From Escherichia coli (lineage in GTDB: Bacteria; Pseudomonadota; Gammaproteobacteria; Enterobacterales; Enterobacteriaceae), in assembly GCF_024700885.2 (NCBI RefSeq), contig NZ_CP117016.1: 64,000 bases of DNA; one strand, written 5' to 3'. Shown one piece after another: positions 1 through 64,000 of this stretch; position 1 is the first letter of the stretch; each line of letters begins with the position of its first letter. The position numbers and the translations under genes were made by a program. The notes beneath the pieces are model-generated. The model did not search any database. It saw nothing but the letters and a program-made list of their open reading frames with translations, and had not been told where the DNA came from.

Positions 1-376
1 AACTTTACCGACAACTCTGCACATTTCTCGGTACAGTTCATCCTCTTTTGTCCGATTTCCCATTCTTTATACCTATTTATCATGCCAACTATCAGCATAT
101 ATCAATCTAACCAATTAGACAAAAATCAAACAAAATCAGACAAATAACGCGATAAATTATTTTAACTGTAGCAATTGAGCGATGATGTATTTATACACCG
201 GATGAACTTTCACTTATCTTCACAGTGACAACCCCGGCACCAGACGTTGCGCAAACAGCGAAGTTTTTGCGTAACCTTTTCCCTGGAACGTTAAATCTTT
301 GATAACAATTTATTGTCTAACAAGTTGTATATTTTTTGAAACGCTGTTTTTGTTTTCCTTTTGGATTAATTTCAGC

Positions 377-412
377 GTATAATGCGCGCCAATTGACTCT
401 TGAATGGTTTCA
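377..412 (+). promoter_or_regulatory. putative pykF promoter -10 (TATAAT 377-382) and Cra/FruR-like site TGAATGGTTTCA (401-412)
   Basis: TATAAT hexamer and a TGAA-N4-TTCA near-palindrome sit upstream of pykF; pykF is known to be Cra-repressed. Positions read from sequence, site assignment inferred. Confidence 0.3.
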
Positions 413-619
413 GCACTTTGGACTGTAGAACTCAACGACTCAAAAACAGGCACTCACGTTGGGCTGAGACACAAGCACACATTCCTCTGCACGCTTTTTC
501 GATGTCACCTATCCTTAGAGCGAGGCACCACCACTTTCGTAATACCGGATTCGCTTTCCGGCAGTGCGCCCAGAAAGCAAGTTTCTCCCATCCTTCTCAA
601 CTTAAAGACTAAGACTGTC

Positions 620-2032
620 ATGAAAAAGACCAAAATTGTTTGCACCATCGGACCGAAAACCGAATCTGAAGAGATGTTAGCTAAAATGCTGGACGCTGGC
701 ATGAACGTTATGCGTCTGAACTTCTCTCATGGTGACTATGCAGAACACGGTCAGCGCATTCAGAATCTGCGCAACGTGATGAGCAAAACTGGTAAAACCG
801 CCGCTATCCTGCTTGATACCAAAGGTCCGGAAATCCGCACCATGAAACTGGAAGGCGGTAACGACGTTTCTCTGAAAGCGGGTCAGACCTTTACTTTCAC
901 CACTGATAAATCTGTTATCGGCAACAGCGAAATGGTTGCGGTAACGTATGAAGGTTTCACTACTGACCTGTCTGTTGGCAACACCGTACTGGTTGACGAT
1001 GGTCTCATCGGTATGGAAGTTACCGCCATTGAAGGTAACAAAGTTATCTGTAAAGTACTGAACAACGGCGACCTGGGTGAAAACAAAGGTGTGAACCTGC
1101 CTGGCGTTTCCATTGCCCTGCCAGCACTGGCTGAAAAAGACAAACAGGACCTGATCTTTGGTTGCGAACAAGGCGTAGACTTTGTTGCTGCTTCCTTTAT
1201 TCGTAAGCGTTCTGACGTTATCGAAATCCGTGAGCACCTGAAAGCGCACGGCGGCGAAAACATCCACATCATCTCCAAAATCGAAAACCAGGAAGGCCTC
1301 AACAACTTCGACGAAATCCTCGAAGCCTCTGACGGCATCATGGTTGCGCGTGGCGACCTGGGTGTAGAAATCCCAGTAGAAGAAGTTATCTTCGCCCAGA
1401 AGATGATGATCGAAAAATGTATCCGTGCACGTAAAGTCGTTATCACTGCGACCCAGATGCTGGATTCCATGATCAAAAACCCACGCCCGACTCGCGCAGA
1501 AGCCGGTGACGTTGCAAACGCCATTCTCGACGGTACTGACGCAGTGATGCTGTCTGGTGAATCCGCAAAAGGTAAATACCCGCTGGAAGCGGTTTCTATC
1601 ATGGCGACCATCTGCGAACGTACCGACCGCGTGATGAACAGCCGTCTCGAGTTCAACAATGACAACCGTAAACTGCGCATTACCGAAGCGGTATGCCGTG
1701 GTGCCGTTGAAACTGCTGAAAAACTGGATGCTCCGCTGATCGTGGTTGCTACCCAGGGCGGTAAATCTGCTCGCGCAGTACGTAAATACTTCCCGGATGC
1801 CACCATCCTGGCACTGACCACCAACGAAAAAACGGCTCATCAGTTGGTACTGAGCAAAGGCGTTGTGCCGCAGCTGGTTAAAGAGATCACTTCTACTGAT
1901 GATTTCTACCGTCTGGGTAAAGAACTGGCTCTGCAGAGCGGTCTGGCACACAAAGGTGACGTCGTAGTTATGGTTTCTGGTGCACTGGTACCGAGCGGCA
2001 CTACTAACACCGCATCTGTTCACGTCCTGTAA
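620..2032 (+). CDS. pykF: pyruvate kinase I
   Basis: 470-aa ORF starting [38 protein letters not shown]; full-length match by recall to E. coli PykF. Start moved to the internal ATG at 620. Confidence 0.93.
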
Positions 2033-2063
2033 TATTGCTTTTGTGAATTAATTTGTATATCGA

Positions 2064-2088
2064 AGCGCCCTGATGGGCGCTTTTTTTA
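2064..2088 (+). terminator. rho-independent terminator after pykF
   Basis: GC hairpin AGCGCCC-TGAT-GGGCGCT followed by a T7 run. Confidence 0.6.
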
Positions 2089-2330
2089 TTTAATCGATAA
2101 CCAGAAGCAATAAAAAATCAAATCGGATTTCACTATATAATCTCACTTTATCTAAGATGAATCCGATGGAAGCATCCTGTTTTCTCTCAATTTTTTTATC
2201 TAAAACCCAGCGTTCGATGCTTCTTTGAGCGAACGATCAAAAATAAGTGCCTTCCCATCAAAAAAATATTCTCAACATAAAAAACTTTGTGTAATACTTG
2301 TAACGCTACATGGAGATTAACTCAATCTAG

Positions 2331-2579
<249 letters not shown>

Positions 2580-2597
2580 TAGTACCTGTGAAGTGAA

Positions 2598-2627
2598 AAA
2601 TGGCGCACATTGTGCGCCATTTTTTTT
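2598..2627 (+). terminator. rho-independent terminator after lpp
   Basis: Hairpin ATGGCGCACA/TTGTGCGCCAT followed by a T8 run. Confidence 0.7.
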
Positions 2628-2642
2628 GCCTGCCATTTACCG

Positions 2643-3647
2643 CTACTGAGTCGCGCGTAACATATTCCCTTGCACTGGTTCACCATTCTGCGCTGACTCT
2701 ACTGAAGGCGCATTGCTGGCTGCGGGAGTTGCTCCACTGCTCACCGAAACCGGATACCCTGCCCGACGATACAACGCTTTATCGACTAATTTCTGATCTA
2801 CACCCTTATTGTCTTTAAATTGCGTAAAGCCTGCTGGCAGTGTGTATGGCATTGTCTGAACGTTCTGCTGTTCTTCTGCCGATAGTGGTCGATGTACTTC
2901 AACATAACGCATCCCGTTCGGTTCCACGGAATATTTCACCGGTTCGTTGATCACTTTCACCGGCGTTCCCGTCCGCACGCTGGAGAACAAGGCTTTAATA
3001 TCCGGCGCATTCATGCGAATACAGCCCGAACTGACGCGCAAACCGACGCTGTCCGGCGCACTGGTGCCATGAATGAGGTATTCGCCATTACCATGCGCGA
3101 GGCGCAGTGCGTAACGTCCTAGTGGGTTATTTGGCCCGGCAGGAACGACTGGCGGTAATTTAATGCCACGCTCCAGCGAACGCTGACGAATGCCCGCCGT
3201 AGGCGTCCAGGTTGGGTTAGGGATTTTCTGCCCCACACGCGTTTCCATCACTGGCGTTTCCAGCCCCTGCAAACCAATACCTATCGGATAGACCTGCACG
3301 ATATTTTCTCCCGGCGGATAATAATAAAGGCGCAGCTCTGCAAGGTTAACGATAATCCCCTGACGCGGCGCATCAGGTAATAACAGTTGCGAAGGAATAG
3401 TTATCGTCGTACCAGGTTTTGGCACCGGGGCGATAGTGTTATTGGCTTCAAGGATCAACATTGCCGCAGTATCAAAACGACGGGCAATAGCCTGAAGGTT
3501 TTTATCCCCTTCTTGCACCGTATACGTTTGATTTTGCCCAACCAGTCGGCTTCCGGTTGGAGGTAGCGGATAATCAACCGCCCAGGCAGCCTGGATGGCG
3601 CTAAAAGCGCCGATAAGCGTGAGTGTAAGCAAAGACGCGCGTTTCAT
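2643..3647 (-). CDS. ldtE: L,D-transpeptidase (YkuD domain)
   Basis: 334-aa ORF with signal peptide and a C-terminal LD-transpeptidase catalytic region (HGT...SSGCIRM); K-12 synteny (ynhG/ldtE next to the suf operon). Confidence 0.88.
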
Positions 3648-3795
3648 TGTAAACCTCCTGTATTTGCCGGAGACTCACGCTGAAACGTCGGATGGTACTT
3701 ATGTTCACCTGAAACCAAAACACTCCTGTGCAGGTCAGTGTAAACATTGACCATCCGGCAATGTGAGCCAACCGGATGAAAGCTGTCCCTTTAGT

Positions 3796-4212
3796 TTAGC
3801 TAAGTGCAGCGGCTTTGGCGCGAATTGCGCGAATCATCGCTTCCAGACCTTGTGAACGAGATGGGGTGAGATGTTGGGTCAGCGCCATTTTTTCAAACCA
3901 CGGACGCACATCGAAATTGACAATATCCTGCGGCGTCATCTGATCGTAGAGAATAAAGACGACCGCAATAAGCCCTTTCACAATCGCCGCATCGCTGTCG
4001 CCCTGCAATTCAATAATTCCCTGCGCATTCTGGCGCATGACAATCCACACCTGACTCTGGCAGCCCTGAATGCTATTTTGTGAGCTTCTGTCTTCGGCGC
4101 GTAATTCTGGCAGACGCTGGCCCAGCTCAATAATGTAGAGATATTTCTCTTCCCAGTTGGCGCAGCGTAAAAAATTACGCAGCAATTTTTCTTTATCCGG
4201 CAATAAAGCCAT
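3796..4212 (-). CDS. sufE: cysteine desulfuration sulfur acceptor SufE
   Basis: 138-aa ORF; last gene of the suf operon; matches SufE by recall. Confidence 0.9.
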
Positions 4213-4224
4213 AGTGCCTCCCTG

Positions 4225-5445
4225 TTATCCCAGCAGACGGTGAATACGTTGCAGGCCGGTCACCAGACGATCCACTTCTTCATGGGTGTTATACATGGCC
4301 AGCGACGCCCGACACATCGCAGGAACGTTGTAATAGGCCATTAATGGCATAGCGCAGTGATGTCCGGTACGCACAGCAATGCCGTAATTATCGAGAAAAC
4401 TGCCAACATCATAGGCGTGGTGTTTACCAAGATTAAAAGCAATAACGCCAAGTCTGTTCTGGGGACCATAGAGTGTGAGATCCGGTACAGATTCCAGCTG
4501 TGATAGCGCGTAGTGCATCAGATTTTGTTCATACTCGGCTATATTATTAAGCCCCAGCGCCGACACATACTCCAGCGCCGCGCCAAGACCAATGATGCCC
4601 CCGGTATTGGGTGTACCGGCTTCAAACCGCCACGGTGCTTTGGTCCAGGTAGTGCCTTCACTCAGGCTGACGGTGGCGATCATAGAACCGCCCCCTTCCC
4701 ACGGCGGCATCTCCTGCAACAAGGCTTCTTTGACATAAAGAATGCCAATCCCAGTGGGGCCATACAGTTTATGCCCGGAGAACACGTAAAAATCGCAATC
4801 CAGCGCCTGAACGTCCACCGGATGATGCATCACCGCCTGAGCGCCATCCACCAGTACTTTTGCGCCATGCTGGTGCGCAAGCGTGATCATTTCCGCCAGC
4901 GGATTTTCCGTTCCCAGCACGTTGGAGACATGAGTAATTGCCAGCAGGCGAGTTTTCTCATCGAACAGATTAGGTAGCATCTCCAGTTGCAGCGTACCGT
5001 CGGGGTTGAGCGGGATCACACGCAGCTCTGCGCCAACGCGTGCGCAAAGCATCTGCCAGGGGACAATGTTAGCGTGGTGCTCCATCTGACTGATGATGAT
5101 GTTATCGCCCGCCCGCACATTGCTGTTACCCCAGCTATTGGCGACCAGATTGATCCCTTCCGTCGTGCCGCGGACGAACACCAGCTCTTCCGCCGAACGG
5201 GCATTAATAAACAGCGATGCCCGCTTGCGCACGTTCTCCATTTTCTCGGTCGCCTGGGCGCTTAAGGTATGAATACCGCGATGCACCGCGGCGTAGCCGT
5301 GACGATAAAACTCGGCCTCGGCGTCAATTACCTGGCTCGGTTTCTGCGCACTGGCGGCGCTGTCGAGATAAGCCAGCGGCAAACCGTTTACCTCACGAGA
5401 AAGCACCGGAAAGTCGGCCCGCACTTTGTCGACGGAAAAAGTCAT
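4225..5445 (-). CDS. sufS: cysteine desulfurase SufS (PLP-dependent)
   Basis: 406-aa ORF with a class-V aminotransferase signature ([10 protein letters not shown]) and the active-site Cys region (RTGHHCA). Confidence 0.92.
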
Positions 5446-6713
5446 CTTGCACCTCCTGGCAGTCGTTGACCGATTCGGGCCAGCACCTGCTGTTTAAGAC
5501 CCTCATCACGCAGTGCTTCCGTCAGTTCGGCAGCGAAGGCGTAAATGATCATCTGCTGGGCATCCTGCTGATTGATCCCGCGCGAGCGCAGATAGAACAT
5601 CTGTTCATCATCAATACGCCCCACCGTCGCGCCGTGGCTGCATTTCACATCATCTGCATAGATCTCCAGCTGCGGTTTCGTATCCACCTCCGCCAGTTTG
5701 CCCATCAGCAGATTATTGTTGGTCATCTGACCATCCGTTTTGATGGCGTGCTGCGCGACGTTGATCAGACCGTTAAACACCGCACGGCCTTTGTCGCTGA
5801 CGATAGTTTTGTGCAACTGTCGGCTGTTACAAAAACCTTTATTGTGTTCCAGCCATGTACGGGTATCACACACCTCGTTTTTCACCGGCATCGCCAGGCT
5901 ATTGATCCGCAGCGTGCTGTTTTCGCCATTGAGTTGCGTACTGGTGTTGTGTCGTAACACTGCGCCACCCAGCAGGAAACTGTGGCTAAATGCGGTGGCA
6001 TCGTCAGCCAGCAACAAATCGTTATGGGCAAAGTGGTGACTGAGCGGGTTTTCAAACGCCAGCTTGATATGCTGCAAGTGGGCGTTCGCTGCGATATTGA
6101 TAGTGAACCGTGCCCCGGTAAAATGACGAGCATCATTAAGGCTGACAAAATGTTCGATCACCGTTGCTTCGGCACCTTCCGCCAGATCCAGATGATGTCG
6201 GTAATGGGCAGTGTTGACCTCTTCACCTGCCACGCCCTGGGTAATATGCATTAACAGCAATGGCTTTGCCGGCCGTTGACCGCGCTTCACGGCGATATGC
6301 GTCACGCTTTGCGCCAGGCTTTCCGTCAAATGCAGAAACACTTCCGCCTGAATAGCGTCGGGTAACCCCTGGCGGTCATCGTTAATGCTCACTTCATACC
6401 CGCTGCCTTCAGTCGCATCGCTCAGTGCTGACACGTAACGTCCATCGACAAATACCAGCCGCACAGCGTCTAACGTTAACGCTAAGGCATCTCGCTGCTG
6501 TGGGGATATCTCTCCCGCAATGCAGACAAACTGGCTATTGGTCAGCCCTTCCAGCGGCGTATATTTCCAGTTTTCATGTTTACGTGTCGGCAGTCCGGTA
6601 CGCAGCAATTGTTGTAAATGCTGCTGTGCTTGCGGTGAGCGTTTTGTCCCTTCAGCTTCAAACAAGTGATGCCACTGTTGCAGCGCGTTACTGCTGTTCG
6701 GTAAGCCAGCCAT
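5442..6713 (-). CDS. sufD: Fe-S cluster assembly protein SufD
   Basis: 423-aa ORF overlapping sufS by 4 nt; suf operon synteny. Confidence 0.9.
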
Positions 6714-7434
6714 AACCCTGCTCCTCCAGTTGTTTGACCAACGTGAAATCGCCGGATTTCACAATTCGTCCCTGATATAGTACATGGACGTAATCAGGCT
6801 TGATGTAGTCGAGAATGCGTTGGTAGTGCGTAACAATGATGAATGAGCGCTTGCCGTCACGCAGCGAGTTCACGCCATCGGCAACCACTTTTAATGCGTC
6901 AATATCCAGCCCGGAGTCCGACTCATCAAGAATGCATAACTCCGGTTCCAGCACCGCCATTTGCAAAATATCGTTGCGCTTTTTCTCGCCGCCGGAAAAA
7001 CCAACGTTTACCGAACGGGTTAATAAATCCTCCGGCATCTTCAGGAGAGCGATTTTCTCTTCCATCAAATCCTGAAAATCAAAGCGGTCGAGCGTTTCCT
7101 GGCCGCGATAGCTGCGCACCGCATTAAGTGCCGTTTGCAGGAAAAACTGGTTACTGACGCCGGGAATTTCCACCGGATACTGGAAGGCCATAAAGATGCC
7201 TTCACCTGCACGATCTTCCGGCGACAGCGCAAGCAAATCTTTGCCTTTGAACTCAACCGTGCCGCCCGTCACCTCATAATCTTCTCGCCCGGCAAGCGTT
7301 GCCGATAAGGTACTTTTGCCAGAACCGTTTGGCCCCATAATGGCGTGAACTTCGCCGGGACGAACGTCGAGGCTTAATCCACGCAGGATAGCTTTATCTT
7401 CCACGCTGACGTGTAAATCTTTAATACTTAACAT
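6688..7434 (-). CDS. sufC: Fe-S cluster assembly ATPase SufC
   Basis: 248-aa ORF with Walker A GPNGSGKST and ABC signature FSGGEKKR. Confidence 0.92.
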   Translation of the reverse strand: MLSIKDLHVSVEDKAILRGLSLDVRPGEVHAIMGPNGSGKSTLSATLAGREDYEVTGGTVEFKGKDLLALSPEDRAGEGIFMAFQYPVEIPGVSNQFFLQTALNAVRSYRGQETLDRFDFQDLMEEKIALLKMPEDLLTRSVNVGFSGGEKKRNDILQMAVLEPELCILDESDSGLDIDALKVVADGVNSLRDGKRSFIIVTHYQRILDYIKPDYVHVLYQGRIVKSGDFTLVKQLEEQGYGWLTEQQ

Positions 7435-7443
7435 GTTTATTCC

Positions 7444-8931
7444 TTATCCGACGCTGTGTTCAAGACTGATGGCGAGGAGTTTTTGTGCTTCAACGGCAAA
7501 TTCCAGCGGCAGTTCTGAGAACACGTCTTTGCAGAAACCGTTAACAATCATCGAGATGGCGTCTTCTTCGCTGATCCCGCGTTGCAGGCAGTAAAACAGT
7601 TGATCTTCACCAATACGTGATGTCGTTGCCTCGTGCTCCAGTTGTGCGCTGTTATTGCGACATTCGACATACGGGAAGGTATGCGCCCCACAATTAGCGC
7701 CAATCAGCATTGAGTCGCACTGAGTGAAATTGCGCGCATTGGTTGCCGTCGGCATGATTTTCACTAAGCCGCGATAACTGTTCTGACTATGTCCGGCAGA
7801 GATCCCTTTCGAGATAATGGTCGATTTGGTGTTTTTACCGATGTGGATCATCTTGGTGCCGGTATCCGCTTGCTGATGACCGCTGGTCAGTGCCACTGAG
7901 TAAAACTCACCAATGGAGTTATCGCCGCGCAAAATGCAGCTGGGATATTTCCACGTAATCGCTGACCCGGTTTCTGATTGCGTCCATGACATTTTGCTGT
8001 TTTCGCCTTCGCACAAAGCACGCTTGGTGACGAAGTTGAGAATACCGCCGATGTTGTTATCGCCAGGGAACCAGTTTTGTACCGTGGAATATTTCACCTC
8101 GGCGTTTTTATGGATGATGACTTCCACCACCGCCGCGTGTAACTGATAGCTGTCACGCACCGGAGCGGAACAGCCTTCAATGTAGCTAACGTAGCTGTCT
8201 TCGTCGGCCACCAGAATGGTGCGCTCAAACTGCCCGGTTTTTTCCGCGTTAATACGAAAATAGGTGGAAAGTTCCATCGGGCAGCGCACGCCTTTAGGCA
8301 CATAAATAAACGTACCGTCAGAGGCTACCGCCGCATTAAGTGCGGCAAAGAAGTTGTCATTCCCCGGCACCACGGTGCCGAGATATTTACGCACCAGTTC
8401 CGGGTGATCGTGGATCGCCTCGCCAAAGGAACAGAAAATAATTCCCTGCTCCGCCAGTTTTTCGCGATAAGTGGTGGCAACCGAAACAGAGTCGAAAATG
8501 GCATCCACCGCCACCTCTTTGCCTTCCCGCACGGGAACGCCCAACTGCTCAAACGCCGCCTCCACCTCTTTACTTAAAAAGGCGTTCGCGCCAGTTTGCT
8601 GCACCGCGCCGGGTTCAGAGGCGCAGCTGTCGTCACAATTACCGCACGATGGTGCCGAATAGTAGCTGTAATCCTGATAATTCAGCTTGTCGTAGTGCGC
8701 TTTCAACCAGTGCGGTTCTTCCATCTCCAGCCATGCGCGATAGGCGTTGAGACGAAACTCCAGCATCCACTCCGGCTCATTACGCTTCGCCGAAATTGCG
8801 CGCACCACCTCTTCGTTTATCCCCTTTGCCAGCTCATCGGTGGCTAACTGGGTGAAGAATCCTTCTTTATAATTCAGCGGGCCGCCGGTCCAGGTTTTGA
8901 CATCGTCAGTTGCTTCAGTATTACGAGACAT
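7444..8931 (-). CDS. sufB: Fe-S cluster scaffold SufB
   Basis: 495-aa product when started at [10 protein letters not shown] (ORF-track start trimmed by 13 codons); suf operon synteny. Confidence 0.9.
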
Positions 8932-8939
8932 AGTACCGC

Positions 8940-9308
8940 CTATACCCCAAAGCTTTCGCCACAGCCACATTCATTCTGGGCTTTAGGGTTGTGAAATTTG
9001 AATATCTGATTAAGTCCTTCACGAACGAAATCGACTTCCGTGCCATCAATAAACGGCATCGCTTGCAGCGGGACAAACAGCTTCGCGCCATCGTGTTCAA
9101 ACAGCAGATCGTCTTTGTCCGGCTCGCTAACACTGTCGAGCACATAGCCAAAGCCCGCGCAGCCCGTTTGCTTCACGCCTAAGCGCACGCCGACCATACC
9201 CGGCTGCTTTGCCACCAGCTCGCGGATGTGGACAGCGGCTGCGGGTGTCAGCGTTAAGCCCTGCCAGGCGAAATCCTGTGGATTAAAGGTTCCTGAATGC
9301 ATGTCCAT
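8940..9308 (-). CDS. sufA: Fe-S cluster A-type carrier SufA
   Basis: 122-aa ORF with the C-terminal CGCGESF motif of A-type carriers. Confidence 0.9.
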
Positions 9309-9354
9309 CGATTTACCTCACTTTATCGCTTTCAGCGTATAACAGCATGTTAGT

Positions 9355-9367
9355 GATAATGATTATC
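9355..9367. promoter_or_regulatory. Fur-box-like site GATAATGATTATC in the suf promoter region
   Basis: Close to the Fur consensus GATAATGATAATCATTATC, directly upstream of sufA; the suf operon is known to be Fur-repressed. Confidence 0.5.
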
Positions 9368-9487
9368 AGTTCAACCCAGCAAACGCAGGGGCTTTACCGT
9401 AAAACATGCTTTTTTCCTGCTTTTAATAAGCATAGACCCTGATGTGTGGGTTAACAGGCACGCTAAGAATTAGGTATCTCATTGTTA

Positions 9488-9503
9488 GATAATGATTATT
9501 ATC
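9488..9503. promoter_or_regulatory. second Fur-box-like AT-rich palindrome GATAATGATTATTATC
   Basis: Sequence pattern only. Confidence 0.3.
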
Positions 9504-9842
9504 TAAGGAGCATTAAGGCTGTGATGAAAAAGAAAAAGTTGTATTGAAAATGACTATTTAAGAGATAGGTAAAAAAGTGCAGCGTTCAGAAATAAGAAAA
9601 CCCTAAGTCTGTGCGACACAGGCTTAAGGGTTTCTACCCCATCCGGCGCTTATCTCCGGCACTCTCAGTGGCTTAGCTCTTGAAGGGGCGATAAGAATAA
9701 TCTCATAAAGCTAACCCGCCGTTTTAACACAAACTGCGATTAGTATTATTTTTGAACAATATCAGGCGGGTAGATAAGCACATCGAACCTGGACGGAGGT
9801 TAATCCAGGTCGATTTGGCGAAATTACGGCATTAAGTCAGGA

Positions 9843-10031
9843 TCAATGCACGCCCAGACGCCAGGCAAAGTAGATTTCTTCTTTTAATTCAGCAGAAGAG
9901 AGAGTAAGCAGGTCAGCAAATTCAAGTTCTAGTTGTTTCAGACGTTTGAGATATTGGGCAGGTGAAAGATTGCTCTGGTCACGGCGTAAAAATTCAATGG
10001 CCAGCTGGGTGGGATCAAGTTGAGTAGACAT
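9843..10031 (-). CDS. ydiH: small conserved protein YdiH
   Basis: 62-aa product from the internal start MSTQLDPTQ; K-12 synteny. Confidence 0.7.
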   Translation of the reverse strand: MSTQLDPTQLAIEFLRRDQSNLSPAQYLKRLKQLELEFADLLTLSSAELKEEIYFAWRLGVH

Positions 10032-10130
10032 AGCATCCTCGCTTTTAGACAAGACCTGCACAGTATACCACCGTTTACTGTGCAGATAATGACCAAAAGC
10101 AATATGCGTCACACTTTTCTGGTGACAACG

Positions 10131-10541
10131 TCACAAAATGGCGGTCGTTAATCGTGACGAACAGCACAAACGCCCTTTCTCATCGAAGATTTCAATCTGC
10201 CAGACCTGGTGACGCGAACCGAGATGCAACGGTTTGCATACGCCGCGCACCCGCCCTTCTCGTGCCGAGCGGACGTGGTTAGCATTGATTTCCAGACCAA
10301 CCACCTTTTGCTCACCTTCGGTACATAAATAACCGGCAACGGAACCGATACTTTCGGCCAATACCACGGATGCCCCTCCATGCAGCAACCCGAAAGGCTG
10401 CTTTGTCCGCGAGTCTACTGGCATTGTCGCTTCAAGGGTGTCATCACCAATATGTTCAAAGCGAATATCCAGCAACCCCACCATGTTTCCTTCACCCATG
10501 GCATTCAGTGCTTCCAGGGTGATTTTTCGTTTCCATATCAT
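10131..10541 (-). CDS. menI: 1,4-dihydroxy-2-naphthoyl-CoA thioesterase (hotdog fold)
   Basis: 136-aa ORF; PaaI/YdiI hotdog-thioesterase-like; K-12 synteny (ydiI). Confidence 0.85.
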   Translation of the reverse strand: MIWKRKITLEALNAMGEGNMVGLLDIRFEHIGDDTLEATMPVDSRTKQPFGLLHGGASVVLAESIGSVAGYLCTEGEQKVVGLEINANHVRSAREGRVRGVCKPLHLGSRHQVWQIEIFDEKGRLCCSSRLTTAIL

Positions 10542-13500
10542 TTAATAATCTCCAGTAAAGCCTGCACAGGATGGCGTACCCCCGTGCCTTCGACCCGTTT
10601 TACCTGGCTACGGCAGGAATATCCGGTCGCCAGACAGCGATTACGCGGCAGTCGCTGCATCGCCTGATGCCAGGATAACTCATAGATCCCGAGCGAATTT
10701 TTATGGTTTTTCGCTTCATGTCCGTAAGTCCCTGCCATGCCGCAGCAACCCACGCTGACATTTTCCAGTTTCGCGCCAAAACGGGCAAATATCGCGGCCC
10801 ATTGTGCTGGCGCGCCCGGCAAAGCGGTAACTTCGGTACAGTGACCAAAGAAATACCATGGTTCACCGCTGACTGTAGCCACTGGCTGTGACTCAAGTGC
10901 GCTTGCCAGCCATTCATTCGCCAGTAAGACGTTAAACTCGCCGCGTTCCTCGCCCAGCGCCAGTTTATATTCATCGCGATAACAAAGTACCAGCGCCGGA
11001 TCGACGCCCACCATTGGCATCCCCAGCTTCGCCATACGGTTGAGGAAATCCGCCGTCTTTTTCGCCGTCTTCGCAAAACGATTAAGAAAGCCTTTGATAT
11101 GCTGGGCTTTGCCATTTGGCGAAAATGGCAGTAACACAGGCTGGAAACCTAATCTTTCGACCAGACGGACAAAATCCGCCACCACTTGCGCATCGTAATA
11201 GCTGGTAAAGGGGTCCTGCACCACCAACACCGTGCGCGCTTTCTGCTCTGCATTGAGAGCTTCAAGCTGTTCCAGCGTCATGTTTGCCGAGCGATGCCCC
11301 ACCATTTGTTGTTGCAGCGAGGGGACCGACAGCAGTGGCAAATCAACCATGCCGATATGTTTTTCCGAGAGTTTGCGCACCAGCGGCTGGTTAATGAAGA
11401 AGTTAAAGGTTTTCGGCGCGCGTGCCATCAGCGGCGCGTAGCTCTCGACCGTAGCGACGAGGTGGTCGCGCAGCGGGCGTAAATAACGGGTGTGATAGAG
11501 CTGCAGAAAACGAGAGCGAAACTCCGGCACATCAATTTTGATGGGGCACTGGGTCGAACACGCTTTACAGGCCAGACAGCCCGACATTGCCTCTTTGACT
11601 TCGTGTGAGAAGTCGTATTCGCCTTTATTCGCATGCCAGCTATTGCGCGTGCGAGCAATTAACGTCCGTAAACTGACGCCGGATTCAGGCAGTTCTTGTT
11701 CCAGTTTGAGTGGGTCAACGCCGCGATCCGCCAACAAGCGCAGCCATTCACGCACCAGCGTTGCGCGCCCTTTCGGTGAATGAATCCGGTTCTGGGTAAT
11801 CTTCATCGACGGACACATCGGACTACGGGCATCAAAGTTGAAGCATAAACCGTTGCCGTTACATTCCATCGCACCGCGCCACTGCTGGCGTACCGCAATG
11901 GGGATCTGCCGATCGAATGTACCGCGCTTCACCGCGTCCACTTTCATCATCGGCGCATCGAGACCTTCTGGCGGGCAAATCTTCCCTGGGTTGAGTCGGT
12001 TATGCGGGTCAAATGCCGCTTTCACTTTGCGCAGTTCTGCAAAAAGTTCCTCACCGAAAAACGCCGGGCTGTATTCAGCGCGAAAACCTTTGCCGTGCTC
12101 GCCCCACAACAAACCACCGTATTTCGCAGTCAGCGCCACCACGTCATCAGAGATTTGCTTCATCAAAATCTCTTGTTGCGGATCGCACATATCCAGCGCA
12201 GGACGGACGTGCAAGACACCTGCGTCGACGTGACCGAACATACCGTAGCTTAAGCCGTGGCTGTCGAGCAGCGCGCGAAATTCAGCAATATAATCCGCCA
12301 GGTGTTCCGGCGGTACGCAGGTATCCTCAGCAAACGGAATTGGCTTAGCGGCACCTTTGGCATTACCGAGCAGACCAACAGCTTTTTTGCGCATCGCATA
12401 AATACGCTCAACACCTGCCAGCTCACTGCATACCTGCCAGCCGATCACACCTGCTTGCTGACTGGCGATAAGTTCATCCAGCCGCGCACAGAGTGCATTT
12501 ACTCGCTCATCAATCAGCGTCTCATCATCACCAGCAAATTCCACAATGTTCAGCCCGAGCATCTCTTTGTCTGGCACATCGGTAATCAACTCGCTGACGG
12601 AATGCCAGACAATATCTTCCCGCGCCAGATTCAGCACTTTTGAGTCAACCGTCTCTACCGAAAGCGCTCGCGCCTCAACCATAAACGGCGCGTTACGCAG
12701 CGCAGAGTCAAAAGAGTCATATTTGACGTTCACCAGACGGCGCACTTTAGGCAAGGGCGTAATATCCAGCCGCGCTTCGGTAATAAAGGCCAGCGTCCCT
12801 TCTGAACCCGTCAGAATGCGCGTCAGGTCGAACTCGGTCATCTCATCGTTAAAGACATGACGCAGATCGTAACCGGTAAGAAAGCGGTTAAGTTTGGGGA
12901 AGTTGTCGATGATTAACTGGCGTTGCTGACGGCAACGTTGATAAACCGTGTTATAAATTCGCCCGATTGTGGTATTGGATTTACCCAGCGTTTCCGCCAG
13001 CTCGACGGGTAAAGGTTGCGTATCGAGAATATCGCCCCCCAACAACACCGCGCGTACGCCAAGTACGTGATCTGACGTTTTGCCATAGACCAGCGATCCC
13101 TGACCGGATGCATCGGTATTGATCATCCCACCGAGCGTTGCCCGGTTGCTGGTCGAAAGTTCCGGCGCAAAAAAGTAGCCGAACGGTTTCAGGTACTGAT
13201 TGAGTTGGTCTTTTATCACCCCGGCCTCAACGCGCACCCAGCCCTCTTCAGGGTTAATTTCGATGATGCGGTTCATATGGCGGGACATATCAACAATAAT
13301 TCCCTGGTTGAGCGCCTGACCGTTAGTGCCGGTGCCGCCGCCGCGGGGGGTAAAGATCAGCGATGAATAGCGTTCCTGCGCGGCAAGACGGGCGATCAGC
13401 GCCACATCTGCGGTTGAACGCGGAAATACCACCGCATCGGGGAGAAGTTGGTAAATACTGTTGTCGGTCGACATTGTCAGACGATCGGCATAACTTGTCG

Positions 13501-13594
13501 CCGTATCGCCGGTAAAACCTTGTTGCTCCAGCTCTTGCAAAAAATTAAGCACCAGTTGAACGACGCCGGGTGCCTGGGAAATCTGTGGAATCAT
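10538..13594 (-). CDS. ydiJ: FAD-linked oxidoreductase with Fe-S/Cys-rich C-terminal domain (YdiJ)
   Basis: 1018-aa ORF; N-terminal FAD-binding oxidase fold and CxxCxxC motifs; K-12 synteny. Confidence 0.85.
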   Translation of the reverse strand: MIPQISQAPGVVQLVLNFLQELEQQGFTGDTATSYADRLTMSTDNSIYQLLPDAVVFPRSTADVALIARLAAQERYSSLIFTPRGGGTGTNGQALNQGIIVDMSRHMNRIIEINPEEGWVRVEAGVIKDQLNQYLKPFGYFFAPELSTSNRATLGGMINTDASGQGSLVYGKTSDHVLGVRAVLLGGDILDTQPLPVELAETLGKSNTTIGRIYNTVYQRCRQQRQLIIDNFPKLNRFLTGYDLRHVFNDEMTEFDLTRILTGSEGTLAFITEARLDITPLPKVRRLVNVKYDSFDSALRNAPFMVEARALSVETVDSKVLNLAREDIVWHSVSELITDVPDKEMLGLNIVEFAGDDETLIDERVNALCARLDELIASQQAGVIGWQVCSELAGVERIYAMRKKAVGLLGNAKGAAKPIPFAEDTCVPPEHLADYIAEFRALLDSHGLSYGMFGHVDAGVLHVRPALDMCDPQQEILMKQISDDVVALTAKYGGLLWGEHGKGFRAEYSPAFFGEELFAELRKVKAAFDPHNRLNPGKICPPEGLDAPMMKVDAVKRGTFDRQIPIAVRQQWRGAMECNGNGLCFNFDARSPMCPSMKITQNRIHSPKGRATLVREWLRLLADRGVDPLKLEQELPESGVSLRTLIARTRNSWHANKGEYDFSHEVKEAMSGCLACKACSTQCPIKIDVPEFRSRFLQLYHTRYLRPLRDHLVATVESYAPLMARAPKTFNFFINQPLVRKLSEKHIGMVDLPLLSVPSLQQQMVGHRSANMTLEQLEALNAEQKARTVLVVQDPFTSYYDAQVVADFVRLVERLGFQPVLLPFSPNGKAQHIKGFLNRFAKTAKKTADFLNRMAKLGMPMVGVDPALVLCYRDEYKLALGEERGEFNVLLANEWLASALESQPVATVSGEPWYFFGHCTEVTALPGAPAQWAAIFARFGAKLENVSVGCCGMAGTYGHEAKNHKNSLGIYELSWHQAMQRLPRNRCLATGYSCRSQVKRVEGTGVRHPVQALLEIIK

Positions 13595-13982
13595 TATATT
13601 GACCCTTTCCTGCGGTCTGTGATGTAGGTCGATACACTATTCTTTCAGGCGGCTGCAATAGCGCACTGAAAGGTGATGTTTATTTACTCTATGGATTTCG
13701 TGTTGCAGGAAGGCGGCAAGCGAGTGAACTCCAGGAGCTTACAATAGTAAGTGACTGGGGTGAACGAACGTAGCCGCAGCACATGCAACTTGAAATACGA
13801 CGAGTAAATCGTTTGCGTGTTGCCTGAGTTGTTGTACCACATTTTTTTCTAACACGCCCATCAGAATTAAGGGCAGAATCGGCCTGTTAAAAACCGCTGA
13901 AATTGCTCATCATTATGCAGGTGAGTTTCGCGTGTTCACGTCGCGTCGACGATTTGACGCACAAAAAAGGTGAAAAGTAGTT

Positions 13983-15095
13983 ATGGTAAATGTTCGTCAG
14001 CCCAGGGATGTCGCACAAATTCTGCTTTCGGTGCTCTTTTTAGCCATCATGATTGTGGCATGTCTGTGGATTGTACAACCCTTTATTCTCGGCTTTGCAT
14101 GGGCTGGTACGGTGGTTATCGCCACCTGGCCGGTATTGTTACGTTTGCAAAAGATCATGTTTGGTCGCCGCTCTCTCGCCGTTCTGGTGATGACGCTGTT
14201 ATTAGTGATGGTGTTTATCATCCCTATTGCTTTGCTGGTTAACAGTATCGTCGACGGCAGCGGCCCGCTAATTAAAGCCATTTCCAGCGGTGACATGACG
14301 TTACCCGATCTGGCGTGGCTTAATACCATTCCGGTGATTGGCGCGAAGCTATATGCAGGCTGGCACAACTTGCTGGATATGGGGGGGACGGCGATCATGG
14401 CGAAAGTCCGCCCTTATATTGGCACCACCACCACCTGGTTCGTTGGGCAAGCGGCGCATATCGGGCGCTTTATGGTGCATTGTGCGCTGATGCTTCTCTT
14501 CAGTGCCCTGCTGTACTGGCGCGGTGAACAGGTGGCACAAGGCATTCGCCATTTTGCAACCCGTCTGGCAGGCGTTCGCGGTGATGCCGCCGTGCTGCTG
14601 GCGGCACAGGCTATCCGCGCGGTGGCGCTGGGTGTGGTGGTGACGGCGTTAGTACAGGCAGTGCTTGGCGGTATCGGCCTCGCCGTATCCGGCGTACCTT
14701 ATGCAACGTTGCTAACGGTGTTAATGATCCTCTCCTGCCTTGTCCAGCTTGGACCGTTGCCGGTACTGATTCCGGCGATTATCTGGCTCTACTGGACCGG
14801 CGATACCACCTGGGGAACGGTATTATTAGTGTGGAGCGGTGTGGTTGGCACGCTGGATAACGTCATCCGCCCAATGTTAATTCGCATGGGTGCCGATTTA
14901 CCGCTGATCCTGATCCTCTCTGGCGTTATTGGTGGTTTGATTGCTTTCGGGATGATCGGTCTGTTTATTGGTCCGGTTCTGTTAGCCGTTTCCTGGCGTC
15001 TTTTTGCCGCGTGGGTGGAAGAGGTCCCACCGCCGACTGACCAACCGGAAGAAGTTCTCGAAGAACTTGGCGAAATCGAGAAACCGAATAAGTAA
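13983..15095 (+). CDS. ydiK: AI-2E/PerM-family inner membrane transporter
   Basis: 370-aa multi-TM ORF; K-12 synteny. Confidence 0.85.
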   Translation: MVNVRQPRDVAQILLSVLFLAIMIVACLWIVQPFILGFAWAGTVVIATWPVLLRLQKIMFGRRSLAVLVMTLLLVMVFIIPIALLVNSIVDGSGPLIKAISSGDMTLPDLAWLNTIPVIGAKLYAGWHNLLDMGGTAIMAKVRPYIGTTTTWFVGQAAHIGRFMVHCALMLLFSALLYWRGEQVAQGIRHFATRLAGVRGDAAVLLAAQAIRAVALGVVVTALVQAVLGGIGLAVSGVPYATLLTVLMILSCLVQLGPLPVLIPAIIWLYWTGDTTWGTVLLVWSGVVGTLDNVIRPMLIRMGADLPLILILSGVIGGLIAFGMIGLFIGPVLLAVSWRLFAAWVEEVPPPTDQPEEVLEELGEIEKPNK

Positions 15096-15103
15096 TTTCT
15101 CTT

Positions 15104-15128
15104 CAGGCGGCTCTGCCGCCTGATTGTT
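15104..15128 (+). terminator. terminator hairpin after ydiK
   Basis: CAGGCGGC-TCT-GCCGCCTG hairpin followed by a U-rich tract. Confidence 0.5.
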
Positions 15129-15280
15129 AACCCCTGCTAATTGATATTTGCTTGCTCTTCCCCATATTTTCCTGCTTACCGCCATTCAGCTGGTAGTACC
15201 TGTCGCAAATTCTTTACAGTTTTTAAACTAATGAGACGAATCTGATCGACGCAAAAAGTCCGTATGCCTACTATTAGCTC

Positions 15281-15386
15281 ACGGTTATAAATCAACATAT
15301 TGATTTATAAGCATGGAAATCCCCTGAGTGAAACAACGAATTGCTGTGTGTAGTCTTTGCCCATCTCCCACGATGGGCTTTTTTTT
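15281..15386 (+). ncRNA. rprA: RprA small regulatory RNA (activator of rpoS translation)
   Basis: Matches the recalled RprA sequence ACGGUUAUAAAUCAACAUAUUGAUUUAUAAGCAUGGAAAUCCCCUGAGUGAAACAACGAAUUGCUGUGUGUAGUCUUUGCCCAUCUCCCACGAUGGGCUUUUUUU, including its terminator; lies between ydiK and ydiL as in K-12. Confidence 0.9.
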
Positions 15387-15523
15387 AACATTTTTCCGCT
15401 TCGCTACCTCGCCCCTCACGCTTTCCAATAATGTTGCACAAGATACTGTGACTCTCTTCAAGCCGTCAGCAGGCTGATAATGTTATTTATATTTTATTGT
15501 TTATTTCATGCAGCCATTACACG

Positions 15524-15880
15524 ATGAACGCTTATGAACTCCAGGCTCTTCGCCATATTTTTGCCATGACTATTGATGAATGCGCGACCTGGATTGCCCA
15601 GACCGATGACAGTGAAAGCTGGCGTCAATGGGAAAATGGCAAATGCGCCATTCCTGATTATGTAGTCGAGCAACTGTTGGCTATGCGTCAGCAACGAAAA
15701 AAACATCTTCATGCCATCATAGAGAAAATAAATAACCGCATCGGCAACAACACCATGCGTTTTTTCCCCGACTTAACCGCGTTTCAACAAGTCTACCCTG
15801 ATGGCAATTTTATTGACTGGAAGATCTATCAATCGGTAGCCGCTGAATTATATGCACACGATCTGGAGCGCCTTTGTTAA
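15524..15880 (+). CDS. ydiL: uncharacterised protein YdiL
   Basis: 118-aa product from MNAYELQALRH; K-12 synteny. Confidence 0.75.
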   Translation: MNAYELQALRHIFAMTIDECATWIAQTDDSESWRQWENGKCAIPDYVVEQLLAMRQQRKKHLHAIIEKINNRIGNNTMRFFPDLTAFQQVYPDGNFIDWKIYQSVAAELYAHDLERLC

Positions 15881-15978
15881 TTTTCCAAAGAAAGGAATTG
15901 TCGTTGTTACAACAATAATGAACGGATGCTGACACAACATCGCTTCACTTTTTAAAGCACCTTTGCTAAGTAGAACCT

Positions 15979-17193
15979 ATGAAAAATCCCTATTACCCTA
16001 CCGCACTGGGGTTGTATTTTAATTACCTGGTGCATGGTATGGGCGTCATTTTGATGAGCCTGAATATGGCCTCGCTGGAGACGCTTTGGCAGACTAATGC
16101 CGCGGGCGTCTCGATAGTTATCTCATCACTGGGCATTGGTCGATTAAGTGTCTTGCTTTTTGCAGGATTATTATCCGATCGCTTTGGTCGCCGCCCTTTT
16201 ATCATGCTCGGGATGTGCTGCTATATGGCCTTCTTTTTTGGCATCCTGCACACCAATAACATCATTATCGCTTATGTTTTTGGCTTTCTGGCGGGAATGG
16301 CAAACAGTTTTCTCGATGCAGGCACCTATCCCAGTTTGATGGAAGCTTTTCCACGCTCACCGGGTACAGCCAATATTTTAATTAAAGCATTTGTTTCCAG
16401 CGGGCAATTTTTATTACCGCTAATCATTAGCCTGTTAGTGTGGGCTGAACTGTGGTTCGGTTGGTCCTTTATGATTGCCGCAGGCATTATGTTTATTAAC
16501 GCTCTGTTTTTATACCGTTGTACGTTCCCACCCCATCCGGGTCGTCGCTTACCTGTCATAAAGAAAACCACCAGCTCTACGGAACATCGCTGTTCAATTA
16601 TCGATTTAGCCAGTTATACCTTATATGGCTATATCTCAATGGCAACGTTTTATCTGGTTAGCCAGTGGCTGGCACAGTACGGACAATTTGTTGCAGGCAT
16701 GTCATACACTATGTCGATCAAACTACTTAGTATCTACACCGTGGGTTCGCTGCTTTGTGTATTTATTACCGCTCCACTCATTCGTAATACCGTTCGCCCA
16801 ACAACATTACTGATGCTGTACACCTTTATCTCATTTATTGCTCTGTTTACCGTCTGCCTGCATCCCACATTTTATGTGGTGATAATATTTGCTTTTGTCA
16901 TTGGTTTTACCTCTGCTGGAGGTGTTGTGCAAATTGGCCTGACGTTAATGGCTGAACGTTTCCCCTATGCTAAAGGTAAAGCTACAGGGATCTATTACAG
17001 TGCGGGCAGTATTGCAACATTTACCATTCCGTTGATTACGGCTCATCTGTCCCAAAGAAGTATTGCCGATATTATGTGGTTCGATACCGCCATCGCTGCC
17101 ATCGGCTTTTTACTGGCACTGTTTATCGGCTTACGCAGCCGCAAAGAAACGCAGCATCACTCGCTAAAGGAAAATGTCGCTCCGGGTGGGTAA
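15979..17193 (+). CDS. ydiM: MFS transporter YdiM
   Basis: 404-aa 12-TM-type ORF with the GRLSDRFGRR MFS motif. Confidence 0.85.
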   Translation: MKNPYYPTALGLYFNYLVHGMGVILMSLNMASLETLWQTNAAGVSIVISSLGIGRLSVLLFAGLLSDRFGRRPFIMLGMCCYMAFFFGILHTNNIIIAYVFGFLAGMANSFLDAGTYPSLMEAFPRSPGTANILIKAFVSSGQFLLPLIISLLVWAELWFGWSFMIAAGIMFINALFLYRCTFPPHPGRRLPVIKKTTSSTEHRCSIIDLASYTLYGYISMATFYLVSQWLAQYGQFVAGMSYTMSIKLLSIYTVGSLLCVFITAPLIRNTVRPTTLLMLYTFISFIALFTVCLHPTFYVVIIFAFVIGFTSAGGVVQIGLTLMAERFPYAKGKATGIYYSAGSIATFTIPLITAHLSQRSIADIMWFDTAIAAIGFLLALFIGLRSRKETQHHSLKENVAPGG

Positions 17194-17419
17194 TGCAATA
17201 TTATTTTCAGGTCATGCAAGATCTTACGGATAAATAACTCTTTCTGCGCTAACTAAGGAAAATCGCGATCAAAAACAAACTATGACATGCAATATTCCTG
17301 GAAACATAAACTTTATGCCATGTACCCAGGGAAAATCATCTTCAGTATAGTAATTATGTAAACCGTCGGAGAACAATACGTACGGTAACGAAATTATCTT
17401 TCAGCAAGGAGCTGTGAAA

Positions 17420-18685
17420 ATGTCTCAAAATAAGGCTTTCAGCACGCCATTTATCCTGGCTGTTCTTTGTATTTACTTCAGCTATTTCCTGCACGGCATT
17501 AGTGTTATTACGCTTGCCCAAAATATGTCATCTCTGGCAGAAAAGTTTTCCACTGACAACGCGGGCATTGCCTATTTAATTTCCGGTATCGGTTTGGGGC
17601 GATTGATCAGTATTTTATTCTTCGGTGTGATCTCCGATAAGTTTGGTCGTCGGGCGGTAATATTAATGGCAGTAATAATGTATCTGCTATTCTTCTTTGG
17701 TATCCCTGCTTGCCCGAATTTAACTCTCGCCTACTGTCTGGCAGTGTGCGTAGGTATCGCTAACTCAGCGCTGGATACGGGTGGCTACCCCGCGCTCATG
17801 GAATGCTTTCCGAAAGCCTCTGGTTCGGCGGTCATACTGGTTAAAGCGATGGTGTCATTCGGGCAAATGTTCTACCCAATGCTGGTGAGCTATATGTTGC
17901 TCAATAACATCTGGTACGGCTATGGGCTGATTATTCCGGGTATTCTGTTTGTACTGATCACACTGATGCTGTTGAAAAGCAAATTCCCCAGCCAGTTGGT
18001 GGACGCCAGCGTAGCTCATGAATTACCACAAATGAACAGCAAACCATTAGTCTGGCTGGAGGGTGTTTCATCGGTAATGTTCGGTGTAGCTGCATTCTCG
18101 ACCTTTTATGTGATTGTGGTGTGGATGCCCAAATATGCGATGGCTTTTGCTGGTATGTCAGAAGCGGAGGCATTAAAAACCATCTCTTATTACAGTATGG
18201 GCTCATTAGTCTGTGTCTTTATTTTTGCCGCACTACTGAAAAAAATGGTCCGGCCCATCTGGGCTAATGTATTTAACTCTGCACTGGCAACAATAACAAC
18301 TGCCATTATCTACCTGTACCCTTCTCCACTGGTGTGCAATGCCGGAGCCTTTGTTATCGGTTTCTCAGCGGCTGGCGGCATTTTACAGCTCGGCGTTTCG
18401 GTCATGTCAGAGTTTTTTCCCAAAAGCAAAGCCAAAGTCACCAGTATTTATATGATGATGGGTGGACTGGCTAACTTTGTTATTCCGCTGATTACCGGTT
18501 ATCTGTCGAACATCGGCCTGCAATATATCATTGTTCTCGATTTTACTTTCGCGCTGCTGGCCCTGATTACCGCAATTATTGTCTTTATCCGCTATTACCG
18601 CGTTTTCATTATTCCTGAAAATGATGTGCGGTTTGGCGAGCGTAAATTTAGCACCCGGTTAAACACAATTAAGCATAGAGGTTAA
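17420..18685 (+). CDS. ydiN: MFS transporter YdiN
   Basis: About 421-aa ORF, paralogous to ydiM ([10 protein letters not shown]); start chosen at the ATG 9 nt after the AAGGA ribosome-binding site. Confidence 0.82.
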
Positions 18686-18696
18686 AGGAGTTAATT

Positions 18697-19563
18697 ATGG
18701 ATGTTACCGCAAAATACGAATTGATTGGGTTGATGGCCTATCCTATCCGCCACAGTTTATCGCCCGAAATGCAGAATAAAGCCTTAGAAAAAGCGGGATT
18801 GCCATTTACCTATATGGCCTTCGAAGTGGATAACGATAGCTTTCCCGGAGCAATTGAAGGATTAAAAGCCCTCAAAATGCGCGGAACTGGTGTATCGATG
18901 CCGAACAAACAACTGGCGTGTGAATATGTAGATGAATTAACACCAGCTGCCAAACTGGTGGGTGCCATCAACACCATCGTTAATGATGATGGCTATCTGC
19001 GTGGCTATAACACCGACGGCACGGGGCATATTCGCGCCATTAAAGAGAGCGGTTTTGATATCAAAGGCAAAACGATGGTGCTGTTAGGGGCCGGTGGTGC
19101 CTCAACGGCGATTGGCGCGCAGGGGGCAATTGAAGGTTTAAAAGAAATTAAACTCTTTAACCGTCGGGATGAGTTCTTCGATAAAGCCCTCGCCTTCGCG
19201 CAGCGGGTTAACGAAAACACCGATTGCGTCGTCACGGTCACCGATCTCGCCGATCAGCAAGCCTTTGCTGAAGCCCTGGCTTCCGCCGACATTTTAACCA
19301 ATGGCACAAAAGTGGGTATGAAACCCCTTGAGAATGAGTCATTGGTTAATGATATCAGTCTGTTACATCCTGGACTTCTGGTCACTGAATGCGTGTATAA
19401 CCCGCATATGACGAAGTTATTGCAGCAGGCGCAACAAGCTGGTTGCAAAACGATTGATGGATACGGCATGTTGTTGTGGCAAGGGGCTGAACAGTTCACG
19501 TTATGGACTGGCAAAGATTTCCCTCTGGTATATGTTAAACAGGTCATGGGGTTCGGTGCCTGA
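18697..19563 (+). CDS. ydiB: quinate/shikimate dehydrogenase
   Basis: 288-aa ORF; AroE-family fold with NAD-binding GAGGA motif. Confidence 0.88.
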
Positions 19564-19593
19564 CAGGCTGACCGCGTGCAGAAAGGGTAAAAA

Positions 19594-20352
19594 ATGAAAA
19601 CCGTAACTGTAAAAGATCTCGTCATTGGTACGGGCGCACCTAAAATCATCGTCTCGCTGATGGCAAAAGATATCGCCAGCGTAAAATCCGAAGCTCTCGC
19701 CTATCGTGAAGCGGACTTTGATATTCTGGAATGGCGTGTGGACCACTATGCCGACCTCTCCAATGTGGAGTCTGTCATGGCGGCGGCAAAAATTCTCCGT
19801 GAGACCATGCCAGAAAAACCGCTGCTGTTTACCTTCCGCAGTGCCAAAGAAGGCGGCGAGCAGGCGATTTCCACCGAGGCTTATATTGCACTCAATCGTG
19901 CAGCCATCGACAGCGGCCTGGTTGATATGATCGATCTGGAGTTATTTACCGGCGATGATCAGGTTAAAGAAACCGTCGCCTACGCCCACGCGCATGATGT
20001 GAAAGTTGTCATGTCCAACCATGACTTCCATAAAACGCCGGAAGCCGAAGAAATCATTGCCCGTCTGCGCAAAATGCAGTCCTTCGACGCCGATATTCCT
20101 AAGATTGCGCTGATGCCGCAAAGTACCAGCGATGTGCTGACGTTGCTTGCCGCGACCCTGGAGATGCAGGAGCAGTATGCCGATCGTCCAATTATCACGA
20201 TGTCGATGGCAAAAACTGGCGTAATTTCTCGTCTGGCTGGTGAAGTATTTGGCTCGGCGGCAACTTTTGGTGCGGTAAAAAAAGCGTCTGCGCCAGGGCA
20301 AATCTCGGTAAATGATTTGCGCACGGTATTAACTATTTTACACCAGGCATAA
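19594..20352 (+). CDS. aroD: 3-dehydroquinate dehydratase type I
   Basis: 252-aa ORF; matches AroD by recall. Confidence 0.9.
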
Positions 20353-20494
20353 GCAATAATATTTCGGCGGGAACACCCTCCCCGCCGAACTAAAAAATAT
20401 ATTCAACCGTATTTAATAAAAATATTTCGTGAGTCTCTGTGCGCTAATTCTCCATTTGGCGTAGGGAAAATTACATCTGAATCAGGAATTAACA

Positions 20495-22090
20495 ATGAAA
20501 CCTGTAAAACCACCTCGTATTAATGGACGAGTGCCGGTCCTGTCGGCACAGGAAGCGGTGAATTATATTCCCGACGAAGCAACACTTTGTGTGTTAGGCG
20601 CTGGCGGCGGTATTCTGGAAGCCACCACGTTAATTACTGCTCTTGCTGATAAATATAAACAGACTCAAACGCCACGTAATTTATCGATTATTAGTCCAAC
20701 AGGGCTTGGCGATCGCGCCGACCGCGGTATTAGTCCGCTGGCGCAAGAAGGTCTGGTGAAATGGGCATTATGCGGGCACTGGGGACAATCGCCGCGTATT
20801 TCTGATCTCGCAGAACAAAATAAAATTATTGCTTATAACTATCCACAAGGTGTACTTACACAAACCTTACGCGCCGCCGCAGCCCACCAGCCTGGTATTA
20901 TTAGTGATATTGGTATCGGAACATTTGTCGATCCACGCCAGCAAGGCGGCAAACTGAATGAAGTCACTAAAGAAGACCTGATTAAACTGGTCGAGTTTGA
21001 TAACAAAGAATATCTCTATTACAAAGCGATTGCGCCAGATATCGCCTTCATTCGCGCTACCACCTGCGACAGCGAAGGCTACGCCACTTTTGAAGATGAG
21101 GTGATGTATCTCGACGCATTGGTTATTGCCCAGGCGGTGCACAATAACGGCGGTATTGTGATGATGCAGGTGCAGAAAATGGTTAAGAAAGCCACGCTGC
21201 ATCCTAAATCTGTCCGTATTCCGGGTTATCTGGTGGATATTGTGGTAGTCGATCCGGATCAAACCCAACTGTACGGCGGTGCGCCGGTTAACCGCTTTAT
21301 TTCCGGCGACTTTACCCTTGATGACAGCACCAAACTTAGCCTGCCCCTAAACCAACGTAAATTAGTTGCGCGGCGCGCATTATTCGAAATGCGCAAAGGC
21401 GCGGTGGGGAATGTCGGTGTCGGTATTGCTGACGGCATTGGCCTGGTCGCCCGGGAAGAAGGTTGTGCTGATGACTTTATTCTGACGGTAGAAACAGGTC
21501 CGATTGGCGGTATTACTTCACAGGGGATCGCCTTTGGCGCGAACGTGAATACCCGCGCCATTCTGGATATGACGTCCCAGTTTGATTTTTATCACGGTGG
21601 TGGTCTGGATGTTTGTTATTTGAGTTTTGCTGAAGTCGACCAGCACGGTAACGTCGGCGTGCATAAATTCAATGGTAAAATCATGGGCACCGGTGGATTT
21701 ATTGATATCAGTGCCACTTCGAAGAAAATCATTTTCTGCGGCACATTAACCGCGGGCAGTTTAAAAACAGAAATTACCGACGGCAAATTAAATATCGTCC
21801 AGGAAGGACGGGTGAAGAAATTTATTCGGGAACTACCGGAAATAACTTTCAGCGGAAAAATCGCTCTCGAGCGAGGGCTGGATGTTCGTTATATCACTGA
21901 GCGCGCCGTATTCACGCTAAAAGAAGACGGCCTGCATTTAATCGAAATCGCTCCTGGCGTCGATTTACAAAAAGATATTCTCGACAAAATGGATTTCACC
22001 CCAGTGATTTCGCCAGAACTCAAACTGATGGACGAAAGATTATTTATCGATGCGGCGATGGGTTTTGTCCTGCCTGAAGCGGCTCATTAA
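20495..22090 (+). CDS. ydiF: acetate/short-chain acyl-CoA:CoA-transferase (fused alpha/beta)
   Basis: 531-aa ORF; K-12 synteny. Confidence 0.85.
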   Translation: MKPVKPPRINGRVPVLSAQEAVNYIPDEATLCVLGAGGGILEATTLITALADKYKQTQTPRNLSIISPTGLGDRADRGISPLAQEGLVKWALCGHWGQSPRISDLAEQNKIIAYNYPQGVLTQTLRAAAAHQPGIISDIGIGTFVDPRQQGGKLNEVTKEDLIKLVEFDNKEYLYYKAIAPDIAFIRATTCDSEGYATFEDEVMYLDALVIAQAVHNNGGIVMMQVQKMVKKATLHPKSVRIPGYLVDIVVVDPDQTQLYGGAPVNRFISGDFTLDDSTKLSLPLNQRKLVARRALFEMRKGAVGNVGVGIADGIGLVAREEGCADDFILTVETGPIGGITSQGIAFGANVNTRAILDMTSQFDFYHGGGLDVCYLSFAEVDQHGNVGVHKFNGKIMGTGGFIDISATSKKIIFCGTLTAGSLKTEITDGKLNIVQEGRVKKFIRELPEITFSGKIALERGLDVRYITERAVFTLKEDGLHLIEIAPGVDLQKDILDKMDFTPVISPELKLMDERLFIDAAMGFVLPEAAH

Positions 22091-22103
22091 CAGGAGTATA
22101 ATG

Positions 22104-23255
22104 ATGGATTTTTCTTTAACTGAAGAACAAGAACTGCTGCTGGCCAGTATTCGCGAGTTGATTACGACCAACTTCCCGGAAGAGTATTTCCGCACCTGCG
22201 ATCAAAACGGGACATACCCGCGTGAATTTATGCGGGCACTGGCGGATAACGGTATTTCCATGCTTGGCGTGCCGGAAGAATTTGGTGGTATCCCTGCGGA
22301 TTACGTCACCCAAATGCTGGCGCTGATGGAAGTGTCAAAATGCGGTGCCCCGGCATTTTTGATCACCAACGGTCAATGTATTCACAGTATGCGCCGTTTC
22401 GGTTCTGCAGAGCAGCTACGTAAAACGGCGGAAAGCACCCTGGAAACGGGTGATCCCGCCTATGCCCTGGCATTGACGGAACCAGGCGCAGGCTCAGATA
22501 ACAACAGCGCCACCACCACTTACACGCGTAAAAACGGCAAGGTTTACATCAACGGCCAGAAAACCTTTATTACCGGCGCGAAAGAGTACCCGTATATGCT
22601 GGTGCTGGCGCGCGATCCAGAACCGAAAGATCCCAAAAAAGCCTTCACCCTGTGGTGGGTCGACTCCAGTAAGCCCGGCATTAAGATTAACCCGCTGCAT
22701 AAAATCGGCTGGCATATGCTCAGCACCTGCGAAGTCTATCTCGACAACGTAGAGGTTGAAGAGAGCGACATGGTGGGCGAAGAAGGAATGGGTTTCCTCA
22801 ATGTGATGTACAACTTTGAGATGGAGCGCCTGATCAACGCCGCGCGCAGCACCGGCTTTGCCGAATGCGCATTCGAAGATGCCGCCCGCTATGCCAACCA
22901 ACGTATCGCTTTTGGTAAGCCCATTGGTCATAACCAGATGATCCAGGAAAAACTGGCGCTGATGGCGATTAAGATCGACAACATGCGCAACATGGTGTTG
23001 AAAGTGGCATGGCAAGCCGATCAGCATCAGTCACTGCGCACCAGCGCGGCGCTGGCAAAACTGTACTGCGCACGTACCGCAATGGAAGTTATTGATGATG
23101 CGATTCAAATCATGGGCGGTCTGGGCTATACCGATGAGGCGCGCGTCTCTCGCTTCTGGCGTGATGTCCGTTGTGAACGTATCGGCGGCGGTACAGACGA
23201 AATTATGATTTACGTAGCGGGTCGGCAGATCCTGAAAGATTATCAGAACAAATAA
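22104..23255 (+). CDS. ydiO: acyl-CoA dehydrogenase family protein
   Basis: 383-aa product from MDFSLTEEQ; ACAD fold (CaiA-like). Confidence 0.85.
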   Translation: MDFSLTEEQELLLASIRELITTNFPEEYFRTCDQNGTYPREFMRALADNGISMLGVPEEFGGIPADYVTQMLALMEVSKCGAPAFLITNGQCIHSMRRFGSAEQLRKTAESTLETGDPAYALALTEPGAGSDNNSATTTYTRKNGKVYINGQKTFITGAKEYPYMLVLARDPEPKDPKKAFTLWWVDSSKPGIKINPLHKIGWHMLSTCEVYLDNVEVEESDMVGEEGMGFLNVMYNFEMERLINAARSTGFAECAFEDAARYANQRIAFGKPIGHNQMIQEKLALMAIKIDNMRNMVLKVAWQADQHQSLRTSAALAKLYCARTAMEVIDDAIQIMGGLGYTDEARVSRFWRDVRCERIGGGTDEIMIYVAGRQILKDYQNK

Positions 23256-23261
23256 TCTGCA

Positions 23262-23293
23262 GGCGGCGCAGCTTCTTAACAAACTGCGCCGCC
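23262..23293. terminator. bidirectional terminator hairpin between ydiO and ydiP
   Basis: GGCGGCGCAG and CTGCGCCGCC inverted repeat between convergent genes. Confidence 0.5.
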
Positions 23294-23297
23294 AGAT

Positions 23298-24209
23298 TTA
23301 TCCGGCAAGACTTACCGGTTGAGGAAATTCAGATAAGATTTCTTGTTCCGCAAAACAGTTTTTAAATTGCCTGCGGTAATCGCTGGGCGAACAGCCGACA
23401 TGGCGCAAAAACAGTTTGGCAAAGTGATCGACATTTTCATAACCCACACGCCAGGAGATCTCTGCCTGTGATAATTCAGTATTGGTGAGTGACCATTTCG
23501 CTTCCGTCATACGCCGTTGAATAACATAGTTAATAGGGGAAATACGATACTCTTTGGTAAATTCATGGCAAATATAACTGACGCTGGCACGAAACTTTTT
23601 CGATAACTGCTCTAAAGTGATTTTTTCGCGATAGTTATTATTCAGATAGAAAAGAATATCTTTTATCAGAACATCTTTTTTAATATATCCCTGCTCCGAA
23701 CGATAAGCATTTTTAAAGTTTTCATAGTAAAGAATTGCTAACGTATAGGCAAATGCGTCCCATAACGAAGATGTTTGGCTATTTTTACTTTGCGGCAAAA
23801 TCACACTTAGCTCATTAAATAAGGTTTTAATGACTTCTTTTCCCTGCCCTGCGGCAATTACCGGGCAAGAATGCGGTTGCAGTAGCTGATTTTCCTCAGC
23901 CCCCTGAAACTGAAAGCCGTACAGCGCACAGGTACACGTCGTTGCCGGATCGTTAACGTCAGAGGCCACCGCATGCAGCCTGCCGCGTTCTATCACCACA
24001 ATGTCATCGGCATGCGCGACATATAACGAAGAATCGATGGTAAACCTTGCTACCCCTTTCTTGACGTAAATCAACTCGGTTTCATTGTCATGAACGTGAT
24101 GTCCGGACTCCCATTTTGGATCATCGCTAAATGCAAAACGTGAAAGCCGTGGCGTTTTACCAGCGACAAACAGCGTTTCGCTGGCGTTATCAAAACAGCG
24201 TTGATACAT
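23298..24209 (-). CDS. ydiP: AraC-family transcriptional regulator
   Basis: 303-aa ORF with a C-terminal AraC-type HTH region. Confidence 0.85.
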   Translation of the reverse strand: MYQRCFDNASETLFVAGKTPRLSRFAFSDDPKWESGHHVHDNETELIYVKKGVARFTIDSSLYVAHADDIVVIERGRLHAVASDVNDPATTCTCALYGFQFQGAEENQLLQPHSCPVIAAGQGKEVIKTLFNELSVILPQSKNSQTSSLWDAFAYTLAILYYENFKNAYRSEQGYIKKDVLIKDILFYLNNNYREKITLEQLSKKFRASVSYICHEFTKEYRISPINYVIQRRMTEAKWSLTNTELSQAEISWRVGYENVDHFAKLFLRHVGCSPSDYRRQFKNCFAEQEILSEFPQPVSLAG

Positions 24210-24524
24210 GACAACCTCCCTATTCCATGAGCAAGCAAAAACAATATATGCCGGATAAAATACGGCGTGTATTGCGGTTATACAACCGCGTTTAGCGAGA
24301 GCTAAACAAGATTATTTACACTGAATGCAAGATTGTACGGTCATGGAATAACAACATTCCCGCAAATTGCACTTTTGTTTTAGCGATCGCATTTTTTTTG
24401 CAAGATTGTTGGCAAGGAAAACAGCTTGCTCCGTCGAAAACCCCGCACCGCTATCGCACACTATTTTCAGGCCATTTTTACCTTCCATCGGAGATGGTTC
24501 CGTATGCGACTCACAGGAGAAATC

Positions 24525-25289
24525 ATGAAAATAATAACCTGCTTTAAGCTGGTGCCTGAAGAACAGGACATTGTTGTCACTCCAGAATATACCCTGAATT
24601 TCGACAATGCCGACGCCAAAATCAGCCAGTTCGATCTCAATGCCATTGAAGCTGCAAGCCAGATTGCAACAGATGACGATGAGATAGCCGCGCTGACCAT
24701 TGGCGGCTCATTGTTGCAGAACTCGAAAGTGCGTAAAGACGTGCTATCCCGCGGGCCGCATAGCCTGTATTTGGTGCAGGATGCGCAACTTGAACATGCA
24801 CTGCCTCTCGATACCGCAAAGGCGCTGGCGGCAGCAGTTGAAAAGATCGGCTTCGATTTACTGATCTTTGGTGAAGGTTCCGGCGACCTTTATGCCCAGC
24901 AGGTTGGCTTGCTGGTCGGAGAAATTCTGCAACTTCCGGTGATTAATGCAGTGAGTGCTATTCAGCGTCAGGGCAATACACTGGTGATTGAACGCACGCT
25001 TGAAGATGATGTTGAAGTTATTGAGCTCTCTGTTCCAGCCGTGCTCTGCGTCACCTCCGATATTAATATGCCACGCATTCCTTCGATGAAAGCCATTCTC
25101 GGCGCGGGTAAAAAACCGGTAAATCAGTGGCAGGCAAGTGACATTGGCTGGAGCCAGAGCGCGCCGCTTGCTGAACTGACCGGCATTCGCGTACCGCCGC
25201 AAACAGAACGTAAGCACATCATTCTCGATAACGATTCGCCGGAGGCCATTGCCGAGCTGGCGGAACATCTGAAGAAAGCCCTGAACTGA
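24525..25289 (+). CDS. ydiQ: electron transfer flavoprotein beta-subunit-like
   Basis: 254-aa product from MKIITCFKLVPEEQD (FixA-like); ORF-track start trimmed. Confidence 0.85.
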   Translation: MKIITCFKLVPEEQDIVVTPEYTLNFDNADAKISQFDLNAIEAASQIATDDDEIAALTIGGSLLQNSKVRKDVLSRGPHSLYLVQDAQLEHALPLDTAKALAAAVEKIGFDLLIFGEGSGDLYAQQVGLLVGEILQLPVINAVSAIQRQGNTLVIERTLEDDVEVIELSVPAVLCVTSDINMPRIPSMKAILGAGKKPVNQWQASDIGWSQSAPLAELTGIRVPPQTERKHIILDNDSPEAIAELAEHLKKALN

Positions 25290-25308
25290 AGCCTACGGAG
25301 AAGAAACG

Positions 25309-26247
25309 ATGAGTCAATTAAACAGCGTCTGGGTCTTTAGCGATAATCCTGAACGTTATGCTGAACTGTTTGGCGGCGCGCAGCAATGGGGCCAACAGGT
25401 GTATGCCATTGTACAAAATACCGACCAGGCGCAGGCAGTTATGCCTTATGGTCCAAAATGTATTTATGTTCTTGAGCAAAACGACGCGCTGCAACGCACT
25501 GAAAATTACGCCGAAAGCATTGCTGCCCTGCTGAAAGATAAGAACCCCGCTATGTTGCTACTGGCCGCGACGAAACGTGGTAAAGCTCTGGCAGCACGGT
25601 TAAGTGTGCAACTGAATGCGGCGCTGGTGAACGATGCCACGGCGGTGGATATTGTCGATGGTCACATTTGCGCCGAACACCGGATGTATGGCGGGTTAGC
25701 GTTCGCACAGGAAAAGATCAACAGCCCGCTGGCGATCATTACCCTTGCACCCGGTGTTCAGGAACCGTGCACCAGTGATACCGCTCATCAGTGCCCGACA
25801 GAAACGGTACCTTATGTTGCCCCGCGTCATGAAATTCTCTGTCGCGAACGCCGTGCGAAAGCGGCAAGCAGCGTGGACCTGAGCAAAGCAAAACGTGTGG
25901 TTGGCGTCGGTCGTGGTCTGGCAGCGCAGGATGACCTGAAAATGGTCCACGAACTGGCGGCGGTGCTGAATGCTGAAGTCGGCTGTTCACGTCCAATTGC
26001 CGAAGGCGAGAACTGGATGGAGCGTGAACGTTATATCGGTGTCTCCGGCGTGTTGCTGAAATCCGATCTCTACCTGACGCTGGGGATCTCCGGGCAGATC
26101 CAGCATATGGTTGGCGGCAACGGCGCAAAAGTGATTGTCGCCATCAATAAAGATAAAAATGCGCCAATCTTCAACTATGCCGACTACGGTCTGGTGGGCG
26201 ATATCTACAAAGTCGTCCCTGCCCTGATTAGCCAGTTGAGCCGCTAA
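25309..26247 (+). CDS. ydiR: electron transfer flavoprotein alpha-subunit-like
   Basis: 312-aa FixB-like ORF. Confidence 0.85.
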   Translation: MSQLNSVWVFSDNPERYAELFGGAQQWGQQVYAIVQNTDQAQAVMPYGPKCIYVLEQNDALQRTENYAESIAALLKDKNPAMLLLAATKRGKALAARLSVQLNAALVNDATAVDIVDGHICAEHRMYGGLAFAQEKINSPLAIITLAPGVQEPCTSDTAHQCPTETVPYVAPRHEILCRERRAKAASSVDLSKAKRVVGVGRGLAAQDDLKMVHELAAVLNAEVGCSRPIAEGENWMERERYIGVSGVLLKSDLYLTLGISGQIQHMVGGNGAKVIVAINKDKNAPIFNYADYGLVGDIYKVVPALISQLSR

Positions 26248-26302
26248 TTCCCCTTTCAACCACATCTCCCGCTGTAAACGCAGCGGGAAGGGAGCATAAC
26301 GC

Positions 26303-27592
26303 ATGTCGGATGACAAATTTGATGCCATTGTGGTCGGTGCGGGCGTTGCCGGTAGCGTTGCCGCACTGGTCATGGCGCGAGCCGGGCTGGATGTCCTGGT
26401 GATAGAACGCGGCGACAGTGCCGGATGTAAAAACATGACCGGCGGGCGTCTTTATGCCCACACACTTGAAGCGATTATTCCAGGCTTTGCAGCATCAGCG
26501 CCGGTAGAACGCAAGGTCACACGCGAGAAAATCTCCTTCTTAACCGAAGAAAGCGCCGTTACCCTCGACTTTCACCGCGAGCAACCAGATGTTCCGCAAC
26601 ACGCGTCTTATACCGTATTGCGTAATCGTCTGGACCCGTGGTTGATGGAACAAGCCGAGCAGGCGGGCGCGCAGTTTATCCCGGGCGTACGCGTCGATGC
26701 GCTGGTTCGTGAAGGAAACAAGGTCACTGGCGTGCAGGCCGGGGATGATGTTCTTGAAGCGAATGTGGTGATTCTGGCTGATGGCGTTAACTCGATGCTT
26801 GGCCGCTCGCTGGGAATGGTTCCCGCTTCCGATCCGCATCATTACGCTGTTGGTGTTAAAGAGGTTATTGGCCTCACACCAGAACAGATCAACGATCGCT
26901 TTAATATTACGGGCGAGGAAGGTGCCGCCTGGCTGTTTGCCGGTTCCCCTTCTGACGGCCTGATGGGTGGCGGATTCCTCTATACCAACAAGGATTCCGT
27001 ATCGTTGGGGCTGGTTTGTGGATTGGGTGATATCGCCCATGCGCAAAAAAGCGTGCCGCAAATGCTGGAAGATTTTAAACAACACCCCGCCATTCGCCCG
27101 CTGATCAGCGGCGGCAAACTGCTTGAATATTCCGCGCATATGGTGCCGGAAGGCGGTCTGGCAATGGTGCCGCAACTGGTTAACGAGGGCGTGATGATCG
27201 TTGGTGACGCCGCAGGCTTCTGCCTGAATTTGGGTTTTACAGTCCGCGGCATGGATTTAGCCATTGCATCGGCTCAGGCTGCCGCCACAACGGTGATCGC
27301 CGCCAAAGAACGCGCGGATTTCTCCGCCAGCAGTCTGGCGCAATACAAACGTGAGCTGGAACAAAGTTGTGTTATGCGCGATATGCAGCATTTCCGCAAG
27401 ATCCCGGCGCTGATGGAAAACCCGCGTCTGTTTAGCCAATACCCACGAATGGTCGCCGACATCATGAACGAGATGTTCACCATCGACGGCAAACCTAACC
27501 AACCGGTACGCAAAATGATCATGGGACACGCGAAGAAAATTGGACTGATCAACTTGCTGAAAGATGGCATTAAGGGAGCAACCGCGCTATGA
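26303..27592 (+). CDS. ydiS: FAD-dependent oxidoreductase (FixC/ETF-QO-like)
   Basis: 429-aa ORF with N-terminal dinucleotide-binding motif VVGAGVAGS. Confidence 0.85.
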   Translation: MSDDKFDAIVVGAGVAGSVAALVMARAGLDVLVIERGDSAGCKNMTGGRLYAHTLEAIIPGFAASAPVERKVTREKISFLTEESAVTLDFHREQPDVPQHASYTVLRNRLDPWLMEQAEQAGAQFIPGVRVDALVREGNKVTGVQAGDDVLEANVVILADGVNSMLGRSLGMVPASDPHHYAVGVKEVIGLTPEQINDRFNITGEEGAAWLFAGSPSDGLMGGGFLYTNKDSVSLGLVCGLGDIAHAQKSVPQMLEDFKQHPAIRPLISGGKLLEYSAHMVPEGGLAMVPQLVNEGVMIVGDAAGFCLNLGFTVRGMDLAIASAQAAATTVIAAKERADFSASSLAQYKRELEQSCVMRDMQHFRKIPALMENPRLFSQYPRMVADIMNEMFTIDGKPNQPVRKMIMGHAKKIGLINLLKDGIKGATAL

Positions 27593-27882
27593 GCCAGAAC
27601 GCTACGGTTAACGTCGACATCAAATTAGGCGTCAATAAATTCCATGTTGATGAGGGCCACCCGCATATCATTTTGGCGGCAAATCCCGATATCAATGAAT
27701 TCCGTAAATTAATGAAAGCTTGCCCTGCCGGACTTTATAAGCAGGATGACGCAGGAAACATTCATTTCGATTCCGCCGGTTGTCTGGAGTGCGGCACCTG
27801 TCGGGTGCTGTGCGGCAACACTATTCTCGAACAGTGGCAATATCCCGCAGGCACCTTCGGTATTGATTTTCGCTACGGCTAA
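27589..27882 (+). CDS. ydiT: ferredoxin-like protein (FixX-like)
   Basis: 97-aa ORF with Cys cluster CLECGTCRVLC; overlaps ydiS by 4 nt. Confidence 0.85.
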   Translation: MSQNATVNVDIKLGVNKFHVDEGHPHIILAANPDINEFRKLMKACPAGLYKQDDAGNIHFDSAGCLECGTCRVLCGNTILEQWQYPAGTFGIDFRYG

Positions 27883-27938
27883 TCATGCATCCCACAGGCC
27901 CGCATCTCGGGCCTGATGTTCTGTCTCGAGAGTCCAAA

Positions 27939-29585
27939 ATGAAAGTGACATTAACGTTTAACGAACAACGTCGTGCGGCGTATCGTCAGCAAGGGCTATG
28001 GGGCGATGCTTCGCTGGCCGATTACTGGCAGCAGACCGCTCGTGCGATGCCAGACAAAATTGCCGTGGTCGATAATCATGGTGCATCGTACACCTATAGC
28101 GCGCTCGATCACGCCGCGAGCTGTCTGGCAAACTGGATGTTAGCGAAGGGTATTGAATCAGGCGATCGTATCGCATTTCAACTGCCTGGCTGGTGTGAAT
28201 TTACCGTTATCTATCTTGCCTGCCTGAAAATCGGTGCGGTTTCCGTACCGCTGTTGCCTTCCTGGCGGGAAGCAGAACTGGTATGGGTACTCAATAAGTG
28301 TCAGGCAAAAATGTTCTTTGCACCGACGTTGTTTAAACAAACGCGTCCGGTAGATTTAATCCTGCCGCTGCAAAATCAGCTTCTACAACTACAACAAATT
28401 GTCGGCGTGGACAAACTGGCTCCCGCCACCTCTTCCCTCTCATTAAGTCAGATTATCGCCTACAATACTCCTCTGACCACGGCGATAACGGTCCACGGCG
28501 ATGAATTAGCCGCGGTGCTGTTTACCTCCGGAACCGAGGGTCTGCCAAAGGGCGTGATGCTAACGCATAACAATATTCTCGCCAGTGAGCGGGCTTATTG
28601 CGCGCGGTTGAATCTGACCTGGCAGGATGTCTTTATGATGCCTGCGCCACTTGGTCATGCAACGGGCTTTCTGCATGGCGTAACGGCACCATTCTTAATT
28701 GGCGCTCGCAGCGTGTTGTTAGATATTTTCACTCCTGATGCGTGTCTCGCGTTGCTTGAGCAGCAGCGTTGCACCTGTATGCTCGGCGCAACGCCGTTTG
28801 TCTATGATCTTTTGAATTTACTGGAGAAACAACCCGCTGACCTTTCAGCGCTGCGCTTCTTTCTTTGCGGCGGGACCACAATCCCCAAAAAAGTGGCGCG
28901 TGAATGCCAACAGCGCGGCATTAAATTATTAAGTGTTTATGGTTCCACAGAAAGTTCGCCGCACGCAGTGGTGAATCTCGACGATCCTTTGTCGCGCTTT
29001 ATGCACACCGATGGTTACGCTGCCGCAGGAGTTGAGATTAAAGTGGTCGATGACGCACGCAAGACCTTACCGCCAGGTTGCGAAGGTGAAGAAGCCTCGC
29101 GTGGCCCCAATGTGTTTATGGGGTATTTTGATGAACCTGAATTAACCGCCCGTGCGCTGGATGAAGAAGGCTGGTATTACAGCGGCGATCTCTGCCGCAT
29201 GGATGAGGCTGGCTATATAAAAATAACCGGGCGCAAGAAAGATATTATTGTCCGCGGCGGCGAAAATATTAGCAGCCGTGAAGTGGAAGATATTTTATTA
29301 CAGCATCCTAAAATTCACGATGCCTGTGTGATTGCAATGCCCGATGAACGCTTAGGTGAACGATCATGCGCTTATGTCGTGCTGAAAGCGCCGCATCATT
29401 CATTATCGCTGGAAGATGTAGTGGCATTTTTTAGCCGTAAACGGGTCGCGAAATATAAATATCCTGAACATATCGTGGTAATCAAAAAACTACCGCGCAC
29501 AGCCTCAGGTAAAATACAAAAGTTTTTGTTAAGGAAAGATATTATGCGGCGATTAACTCAGGATGTCTGTGAAGAGATTGAATAA
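27939..29585 (+). CDS. fadK: short-chain acyl-CoA synthetase (AMP-forming)
   Basis: 548-aa product from MKVTLTFNEQRR; AMP-binding motif TSGTEGLPKG. Confidence 0.88.
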   Translation: MKVTLTFNEQRRAAYRQQGLWGDASLADYWQQTARAMPDKIAVVDNHGASYTYSALDHAASCLANWMLAKGIESGDRIAFQLPGWCEFTVIYLACLKIGAVSVPLLPSWREAELVWVLNKCQAKMFFAPTLFKQTRPVDLILPLQNQLLQLQQIVGVDKLAPATSSLSLSQIIAYNTPLTTAITVHGDELAAVLFTSGTEGLPKGVMLTHNNILASERAYCARLNLTWQDVFMMPAPLGHATGFLHGVTAPFLIGARSVLLDIFTPDACLALLEQQRCTCMLGATPFVYDLLNLLEKQPADLSALRFFLCGGTTIPKKVARECQQRGIKLLSVYGSTESSPHAVVNLDDPLSRFMHTDGYAAAGVEIKVVDDARKTLPPGCEGEEASRGPNVFMGYFDEPELTARALDEEGWYYSGDLCRMDEAGYIKITGRKKDIIVRGGENISSREVEDILLQHPKIHDACVIAMPDERLGERSCAYVVLKAPHHSLSLEDVVAFFSRKRVAKYKYPEHIVVIKKLPRTASGKIQKFLLRKDIMRRLTQDVCEEIE

Positions 29586-29609
29586 GTTTCATCTTCGGGG
29601 ATCACATAA

Positions 29610-29645
29610 ACCCGGCGACAAAACGCCGCCGGGGATTTATTTTAT
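29610..29645. terminator. bidirectional terminator between fadK and ppsA
   Basis: GC-rich inverted repeat (CCCGGCG...CGCCGGG) followed by a T-rich run, between convergent genes. Confidence 0.5.
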
Positions 29646-32020
29646 TTCTTCAGTTCAGCCAGGCTTAACCAGGTTTGCACCACGGTGTCCGGGTTCAGAG
29701 ACAGGCTATCGATCCCCTCTTCCATCAACCATGCGGCAAAGTCTTCGTGGTCGGACGGACCCTGACCGCAAATCCCGACATATTTGCCCTGTTTCTTCGC
29801 GGCACGAATCGCCATCGACAGCAGTGCTTTCACCGCATCGTTGCGCTCATCGAACAGTTCAGACACCACGCCGGAGTCACGATCCAGACCGAGCGCCAGC
29901 TGTGTCATGTCGTTTGAGCCAATTGAGAAGCCGTCGAAATATTCGAGGAACTGCTCTGCCAGCAAGGCGTTGGACGGAATTTCACACATCATGATGATTT
30001 TCAGCCCGTTCTCACCACGTTTCAGCCCCTGACGCGCCAGTTCGTCAACCACCGCTTTCGCCTGATCTACGGTACGCACGAACGGGATCATGATCTCAAC
30101 GTTGGTCAGCCCCATATCGTTGCGCACACGTTTCACTGCTTCACACTCCAGCGCGAAGCAGTCGCGGAAGCTGTCGGAAACATAGCGGCCCGCGCCACGG
30201 AAGCCGAGCATCGGGTTCTCTTCATCTGGCTCGTAACGCTCACCACCGACCAGGTTGGCATATTCGTTCGATTTAAAATCAGAGAGACGGACAATGACGC
30301 GCTTCGGATAAAACGCGGCACCCAGCGTCGCGATCCCTTCAGTCAAACGCCCAACGTAAAATTCACGCGGAGAATCAAAACCTTTCATCATCTCGCGGAT
30401 TTCGTTTTGCAACTGCGGTTCCTGATCGTCAAACTCAAGCAGTGCGCGTGGGTGGACGCCAATCATACGGTTGATGATAAATTCCAGACGCGCAAGGCCC
30501 ACGCCTTCGTTCGGCAGGCAGGCGAAGTCGAAAGCACGGTCCGGGTTACCGACGTTCATCATCACCTTCAACGGCAGATCCGGCATCGTTTCTACGCTGG
30601 AGCTTTTCACGCTAAATTCCAGCAACTCCGCATAGACATAACCGGTATCACCTTCGGCACAAGAAACAGTGACGTTCTCACCGTCTTTCATCCGTTCTGT
30701 TGCATCACCACAGCCCACTACCGCCGGAATGCCGAGTTCACGAGCGATGATCGCCGCGTGACAGGTACGCCCCCCACGGTTGGTGACGATGGCAGATGCT
30801 TTCTTCATGATCGGTTCCCAGTCCGGGTCGGTCATGTCAGTAACCAGCACGTCGCCAGGTTCGATGCGGTTCATTTCGCTGATGTCATGGATGACTTTCA
30901 CCGGACCCGCGCCGATGCGATGACCGATAGCACGGCCTTCGGCGATAATCTTACCCTGTGAATGCAGCGTATAACGCTCCATGACCTGACCGCGTGAGCG
31001 CACGGTTTCCGGACGCGCCTGCACAATGAACAGTTTGCCGGTGTGGCCATCTTTCGCCCACTCAATATCCATTGGGCGACCGTAGTGTTTCTCAATTTGT
31101 ACGGCCTGTTTTGCCAGTTCCTGCACTTCTTCGTTGGTCAGCGAGAAGATGTCACGCTGTTCCTGCGGTACGTCTTCGATTTTAACCTGCTTGCCGTGCT
31201 CCTGGGTCGGCGCGTAAACCATGCGGATTTTTTTCGACCCCATGGTGCGGCGCACGATAGCCGGGCGATTCGCCGCCAGTGTCGGTTTGTGCACGTAAAA
31301 CTCATCCGGGTTAACCGCACCCTGCACGACCATTTCACCAAGGCCCCATGCGGAAGTGATAAACACCACCTGGTCAAAGCCGGATTCGGTATCAATGGAG
31401 AACATCACGCCAGAAGATGCGAGGTCGGAGCGCACCATCCGCTGAACACCGGCGGAGAGCGCCACGCCACGGTGATCGTAACCCTGGTGCACACGATAAG
31501 AGATGGCGCGATCGTTAAACAGAGAAGCAAATACATGTTTCACTGCCACGAGAACGGCGTCAAAACCCTGAACGTTGAGGAAAGTTTCCTGCTGACCGGC
31601 AAAAGAAGCGTCCGGCATATCTTCTGCAGTAGCGGAGGAACGCACCGCAAACGAGGCGTTTTCGTCATCGGCGGAAAGCTGTGCATAGGCTTCGCGGATG
31701 GCGTTTTCCAGCTCAGGCTGGAAGGGAGTGTCGATAATCCACTGGCGGATTTGCGCGCCCGCTTTCGCAAGCTGGGTAACATCGTCAATATCCGTTTTAT
31801 CCAGCAGTTCATAAATGCGCTGGTTTACGCCGCTTTGGTCCAGAAACTGGTTAAACGCGTCGGCGGTTGTGGCGAAACCATTCGGAACGGAAACACCCAT
31901 TCCGGAAAGGTTAGTAATCATTTCACCCAGGGAGGCATTTTTGCCCCCAACCCTGTCTACATCATTCATGCCGAGTTGGTTATACCAAAGCACCAGCGGT
32001 GACGAGCCATTGTTGGACAT
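29642..32020 (-). CDS. ppsA: phosphoenolpyruvate synthase
   Basis: 792-aa ORF; PEP-utilising enzyme with the phospho-His region ([13 protein letters not shown]). Confidence 0.93.
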
Positions 32021-32352
32021 CGAACAATCCTTTTGTGATAAATGAACGGTTTGAGAAACACATTTCTGCGCATTTATCTTTGCATATTTAACCGGATGAA
32101 AAAAACGGTGAATCGTTCAAGCAAATATATTTTTTTACTTTTTAAGACTGATCCCAGTGTTGCGCAAATCTGCTCTCTTCGACAATTTCCACATAAACCA
32201 TCGGTATAAACGAAACCGTAAAAATGAAATGCTGTTTTCATAAAAAATAAAATTGAAGGTTCATTTTATAAACCAGACATAACGTTCTACGCTTCTGTGC
32301 GTTTTTAATTTATGCTTTCATAGAATTATGTCTGCATCACGGGAAGAACAAA

Positions 32353-33186
32353 ATGGATAATGCTGTTGATCGCCACGTTTTTTATATTTCTGATGGTACG
32401 GCAATAACTGCGGAGGTATTAGGACACGCAGTAATGTCACAATTTCCCGTCACTATCAGCAGCATTACGCTGCCGTTTGTCGAAAATGAGAGCCGTGCAC
32501 GGGCAGTGAAGGATCAGATTGACGCAATTTATCACCAGACAGGTGTGCGCCCGCTGGTCTTCTACTCCATCGTGTTGCCGGAGATTCGCGCCATCATCTT
32601 GCAAAGTGAGGGCTTTTGCCAGGATATCGTTCAGGCGCTGGTTGCCCCGCTACAACAAGAGATGAAACTGGATCCCACGCCGATTGCTCATCGTACCCAT
32701 GGCCTTAACCCTAATAATCTCAATAAATATGATGCGCGCATTGCTGCGATTGATTACACCCTCGCCCACGATGATGGCATTTCGTTACGCAATCTGGACC
32801 AGGCTCAGGTGATCCTGCTCGGCGTTTCTCGCTGTGGTAAAACCCCCACCAGTCTGTATCTGGCAATGCAATTTGGTATCCGCGCGGCAAACTACCCCTT
32901 TATTGCCGACGATATGGATAATCTTGTGCTACCCGCGTCGCTCAAACCGCTTCAGCATAAATTGTTCGGCCTGACTATCGACCCGGAACGTCTGGCGGCG
33001 ATTCGCGAGGAACGTCGGGAGAACAGTCGCTATGCCTCGCTTCGTCAGTGCAGGATGGAAGTCGCGGAAGTGGAAGCGTTGTACCGTAAAAATCAGATCC
33101 CGTGGATTAACAGTACCAATTATTCGGTAGAAGAGATTGCCACCAAGATCCTCGATATCATGGGCCTTAGCCGCCGAATGTACTAG
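32353..33186 (+). CDS. ppsR: PEP synthase regulatory protein (bifunctional kinase/phosphotransferase)
   Basis: 277-aa ORF with P-loop GVSRCGKT; divergent from ppsA as in K-12. Confidence 0.9.
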
Positions 33187-33342
33187 AGAACTAGTGCATT
33201 AGCTTATTTTTTTGTTATCATGCTAACCACCCGGCGAGGTGTGACACACCTCGCACTTGAAATCAGCTGCGATTGGTTTATCGTGATGCGCATCACTTCC
33301 CGGTAGTCCTGCCGTAGAAGCAACAAATTTCTGAGACTTGTA

Positions 33343-34389
33343 ATGAACAGAACTGACGAACTCCGTACTGCGCGTATTGAGAGCCTGGTAACGCCCGCCG
33401 AACTCGCGCTACGGTATCCCGTAACGCCTGGCGTCGCCACCCATGTCACCGACTCCCGCCGCAGAATTGAAAAAATACTGAATGGTGAAGATAAGCGACT
33501 GTTGGTCATTATTGGCCCCTGCTCGATCCACGATCTCACCGCTGCAATGGAGTACGCCACCCGTCTGCAGTCGCTGCGCAACCAGTACCAGTCACGGCTG
33601 GAAATCGTAATGCGCACCTATTTTGAAAAACCACGAACTGTTGTCGGCTGGAAAGGGCTAATCTCCGATCCGGATTTAAACGGCAGCTATCGGGTAAATC
33701 ACGGTCTGGAGCTGGCGCGCAAATTACTTTTACAGGTAAATGAGCTGGGCGTCCCCACCGCGACTGAGTTCCTCGATATGGTGACCGGTCAGTTTATTGC
33801 TGATTTAATCAGTTGGGGCGCGATTGGCGCACGTACTACCGAAAGTCAGATCCACCGTGAAATGGCTTCGGCACTCTCCTGTCCGGTAGGTTTTAAAAAT
33901 GGTACCGATGGCAACACGCGGATTGCTGTGGATGCTATCCGCGCAGCCCGCGCCAGCCATATGTTCCTCTCGCCAGACAAAAATGGTCAGATGACCATCT
34001 ATCAGACCAGCGGCAACCCGTATGGCCACATTATTATGCGTGGCGGCAAAAAACCGAATTATCATGCCGATGATATCGCCGCAGCCTGCGATACGCTGCA
34101 CGAGTTTGATTTACCTGAACATCTGGTGGTGGATTTCAGCCACGGTAACTGCCAGAAGCAGCACCGTCGCCAGTTAGAAGTTTGTGAGGATATTTGTCAG
34201 CAAATCCGCAATGGCTCTACGGCGATTGCTGGAATTATGGCGGAAAGTTTCCTGCGCGAAGGAACGCAAAAAATCGTCGGCGGTCAGCCGCTCACTTACG
34301 GTCAATCGATTACCGACCCGTGTCTGGGCTGGGAAGATACCGAACGCCTGGTCGAAAAACTCGCCTCTGCGGTTGATACCCGCTTCTGA
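33343..34389 (+). CDS. aroH: DAHP synthase, Trp-sensitive
   Basis: 348-aa class-I DAHP synthase; K-12 synteny. Confidence 0.9.
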   Translation: MNRTDELRTARIESLVTPAELALRYPVTPGVATHVTDSRRRIEKILNGEDKRLLVIIGPCSIHDLTAAMEYATRLQSLRNQYQSRLEIVMRTYFEKPRTVVGWKGLISDPDLNGSYRVNHGLELARKLLLQVNELGVPTATEFLDMVTGQFIADLISWGAIGARTTESQIHREMASALSCPVGFKNGTDGNTRIAVDAIRAARASHMFLSPDKNGQMTIYQTSGNPYGHIIMRGGKKPNYHADDIAAACDTLHEFDLPEHLVVDFSHGNCQKQHRRQLEVCEDICQQIRNGSTAIAGIMAESFLREGTQKIVGGQPLTYGQSITDPCLGWEDTERLVEKLASAVDTRF

Positions 34390-34394
34390 ATGCG

Positions 34395-34424
34395 TGCCCA
34401 TTCCTGACGGAATGGGCATTTCTG
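34395..34424 (+). terminator. terminator hairpin after aroH
   Basis: TGCCCATTCC-TGAC-GGAATGGGCA hairpin followed by a T-rich run. Confidence 0.55.
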
Positions 34425-34519
34425 CGCAACTTGTTGTCTTCTCAACAAATTACTGCTTGCTCTGGCCGCCATAATATTGATAATAAGAATCATTGTTATA
34501 TCAATTATTATTAATTTTT

Positions 34520-34711
34520 ATGCGTTATACGGATAGCAGAAAACTCACGCCTGAAACGGATGCCAATCACAAGACCGCTTCCCCGCAGCCCATCCGGCGA
34601 ATTACCAGCCAGACACTGTTAGGTCCGGATGGCAAACTGATTATCGATCATGACGGGCAAGAATATCTGCTCCGTAAAACTCAGGCTGGCAAGCTGCTGT
34701 TGACCAAGTAG
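34520..34711 (+). CDS. ydiE: HemP/HmuP-like small protein YdiE
   Basis: 63-aa product from [12 protein letters not shown]; K-12 synteny. Confidence 0.7.
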
Positions 34712-34714
34712 CCT

Positions 34715-36190
<1,476 letters not shown>

Positions 36191-36213
36191 TTAAACACCA
36201 GCAAACAGGAGGG

Positions 36214-36927
36214 TTATCGCTGAACCAACGTCGTTATCTGATTTACAGGAACGGCAGGCCACAGACATCCCTGGAGAGCATGGAAATCAAAGGGGGTAAT
36301 CTGTGCCATTATTTCTGGCGTATCAATGCCCCCCGCGATGATGCAATTGCAACATGGGGAAATTTGCGCCTGGATCGCACGAATAAACGGTTCGAAGGAG
36401 CGATGCGTAATTTGTTGCTGAATAAAACTTTTATCCAGCATGACGCGGGTGAAAAGACCATCAAAAACCGCTTTCATTGTGCTATTGCCTGCGCCCAAAT
36501 TACCTAACACAAGGGGATACATTTGCGATAAGGACAAAAGATCGCGATTATCTTTTCCTTCATCGAGATGCGGGTAATTCTCATTAATCAACAGTTCAAT
36601 AAACGGATATTTTAATAGTTCGCCTGCGTAATTATCCCTGTCTAATAATAATGTAGCCACTTGTGGGGTTAAATTAAGCCAGGCAAAGAGTTTATGTTGA
36701 ATAAAAAAGTGTTGGCATGATTTTAGTAATTCCAACTGCTCTGAAAATAATTGCCAATGTTGCTCCTCGGTAAGTTGCGCTATAACCCGACTCGTCGGGA
36801 TACGAACCGTACCATCTTCACTGGAGAAATGGGTAATTAACTCAACGCCGACAAGGTCTTGCTGGTTATCTCTTATCGGCAGGAAATAGCAATCAGAATG
36901 ATAAAGATTCTCCAAAAAAATCTTCAT
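36214..36927 (-). CDS. ydiV: anti-FlhD4C2 factor YdiV (degenerate EAL domain)
   Basis: 237-aa ORF; K-12 synteny; AT-rich gene as in K-12. Confidence 0.85.
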   Translation of the reverse strand: MKIFLENLYHSDCYFLPIRDNQQDLVGVELITHFSSEDGTVRIPTSRVIAQLTEEQHWQLFSEQLELLKSCQHFFIQHKLFAWLNLTPQVATLLLDRDNYAGELLKYPFIELLINENYPHLDEGKDNRDLLSLSQMYPLVLGNLGAGNSTMKAVFDGLFTRVMLDKSFIQQQITHRSFEPFIRAIQAQISPCCNCIIAGGIDTPEIMAQITPFDFHALQGCLWPAVPVNQITTLVQR

Positions 36928-37173
36928 GGTAACCGTCCCTCTCGAAGGATGTTTTTCAGTATCCGGCTAAAAGGGATGAGGCCATAAGACATAACAATTA
37001 CAGAAGGAGTAACTTTCATTTGTTCCATGTTAACCACTTTTTCAGGGGTCCTTTTATTAGATTATCCTGATTATAAACGAATAATCCATTTACGGAATTT
37101 TTGTCTGTAAAATACTACTGTATTCAGGAGTAAATGGACGGAGATGTATCATCGCCGTCAATTTTTCGACATA

Positions 37174-37638
37174 CTAGATTCGTCTCGCCTGCCAGAAATT
37201 TTTCTGCCAATAGACATTATCAAGTGAGGAACGCATCACTCCCTTGCTGGTAGAGGCGTGGATAAATTGGTTGTTGGTATCGTAAATACCTACATGCAAA
37301 CCATTTTGTCCGGAGCCCGTTTTGAAAAAGACCAGGTCACCAGGCAGCAACTCGTCTTTATCAATTTGCGTGCCGATAGAGGCTTGTTGTTTGGTTTCAC
37401 GGGGCAGCTGCAAATCGAAACGATCGCGCATCGTCACAACCACAAACCCCGAACAGTCCACACCGCGCCGCGTCATGCCACCATAACGATACGGCGTGCC
37501 ATGCCAGCTCTGTAGCTGGTCGTTCAAACCGGCAATAACGGTAATCGAATCAGAAAGTCTGGCATTTGGCGGCGGTGCTTTATGGTGGCTACACCCGGCC
37601 AGAAACAGTGCTGTGATCAAAATAAGGCAGAAACGCAT
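37174..37638 (-). CDS. nlpC: NlpC/P60-family lipoprotein
   Basis: 154-aa ORF with lipobox LAGC and NlpC/P60 Cys...His catalytic region (DCSGFV...H). Confidence 0.88.
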   Translation of the reverse strand: MRFCLILITALFLAGCSHHKAPPPNARLSDSITVIAGLNDQLQSWHGTPYRYGGMTRRGVDCSGFVVVTMRDRFDLQLPRETKQQASIGTQIDKDELLPGDLVFFKTGSGQNGLHVGIYDTNNQFIHASTSKGVMRSSLDNVYWQKNFWQARRI

Positions 37639-37715
37639 TCCGTACGGTTCCTCTGTTTTTTATTCTTGCATTAATTTAGCGTCGTAATTACCCGATTTTC
37701 AAGATACTAATGAAA

Positions 37716-38465
37716 TCAGATGGTCGAAATCAGCATTCTGTGACCTTCGATATCCAGACGGCGAAAATTCATCCCATAGGCCTGCGCCAGATTTGGCGGC
37801 GTGAGCACCTCTTCCCTGCGTCCACTGGCCAGCATTTTTCCACCTTTTAGCAACCACGCCCGATGCGCATGACGCAATGTATGGTTGAGATCGTGACTGC
37901 TCATCACAATCGCCAGTCCTTGCTGACACAGCGCGCTCAGAATTTTGTCTAATGCACTTTGTTGCGCAACATCAAGACTGTTCATCGGCTCATCAAGAAG
38001 CAGCAATTGGCCTGCGGGATTGGCTTGTGGTGTGATTTGCAGCACCACCGCAGCAAGACGTACGCGTTGCCATTCGCCGCCGGAAAGTTGATTGGTGCTA
38101 CGTCCGAGTTTGTCATCAAGAGCCAGCGCCCCTGCGACATCATTCAGTAGTTCGGTACGCGTTTTATCGTGCTGATGCAGTGTCAGGTAGTGCCAGACCA
38201 GCATTGCAAACGGCGGCGTCTGCTGTTGTGAAAGATAGGCGCGATGCAGCGCGAGTTTTGTTGCGGACCATGCTTCCAGTGGTTGCCCCGCGAACTGAAT
38301 GCTTCCCTTACCGCTGGTCATTCCGGCCATTCGCGCCAGTAAGGTACTCTTACCCGCGCCATTCGGCCCCACCAGATGCAGGATCTCCCCAGCCCGAACC
38401 TCGCCAGAAAGCGGCCCAAGGCGGGTAGATTCCGCAACATCCTGTAACTGCATCACAATAGACAT
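37716..38465 (-). CDS. btuD: vitamin B12 ABC transporter ATP-binding protein
   Basis: 249-aa ORF with Walker [10 protein letters not shown] and signature LSGGEWQR. Confidence 0.9.
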
Positions 38466-39016
38466 TATTTCGCCAACGCCAGTTTAATGCTTTCCATCAC
38501 AATGGGATCTTCCGGCGTCATATCCGGGGAAAAACGCTGGATGACCAATCCGTCCCTGCCAACTAAAAATTTCTCAAAATTCCATAAAATATCATCAGGG
38601 TACAGCGGTGCACGACCTTTGCTGACCATACGGGCATAGAATCCGCTCTCTTCCGGCGCGACTGCGGTCGGCGCTGCGGCAATCAATTTTTGATACAGCG
38701 GATGGCGTCCTTCGCCATTAACTTCAATCTTACTGAACATCGGGAACGTCACCCCCCATGTAGTGGTGCAGTAAGTTTTAATCTCTTCATCGCTGCCCGG
38801 TTCTTGCTCCAGAAACTGGTTGCACGGGAATCCCAGCACCACAAAACCTCGATCGGCCCAGGCTTTCTGAATATTCTCCAACTGCTCATATTGCGGCGTT
38901 AAGCCACACTTTGAGGCGACATTGACAATCAACAGCACATTACCGGCGTACTTCTCCAGCGTGGTCACTTCACCGTCGATATCTTTCACTACGGTCGTCA
39001 GAATGGAATCTTGCAT
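38465..39016 (-). CDS. btuE: glutathione peroxidase-family protein
   Basis: 183-aa ORF; GPx-family motifs; overlaps btuD by 1 nt. Confidence 0.9.
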
Positions 39017-39078
39017 CGTTTCTCCTGGGTGTGGTCAGTAAAAATCTTAGCTTTTAATCATAGACCGTCTTTTTGCGG

Positions 39079-40059
39079 CTAACGTCCTGCTTTTAACAAT
39101 AACCAGATAAACACCGGCGCACCCAACGTTGCGGTGACCACGCCAATAGGCAGCTCTGCGGCAGCTAATGCCAGGCGCGCTACAACATCAGCCAGCAGCA
39201 ATGCGCTCGCCCCTGCCAGCGCGCAGCCGGGAAGTAATACGCGATGATCGGTTAAACCACATAACCGGAGAATATGGGGGATCACCAGACCAATAAAGCC
39301 GATAGCACCCGCCAGCGCCACACTGACGCCAACCATCCAGCCGGTCGCTGCCACCAGCACATTGCGCCAGAACCACAGGGGTAAACCCAGTTGCCGCGCC
39401 GAGATCTCGCCAAGTGCTAACATATTCATCGATCTGGACTGACAACAGATCCACAACAACACGGGGATCAATGCCAGCATCAGCCAGCTTTGCCGCCAGT
39501 CTACGCCGCCAAAACCGCCCATCATCCAGTACATCAGCTGACGTAAATCAACAGAGGTGGAAAAGTAGATAGCCCACGTCATTAGTGCGCTACAGATAAT
39601 CCCTAATGCAACGCCAGCCAGCAATAACCGACTGGTCGAAAGATGACGACGGGCGAAACGTAAGAGTATTAAAGTGATGATAAGCGCGCCAGCAATCGCA
39701 CACAGCCCCAGCGCCCAGTTGGGGAGTTGCCCTTGCCCAAGCAATACCGCGGCGATAAGCCCCACGCCTGCGCCATTAGAGACGCCAAGTAGTCCAGGTT
39801 CTGCCAGAGGATTTTCAAATAACGCCTGCATTACAGCGCCGGATATAGCCAACGCCGCACCAACCAGCAATACAGCCAGCGTACGTGGCAGGCGAATTTG
39901 CCAGACGAACAGTTCGCCACGAGGAGTAAACCAGTCACCTGGCGAGATCCATTGTTCACCGGCGCAAAGGCTTAAGAGAAGCGCCAGCAGCATCAAAACT
40001 GACAGACATAATAACCAGCGAATATTTTGTCGCTGTTGTTGGCGGGCAAGTGTCAGCAT
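39079..40059 (-). CDS. btuC: vitamin B12 ABC transporter permease
   Basis: 326-aa multi-TM ORF, FecCD-family permease. Confidence 0.9.
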
Positions 40060-40116
40060 GGTATCCGTTCTGCTGAAGTGTCATGGCGTTGATTTTACGG
40101 TGACTCTTCGACAGTG

Positions 40117-40142
40117 AAAAGAAAAAAGGCCGCAGAGCGGCC
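40117..40142 (-). terminator. rho-independent terminator on minus strand, upstream of btuC
   Basis: Minus strand reads GGCCGC-TCT-GCGGCC then a T6CT4 run. It would stop leftward transcription from the prophage int operon, or is the relic ihfA terminator. Confidence 0.55.
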
Positions 40143-40267
40143 ATAAACACAAGTAAAAATCAATAAGTTAGATAATTATCAAAGACTTACAGACACACAA
40201 AAACACAGCCAACCACAACAAATAACAGGGATGTGGTCACTTTGTGGATCATATCGCCGCCATAAAT

Positions 40268-40708
40268 TTACTTAATAACAGTAACCACAGCCACAAGCAC
40301 GGCCATCGCAGACAGGACAATACCTGTGAGTAACCAAGTCTGATTTGCAAATGATTTCTGAAGTTCAGTACGATGCTCAGCCATCTCAACTTTCAGAGAC
40401 TGGCGTAAATCAGCCATCTCAGACTTCAGGGATTGGCGAGATTCTGCCATCTCAAGCCTCAACCCTTCGCGAATCTCCAGTACATCAGATTTGGTAGCAA
40501 AGGATTCGCTTCTTGTGGTGAGAGTAATCAGGTTGTTTTTGATTTCAGTCACATCACTTTCCAGGCAACTGACCCGCCGTTCAAGGTCGTCATTCATGCC
40601 ATCACCTCCATCATTACCACTTCCTGTTACTTGGTTGTTGGATACATTATAGGCATTCTCTTTCTTTTTTCTGAACCGCGAAATATGTGCAACATTCTCT
40701 GCCATCAC
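40268..40708 (-). CDS. hypothetical tail-anchored coiled-coil membrane protein (prophage cargo)
   Basis: 146 aa; three 11-residue repeats (EMAESRQSLKS / EMADLRQSLKV / EMAEHRTELQK) and a single C-terminal TM helix (WLLTGIVLSAMAVLVAVVTVIK); start overlaps the stop of the upstream gene (ATGA). No family recognised. Confidence 0.55.
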   Translation of the reverse strand: MMAENVAHISRFRKKKENAYNVSNNQVTGSGNDGGDGMNDDLERRVSCLESDVTEIKNNLITLTTRSESFATKSDVLEIREGLRLEMAESRQSLKSEMADLRQSLKVEMAEHRTELQKSFANQTWLLTGIVLSAMAVLVAVVTVIK

Positions 40709-41067
40709 TTCTCATCACCCTGCTTGCCTACCCAGTTCATAAAGGCCCGGGCCGAGTAACGATGAACAAACCCACATCTGTTACAGGTAAGTCGGAATTC
40801 ATAGTTATGGATATTTTCCCGATCATGTCCCTCATATCCCGGATACCCAGTAAATGGACCGATGTAATCAAGCATAACAAAAGTGCCTAAATCACACTCC
40901 TCAGCAGTTTTCGGCTCAGGCCCCACCTCAACAATATTCGTCAAATACATGTACATATCCGTATCGCCACACGACAAACATTTTTCATTCGTAGACGACT
41001 CATTGAGAAAACGCGCAAAATTATCGAGCGTTGCCATTCTTTTAAGCTCATCTAAATGAAACTTCAC
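40705..41067 (-). CDS. hypothetical Cys-motif protein (possible zinc ribbon), prophage cargo
   Basis: 120 aa with CLSC and CNRC pairs; begins 3 nt after the integrase stop. No family recognised. Confidence 0.55.
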   Translation of the reverse strand: MKFHLDELKRMATLDNFARFLNESSTNEKCLSCGDTDMYMYLTNIVEVGPEPKTAEECDLGTFVMLDYIGPFTGYPGYEGHDRENIHNYEFRLTCNRCGFVHRYSARAFMNWVGKQGDEK

Positions 41068-41069
41068 TC

Positions 41070-42047
41070 TTAAGCACCTCCTAGTGGATTAAACCTCACC
41101 GCATCCTGCAGGTAATCCGGCGCAAGATGGGCATAAATCATCGTTGTCTGAATCTTTGCGTGCCCCAGAATTTTCTGGAGCGTGAGAATATTGCCACCGT
41201 TCATCATGAAATGACTGGCGAAGGTGTGGCGCAGCGCATGAACAGCCTGGCCGTCAGGAACATCAGGTGCGACCGTTTTGATGACATCGCGAACCAATGA
41301 ATAATCCAGCGTCGGAAACACCAGTTTCCCGCCCCGTTTTTTGATCTTTTCAAACAGGCTTTCAGAAATAGGAACGGTACGGTTTTTGCTGTTCTTCGTT
41401 TTTGAAAAAGTGATTCGACAATGAAGAACACGGCGCTGCTCCAGTACCGCTACCTCGCCCCATCGCGCCCCGGTCGACAGAAGGATTTCGACAGCCAGCC
41501 GTTCATCGGGATTTTCAGCCAGTGCATCCAGCAACTGAACACATTCAGACTTACTCAGATATCCCATTTCGCGCTCGTTAACCTTCATTCCTTTAAGGCC
41601 TTGAACGGGGTTATCGTTAAGAAAATGGCCGGATGAGATGAGTGCGGTAAACATCGCGCTTAACGCCCCAATCTCTCGATTTATGGTGCTGGGCTGTATC
41701 CCCTGCTCTATCCTGGACACACGTAGCTCGGTGAGCATCGTTGTATTAAGTCTATGCACGCACGGGTCATCCATTGCCTCACTCAAGCGCAGCAATTTAA
41801 GGCGCGTGTTATGCCCTGACTTCATTAGCTGGCCGTGGTATTTCCACCACAAGTCAATAAGCACTGACAGAGGACGGCGATCAATAGAGTTTCCTTTCCA
41901 CTCATTGTTATGCTGTTGCGCCAGCACCCACCGCTCATATAAAACTGCATCCGATTTCGTTTTAAATTTTTTGCGAATGCGTTTGCCTTTACGCCCCTCA
42001 GGGCGCATGTCAAGAAGATACCCTCCCGGAATTGATTTTATGCTCAT
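41070..42047 (-). CDS. int: P2-type tyrosine integrase
   Basis: From MSIKSIPGGY, about 45-50% identical by eye to recalled P2 Int (RPTGRNGKRIRRKF..., LSTGARWGEA, HALRH.F, LGH...TM.YAH). ORF-track start trimmed by 50 codons. Confidence 0.85.
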   Translation of the reverse strand: MSIKSIPGGYLLDMRPEGRKGKRIRKKFKTKSDAVLYERWVLAQQHNNEWKGNSIDRRPLSVLIDLWWKYHGQLMKSGHNTRLKLLRLSEAMDDPCVHRLNTTMLTELRVSRIEQGIQPSTINREIGALSAMFTALISSGHFLNDNPVQGLKGMKVNEREMGYLSKSECVQLLDALAENPDERLAVEILLSTGARWGEVAVLEQRRVLHCRITFSKTKNSKNRTVPISESLFEKIKKRGGKLVFPTLDYSLVRDVIKTVAPDVPDGQAVHALRHTFASHFMMNGGNILTLQKILGHAKIQTTMIYAHLAPDYLQDAVRFNPLGGA

Positions 42048-42096
42048 TCGTGAAACCCCAGCGTTACAAGACCACCATGCCCCCAGCGTTCCATGA

Positions 42097-42405
42097 TTAG
42101 CCGGGCTGTGTACCAGTCTTGCGGGGCTTTTGAGAAGACGATGTGTTTTCTGGCCCATCAGGGGAGAGAGAGGGACTGATCTGCCCAGCAGCCTCATTCG
42201 TTTTTCCTGTCATAAGCCAATTCATGTACTTAAAAAAGCGAGGGTGATTAACAATCTTGATAAGCACTTCGCCCCCTATGTTTTCAATCCGCCCCGTTTC
42301 ATAACGACGCAAAGTGCCGATAGGCACATCAATCAGGCCGCAAAATTCTTCGCGCGTTAAATCCTCTGATTCACGAATCACTCTAATTTTTTCACCGATA
42401 AGCAT
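42097..42405 (-). CDS. P2 C-type immunity repressor
   Basis: 102 aa from MLIGEKIRVIRESEDLTREEF; resembles recalled P2 C (…SEKIVLMRKSEYLSRQQL…QTPQFTKYTLWFMT…) in sequence and position upstream of int. Confidence 0.75.
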   Translation of the reverse strand: MLIGEKIRVIRESEDLTREEFCGLIDVPIGTLRRYETGRIENIGGEVLIKIVNHPRFFKYMNWLMTGKTNEAAGQISPSLSPDGPENTSSSQKPRKTGTQPG

Positions 42406-42444
42406 TGACAGTGTTCCTATAAGTACACTAAGCTTGCGCACAAG

Positions 42445-42462
42445 GTGTACTTATAAGTACAC
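42445..42462. promoter_or_regulatory. operator-like perfect palindrome GTGTACTTATAAGTACAC in the C/cox switch region
   Basis: 18-bp perfect palindrome between divergent repressor and early operon; TATAAGTACAC recurs as a direct repeat at 42418-42428. Confidence 0.55.
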
Positions 42463-42501
42463 CAAGTCACAAACAACCACAGATAGCGCAGGTTATCACA
42501 C

Positions 42502-42780
42502 ATGGCAAAAGTCCTGAACACACACGAACAGGCAGACTTTGAGCGTTTAGCAGCGTTCTATCCCTACCGCGATGAGCATGGGTTACCAGTACTTGAAGAA
42601 AGCCTGAAAGATTACGCAAAGCGTACCAACCAAGCTGTTAACACAGTGAAAAGACAGGCTGACAGAGGTTCAATTCCCATCAACCAAGATGAAAAGAACT
42701 CAAGACGCACAGTAAATCTTTTCGCTCTTTTCCTGAAAACAATCAGGAGCGCAGAGAAATACGTGCAGATGACAAAATAA
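42502..42780 (+). CDS. first early-operon gene (Cox/Apl position; putative excisionase/regulator)
   Basis: 92 aa in the position of P2 cox; sequence similarity to P2 Cox not evident, so function is by position only. Confidence 0.45.
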   Translation: MAKVLNTHEQADFERLAAFYPYRDEHGLPVLEESLKDYAKRTNQAVNTVKRQADRGSIPINQDEKNSRRTVNLFALFLKTIRSAEKYVQMTK

Positions 42781-42794
42781 CGAGGTGTCATTTT

Positions 42795-43133
42795 ATGCTG
42801 AAGCAACGCCGTAATTTTCGTACCGGAACAGAACGCCACGCTAACCATTTCGCTACCAACGCATCACGCAGCAACATCCGCTACAGCCTGAGCGAGACGC
42901 ACGCAACACCTGATGGCCACACAGTAAAACAAATTGGCGAACACACCTGGCTAATTGAAAAAGCTGGAATCGTGGTTCACAGATGCCCACGCAATCCGTT
43001 TACCGGAAACCGCATTTTTGCACTAAGCAGCGGCGACAATCAGTTCGGACAGGATTTCACATTGTACGAAGCACTTCGCACGGTTGATCGTCTGCTTCGC
43101 GGGCAAAGTTTTATTAAACAGACTGATTTATAA
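42795..43133 (+). CDS. hypothetical phage early protein
   Basis: 112-aa ORF in the early operon. Confidence 0.5.
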   Translation: MLKQRRNFRTGTERHANHFATNASRSNIRYSLSETHATPDGHTVKQIGEHTWLIEKAGIVVHRCPRNPFTGNRIFALSSGDNQFGQDFTLYEALRTVDRLLRGQSFIKQTDL

Positions 43134-43143
43134 CAGGTGCGTT

Positions 43144-43422
43144 ATGACCAAAGAGCATGCACAAGGTGTATTTATCCGTTTTATTGATTTTCGCGGTGAA
43201 CTGTTATTGCGCGCATCAGCTATTGATGGAGTTGTCCCATCAGAAAAAAATGCAGCTACTTACGTTTATCTGAACGGCACGCGCCTGACCGTAGAACTTC
43301 CGTACCAGACTGTACACGGAATCATTAGCGAAGCTGAAAAAGCGCGCCAGGCTAATGGCAATGAACCCTATATCGAAATTATTTGCATGGATTCAGAAGC
43401 TGAAATCCAGAAAGCAGATTAA
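43144..43422 (+). CDS. hypothetical phage early protein
   Basis: 92-aa ORF from MTKEHAQGVF, tightly spaced in the operon. Confidence 0.5.
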   Translation: MTKEHAQGVFIRFIDFRGELLLRASAIDGVVPSEKNAATYVYLNGTRLTVELPYQTVHGIISEAEKARQANGNEPYIEIICMDSEAEIQKAD

Positions 43423-43433
43423 AGGGTGTTGCA

Positions 43434-43676
43434 ATGGACAAAGAATATAAAACACTCATCAACAAAGCACTTGAGCGTTTTTATTTTCGCTTAAGTGCAT
43501 CAGGCGCTCATGCTGAACGTGCAGCCCGTGACTCATTGACTAGGGCAATCCGGAGTCTGTATGACGTGGCTTTTTACGCTGATGATCTGGATGCACTTAA
43601 CGAACTTTCCGAGCTGATCTGTGCCGCAGAATGCGGGGAGCATATTGAACCGTATAAGCTGGGGAATATTGCATGA
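43434..43676 (+). CDS. hypothetical phage early protein
   Basis: 80-aa ORF. Confidence 0.5.
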   Translation: MDKEYKTLINKALERFYFRLSASGAHAERAARDSLTRAIRSLYDVAFYADDLDALNELSELICAAECGEHIEPYKLGNIA

Positions 43677-43786
43677 GTATATTTATCTCATGGCTTGTCC
43701 TGATTATTTCGGTGGTCTGCGCCATTGGGATTATGCAAATTATTCATTCAGTAAAAAAGATTGAACGCATTTTCACTGGCGAATAA
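43673..43786 (+). CDS. small hydrophobic peptide (37 aa), translationally coupled
   Basis: MSIFISWLVLIISVVCAIGIMQIIHSVKKIERIFTGE; ATGA overlap with the upstream stop; single TM helix. Below the ORF-track size cut-off. Confidence 0.35.
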   Translation: MSIFISWLVLIISVVCAIGIMQIIHSVKKIERIFTGE

Positions 43787-43873
43787 CAGCGCAAATAAAA
43801 ACCCTAGGTTAAATAAGAAAATGTAAAAACAATCCGCATTCGCGGAGGTATTCGCACACGCCCAGGAGGCGTA

Positions 43874-44077
43874 ATGGCAATTAAGCATTTTCCTGTCGTT
43901 CGTTTCACTTCCAGAGGACGTGAATACGAAGTCGACGAACGCCTGATTACCACAATCGACAAACACCGCTCAGAAAAGGATGCACACCACATCTATCTCA
44001 CTGACGGTACTTACTTCTGCGCCACTAATGTGGCGCGGGTGAATCTTATCCGACAGGTACAGGATCCACGCAAATGA
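43874..44077 (+). CDS. hypothetical phage early protein
   Basis: 67-aa ORF. Confidence 0.45.
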   Translation: MAIKHFPVVRFTSRGREYEVDERLITTIDKHRSEKDAHHIYLTDGTYFCATNVARVNLIRQVQDPRK

Positions 44078-44292
44078 GCAGGAGAAGAATCACTCGCAGA
44101 CATCACCGCACACACCTGAATTCCTCAGCAACGCTAAAGGCACTTATTCAAAGCGAGATCGGTGATTTCTTCGCGGGAGTTGGCTCACCAGGTGAACCAG
44201 AAACACCAGAAGCGATGCAGCGTGAGCTCATGATACGCATAGATAACACTTTTGATTTCTTCTACAGCATGCACGGAATTAAACAGAAATGA
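44074..44292 (+). CDS. hypothetical phage early protein
   Basis: 72-aa ORF overlapping the previous stop by 4 nt. Confidence 0.45.
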   Translation: MSRRRITRRHHRTHLNSSATLKALIQSEIGDFFAGVGSPGEPETPEAMQRELMIRIDNTFDFFYSMHGIKQK

Positions 44293-44400
44293 ACCTCAAG
44301 CCAGCAATAACTATTCGTAGAACGCCAATTTCTGTAACCGACCGCTTCTGAGTTTTTTGGCAGGAAGCCTTCGCACATCCTTAGTAGAGAGAATTGCAGC

Positions 44401-44790
44401 ATGATTGACGCTCATGACTTCACAAGATGGGTGCGCACACAGGACACCCGTCTGGCTCCCATTCTTCGGGGATTATTTGATCTCTACATTCGTGGTCGTG
44501 ACAACAGAGCACGCACCACAAAACCGGAGAATGTGGATACCCTTTATTTCACAGTAGACGACTGCTACCGCGTGGACTTCACACCACACGGACTGGCGTT
44601 GCACTGCCTGACACCGCACGGCGAATCACTGCTGGCGTATTACGACTCCCCGGCCTCCGTATTTGCGGCAATGCTGGCGCATCGCACTGCTGGCGGGTGT
44701 GCCTCGCTGAGTGAATACACCGCTGAGTTTAACCGCCTTTCCGCCCTCTTCTCGCAGGAGTGGCAGCGCGTGACGGGATACCAGCCATGA
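44401..44790 (+). CDS. hypothetical phage early protein (P2 B-gene position)
   Basis: 129-aa ORF immediately upstream of and overlapping the A gene start. Confidence 0.5.
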   Translation: MIDAHDFTRWVRTQDTRLAPILRGLFDLYIRGRDNRARTTKPENVDTLYFTVDDCYRVDFTPHGLALHCLTPHGESLLAYYDSPASVFAAMLAHRTAGGCASLSEYTAEFNRLSALFSQEWQRVTGYQP

Positions 44791-47627
44791 GTGAGTTTGC
44801 ATGGAGCTGGAATGAACCACGGCCAGCCATTGATCCGGCCAGATTTACGGAGCGCAGGCAGGAAACTGAAACCGACCTGCAACGCGCCATCCGTTACTAC
44901 CTTGAGGCAGACAAAAAGGCCCAAGAAGAACAGGAAGCGAAAGAGGAAGCCTTTTTCGCACAATCCGCCATGGGTAAAAAACTCATGGCATCCCTTGAGG
45001 AAGCCGGACAGCGTGAAAAGCTGGCACAAAGCATCATCAGTAAGCGCCGGGCAACAGAACAAGACCCGGTGGCCCGTGCCTTTGCCACACTGAAGGTGCT
45101 TCCCGTTTATCTGCGAGAACCCCTGAGCCGCCACCTCTCTTTCCTGCGCAAAAAACAGGAAGCCGATCGCCGGAAAGGCAAAAAGAGCTGGCAGGCGGAA
45201 CGCTATGCACGCGGAACCCTGCGCAAAATATTCGAACGTCTGGATCGCACTGACGGACGCTGGCTGACACAGGGTTATCGCTCCATTGCCGGACGCGAAC
45301 GCCTGGACGATTTGCTTTACCTGCCGCAGCTCAACAAACACCAGGTACAGACACTGGCCACCATGACGGCAGCAATGTTCAGTAGCACATTCGAAAAACT
45401 CTGCGATGGCTTTGGCGCGACCGATGGTGAGCTGACCATGGATGTAACGCTGAAGGCGTATCAGATGCTGGCCCGCATGGCGTTACATCTGCACGCCATG
45501 CCTCCACATTATGACGCACTGACAACAGATAGAGATCGGAGGAACGAACCGGACACAGAGCTGCTGCCAGGCGCAATCCTTCGCCTGACCTGTGCTGAAT
45601 GGTGGAAACGCAAACTGTGGCTATTACGTTGCGAGTGGAGAGAAGAACAACTCCGCGCCGCCTGTCTGGTTTCCAGAAAAACATCGCCCTATCTGAGCCA
45701 GGACGCGTTAAGCGAGTTTCGCGCACAGCGCGAGAAAACACGCGATTTCCTGAAAGGTTTCATGCTGGAAAACGAAGACGGGTTCACGATTGATCTCGAG
45801 ACAGTGTATTACGCGGGAGTAAGTAACCCGGTTCACCGTAAGGCAGAAATGATGGCCACCATGAAGGGGCTGGAACTTCTGGCCGAGGCCCGTGGTGACA
45901 AAGCGGTGTTTCTGACTGTCACCTGCCCGTCAAAATACCACGCCACAACAGAGAACGGTCATCCGAATCCCAAATGGAACGGGGCCACCATGCGCGACTC
46001 CAGCGATTACCTGGTTAACACGTTTTTTGCGGCGGTCCGCAAAAAACTGAACCGCGACGGTCTGCGCTGGTATGGCATCCGCACGGTGGAGCCTCACCAT
46101 GACGGCACCGTGCACTGGCATATGATGGTCTTTGCTCATCCGGAAGAAATCGACAGCATCGTGGCCATCACCCGCGATATTGCCATTCAGGAAGACCGCC
46201 ACGAGCTGGGCAATGATATTACTCCGCGCTTTAAGGTGGAGTATGTCGACGGCTCAAAAGGCACACCAACCAGCTATATCGCGACCTACATCGGAAAAAA
46301 CCTGGACAGCCGCGCCGTGGATGGCATCGACCCGAAAACGGGCAAACCACGCGTTGACCACGAAACAGGTAAATCAATGGCCGAGAGCGTGGAGCGCGCC
46401 ATCGGCTGGGCGCGCCTTCACCGGGTCCGCCAGTTCCAGTTCTTTGGCATCCCCTCCCGTCAGGTGTGGCGTGAACTGCGCCGCCTTGCCAGCCAGATGG
46501 CACGCAACCCGGAAGGCCCGCAACGGCTGAAGGATGACGCAATGGATGCGGTACTCGCTGCCGCTGATGCCGGGTGTTTTGCCTCCTACATTGAAAAACA
46601 GGGTGGCGTACTTGTTCCACGCAAGGACTACCTGATTCGCACCGCCTACGACCTCGCAGATGAGCTGAACGATTACGGCGAACAGAGCGTACAGATTTAC
46701 GGGATCTGGTCACCACTCATCGGGGAATCCTCCCGTGTGTGCACGCACCCGGATAACTGGAAGCTGGTAAGACGTAAACCGGAAGCGGAAGACAGCACCC
46801 GCGAAAATGATTTTGACCTTCAGGGCGGCCCTGCCGCCCCTTGGACTCGTGGCAATAACTGTCCCCGTGTACAGGAAACAGACAACAACGGGACAGAACA
46901 GCCGGAAGAACGGCCAGCACCGTGGCCGCAGCTCCCTGACGGCGTTGAAGTGAACGAATGGATGCATTCACTGAAACGGCACGAACGCCGGGCGCTGATG
47001 CGTTCGCTTCGTGACAAACAGGCAAAAAACAGCAGCGATGAAATGCAGAACTGGACACAGAGCCGCAAACAGCCACAGCCTTTACCTGATAACCACGAGT
47101 TACTCGCTAAAGAATGGCGGGAGTCTGCTGAATCTCTCGGCCTGCATATTGGTGAACAGCAGATGCAGCACCTGTTACGGGGCGGCAGTCTGTACGTTGA
47201 CGGCAGCATCATTGCACCGCAGGGATTTGAAATTGTACGCAAACCGGATACCCGCCCGGACAGCCGAATCACGCAGCTCTGGCAACGCCTGAGCCGTAAT
47301 CACGGCGTAAGCAGCACGGAGATCCGCCATAACCCGGTCGCCAGCTATCTGGAACAGCTGGGGGCATCAGACCCTGAAGCCGCCGCACGCCTGGCATCCA
47401 CACTTCAGCAAGACCAGAACACCATGAAAACCCCCGTTACCGTGCTTTCTGACATGCTGCGCGCCATCCGTGACGCAGAGCACGCACAGAGAATCAGTGA
47501 AACCACTGAACGCGCCCACCGCAAAGCAGACCTGCTGCGGGGTAGCCTGACCAGTGGAAACAAAAAACAGACAGAAACGGGACTCACAAATCCCGTAAAT
47601 GAGCAAAAAACGTGCCGCGATATATGA
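44787..47627 (+). CDS. P2 gpA-type rolling-circle replication initiator with long C-terminal extension
   Basis: 946 aa from MSEFAWSWNEP; HUH-type motif VHWHMMVFAH and downstream Tyr-containing region (YIATYIGKN) typical of P2/186 A proteins; last 200 aa or so is low-complexity. Confidence 0.8.
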   Translation: MSEFAWSWNEPRPAIDPARFTERRQETETDLQRAIRYYLEADKKAQEEQEAKEEAFFAQSAMGKKLMASLEEAGQREKLAQSIISKRRATEQDPVARAFATLKVLPVYLREPLSRHLSFLRKKQEADRRKGKKSWQAERYARGTLRKIFERLDRTDGRWLTQGYRSIAGRERLDDLLYLPQLNKHQVQTLATMTAAMFSSTFEKLCDGFGATDGELTMDVTLKAYQMLARMALHLHAMPPHYDALTTDRDRRNEPDTELLPGAILRLTCAEWWKRKLWLLRCEWREEQLRAACLVSRKTSPYLSQDALSEFRAQREKTRDFLKGFMLENEDGFTIDLETVYYAGVSNPVHRKAEMMATMKGLELLAEARGDKAVFLTVTCPSKYHATTENGHPNPKWNGATMRDSSDYLVNTFFAAVRKKLNRDGLRWYGIRTVEPHHDGTVHWHMMVFAHPEEIDSIVAITRDIAIQEDRHELGNDITPRFKVEYVDGSKGTPTSYIATYIGKNLDSRAVDGIDPKTGKPRVDHETGKSMAESVERAIGWARLHRVRQFQFFGIPSRQVWRELRRLASQMARNPEGPQRLKDDAMDAVLAAADAGCFASYIEKQGGVLVPRKDYLIRTAYDLADELNDYGEQSVQIYGIWSPLIGESSRVCTHPDNWKLVRRKPEAEDSTRENDFDLQGGPAAPWTRGNNCPRVQETDNNGTEQPEERPAPWPQLPDGVEVNEWMHSLKRHERRALMRSLRDKQAKNSSDEMQNWTQSRKQPQPLPDNHELLAKEWRESAESLGLHIGEQQMQHLLRGGSLYVDGSIIAPQGFEIVRKPDTRPDSRITQLWQRLSRNHGVSSTEIRHNPVASYLEQLGASDPEAAARLASTLQQDQNTMKTPVTVLSDMLRAIRDAEHAQRISETTERAHRKADLLRGSLTSGNKKQTETGLTNPVNEQKTCRDI

Positions 47628-47703
47628 AGCACGCACAAAACAGGCAAAAGAGGGATTTCAGAATCCCGTAAACGGTTAATTAATCAACATAAGGAAAATC
47701 GAC

Positions 47704-48663
47704 ATGAAAATTTGTATCGACGACGGCTCCACCAACATCAAGCTGGCATGGACTGAGAACGGCGAACGCCGCAACGCCATCAGCCCGAACAGCTTCAAGT
47801 CGGAATGGTCTGCGCCGTTCGGTGGCACGCAGCCCGCGAACTACATGCTTGATGGCGTGCGCTATGGTTTTGATCCGGTCAGCGATCGCTTTATCCAGAC
47901 GACCGACACACAATACCAGTACAGCGATGTGAATGTCATTGCCATTCATCACGCGCTGGTCAAATCAGGCATCACGCCACAGGAGGTGGATGTGGTTGTC
48001 ACCCTGCCACTGAGCGAGTATTTCGACACAAACGCACAGCCGGACATGGCCAACATCAACCGCAAAAAAGCAAACGTTATGCGCCCGGTGGAATACCAGA
48101 ACGGCGAAGCATTCACTATCCGTAATGTACGGGTTATGCCTGAATCCATTCCGGCTGGCTTTAAAGCACTGGCTGACATGAGTCCGTTTGAATCCCTGCT
48201 GATTGTGGATTTAGGTGGAACCACGCTGGATGTGGCAAAGGTTCAGGGACAACTGGCAGGTATCAGCCAGGTGTTTTGCGATCCACACGTAGGCGTTTCC
48301 CTGATGGCCGATGCAGTACTGTCGGTGATGGCCACTAACGGTATGCGTACCAGTCACCACATCGCCAATACCATTATCGAACATCGCCATGATGAAGCCT
48401 GGCTGCGCCAGCACATCCACAATGACGCGCATTACGCCAGCCTGATGGCGGTTATTCGTGAAAAGGAAGAAACACTGAAACAACGCGTGATCCGCGCGCT
48501 GGCGGGTTTTTCGGGTTACGGGCGGGTGATGGTTGTCGGTGGCGGGGCGGAGATTGTGGCACCCGCTATCCGCGAAGCCTGCGGAGTTAATGCGACTTTC
48601 ATCGCGGACGGGGTGCCACAGTTTGCTCTGGTTAATGGGCTGTACGCAATGGACAAGGAGTAA
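47704..48663 (+). CDS. ParM/StbA-like actin-type ATPase
   Basis: 319 aa; actin-fold motifs IDDGSTNIKL (phosphate 1), DLGGTTLDV (phosphate 2), VVGGGAE (adenosine); collinear over full length with recalled plasmid R1 ParM (MLVFIDDGSTNIKLQW…YSDVNVVAVHHALL…VMPESIPAGY…DLGGTTLD…GGGAEL). Confidence 0.8.
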   Translation: MKICIDDGSTNIKLAWTENGERRNAISPNSFKSEWSAPFGGTQPANYMLDGVRYGFDPVSDRFIQTTDTQYQYSDVNVIAIHHALVKSGITPQEVDVVVTLPLSEYFDTNAQPDMANINRKKANVMRPVEYQNGEAFTIRNVRVMPESIPAGFKALADMSPFESLLIVDLGGTTLDVAKVQGQLAGISQVFCDPHVGVSLMADAVLSVMATNGMRTSHHIANTIIEHRHDEAWLRQHIHNDAHYASLMAVIREKEETLKQRVIRALAGFSGYGRVMVVGGGAEIVAPAIREACGVNATFIADGVPQFALVNGLYAMDKE

Positions 48664-48667
48664 ACCA

Positions 48668-48979
48668 ATGACGACACCAACCAGGCGGATAAGTTTCTAT
48701 CTGAAGCCTGCGGCCGTCAAGAACGAAAGCGAAGCATGCGCCTGGCTGGACAGCCTTACACCGGAAGCCCGCAAAAGCGGCCAACGCGTGGCTTTTCTGG
48801 CCGGGCTGGCACTTCTGAAAATGAATCCGGCAGAGGCTTACCGACTGGCTGCATGGGCTGACGATGAGGCGTTATCAGTGACACAAACCAGGACAGAACG
48901 CCCCCTGTCACAGCCAGTACCAACCGCACAGATAACCAGTCAGATGGCCGGAAATATCAGGGCGTTATTTCCTGAATAA
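48668..48979 (+). CDS. ParR-like DNA-binding adaptor
   Basis: 103 aa from MTTPTRRISFYLKPAA...; N-terminus resembles recalled R1 ParR (RRTIAFKLNPDV…LDSIP.GERS…AALTAGLALY); starts 5 nt after the parM-like stop. Confidence 0.65.
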   Translation: MTTPTRRISFYLKPAAVKNESEACAWLDSLTPEARKSGQRVAFLAGLALLKMNPAEAYRLAAWADDEALSVTQTRTERPLSQPVPTAQITSQMAGNIRALFPE

Positions 48980-48986
48980 CACAACG

Positions 48987-49006
48987 TCAGGGCGAGTTCG
49001 CCCTGA
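48987..49006 (+). terminator. hairpin TCAGGGCGA-GT-TCGCCCTGA after the parR-like gene
   Basis: Perfect 9-bp inverted repeat; no strong T-run, so terminator function is tentative. Confidence 0.35.
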
Positions 49007-49042
49007 TCTCCATCTCAGAACATAAACAAGAAGAGCGACTTA

Positions 49043-49426
49043 ATGAGCAAAATCAACTATCAGGCATTACGTGAACGTTATTCACCTGCACCAGTACCAA
49101 AATGCCCTATTTGCTGCGAAGAAATGTCAATTCAGCGAATATCTGGAGCACAGGTTGTTTATGGCTGCTCCGGTTATGGTGATGATGGAGATTTCAAAAT
49201 TGGTCGAACTCTTGCCGACGAACATTATGAAAAATCACGCGTAACAGTGTTGGATGTCGGGGATCCTGAAGTATTGGCGCTACTTGATTGGCTGGAAACC
49301 AAAGACAACCGAATCGCTGAACTGGAAAAAATCGCCACTGACTATGCACTTAAATTCCAGAAAGCACAGGACGCATTAAAGTACGCCGCTTTGCTGCATA
49401 GCAGGTCAGCGCAGCTACAAGACTAA
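49043..49426 (+). CDS. hypothetical protein with N-terminal Cys motif (CPICC...GCSGYG) and C-terminal coiled coil
   Basis: 127-aa ORF; lower GC than the phage backbone by eye; no family recognised. Confidence 0.5.
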   Translation: MSKINYQALRERYSPAPVPKCPICCEEMSIQRISGAQVVYGCSGYGDDGDFKIGRTLADEHYEKSRVTVLDVGDPEVLALLDWLETKDNRIAELEKIATDYALKFQKAQDALKYAALLHSRSAQLQD

Positions 49427-49454
49427 CTTAAAGCGGAAGATTAATACATGGTGA

Positions 49455-49481
49455 GTCGGGGTAATTTGTTTTTATCCCGAC
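49455..49481. terminator. bidirectional terminator hairpin between convergent island genes
   Basis: GTCGGG...CCCGAC stem with a T-rich loop and flank, between the plus-strand 127-aa gene and the minus-strand membrane gene. Confidence 0.45.
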
Positions 49482-49516
49482 AAATAAACAAAAAAGTGGA
49501 CTATCTCTGTAGTATC

Positions 49517-50047
49517 TTATTCAGCATCGTCTCGTGCAGTCTGTGCATACGTCACAACAACGCCCAATGCATTAGTTTTCTTTTCAACATAGATAATATT
49601 GTCATATTCATAGTTACCATACGGATAGCAAATAAGAATATTTTTATGCAGATCGGGATCATCAACAAACGCTCCGGAACAGCTTCTTGAACTACCGGAT
49701 GTATACTCATACGGTGCAACATATGATGATGTTACTCCTGGTAAAAAATAAGTCACCATCATAAGAGGGATAATCAGGAATATCCCTGTAAGAATGCAAG
49801 AGCCAGCATAAACCTTCAGGTATTCCGACAGTCCTTTCCAGCCACTTTGCTTCACTACCCCCCTCTTCACCAGAAACAAGGAGAAGAAAAAGGACATACC
49901 CATACTACATAAGATGTAATAATTGGATATACGCGAATTAAGATATGTAATCCTGTAGATATCTGCCCTCCACCAGTAAAAGAGGAAAATAATCCCTAGC
50001 ACTGAAACAGTCATGCAAATCAAATAAGGATATGAATCTTTCTTCAT
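49517..50047 (-). CDS. hypothetical low-GC integral membrane protein (moron-like)
   Basis: 176 aa; three predicted TM segments (YLICMTVSVLGIIFLFYWW, YYILCSMGMSFFFSLFLV, CILTGIFLIIPLMMVTYFL) then a roughly 70-aa soluble C-terminal domain; markedly AT-rich compared with flanking phage DNA (by eye). Confidence 0.6.
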   Translation of the reverse strand: MKKDSYPYLICMTVSVLGIIFLFYWWRADIYRITYLNSRISNYYILCSMGMSFFFSLFLVKRGVVKQSGWKGLSEYLKVYAGSCILTGIFLIIPLMMVTYFLPGVTSSYVAPYEYTSGSSRSCSGAFVDDPDLHKNILICYPYGNYEYDNIIYVEKKTNALGVVVTYAQTARDDAE

Positions 50048-50095
50048 GTCTTGCGCTCATTAAAATTTCCCTGCTACGAACAAATTTACCATCCG

Positions 50096-50250
50096 TTTTT
50101 TGCGCAGAAAACAGCACGATGCACACTGCACGATAGTGCACAAATTTGCACAATTTTTTTGAACGACTTTTTACCCTTCCGGCCCGCATGGCGGCTGGAT
50201 CCGTCAAGGATCCGTGCGTGCACAAAAAAACGCGTTTTTTCTGCGCGCAG
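50096..50250. repeat. structured non-coding region: inverted repeats GCGCAGAAAA/TTTTCTGCGC, TGCACA iterons, GGATCCGT x2 at 11-bp spacing
   Basis: Seen directly; lies where the cos/packaging site of P2-like phages maps (between the accessory island and the portal gene). Confidence 0.5.
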
Positions 50251-50526
50251 GTGACGGGGGAACAGCCCGCGTTTCAGGGGGTAAATAGTATTCCCTGAGC
50301 GATGTCGCAGCGACATAACAGAATGGCCATATTTCTCACGCTGAGCGTGAAAAAGATGTGAGGGCTTTTGATTTGATGGGGTGAAAGGTAAGGCCGTCAA
50401 AATCGAACTGAGGCGGTGAGAACATGCAGTCAGCGCGGTGGGATTGCGTAAGAGTCTGACCGTCGATGATGGTAATAAACAGGAAAGCGTCGTGAAATTA
50501 TCTGATTGATACAGGAGCTGGAGAGT

Positions 50527-50551
50527 CGGGGCATAAATTTTTTATGCCCCG
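50527..50551. terminator. strong hairpin CGGGGCATAAA-TTT-TTTATGCCCCG downstream of the portal gene
   Basis: Perfect 11-bp inverted repeat immediately past the minus-strand Q stop; probable terminator of the Q-P transcript. Confidence 0.55.
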
Positions 50552-50577
50552 GCGAAGCAGCGGACAAGCGAAGCGCG

Positions 50578-51624
50578 TCAGGATGTGGGCTGGGTGTCTA
50601 ACAGTGCGTAAGGGTTAAAGCGAATCACCTCTTCGCCAAGCCAGTCATTGATGTGCTTCATGGCCTCCATGACGGGCATCAGCTCGTTAATTGCGTAAAC
50701 CCGCGCGGCCTTCTCCACATCACCAAACGCACTTTTTTCGCCTGGCATCGCCCCCATCAGTTGCGGCGGAACGCGGTGCGCAGCCAGCACATCATCACGG
50801 GATGCCACCTTAACATTCATGAACTCATCCTTTGCGGTGATCTGCTGGAACGGCAAAATTTGCACCCCCTCTTTGCCACCGTTGGGCGCATGAATGAGCA
50901 CGTTTTTAAACGCACCACCACCACGTGCACCCTGTAGCGTTTCTTTCAGGGAGTCCATGCTTTCGCGGTTTACCTGCGCTGCACCGATGTAGATGATGCA
51001 CCCGGCGTGGGATCCGTTGTCGTAATACAGTTTTCTGAACATGTCCGCCGAATGAGACAGGCTGGCCGAGAGTAATGCGCCGAGATATTCCGGCATGCCG
51101 TAGATTTCCTGGTTAATGTCAGGATTCATCAGGTGGCACACTTTGCCAGGGCGAAACTGAAACGCGTCCTTGCCATCCTGCACATACCACCATGATTCAA
51201 GATCGCTTCCGCGTCGCATGTATTTCGCCAGGGCGTGCCGTAATTTAAGCGGTTCGCCGAGCATATTGCTTCGAAGCTCAAGGAATGCGTTACCGAACAC
51301 AAACCAGTCCAGCGCCAGCGCCGAGAAATCCTGCCGGGAAAGCAACGGGTGCGGGATGTAGCAACCGAGTAATACATTGCGCTTAAAGTAAAGCGCAGAC
51401 TGATGCCAGGACGTTTGCCGGGCAGCTCTTGCCAGACCGTACCAGTCCACCGGGGTTTCATACCACCGCCCGTTATCAGCACAGTACATATTGTCCAGCA
51501 GGTCATGCCCGGTCAGGCGATAAGGACCATCAAATGTGAATGCACTGAGCGATGATTCTTTCCTGAGCGCATCAGCGAGATCAATGCGTGAACTCATGCG
51601 CACTTTTTTATTTTTTCTACTCAT
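50578..51624 (-). CDS. portal protein (P2 gpQ-like)
   Basis: 348 aa; position and orientation as P2 Q; stop overlaps the terminase start. Confidence 0.8.
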   Translation of the reverse strand: MSRKNKKVRMSSRIDLADALRKESSLSAFTFDGPYRLTGHDLLDNMYCADNGRWYETPVDWYGLARAARQTSWHQSALYFKRNVLLGCYIPHPLLSRQDFSALALDWFVFGNAFLELRSNMLGEPLKLRHALAKYMRRGSDLESWWYVQDGKDAFQFRPGKVCHLMNPDINQEIYGMPEYLGALLSASLSHSADMFRKLYYDNGSHAGCIIYIGAAQVNRESMDSLKETLQGARGGGAFKNVLIHAPNGGKEGVQILPFQQITAKDEFMNVKVASRDDVLAAHRVPPQLMGAMPGEKSAFGDVEKAARVYAINELMPVMEAMKHINDWLGEEVIRFNPYALLDTQPTS

Positions 51625-53375
51625 CAGAACTCCATAACCGTGAAACGCTCGTTTTCTCCTTCGCCGCCAATTGGTTCGTTAATGACAGCAAGCATGGTTG
51701 CCCACGCAAGGTCGCCGTGGCTGATCCCCCTCGCGCGGTCCGTTTCGTAAGTGATAAAGCCGCCCGGTGTTTTCACCTTACGCACGGCGTTAAAGGCCGC
51801 GACCAGCTCGCGTTCGGCGCGATCGTATTCCCACCGCCCGGCACGCATTATTTGCAGCATTTTCAGTACCAGCGACCGTTTTGATGACAGCGTGAAGGTG
51901 TACGGAATAGCGGCAGGGAAAAACCGTTTCACTATCTGATAAACAGCCTCCCCGTTCCCGCCCGTCACATCAATGCCGATGTGTTCCACGTTGTAGCGAC
52001 ACGTGAACTCTTCAATGACTCTGGCCTGTTCTTCAAACTCCAGCCCCTGAACGCGTCGCGTCTCCACCGTTCGAAAACGGCCACCAGGAACAGACGGAGG
52101 AACCACCACGGACACAGCGCCGCTGTCGCCGTTGCCACTGCTGCCGTTTGCGTCATACCCAATCCATACCGGACGATTCCCCATCGGGCGGGGAGCAAAA
52201 GGTTTCCAGTCTTTCCAGTCGTCGTATCCGTCAACACCGCAGCCAATCAGGATATTCAGGTTAAATGCCGATTCCCCTTCGCGGACAAACTCACACATAT
52301 AGAGATTGAGGAACTCGTCTTCGGTGTTTTCATCACGAATTTCGTCGATATCGGTGTGTTCCCAGCCGTGATTAACCACATCTTCCAGCGTGACAATTTG
52401 CCGCCACGTCCGGTCAGGGCAGATAAGCCCGTTATGCAGCGTTTTCCAGTCCACAGAAAAACGCTGGCGTTTATGCGTGGCCTTTTTCTCGTTCCAGCGG
52501 TCGCCGTTCCAGTAGGCGTATGCCTCGTGCGTTTCGGTGGATGGCGTGGAGAAGTAGGTGCGCCGCAGTCCGCTGAGGGTTGCCATAGCGCCAGCCACCT
52601 TGCGCAGTTCAGCAAAGCGACTGACCCAGAAAAATTCATCAAAATAAAAATTGCCCGTATAGGACTGTGCCGACGCAGCAGAAGTGCCGAGAAAATGCAG
52701 CTCTGCGCCGTTGGAGAGGATGATTTTATCGCCCCCTTTCAGCTCCACATCAACTTCAGCCGCGGCCTTCTGAATAATGCTTTTAAACTGGAACGCCTGA
52801 CGACGCGACGCAGACAAAAAAATCTGGTTACGCTGGTAAGGTTGCGCCACATCGTCACGCAGCGCCATCAGCAGCGCTTCCTGTGCAAAATACCAGGTCG
52901 CCCCAATCTGTCGGGATTTCAGGATCATCCTGTTACGTATCCCTGCTTCCCTGCAAAGGGTCAGGGAGTCAAACCAGCCCCGCTGATGCCACTCCAGCCT
53001 GCTGATGATTTTTTCCCGCAGTGCGGCAATCTGTTCCGGCGTGAAATGATTTTTAAGCTTTTTCGCCCGGCCTTTCTTTCCTGTGGCCGTCGCATCCGGC
53101 TGGCCATCATGCAGTTTTTTAAGCTGCCGGGTCAGCAGGTCTATTTCCTTGAAGTCACCACCTGTTTTATTCTGTTTTTCAGTGAGCTGGATGAGGCGCG
53201 CATCGATGGACTGCGTGACACGCTGCACGGGTGGCGTTTCATCCCACTGGTCGCGTTTTTTCCACGCATAAATCGTGTTCGGGTTTATTCCCATCAGACG
53301 TGATATTTCTGCGGGCGGATAACCCTGCCAGTAAAGTTGCCGCGCACGCTGGCGCACAAAAGCGTCCTGAATCAT
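51624..53375 (-). CDS. terminase large (ATPase) subunit (P2 gpP-like)
   Basis: 583 aa; P2 late-operon synteny, divergent from O-N-M-L. Confidence 0.8.
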   Translation of the reverse strand: MIQDAFVRQRARQLYWQGYPPAEISRLMGINPNTIYAWKKRDQWDETPPVQRVTQSIDARLIQLTEKQNKTGGDFKEIDLLTRQLKKLHDGQPDATATGKKGRAKKLKNHFTPEQIAALREKIISRLEWHQRGWFDSLTLCREAGIRNRMILKSRQIGATWYFAQEALLMALRDDVAQPYQRNQIFLSASRRQAFQFKSIIQKAAAEVDVELKGGDKIILSNGAELHFLGTSAASAQSYTGNFYFDEFFWVSRFAELRKVAGAMATLSGLRRTYFSTPSTETHEAYAYWNGDRWNEKKATHKRQRFSVDWKTLHNGLICPDRTWRQIVTLEDVVNHGWEHTDIDEIRDENTEDEFLNLYMCEFVREGESAFNLNILIGCGVDGYDDWKDWKPFAPRPMGNRPVWIGYDANGSSGNGDSGAVSVVVPPSVPGGRFRTVETRRVQGLEFEEQARVIEEFTCRYNVEHIGIDVTGGNGEAVYQIVKRFFPAAIPYTFTLSSKRSLVLKMLQIMRAGRWEYDRAERELVAAFNAVRKVKTPGGFITYETDRARGISHGDLAWATMLAVINEPIGGEGENERFTVMEF

Positions 53376-53529
53376 TGCTCCCCCTGAGTAATTACAGGAA
53401 GATTACCCGCGCGCGAAACTGTTCTCCTTAACCCCCTGTTCTGGCCGTTTTCTTACAACAAAAGCCCTTTGTATCAGCCTGTTACGCTTTGCCATCATGA
53501 CTGAAGAACCAGTCAGAGGGGCAAAAACT

Positions 53530-54366
53530 ATGGCTAATGAAAAAAAGACATCCCGCAAAAAGTTTCGCGTGGCTGTCTCCGGTGTAACGGCAGACGGGCG
53601 CGAAATCAACGGCGACATGCTGAAAGCTGCCGCCACCAGTTATAACCCGTCCGTTTATGGTGCACGTGTGAATATTGAGCACATCCTGTCACCACTCCCC
53701 GGTAGCGAGTTTTCCGCTATGGGCGATGTTGTGGGGTTGAGCACCGAAGACATAACCGATGGCCCGCTGGCAGGCCGCACGGCACTGTATGCCGAAATTG
53801 AGCCGACCGCTCGCATGATGTCCCTGCTTAACGATGGTAAAAAAATTTACTCCAGTATTGAGCTGGAACCACAGTCAACCATCACGGGAGGCCCTTACCT
53901 GCGCGGGCTGGCAATGACCGACACCCCTGCCAGCCTGGGCACGGAACGTCTGGCCTTTGCGGCACAACAACGTATGCAACTGATGACATTCAACTGTCAG
54001 CAGGGAGACGTGGCGATGTTTACCGCCGCTATGGAGTCAGAACTTATCGAACTCACCGAACAACGTCAGGAAGAAGGCACCCAGTGGTTTAACCGCGTTA
54101 TGGGGATTATTGGCCGTGGCCGCAAAGCGGATGACGCCAGTTTCTCCCGTATTCAGGAAGCGGTGGAAGGTGTCGCAACGTCACAGGCCGACATTATCGA
54201 CCGTTTTAATGCGCTGGAAACCCGCCATCAGCAGGACAGCCAGAAAATCACTTTACTGACCACAGAGCTGACAGCACTGAAGGAAAAACTGCGCACGCAG
54301 GACGGCGATCCGCAGAACCGGTTCACCGCAACGGGCGCAGCCTCCGATCAACTGGCTGACTTCTGA
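53530..54366 (+). CDS. capsid scaffolding protein (P2 gpO-like)
   Basis: From MANEKKTSRKKFRVAVSGVTADGREI; resembles recalled P2 gpO (FRIGVEGDTCDGRVI…LAVTDDPASLGTE…). Confidence 0.8.
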   Translation: MANEKKTSRKKFRVAVSGVTADGREINGDMLKAAATSYNPSVYGARVNIEHILSPLPGSEFSAMGDVVGLSTEDITDGPLAGRTALYAEIEPTARMMSLLNDGKKIYSSIELEPQSTITGGPYLRGLAMTDTPASLGTERLAFAAQQRMQLMTFNCQQGDVAMFTAAMESELIELTEQRQEEGTQWFNRVMGIIGRGRKADDASFSRIQEAVEGVATSQADIIDRFNALETRHQQDSQKITLLTTELTALKEKLRTQDGDPQNRFTATGAASDQLADF

Positions 54367-54389
54367 TAAGACAAAGGAGCAAATTTTTT

Positions 54390-55442
54390 ATGAATCTGGT
54401 GATGTCAGATATTACCCGCAACAAGCTGGGTTGCTATATGGCGCAGCAGGCGTCGCTTAACAACATCCCGGTATCTGCACTGGTATCGCGATTTACCGTG
54501 GAACCCTCGGTGCAGCAGCGTTTTGAAAACGCAGTAAAGGAGAGCACTGAATTTACAAAAAAAATTAACGTGTTCGGTGTGACCGACCAGAAAGGCGAAA
54601 AAATCCTCCTGGACACCACCGGGCCGATTGCGCGCACGAATACCAGTTATGACGGCACAAAACGCCGTAACCCGAATAACGTGGTTGATCTGAAAAACCG
54701 CAAATATCAGTGCGAACAGGTGAACTACGACACGTTTATTTCGTATCCGCAGCTTGATGCCTGGGCGGCACACCCTGATTTTCAGTCACGCGTCAGCACA
54801 CAGATTGCCCGGCAGGTGGCGCTTGACCGCATCATGATCGGTTTCAACGGCACGTCTCACGCAGATGAGTCCAACTTCAGCACCAACAAGCTGCTTCAGG
54901 ACGTTAACGTGGGATGGCTGGAGCACATCAGAACCGACGCCAGCGAGCGCGTAATGAATGACGTGACGCTGACCTCCCGCAACATGGACAACACCGTGGC
55001 GCACGCGGGTAAGTATGCGAACGCTGATGCACTGGTACAGGACGCGCGCTCATCCCTGCTGGATGAATGGCACAAGGAAGCTGACGACCTCGTGGTGATT
55101 ATGGGGCGCAACCTGTTTAACTCGCTGCGTCTGCCCGTGCTGAACAGCATCAGCGGCCAGAATCCCAATGCGGAATTACTTGCCGGACAGCTCATCCTGT
55201 CATCGCGCGCCATTGGCGGACTGGATGTATTCCTTGCGCCGTTCTTCCCGGATTCAACGATGCTGATCACCTCGTTCAACAACCTGTCGATTTACTGGCA
55301 GAAAGGAACAATGCGTCGCCTGATGAAAGACGAGCCGGAATACAACCGCATCGCCACCTACCAGTCCATCAATGACGCTTATGTCGTTGAAGACTATGGC
55401 AAGTGCGCGATGGTCACTGGCCTGAAGTTCGCCGACAGCTAA
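54390..55442 (+). CDS. major capsid protein (P2 gpN-like)
   Basis: 350 aa; collinear motifs with recalled P2 gpN (FTVEPSV, MIGFNG, GWL, YVVEDY). Confidence 0.85.
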   Translation: MNLVMSDITRNKLGCYMAQQASLNNIPVSALVSRFTVEPSVQQRFENAVKESTEFTKKINVFGVTDQKGEKILLDTTGPIARTNTSYDGTKRRNPNNVVDLKNRKYQCEQVNYDTFISYPQLDAWAAHPDFQSRVSTQIARQVALDRIMIGFNGTSHADESNFSTNKLLQDVNVGWLEHIRTDASERVMNDVTLTSRNMDNTVAHAGKYANADALVQDARSSLLDEWHKEADDLVVIMGRNLFNSLRLPVLNSISGQNPNAELLAGQLILSSRAIGGLDVFLAPFFPDSTMLITSFNNLSIYWQKGTMRRLMKDEPEYNRIATYQSINDAYVVEDYGKCAMVTGLKFADS

Positions 55443-55487
55443 TCAACTCACGGCGGGCATCATGCCCGCCTGTAACGGAGAGAAAAA

Positions 55488-56288
55488 ATGATTACTCCTG
55501 CACAGCAACACTGGCAGAACGTGATGGCACAGCGCGCAGGCCGGGCGAATGAAGGCGTGGACCACGCCGCGCGTACCGCGCATGAAGAGGTGCTGTATCG
55601 TCTGCGTCTGGCACAGGCCCGACTTAAGGGCGTACAGGCCAGAAGCGCGAAAGCCGCCATCAAAAAAGAGTTGTTGCCGGACTTTTCCGGCTGGATTGAG
55701 GGAACGCTGGAGGCTGACGGCGGGCAGCAGGATGAAGTGATTGCCACGCTGATGGTGTGGGCAATTGACTGCGGCGATCTTCCGCTGGCGCTGCGTATTG
55801 GTGCGTATGTGGTCCGTCACAACCTCATCATGCCGGATAACTTTGGCCGTACTGCTGCCACGGTACTGACCGAAGAAATCTGCAACCCGGTACTGACGCA
55901 GGCCGGGACGGATGCCGACGCGGATTTGTCCGCCTTTATCGAACCACTGGACACACTTTGGGAAATTGTCGCCAACCAGGATATGCCGGACGAAGTGCGC
56001 GCCAAATTATGCAAGGCGTGCGCCTTTGCCCGCCGTAGCCTGAGCGATGCGGACAGCATGGCCTCATCACTGAAGCTGCTGCGCGAAGCGATGCACCTGA
56101 ACCCGAACGCAGGTGTGAAACGCGAGATTGCAACCCTTTCCCGCGCTCTGAAAAAAGCCGATTCCGCAGCCGCACCAGAAGATGCCAGCACACCGCAGGC
56201 GCAGAACGAAAGCAGCAAAAGTAAAAAGACAACGCGGAAGCCTGCAACACGAAAAACCACCGCGACGCAGAAGGCGAAGCGCGGTTAA
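55488..56288 (+). CDS. terminase small subunit (P2 gpM-like)
   Basis: 266 aa; shares KKELLP and MPDEVRAKL with recalled P2 gpM; basic C-terminal tail. Confidence 0.8.
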   Translation: MITPAQQHWQNVMAQRAGRANEGVDHAARTAHEEVLYRLRLAQARLKGVQARSAKAAIKKELLPDFSGWIEGTLEADGGQQDEVIATLMVWAIDCGDLPLALRIGAYVVRHNLIMPDNFGRTAATVLTEEICNPVLTQAGTDADADLSAFIEPLDTLWEIVANQDMPDEVRAKLCKACAFARRSLSDADSMASSLKLLREAMHLNPNAGVKREIATLSRALKKADSAAAPEDASTPQAQNESSKSKKTTRKPATRKTTATQKAKRG

Positions 56289-56380
56289 CGACTGACCCCG
56301 TCAGCGGGCGGCGTGCGCGGTGTTCCGGTTTGACTCCGTGACCGTTTACACCGCGCACCCACCGCCCGATTTTTTCAGGA

Positions 56381-56884
56381 GTGAACCCCATGAGTATGGT
56401 TGCCAGAACCAACCCCGGCCCCGCAGAGGACGACATCACCGATACCGATGATGGTGATACCCGTATTTCAGCGGGTGCATTCTGGCCGGATATTGTGCTG
56501 CGTGAGCTGCGTCTGGCGGTACGACTGCCGGGGCGCGTGACCACCTCCCGCCTGCTGCATACCGCCACCGGGGCCGTGGCACACGTTACCCGCGAGCTGG
56601 AAGCGTGGCAGCAGGAACAGCAGGCGGCTGGCCATCAGACGCTGGCCGATGTTCCGGCACCCGTAATTAACGGAGAAAGCGTCAATCTCTGGCGCTGGCG
56701 CAATGCTGTTTATACCGCCACACGCGCCCTGATTCTGGAGCGTTACCGCGATGCGGACACAACGGACAAGGGCGACCGCCGGGCGGACGCACTGGATATA
56801 CAGACATCGGATTTGTGGCGCGATGTGAGCTGGGCCATCTCTGACATTCTGTGCCGCCCGCGAATCTTTGCGGAGTTGTGCTGA
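56381..56884 (+). CDS. head completion/stabilisation protein (P2 gpL-like)
   Basis: About 165 aa; resembles recalled P2 gpL (LADVPA...GES...LWRDMRWA). Confidence 0.75.
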   Translation: MNPMSMVARTNPGPAEDDITDTDDGDTRISAGAFWPDIVLRELRLAVRLPGRVTTSRLLHTATGAVAHVTRELEAWQQEQQAAGHQTLADVPAPVINGESVNLWRWRNAVYTATRALILERYRDADTTDKGDRRADALDIQTSDLWRDVSWAISDILCRPRIFAELC

Positions 56885-57084
56885 TGAAAGTGAAGGCACT
56901 GGAAGGCGACACCGTGGATTCGCTCTGTTTCCGGTACTACGGCACGACGCAGGGCGTCACCGAAAAGGTGCTGGATGCCAACCCCGGACTCTGTCAGCAG
57001 GTATTTCTGGACGCCGGGCAGGAAGTGGAGATGCCGGAGCCGGAGAAGAAGAAACGAGAAATGATTCAGTTGTGGGGGGAGTAG
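56884..57084 (+). CDS. tail protein X (P2 gpX-like, LysM-like)
   Basis: 66 aa from MKVKALEGDTVDSLCFRYYGTTQGVTEKVLDANPGL; resembles recalled P2 gpX (MKTFALQGDTLDAICVRYYGRTEGVVETVLAANPGL). Confidence 0.8.
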   Translation: MKVKALEGDTVDSLCFRYYGTTQGVTEKVLDANPGLCQQVFLDAGQEVEMPEPEKKKREMIQLWGE

Positions 57085-57086
57085 CA

Positions 57087-57410
57087 GTGAGCACCATTCA
57101 AACAGGGATCACAGAGCAGGTTATTGCATGGCTCTTTGACCACCTGCCAACGGTGTATGCAGTAGGCGCGGCGGTCAGCATTTCCGCGCTGATGAGTCTT
57201 TATGACGGACGAACACTGGTTCAGACCGTAACGGGATCGCTGGCGTGCGGCGTTCTTGCCATGGCCGTGGCCGGGTCGTTGCGCTTCTTCGGTTTTCCTG
57301 AAGATGCCGTGACGTTTATCGGCGCATCAATCGGTTTTATGGGGGCAGAGAAAGCACGCGACAAGGTTATTGCGGCCTTTAATCGCAGGGTGAAGGAGAA
57401 GGACGAATGA
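57087..57410 (+). CDS. putative holin
   Basis: About 107 aa from a GTG start; two hydrophobic helices and a charged C-terminus (RRVKEKDE); sits immediately upstream of the endolysin. Confidence 0.5.
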   Translation: MSTIQTGITEQVIAWLFDHLPTVYAVGAAVSISALMSLYDGRTLVQTVTGSLACGVLAMAVAGSLRFFGFPEDAVTFIGASIGFMGAEKARDKVIAAFNRRVKEKDE

Positions 57411-57799
57411 GCAACACATTTAAATTCAGCAGCCGGAGCGAAAAGAATTTGCAGGGCGTAAATCCTGATCTGGTGAAAGTGACCCGACGGGCACTGGAAA
57501 TTTCGGAAGTGGATTTTGGTATCACCGAAGGGTTGCGCAGCCGTTACCGCCAGAAGCAACTTGTGGCCACAGGTAAGAGCCAGACCATGAACAGCCGCCA
57601 CCTTACGGGACATGCCGTGGATGTTGTGGCTTATATCGGCAGCCAGGTGTCATGGGAATGGCCGCTGTACGAAAAAATCGCAGCCGCATTCAGACAGGCC
57701 AGCCGGGAACTGAATATTCCGGTGGAATGGGGCGGCGACTGGAAGACCCTGAAAGACGGACCGCATTTTCAGTTACCACACGGAGCCTATCCGGCATGA
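57407..57799 (+). CDS. endolysin, peptidase-M15-like zinc peptidase
   Basis: 130 aa; His/Asp zinc-site pattern (HLTGHAVD...DGPHFQ) typical of L-Ala-D-Glu peptidase endolysins; P2 K is a lysozyme, so this is a module replacement. Confidence 0.7.
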   Translation: MSNTFKFSSRSEKNLQGVNPDLVKVTRRALEISEVDFGITEGLRSRYRQKQLVATGKSQTMNSRHLTGHAVDVVAYIGSQVSWEWPLYEKIAAAFRQASRELNIPVEWGGDWKTLKDGPHFQLPHGAYPA

Positions 57800-58203
57800 A
57801 GCTCTGGCCAACGCTTGGCGTCGCTTTCCTTCTGATTGTCGGATGGGGAACATCCATGCGTCTGTCATGGTCGCTGGGCCGGGAGAACGCCAGAAACGAA
57901 GCGCAGGCCAGCACCCTGAAACGTACCGCCGACACCCTGAATATCATCAGCGCCGGGGTACAGGATATGCAGCAGGTGCTGGCGCAACTCCGCGTGGAAA
58001 ATCAGCAACGCAATCAGGACGGAGAGGCAAGACGTGAACAGCTACGCAACGATATTGCAAAAGATGAATGCGCCCACGCTTTGCCTGACGCTCGTTTTAC
58101 TGACAGGCTGCGCAGGCACGCAGAACGCGCTACGGCCAGCGCCGTCAGTCCGGCTTATACCGCAGACGCTGACCATACCGGTAACGCCTCCCCCCTTCCC
58201 TGA
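57796..58203 (+). CDS. i-spanin (Rz/LysB-like)
   Basis: From MKLWPTLGVAFLLIVGW; N-terminal TM then coiled coil; ATGA-coupled to the endolysin. Confidence 0.65.
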   Translation: MKLWPTLGVAFLLIVGWGTSMRLSWSLGRENARNEAQASTLKRTADTLNIISAGVQDMQQVLAQLRVENQQRNQDGEARREQLRNDIAKDECAHALPDARFTDRLRRHAERATASAVSPAYTADADHTGNASPLP

Positions 58204-58354
58204 CACTCCCACATGGGGAAATCTCGGTATATGGGGCGACCGCCTTCTGGATGCACTGGAAACCTGTAACGCGGATAAACGGGCCATTGAATTACTGGAA
58301 CAGCGCAGGCTGCAACGACTGAACAACGAGGACAACAACCATGCTGAAAACTGA
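58064..58354 (+). CDS. o-spanin lipoprotein (Rz1/LysC-like), overlapping the i-spanin in the +1 frame
   Basis: From MNAPTLCLTLVLLTGC (lipobox LTGC), Pro-rich; overlapping architecture like P2 lysB/lysC. Confidence 0.6.
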   Translation: MNAPTLCLTLVLLTGCAGTQNALRPAPSVRLIPQTLTIPVTPPPFPDTPTWGNLGIWGDRLLDALETCNADKRAIELLEQRRLQRLNNEDNNHAEN

Positions 58355-58808
58355 TTCCCTGCGTGAAGCCATGACCCGTTCATGCCGATGGTGTCAGGCC
58401 AACCCGGAAAAATTCACCATTTTCGTGGAGAGCGGCAACATTGAAACGACCGGAGAAACGCCCTCGTTTGTTTACCGCTATCAGATGGTGATGTTTGTCA
58501 TGGATTACGCCGGGGAGCTGGACGACCTCACGTTGCCGCTACTGGCGTGGTTATCCGAAAATCAGCCACAGTTGTTGCTCAATCCGGAGCGTAATCAGGA
58601 CATCAAATTTTCCGCCGTTATCAATGACGATGACAGCGCCGATCTCCTGTTTACGCTCCCCCTGCGGGAACGCGTTCGCATTACGCGCAACAGTCAGGGC
58701 ACACCGCAGGCAGAACACCTGCCGGAGCCAAAACCCCGTCTGCCCTCTTCCGAAGGCGACTGGTCACATGTATTCCAGGATGTGACGTGGGGTGAAAGCG
58801 ATGGATAA
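58341..58808 (+). CDS. tail completion protein (P2 gpR-like)
   Basis: 155 aa; position after the lysis genes as in P2. Confidence 0.7.
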   Translation: MLKTDSLREAMTRSCRWCQANPEKFTIFVESGNIETTGETPSFVYRYQMVMFVMDYAGELDDLTLPLLAWLSENQPQLLLNPERNQDIKFSAVINDDDSADLLFTLPLRERVRITRNSQGTPQAEHLPEPKPRLPSSEGDWSHVFQDVTWGESDG

Positions 58809-59436
58809 GGCATTCACCCGTGTGGATGAAACCTTTGAGGCCATCCGCGACAGCCTGAATCAGCAGGCCATCAATAACATCGCCAGAAAGCTGGCACAGG
58901 ATTTACGCCGCGCCCAGCAGGCACGTATCCGGTCACAGAAAGCGCCGGACGGGACCGCGTGGACACCTCGCAGACGCCGCGTAACCCGGATACAGGAGCG
59001 CATTCGCTTTATCTGGAATAACGAAGCACGCACGCTGAAAAACTGGCATCACGACACGGGGAAATACGGGCGAACCATTACCGGGTGGGATGAGGATAAA
59101 AACAATATCCGCACGTTTTACCGGGATGACATCGACCGTTTTCTGGAAATACGCACCCGGCGCATCAACCAGGACAGCACAAAGCGCGTCCCCATGTTCG
59201 TAAAACTGCGCACCGCCCGCTACCTGAAAGCCCGTGCAGATGCTTCCGGTGTGACGGTGGGTTACAGCGGCGTGGCCGCACGTATTGCACGCGTTCATCA
59301 GTTCGGTGAGCGCGATCAGGTTGCGCCGGGCATTTTCACCGATTACTCGGTACGTGAGCTGCTGGGTATCAGCCTGGCAGATGAACGCCTGATTTATAAC
59401 ACGGTGCTGGGCCGGATTGCGGAGGCTGTACGGTGA
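58801..59436 (+). CDS. tail completion protein (P2 gpS position)
   Basis: About 211 aa; late-operon synteny. Confidence 0.6.
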   Translation: MDKAFTRVDETFEAIRDSLNQQAINNIARKLAQDLRRAQQARIRSQKAPDGTAWTPRRRRVTRIQERIRFIWNNEARTLKNWHHDTGKYGRTITGWDEDKNNIRTFYRDDIDRFLEIRTRRINQDSTKRVPMFVKLRTARYLKARADASGVTVGYSGVAARIARVHQFGERDQVAPGIFTDYSVRELLGISLADERLIYNTVLGRIAEAVR

Positions 59437-60014
59437 GCGCAGAACTCATGCGACTGCTGAGCAACATCATCCGCACCGGGATCATCTCTGAAGTTGATGA
59501 GGAATCCTGGTGCGTGCGCGTTCGCAGCGGCGAACTGGAAACAGGCTGGTTGCGCTGGAACACCACGCGCGCGGGAGCCTTCAATGTGTGGCTGCCGCCA
59601 TCACCAGGCGAACAGGTGGTAATTGCCTGCATTGGCGGCAACCCGGAAACCGCCATGATAATTGGCAGCCTGTGGAGTGATGCCATTCCGGCCCCCGGCA
59701 AAAGCCTGAAAGAAATCGTGGTCAGCGCGCCGGATGGCGCGGTGTTCCGCTACGACGCGGCCGCAGGCGCACTGAGCGCCAGCGGCATGAAAACAGCCAC
59801 CCTGCAGGCATCCGTCAGCGTGACACTGGATACGCCCGTCGTGGAATGCACAGACCTTCTGAGAACGGCGACGCTTGACGTCACAAAAGGGGGAAAGATG
59901 AGCGGCAATATCACGCACAGCGGCGGCAATTTCACCTCAAACGGCATCACAGTGCATACGCATAAACACGGTGGCGTTAAAGGTGGCAGCGATTCGACAG
60001 GAGGCCCGCAGTGA
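59433..60014 (+). CDS. baseplate spike/assembly protein (P2 gpV-like)
   Basis: 193 aa; synteny V-W-J-I. Confidence 0.7.
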   Translation: MSAELMRLLSNIIRTGIISEVDEESWCVRVRSGELETGWLRWNTTRAGAFNVWLPPSPGEQVVIACIGGNPETAMIIGSLWSDAIPAPGKSLKEIVVSAPDGAVFRYDAAAGALSASGMKTATLQASVSVTLDTPVVECTDLLRTATLDVTKGGKMSGNITHSGGNFTSNGITVHTHKHGGVKGGSDSTGGPQ

Positions 60015-60361
60015 CAACCCGCTATACAGGAATGAACCCGGACGGAACGGGAAACCTGAACGATATGGAGCACCTGAAACAGTCAGTCAAGGACATCCTG
60101 ACCACCCCGCTGGCAAGCCGGGTTATGCGACGGGAATATGGCAGCCTTGTGCCTGATTTGATAGACGAACCCATGAATAACACCACGCGTCTGCAATGCA
60201 TGAGTGCTGCCGTGATTGCGCTGACACGATGGGAACCCCGCATTGCCCTGGATGCCATCGACGTTGTCTGGAAGGCAGGAGGCCGCGCCGGGGTGACGCT
60301 GTCGGGCACTGTCATGCAGACCATGCAGAATGTTGAATTAACCATCACGCTGAGGGAGTAA
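60011..60361 (+). CDS. baseplate wedge protein (P2 gpW-like)
   Basis: 116 aa, same size class as P2 W; synteny. Confidence 0.75.
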   Translation: MTTRYTGMNPDGTGNLNDMEHLKQSVKDILTTPLASRVMRREYGSLVPDLIDEPMNNTTRLQCMSAAVIALTRWEPRIALDAIDVVWKAGGRAGVTLSGTVMQTMQNVELTITLRE

Positions 60362-60364
60362 ATC

Positions 60365-61261
60365 ATGCCTGCCGTTGACCTTTCACAGTTACCGGAACCC
60401 GCCATCATCGCGGAGCCTGACTTTGAGGCAATTCTGGCTGACACAAAGGCCATGATGATTGCGTCCTATCCCGCCGAACAGCGTGAAGCCGTTTCCGCCG
60501 CGCTGGAGCTGGAATCGGAACCCCTTAACGTTATCGCTCAAACCATGTCGTTTCGTGAAATGCTGTTACGCCAGCGGGTCAATGAGGGTGCACGCGCCTG
60601 CATGCTAAGCCACAGCGCCGGGACAGACCTGGACAACCTCGCGGGCAATATGAACACAAAGCGCCTGGTTATCACTCCGGCAACGGATACCACCGACGCA
60701 GTGATGGAAAGTGACACCTCGCTGAGACTACGGGCGCAACGGGCATATGACGGTCTGAGTGTTGCTGGCCCGTCAGGTGCATACGAGTATTTTGCACGCA
60801 GCGCCAGCGGTCTGGTACGCGATGCGCGGGCCATCAGCCCGTCTCCGGCCAACGTGACGGTTTCCATCCTGTCCACTGAGGGCGACGGCACAGCAACGGA
60901 GGCGTTGCTTAATACCGTTCGCGCCGTTCTGAATGCAGAGCATACCCGCCCGGTGGCCGACCGCCTGACCGTACAGAGTGCCAGAATCGTGACATGGCGG
61001 CTGAATGCAAAACTGTACTTTTACCCCGGCCCGGAATCCGAACCTATTCTGGCCGCGGCGGAATCGTCATTCAGGAAGTGGCTGGCTGAACAGGGGCTTA
61101 TCGGTCAGGACGTGGCGTTGTCCGCCATTGCTGCCGCACTTCATGTACACGGCGTGCAACGCGTGGAGATAATCGAACCCACACAGAATATGGCCATCAG
61201 CGACATACAGGCGGCGCGCTGTGAGTCATTCACCATCAGCGAAGGTGGGCGTAATGAGTAA
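60365..61261 (+). CDS. baseplate protein (P2 gpJ-like)
   Basis: 298 aa; synteny. Confidence 0.75.
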   Translation: MPAVDLSQLPEPAIIAEPDFEAILADTKAMMIASYPAEQREAVSAALELESEPLNVIAQTMSFREMLLRQRVNEGARACMLSHSAGTDLDNLAGNMNTKRLVITPATDTTDAVMESDTSLRLRAQRAYDGLSVAGPSGAYEYFARSASGLVRDARAISPSPANVTVSILSTEGDGTATEALLNTVRAVLNAEHTRPVADRLTVQSARIVTWRLNAKLYFYPGPESEPILAAAESSFRKWLAEQGLIGQDVALSAIAAALHVHGVQRVEIIEPTQNMAISDIQAARCESFTISEGGRNE

Positions 61262-61784
61262 TTCACTGTTACCGCCATCAGCCAGCAGTTTCATGCGTCG
61301 TGCCGAAGCTGTCGGAACGCGCATTACAGACATCCCGGTAGACCTCAACACGCTGTGGTCGCCGGACACCTGCCCGGTGCACCTGCTGCCTTATCTCGCC
61401 TGGGCATTTTCCGTTGACCGCTGGGATCGCAACTGGCCGGAAGAGACAAAGCGACAGGTGATTCGTGATGCATGGCTGATACACCGACACAAGGGAACCA
61501 TCAGCGCACTGCGCCGGGCCATTGAGCCGCTGGGATACCTCATTCGTGTGTCTGAGTGGTGGGAGTTCGGCGGAGAACCGGGAACATTTACCGTTGAAGT
61601 GGGCACGCTGGACAGTGGCGTGACGGAGGAAATGTATCTGGAAATGGAGCGGTTGATTGCTGATGCCCGCCCGGTCAGCCGCCACATGACAGGGCTGAAT
61701 ATCATTCAGGAGATCCCGGGAGATATTTTCGCGGCGGCAGCAACTTACGACGGTGAAGTCATTACCATTTATCCGGACGATTAA
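61254..61784 (+). CDS. baseplate/tail protein (P2 gpI-like)
   Basis: 176 aa from [13 protein letters not shown]; overlaps the J stop. Confidence 0.75.
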
Positions 61785-61786
61785 GC

Positions 61787-63976
61787 ATGAGTACCACAAC
61801 ACGTAAATTTAAAACCGTTATCACCGATACGGGTGCCAAAAAATTAGCTCAGGCAGCCGCGCCAGATGGTAAGCTTGTCCGCCTGACTCATATGGCCGTG
61901 GGCGACGGTGGCGGTACATTGCCCACACCAGACAGTAAGCAGACCCGTCTGGTGCATGAGGTGTGGCGACATACTGTTAATCGCGTCTTCCTGGACGCAA
62001 CACATCAGAACCGCATTATTGCGGAGCTGGTTATTCCTCCTGAAACGGGCGGATTCTGGATCCGGGAAATTGGTGTATTTGATGAGCACGGCGATTTGAT
62101 CGCGGTTGGCAATACAGCCGAAAGTTACAAGCCAACCGTTGCCGAAGGGTCAGGACGTGCACAAACATTTCGCACCATTCTGACCGTCTCCAGCACTGCC
62201 ACTGTGGCGCTTACCGTGGATAACACCATGGTTATGGCCACAGTGGATTACGTGAATGACAAACTGAAAGAACATGAACAGTCACGACGTCACCCGGACG
62301 CCTCGCTGACCGCAAAAGGCTTTGTTCAACTCAGTAGCGCCACCAACAGCACGTCTGAAGCACTGGCCGCAACGCCGAAAGCGGTCAAGGCAGCCTATGA
62401 CCTTGCTAACGGGAAATATACCGCACAGGACGCCACTATAGCGCGAAAAGGCCTTGTTCAGCTCAGTAGCGCCACCAACAGCGATTCTGAAACGCTGGCG
62501 GCAACACCAAAGGCGGTAAAGGCAGCATATGACCTTGCTAACGGGAAATATACCGCACAGGACGCTACCACAGCGCGAAAAGGTCTTGTCCAGCTCAGTA
62601 GTGCGACCAACAGCACATCCGAAATGCTGGCGGCAACACCAAAGGCGGTAAAGGCAGCATATGACCTTGCTAACGGGAAATATACCGCACAGGACGCTAC
62701 GACAGCACAAAAAGGAATTGTCCAGCTCAGTAGTGCAACCAACAGCGCATCTGAAACGCTTGCTGCGACATCGAAAGCAGTGAAAGCAGCTAATGACAAT
62801 GCGAATGGTCGGGTACCTTCTGCCCGTAAGGTGAATGGTAAGGCGCTTTCAGCGGATATAACACTGACACCGAAAGATATTGGTACGCTTAACTCAACAA
62901 CTATGTCATTCAGCGGTGGTGCTGGTTGGTTCAAATTAGCAACGGTAACCATGCCGCAGGCGAGTTCTGTTGTTTCAATTACGTTGATTGGTGGGGCTGG
63001 ATATAACGTCGGTTCACCTCAACAGGCAGGTATATCTGAACTTGTTTTGCGTGCAGGTAATGGTAATCCGAAGGGGATTACTGGTGCTTTATGGCAGCGC
63101 ACATCGGCAGGGTTTACAAATTTTGCCTGGGTCAATACATCTGGTGATACTTACGATATTTACGTTGCAATCGGAAATTATGCGACTGGTGTAAATATTC
63201 AATGGGATTATACCAGTAATGCCAGCGTAACGATTCATACGTCACCTGCATATTCTGCTAATAAGCCGGAAGGGTTAACGGACGGTACAGTTTATTCACT
63301 CTATACGCCATCAGAGCAGTTTTATCCGCCTGGCGCACCAATCCCGTGGCCATCGGATACCGTTCCGTCTGGTTATGCCCTGATGCAGGGGCAGACTTTT
63401 GACAAATCTGCCTACCCGAAACTTGCAGTCGCTTATCCGTCAGGCGTGATCCCTGATATGCGTGGCTGGACGATTAAGGGCAAGCCCGCCAGTGGTCGTG
63501 CCGTATTGTCTCAGGAACAGGACGGCATTAAATCGCACACCCACAGCGCCAGCGCATCCAGTACGGATTTGGGTACGAAAACCACATCTTCGTTTGATTA
63601 CGGCACTAAATCAACGAATAACACGGGTGCACATACCCACAATGTATCTGGTACTGCAAATAGTGCTGGCGCACATACTCATACCGTTCCATTAAGGAGA
63701 CCAAACAGTGGAGGTATGAATTTCGACTGGCTTGATGGTGCATCAAGTGGCACGGTGGTGGGGAATGGAACTGTGCCTTCTTCTGGCGCACATACCCACT
63801 CAGTATCAGGTACCGCTACAAGTGCTGGGGCACATGCACACACTGTTGGTATTGGCGCTCATACGCACTCTGTTGCGATTGGTTCACATGGACACACCAT
63901 CACCGTTAACGCTGCTGGTAACGCGGAAAACACCGTTAAAAACATCGCATTTAATTATATTGTGAGGCTTGCATAA
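61787..63976 (+). CDS. tail fibre protein (P2 gpH-like) with internal tandem repeats and C-terminal His-x-His repeats
   Basis: 729 aa; conserved N-terminal baseplate-attachment region, four 44-aa repeats, and a C-terminal array of GAHTH/HTHSV motifs. Confidence 0.8.
62313..62840 (+). repeat. 4 x 132-bp in-frame tandem repeat inside the tail-fibre gene
   Basis: Repeat unit encodes KG(F/L)[37 protein letters not shown].; the fourth copy is degenerate. This is coding repeat, not CRISPR. Confidence 0.8.
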
Positions 63977-64000
63977 TGGCATTCAGAATGAGTGAACAAT
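63976..64000 (+). CDS. start of next tail gene (tail-fibre assembly position), truncated by window end
   Basis: ATG overlapping the H stop (MAFRMSEQ...); only 8 codons visible. Confidence 0.3.

Follow-up and report, generated by a model that had tools for sequence, protein, structure and literature searches.

A P2-type prophage tail fibre of Escherichia coli with four 44-residue repeats and a T4 gp37-like HxH needle

The mosaicism of the tail fibres of P2, T4 and lambda was described in work of the 1980s-90s, as cited in passages of PMC9594776 and PMC3157838. Parts of the P2 fibre gpH were gained through horizontal transfer (PMC9594776), and the 3' end of T4 g37 together with g38 is of lambda-like origin (PMC3157838). 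In P2, gpH has a PF12571 N-terminus with PF03406 units directly behind it and a distal part that lacks HxH motifs, and its gene is situated downstream of J and I and is followed by that for the assembly protein gpG. In phage P88, a Mu/P1-like distal part has an invertible alternative end and is accompanied by a DNA invertase. The Mu proteins S (gp49) and U are known from structures (5YVQ, 8JU3 and 9KI1); S carries a single PF03406 unit (residues 113-156) between its anchor and its distal part, and its alternative ends are controlled by inversion. Attachment to the baseplate by the N-terminus has been described for pyocin and Mu fibres. The T-even distal half-fibre protein gp37 of T4 (1026 aa) ends in a needle in which histidines, three copies of each pair, hold seven irons along the axis (PMC6957217, PMC6116203, PMC11705849). 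Its tip subdomain (residues 932-959) is an insertion in the needle stem that lies at the distal pole and contains the LPS/OmpC-binding residues (PMC6957217). Here, we compare with these systems a tail-fibre gene in a prophage of E. coli. Our preferred reading, to which we assign a probability of roughly 0.9, is that it encodes a trimeric P2-type fibre with an iron-stapled needle of the gp37/Stf type, in which residues 633-662 set specificity and which diversifies slowly by recombination between repeats.

The window, that is, the whole 64,000-nt stretch of DNA analyzed, contains a single ORF of 729 aa at 61787-63976 on the plus strand (ORF list of the window; stop codon counted in the end coordinate). 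The original prediction that this is a tail-fibre gene was borne out by PHROG 295 'tail fiber protein' (E=7.7e-290), by its PF12571 domain and by its place after J/I and before a tail-fibre assembly gene; no family was matched in an NCBIfam search with the protein. The product is 100% identical to WP_127904466.1 of E. coli E-1246, a RefSeq CDS named 'phage tail protein'. Among the matches listed, three complete E. coli genomes carry the gene with 100% identity and 15 more carry it with 95.7-99.9% identity. Positions 40268-64000 of the window differ from the E-1246 prophage by one mismatch over ~23.7 kb, and the E-1246 locus used for annotation differs by one mismatch across 14.2 kb. Because the two prophages are near-identical, the RefSeq annotation was carried over to the window. 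It places the insertion site in the btuC / ihfA-pheT interval and includes an integrase, a repressor, a replication endonuclease, portal, terminase, a P2-family capsid, lysis genes and the baseplate genes V, W, J and I. The latter, which form the structure for fibre docking, occupy 59448..61784 on the plus strand according to the RefSeq annotation of the locus and the ORFs of the window, and are followed by the fibre gene, a gene for a 205-aa tail fiber assembly protein and then a sheath/tube/tape-measure block. In a scan for promoters and terminators around the fibre gene, counts stayed within the range expected from shuffled sequence.

On the basis of these domains, neighbors and gene order, all of which match, the gene is the counterpart of P2 gpH in a prophage of the P2 family. 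Megablast aligned it to P2 H at ~81% DNA identity over nt 229-992, and the repeat units of the two proteins can be aligned. However, the P2 fibre ends in an HxH-less part, whereas the fibre described here has a gp37/Stf-type needle and a chaperone of the lambda Tfa type. Judged by sequence, the prophage is P88-like (Xuanwuvirus, Peduoviridae). P88 is the closest among sequenced phages (91.6% DNA identity in the first 869 nt of the fibre gene), and P88 and this prophage share their gene order, including a sheath-to-U block on the opposite strand. In contrast to P88, the prophage examined here has one fixed gp37-type end and no invertase.

The condition of this prophage bears on whether the fibre still serves an infectious phage. 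It could be a relic left in a defective prophage, or could belong to a tailocin-like particle; in either case its modules would be conserved but would no longer determine which hosts an infectious phage can use. In the identical E-1246 prophage, tail gene D is annotated at 262 aa, compared with 366 aa for its P88 counterpart, and the gene behind it, on the opposite strand, is unrelated and encodes 384 aa; several early-region genes are also flagged as frameshifted or partial. However, an intact late operon extends from the portal to the tail-fibre assembly gene, in synteny with that of the functional phage P88, and the fibre ORF is unbroken and identical in three genomes. In addition, the single mismatch over ~23.7 kb contrasts with 0.7-1.25% divergence from E-1246 in the chromosome that flanks the prophage, which suggests recent mobility or horizontal spread. 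We consider a relic or tailocin-like origin unlikely, and the fibre is described below as that of a P2-type phage.

In this P2-type fibre, the N-terminal domain (aa 6-153; 61802..62245, plus strand) matched Pfam PF12571 'Phage tail-collar fibre protein, N-terminal' (E=5.9e-53) and shows ~97% DNA identity to relatives with other repeat numbers. By analogy with published work on the fibres of P2, pyocin and Mu, it probably attaches the protein to the baseplate. Right behind this domain, four units of Pfam PF03406 'Phage tail fibre repeat', each of 44 aa, occupy 62303..62830 on the plus strand. Tandem Repeats Finder reported an array at 62314-62760 with a period of 132 nt (3.4 copies, 89% matches, score 670), and Pfam matches were found at aa 173-213, 217-257, 261-301 and 305-345 (E 8e-21 to 8e-18), each spanning model positions 1-41/42. 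Both results agree with the four 132-nt in-frame tandem repeats that had been claimed. The full 44-codon units, all in frame, on the plus strand and 132 nt long, are located at 62303-62434, 62435-62566, 62567-62698 and 62699-62830. They are not near-identical at the DNA level as had been stated: pairwise identity ranges from 61% to 92%, with 83% between units 1 and 2, 80% between units 1 and 3 and 92% between units 2 and 3, the closest pair, which differs at 11 of 132 positions. Unit 4 shares 61-67% identity with units 1-3 because its distal third has wholly diverged. Two minus-strand ORFs in this region (62282-62710 and 62458-62952) were dismissed as by-products of the repeated sequence.

The number of units behind the N-terminal anchor differs among relatives: there are two in P2 gpH, three in P88 and four both in the P2-like phage P2DC1 (OU784750) and in the gene described here. 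Among the 120 best-scoring database proteins with the same N-terminus, 41 have three units, 53 have four, 22 have five and 5 have six. By contrast, 18 of 18 full-length E. coli alleles among the matches listed (95.7-100% identity) are exactly 2190 nt long, and 20 further alleles among these matches align without gaps over nt 1-1856; all of these near-identical alleles must therefore carry four copies. Thus, the expectation that copy number would vary among relatives held for the family as a whole (2-6 units) and failed for the near-identical alleles listed, in which it is fixed at four. The latter observation, together with the 8-39% divergence between units, also speaks against the recent expansion that had been proposed for this allele. 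In two five-unit relatives, three internal units are 99-100% identical at the DNA level and the first unit shares 98% identity with unit 1 of the present gene; these loci come from short-read assemblies, and it should be noted that five- and six-unit arrays with identical units are from assemblies of this kind, in which identical tandem units can be miscounted. Since unit 1 is orthologous and the internal units are duplicated, the first and last units appear to be positional orthologs between which internal ones have been gained or lost, a pattern that would be expected from unequal homologous exchange.

The same anchor and repeats are fused to unrelated distal parts without HxH motifs in P2 and P88, so the array looks like a conserved shaft segment that also acts as a recombination joint. 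Lying behind the baseplate anchor and ahead of the receptor-binding end, the array would by topology belong to the shaft. A profile search of the PDB with the repeat unit retrieved, as solved structures containing it, only the Mu S chains of 5YVQ, 8JU3 and 9KI1, which have one unit; the other matches (IbpA etc.) had E >0.5 and were regarded as noise. Mu S resembles the present fibre in having this unit between anchor and distal part, but has one unit instead of four and an unrelated distal domain. No structure was reported in the literature found by a search on PF03406, in which one paper gave a partially disordered extended structure as the homology template. A literature search on tandem-repeat copy number in prophage fibres returned nothing relevant.

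With regard to function, the number of 44-residue units could be a selected trait that tunes the reach of the fibre to the thickness of the O-antigen or capsule, and hence the host range. The occurrence of one N-terminus with two to six units, and of arrays with freshly duplicated units of 99-100% identity, would be in line with such a role. However, the unit number differs together with the distal module, so that the differences in copy number may arise as a side effect when modules are exchanged at the repeats. Selection on fibre length seems improbable to us. Likewise, the suggestion that host range varies through repeat number did not hold up, as the parts that are swapped are the distal module and the tip, and no programmed device lies beside the gene. 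Slow diversification of a P2-type fibre by exchange of such parts remains our preferred reading, and the distal modules are considered next.

Behind the repeats, a beta-rich middle domain (aa 349-498; 62831..63280, plus strand) was recognized by tblastn in lambdoid side tail fibres and in some T-even distal fibres, with 41-48% identity to the latter over aa ~357-517. The middle domain and the needle were also found by tblastn in other P2-like fibres. The GC content drops at about nt 62650, being ~0.57-0.60 before this point and 0.45-0.50 after it, which fits a foreign origin of the distal part. An AF2 monomer model of the whole protein, built from a 24-sequence alignment, had a mean pLDDT of 33.7 and a pTM of 0.25 and was too poor for a fold search; that of the middle domain was weak (pLDDT <=67).

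The remainder of the protein (aa 499-729; 63281..63973, plus strand) is a collar and needle domain of the T4 gp37 type. It aligned by phmmer with residues 15-242 of the chain in PDB 2XGF_A, the T4 gp37 tip (E=1.2e-86), with 151 of 231 positions identical (65%). The collar was also detected by Pfam (PF07484, Collar; aa 516-563, 63332-63475, plus strand; E=7e-11). The domain contains seven HxH motifs (63536..63895, plus strand), at aa 584-586, 616-618, 630-632, 669-671, 683-685, 692-694 and 701-703, five of which are of the GAH[TA]H type. Shuffled versions of the protein would be expected to contain 0.63 such motifs, and none of 20,000 shuffles reached seven. All seven are in register with T4 gp37 (here/T4: H584/H883, 616/915, 630/929, 669/966, 683/980, 692/989 and 701/998). 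The resemblance to metal-coordinating fibre tips that had been proposed for the C-terminal HxH motifs can therefore be stated more firmly, as homology to the T4 gp37 needle, and the array is predicted to provide seven octahedral Fe sites in the trimer. The two proteins have in common the collar, the six-stranded needle scaffold, the seven motifs in register and a homologous chaperone gene directly downstream. They differ in that the needle belongs to a 729-aa P2-type fibre here and to a T-even distal half-fibre in T4, and also in the tip.

The predicted tip subdomain (aa 633-662; 63683..63772, plus strand) was located between the third and fourth HxH motifs by alignment to T4 gp37. Only 3 of 30 positions (10%) are identical to residues 932-959 of the T4 protein, in contrast with 64-94% in the flanking needle and collar, and the segment is two residues longer than in T4. 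Because the scaffold is conserved but the tip differs from that of T4, the receptor cannot be inferred; by analogy with T4, aa 633-662 would contact it at the distal pole of the fibre. Close alleles diverge mostly between HxH motif 2 or 3 and motif 4, where they have four unrelated tip segments, and contain 5-7 HxH motifs. At the DNA level, the segments coding for these motifs fall into families of short direct repeats spaced 42, 117 and 159 nt apart. P0055 (690 aa) and P0044 (676 aa), both database proteins of the same allele, are shorter by exactly 39 and 53 residues; these deletions match the 117- and 159-nt spacings, so that the whole tip is gone. This suggests that recombination between HxH-coding motifs lies behind both deletions. 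Tetart et al. reportedly described, in 1996 and 1998, duplications and motif-mediated swaps in T-even gp37, which the pattern in P0055 and P0044 may echo.

A broader proposal would combine the two kinds of repeat, with the number of PF03406 units (2-6) serving as an adaptive length dial and the HxH direct repeats serving as sites of tip excision or exchange, as in P0055 and P0044. If both parts were true, temperate P2-like phages would have a cheap, repeat-driven way of changing host range; we regard the combination as improbable.

Several devices for rapid switching were also looked for. P88 has both an invertase and an alternative fibre end between tfa and gene U, whereas neither is annotated at this position in the present prophage, and no reverse transcriptase was found among the annotated prophage genes examined. 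No inverted repeats longer than 21 nt flank the fibre gene, and the sole inverted repeat at positions 11900-15600 of locus L001 is a local hairpin of 21 nt within the N-terminal region. An invertible-segment switch of the Mu G, P1 C or P88 kind was rejected, there being no invertase and no flanking inverted repeats. It is highly improbable that the repeats or the HxH array drive programmed, high-frequency variation in phase or length within a clone and so yield lysates of mixed host range: the gene does contain tandem and dispersed direct repeats, copy number is unequal between relatives and the deletion variants end at HxH repeats, but there is no annotated invertase beside the gene, no reverse transcriptase among the genes examined and no inverted repeat above 21 nt, units that are 8-39% divergent are a poor substrate for frequent slippage, and the near-identical alleles listed from complete genomes all have four units.

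The fibre with a gp37/Stf-type needle that we favor also has the partner gene expected of such a cassette. The ATG of the assembly gene, at 63976, overlaps the stop codon of the fibre gene (TAATG), and the first 25 nt of this Tfa/gpG-type chaperone gene (63976..64000, plus strand; RefSeq annotation) are present before the end of the window cuts it. At the identical locus, RefSeq gives a 205-aa 'tail fiber assembly protein', which matched PHROG 105 (E=7e-94). This protein shares 81% identity with lambda Tfa and, over 87% of its length, 28% with T4 gp38, and its C-terminal part matches Mu U (5YVQ_B). By these matches, the fibre and the downstream gene are the known Stf/Tfa-gp37/gp38 cassette, and folding of the needle probably depends on the downstream chaperone. 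Lambdoid relatives are close in the distal part as well: the side tail fibres of HK629 and 2H10 are 68-81% identical there to the present fibre, and the side tail fibre (stf) of JL22 (99.6-kb genome) is 79% identical over the whole distal part by tblastn. Fibres of lambdoid prophages in O157 and other strains, among the matches listed, also have PF03406 units at ~89% DNA identity. Lambdoid fibres differ in their N-terminal anchor, which is a PF08400-type 'prophage tail fiber N-terminal domain'.

Taken as a working model, the preferred reading would run as follows. The P2 gpH-type N-terminal domain would anchor the fibre to the baseplate wedge, and the four PF03406 units would form the proximal shaft and also the joint onto which differing distal modules recombine. 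The middle domain common to lambdoid and T-even fibres would lie between shaft and needle. The chain would then run outward along the needle, form a small receptor-contacting tip subdomain and return, and the seven HxH motifs of the three chains would each place one iron on the fibre axis. The chaperone of the lambda Tfa/T4 gp38 type encoded by the next gene would help the needle to fold. Over evolutionary time, unequal exchange between repeat units could change the length of the shaft, and recombination involving either the repeats or the HxH-coding motifs could swap or delete distal modules and thereby change receptor specificity. The fibre would vary by homologous recombination with no programmed step, and specificity would most plausibly shift by exchange of the distal module and tip. 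We infer trimer formation, the shaft position of the repeats, receptor contact by aa 633-662 and the recombination mechanism and, by homology, iron binding and dependence on the chaperone.

On present sequence evidence, the fibre is a mosaic of known modules: a P2-type anchor, catalogued 44-residue repeats and a T4 gp37/lambda Stf needle. The exact protein is already in RefSeq, both kinds of repeat are covered by Pfam, and a crystal structure of the needle is available at 65% identity. The locus can be seen as a textbook case of tail-fibre mosaicism, with little import beyond annotation. The residues that determine the receptor could be narrowed to the predicted tip (aa 633-662), which might be of use for retargeting or typing the prophage, and the RefSeq name 'phage tail protein' could become 'tail fibre, gp37/Stf-type receptor-binding needle'.

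The prophage (window 40268-64000) differed at only 1 position over ∼23.7 kb from its counterpart in E. coli E-1246, whereas the chromosome beside it (window 30000-40059) was 0.7-1.25% different between the two strains. Chromosomes that have diverged from each other therefore carry the same prophage between btuC and ihfA, and this sequence comparison suggests a recent horizontal spread of the prophage.

Segments of the fibre gene (window 61787-63976) are also present in other prophages, at a median of 2 and a maximum of 17 places per genome, and for this reason assemblies often break, and frameshifts often occur, within the gene. The majority of the 120 closest database proteins were cut off at contig ends within the gene, and several homologs from complete genomes terminated in out-of-frame peptides. 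In one of these homologs, P0054, the C-terminal peptide was the same as the peptide closing an alternative-frame ORF of the window (63462-63695). The GC content of the baseplate genes was ∼0.57-0.60, and it dropped to 0.45-0.50 over the distal half of the fibre gene (window 62650-64000); this drop places the mosaic junction close to the last repeat unit.

Two other database homologs carrying the same allele, P0055 and P0044, were shorter by 39 and 53 aa, respectively, when compared with window 63626-63847, and both gaps were located exactly between GAHTH motifs. Since these gaps correspond to the 117- and 159-nt spacings of direct repeats, the two proteins represent tip-less fibres, which may be either genuine recombinational deletions or artefacts.

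In the relatives with five-unit fibre genes (L003 and L004), a Macro-domain (PF01661) gene of ∼300 aa (L003 3588-4490 and L004 3057-3901, both outside the window) separated the fibre gene from the tail-fibre assembly gene and overlapped the stop codon of the former. Salmonella phage SEN5, as well as genomes of O157:H7 and O55:H7, had the same pair, annotated as 'phage tail protein' and 'macro domain-containing protein'.

Past the window end, the E-1246 locus (L001) contained a 181-aa 'transferase' gene (L001 14771-15316, which would be window 64557-65102) that is convergent with the tail-fibre assembly gene and overlaps its 3' end by 37 nt. It matched PHROG 2154 (unknown function), and phage vB_EcoM-613R2 has a counterpart that carries the annotation serine acetyltransferase. 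In P88, on the other hand, this slot is occupied by an invertible fibre segment and an invertase. Further downstream (L001 21557-23630), the product of tail gene D had 262 aa in L001 versus 366 aa in P88, and the next gene, ahead of ogr, was a hypothetical one of 384 aa in the opposite orientation. It is possible that D has been shortened here by an insertion. Such a truncation would bear on the inducibility of the prophage.

Two small hypothetical genes of 145 and 120 aa (window 40268-41067, minus strand) were located at the prophage edge, with btuC on one side and the prophage integrase on the other, a location where cargo or moron genes may reside. Finally, this P2-like prophage has two genes for segregation functions, one of the ParM plasmid segregation type and one for partition/stability (window 47704-48979), flanked by the replication endonuclease and portal genes. 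Equivalents of both are present in P88, where they are labelled 'recombinase' and 'chromosome partitioning protein' in its record.
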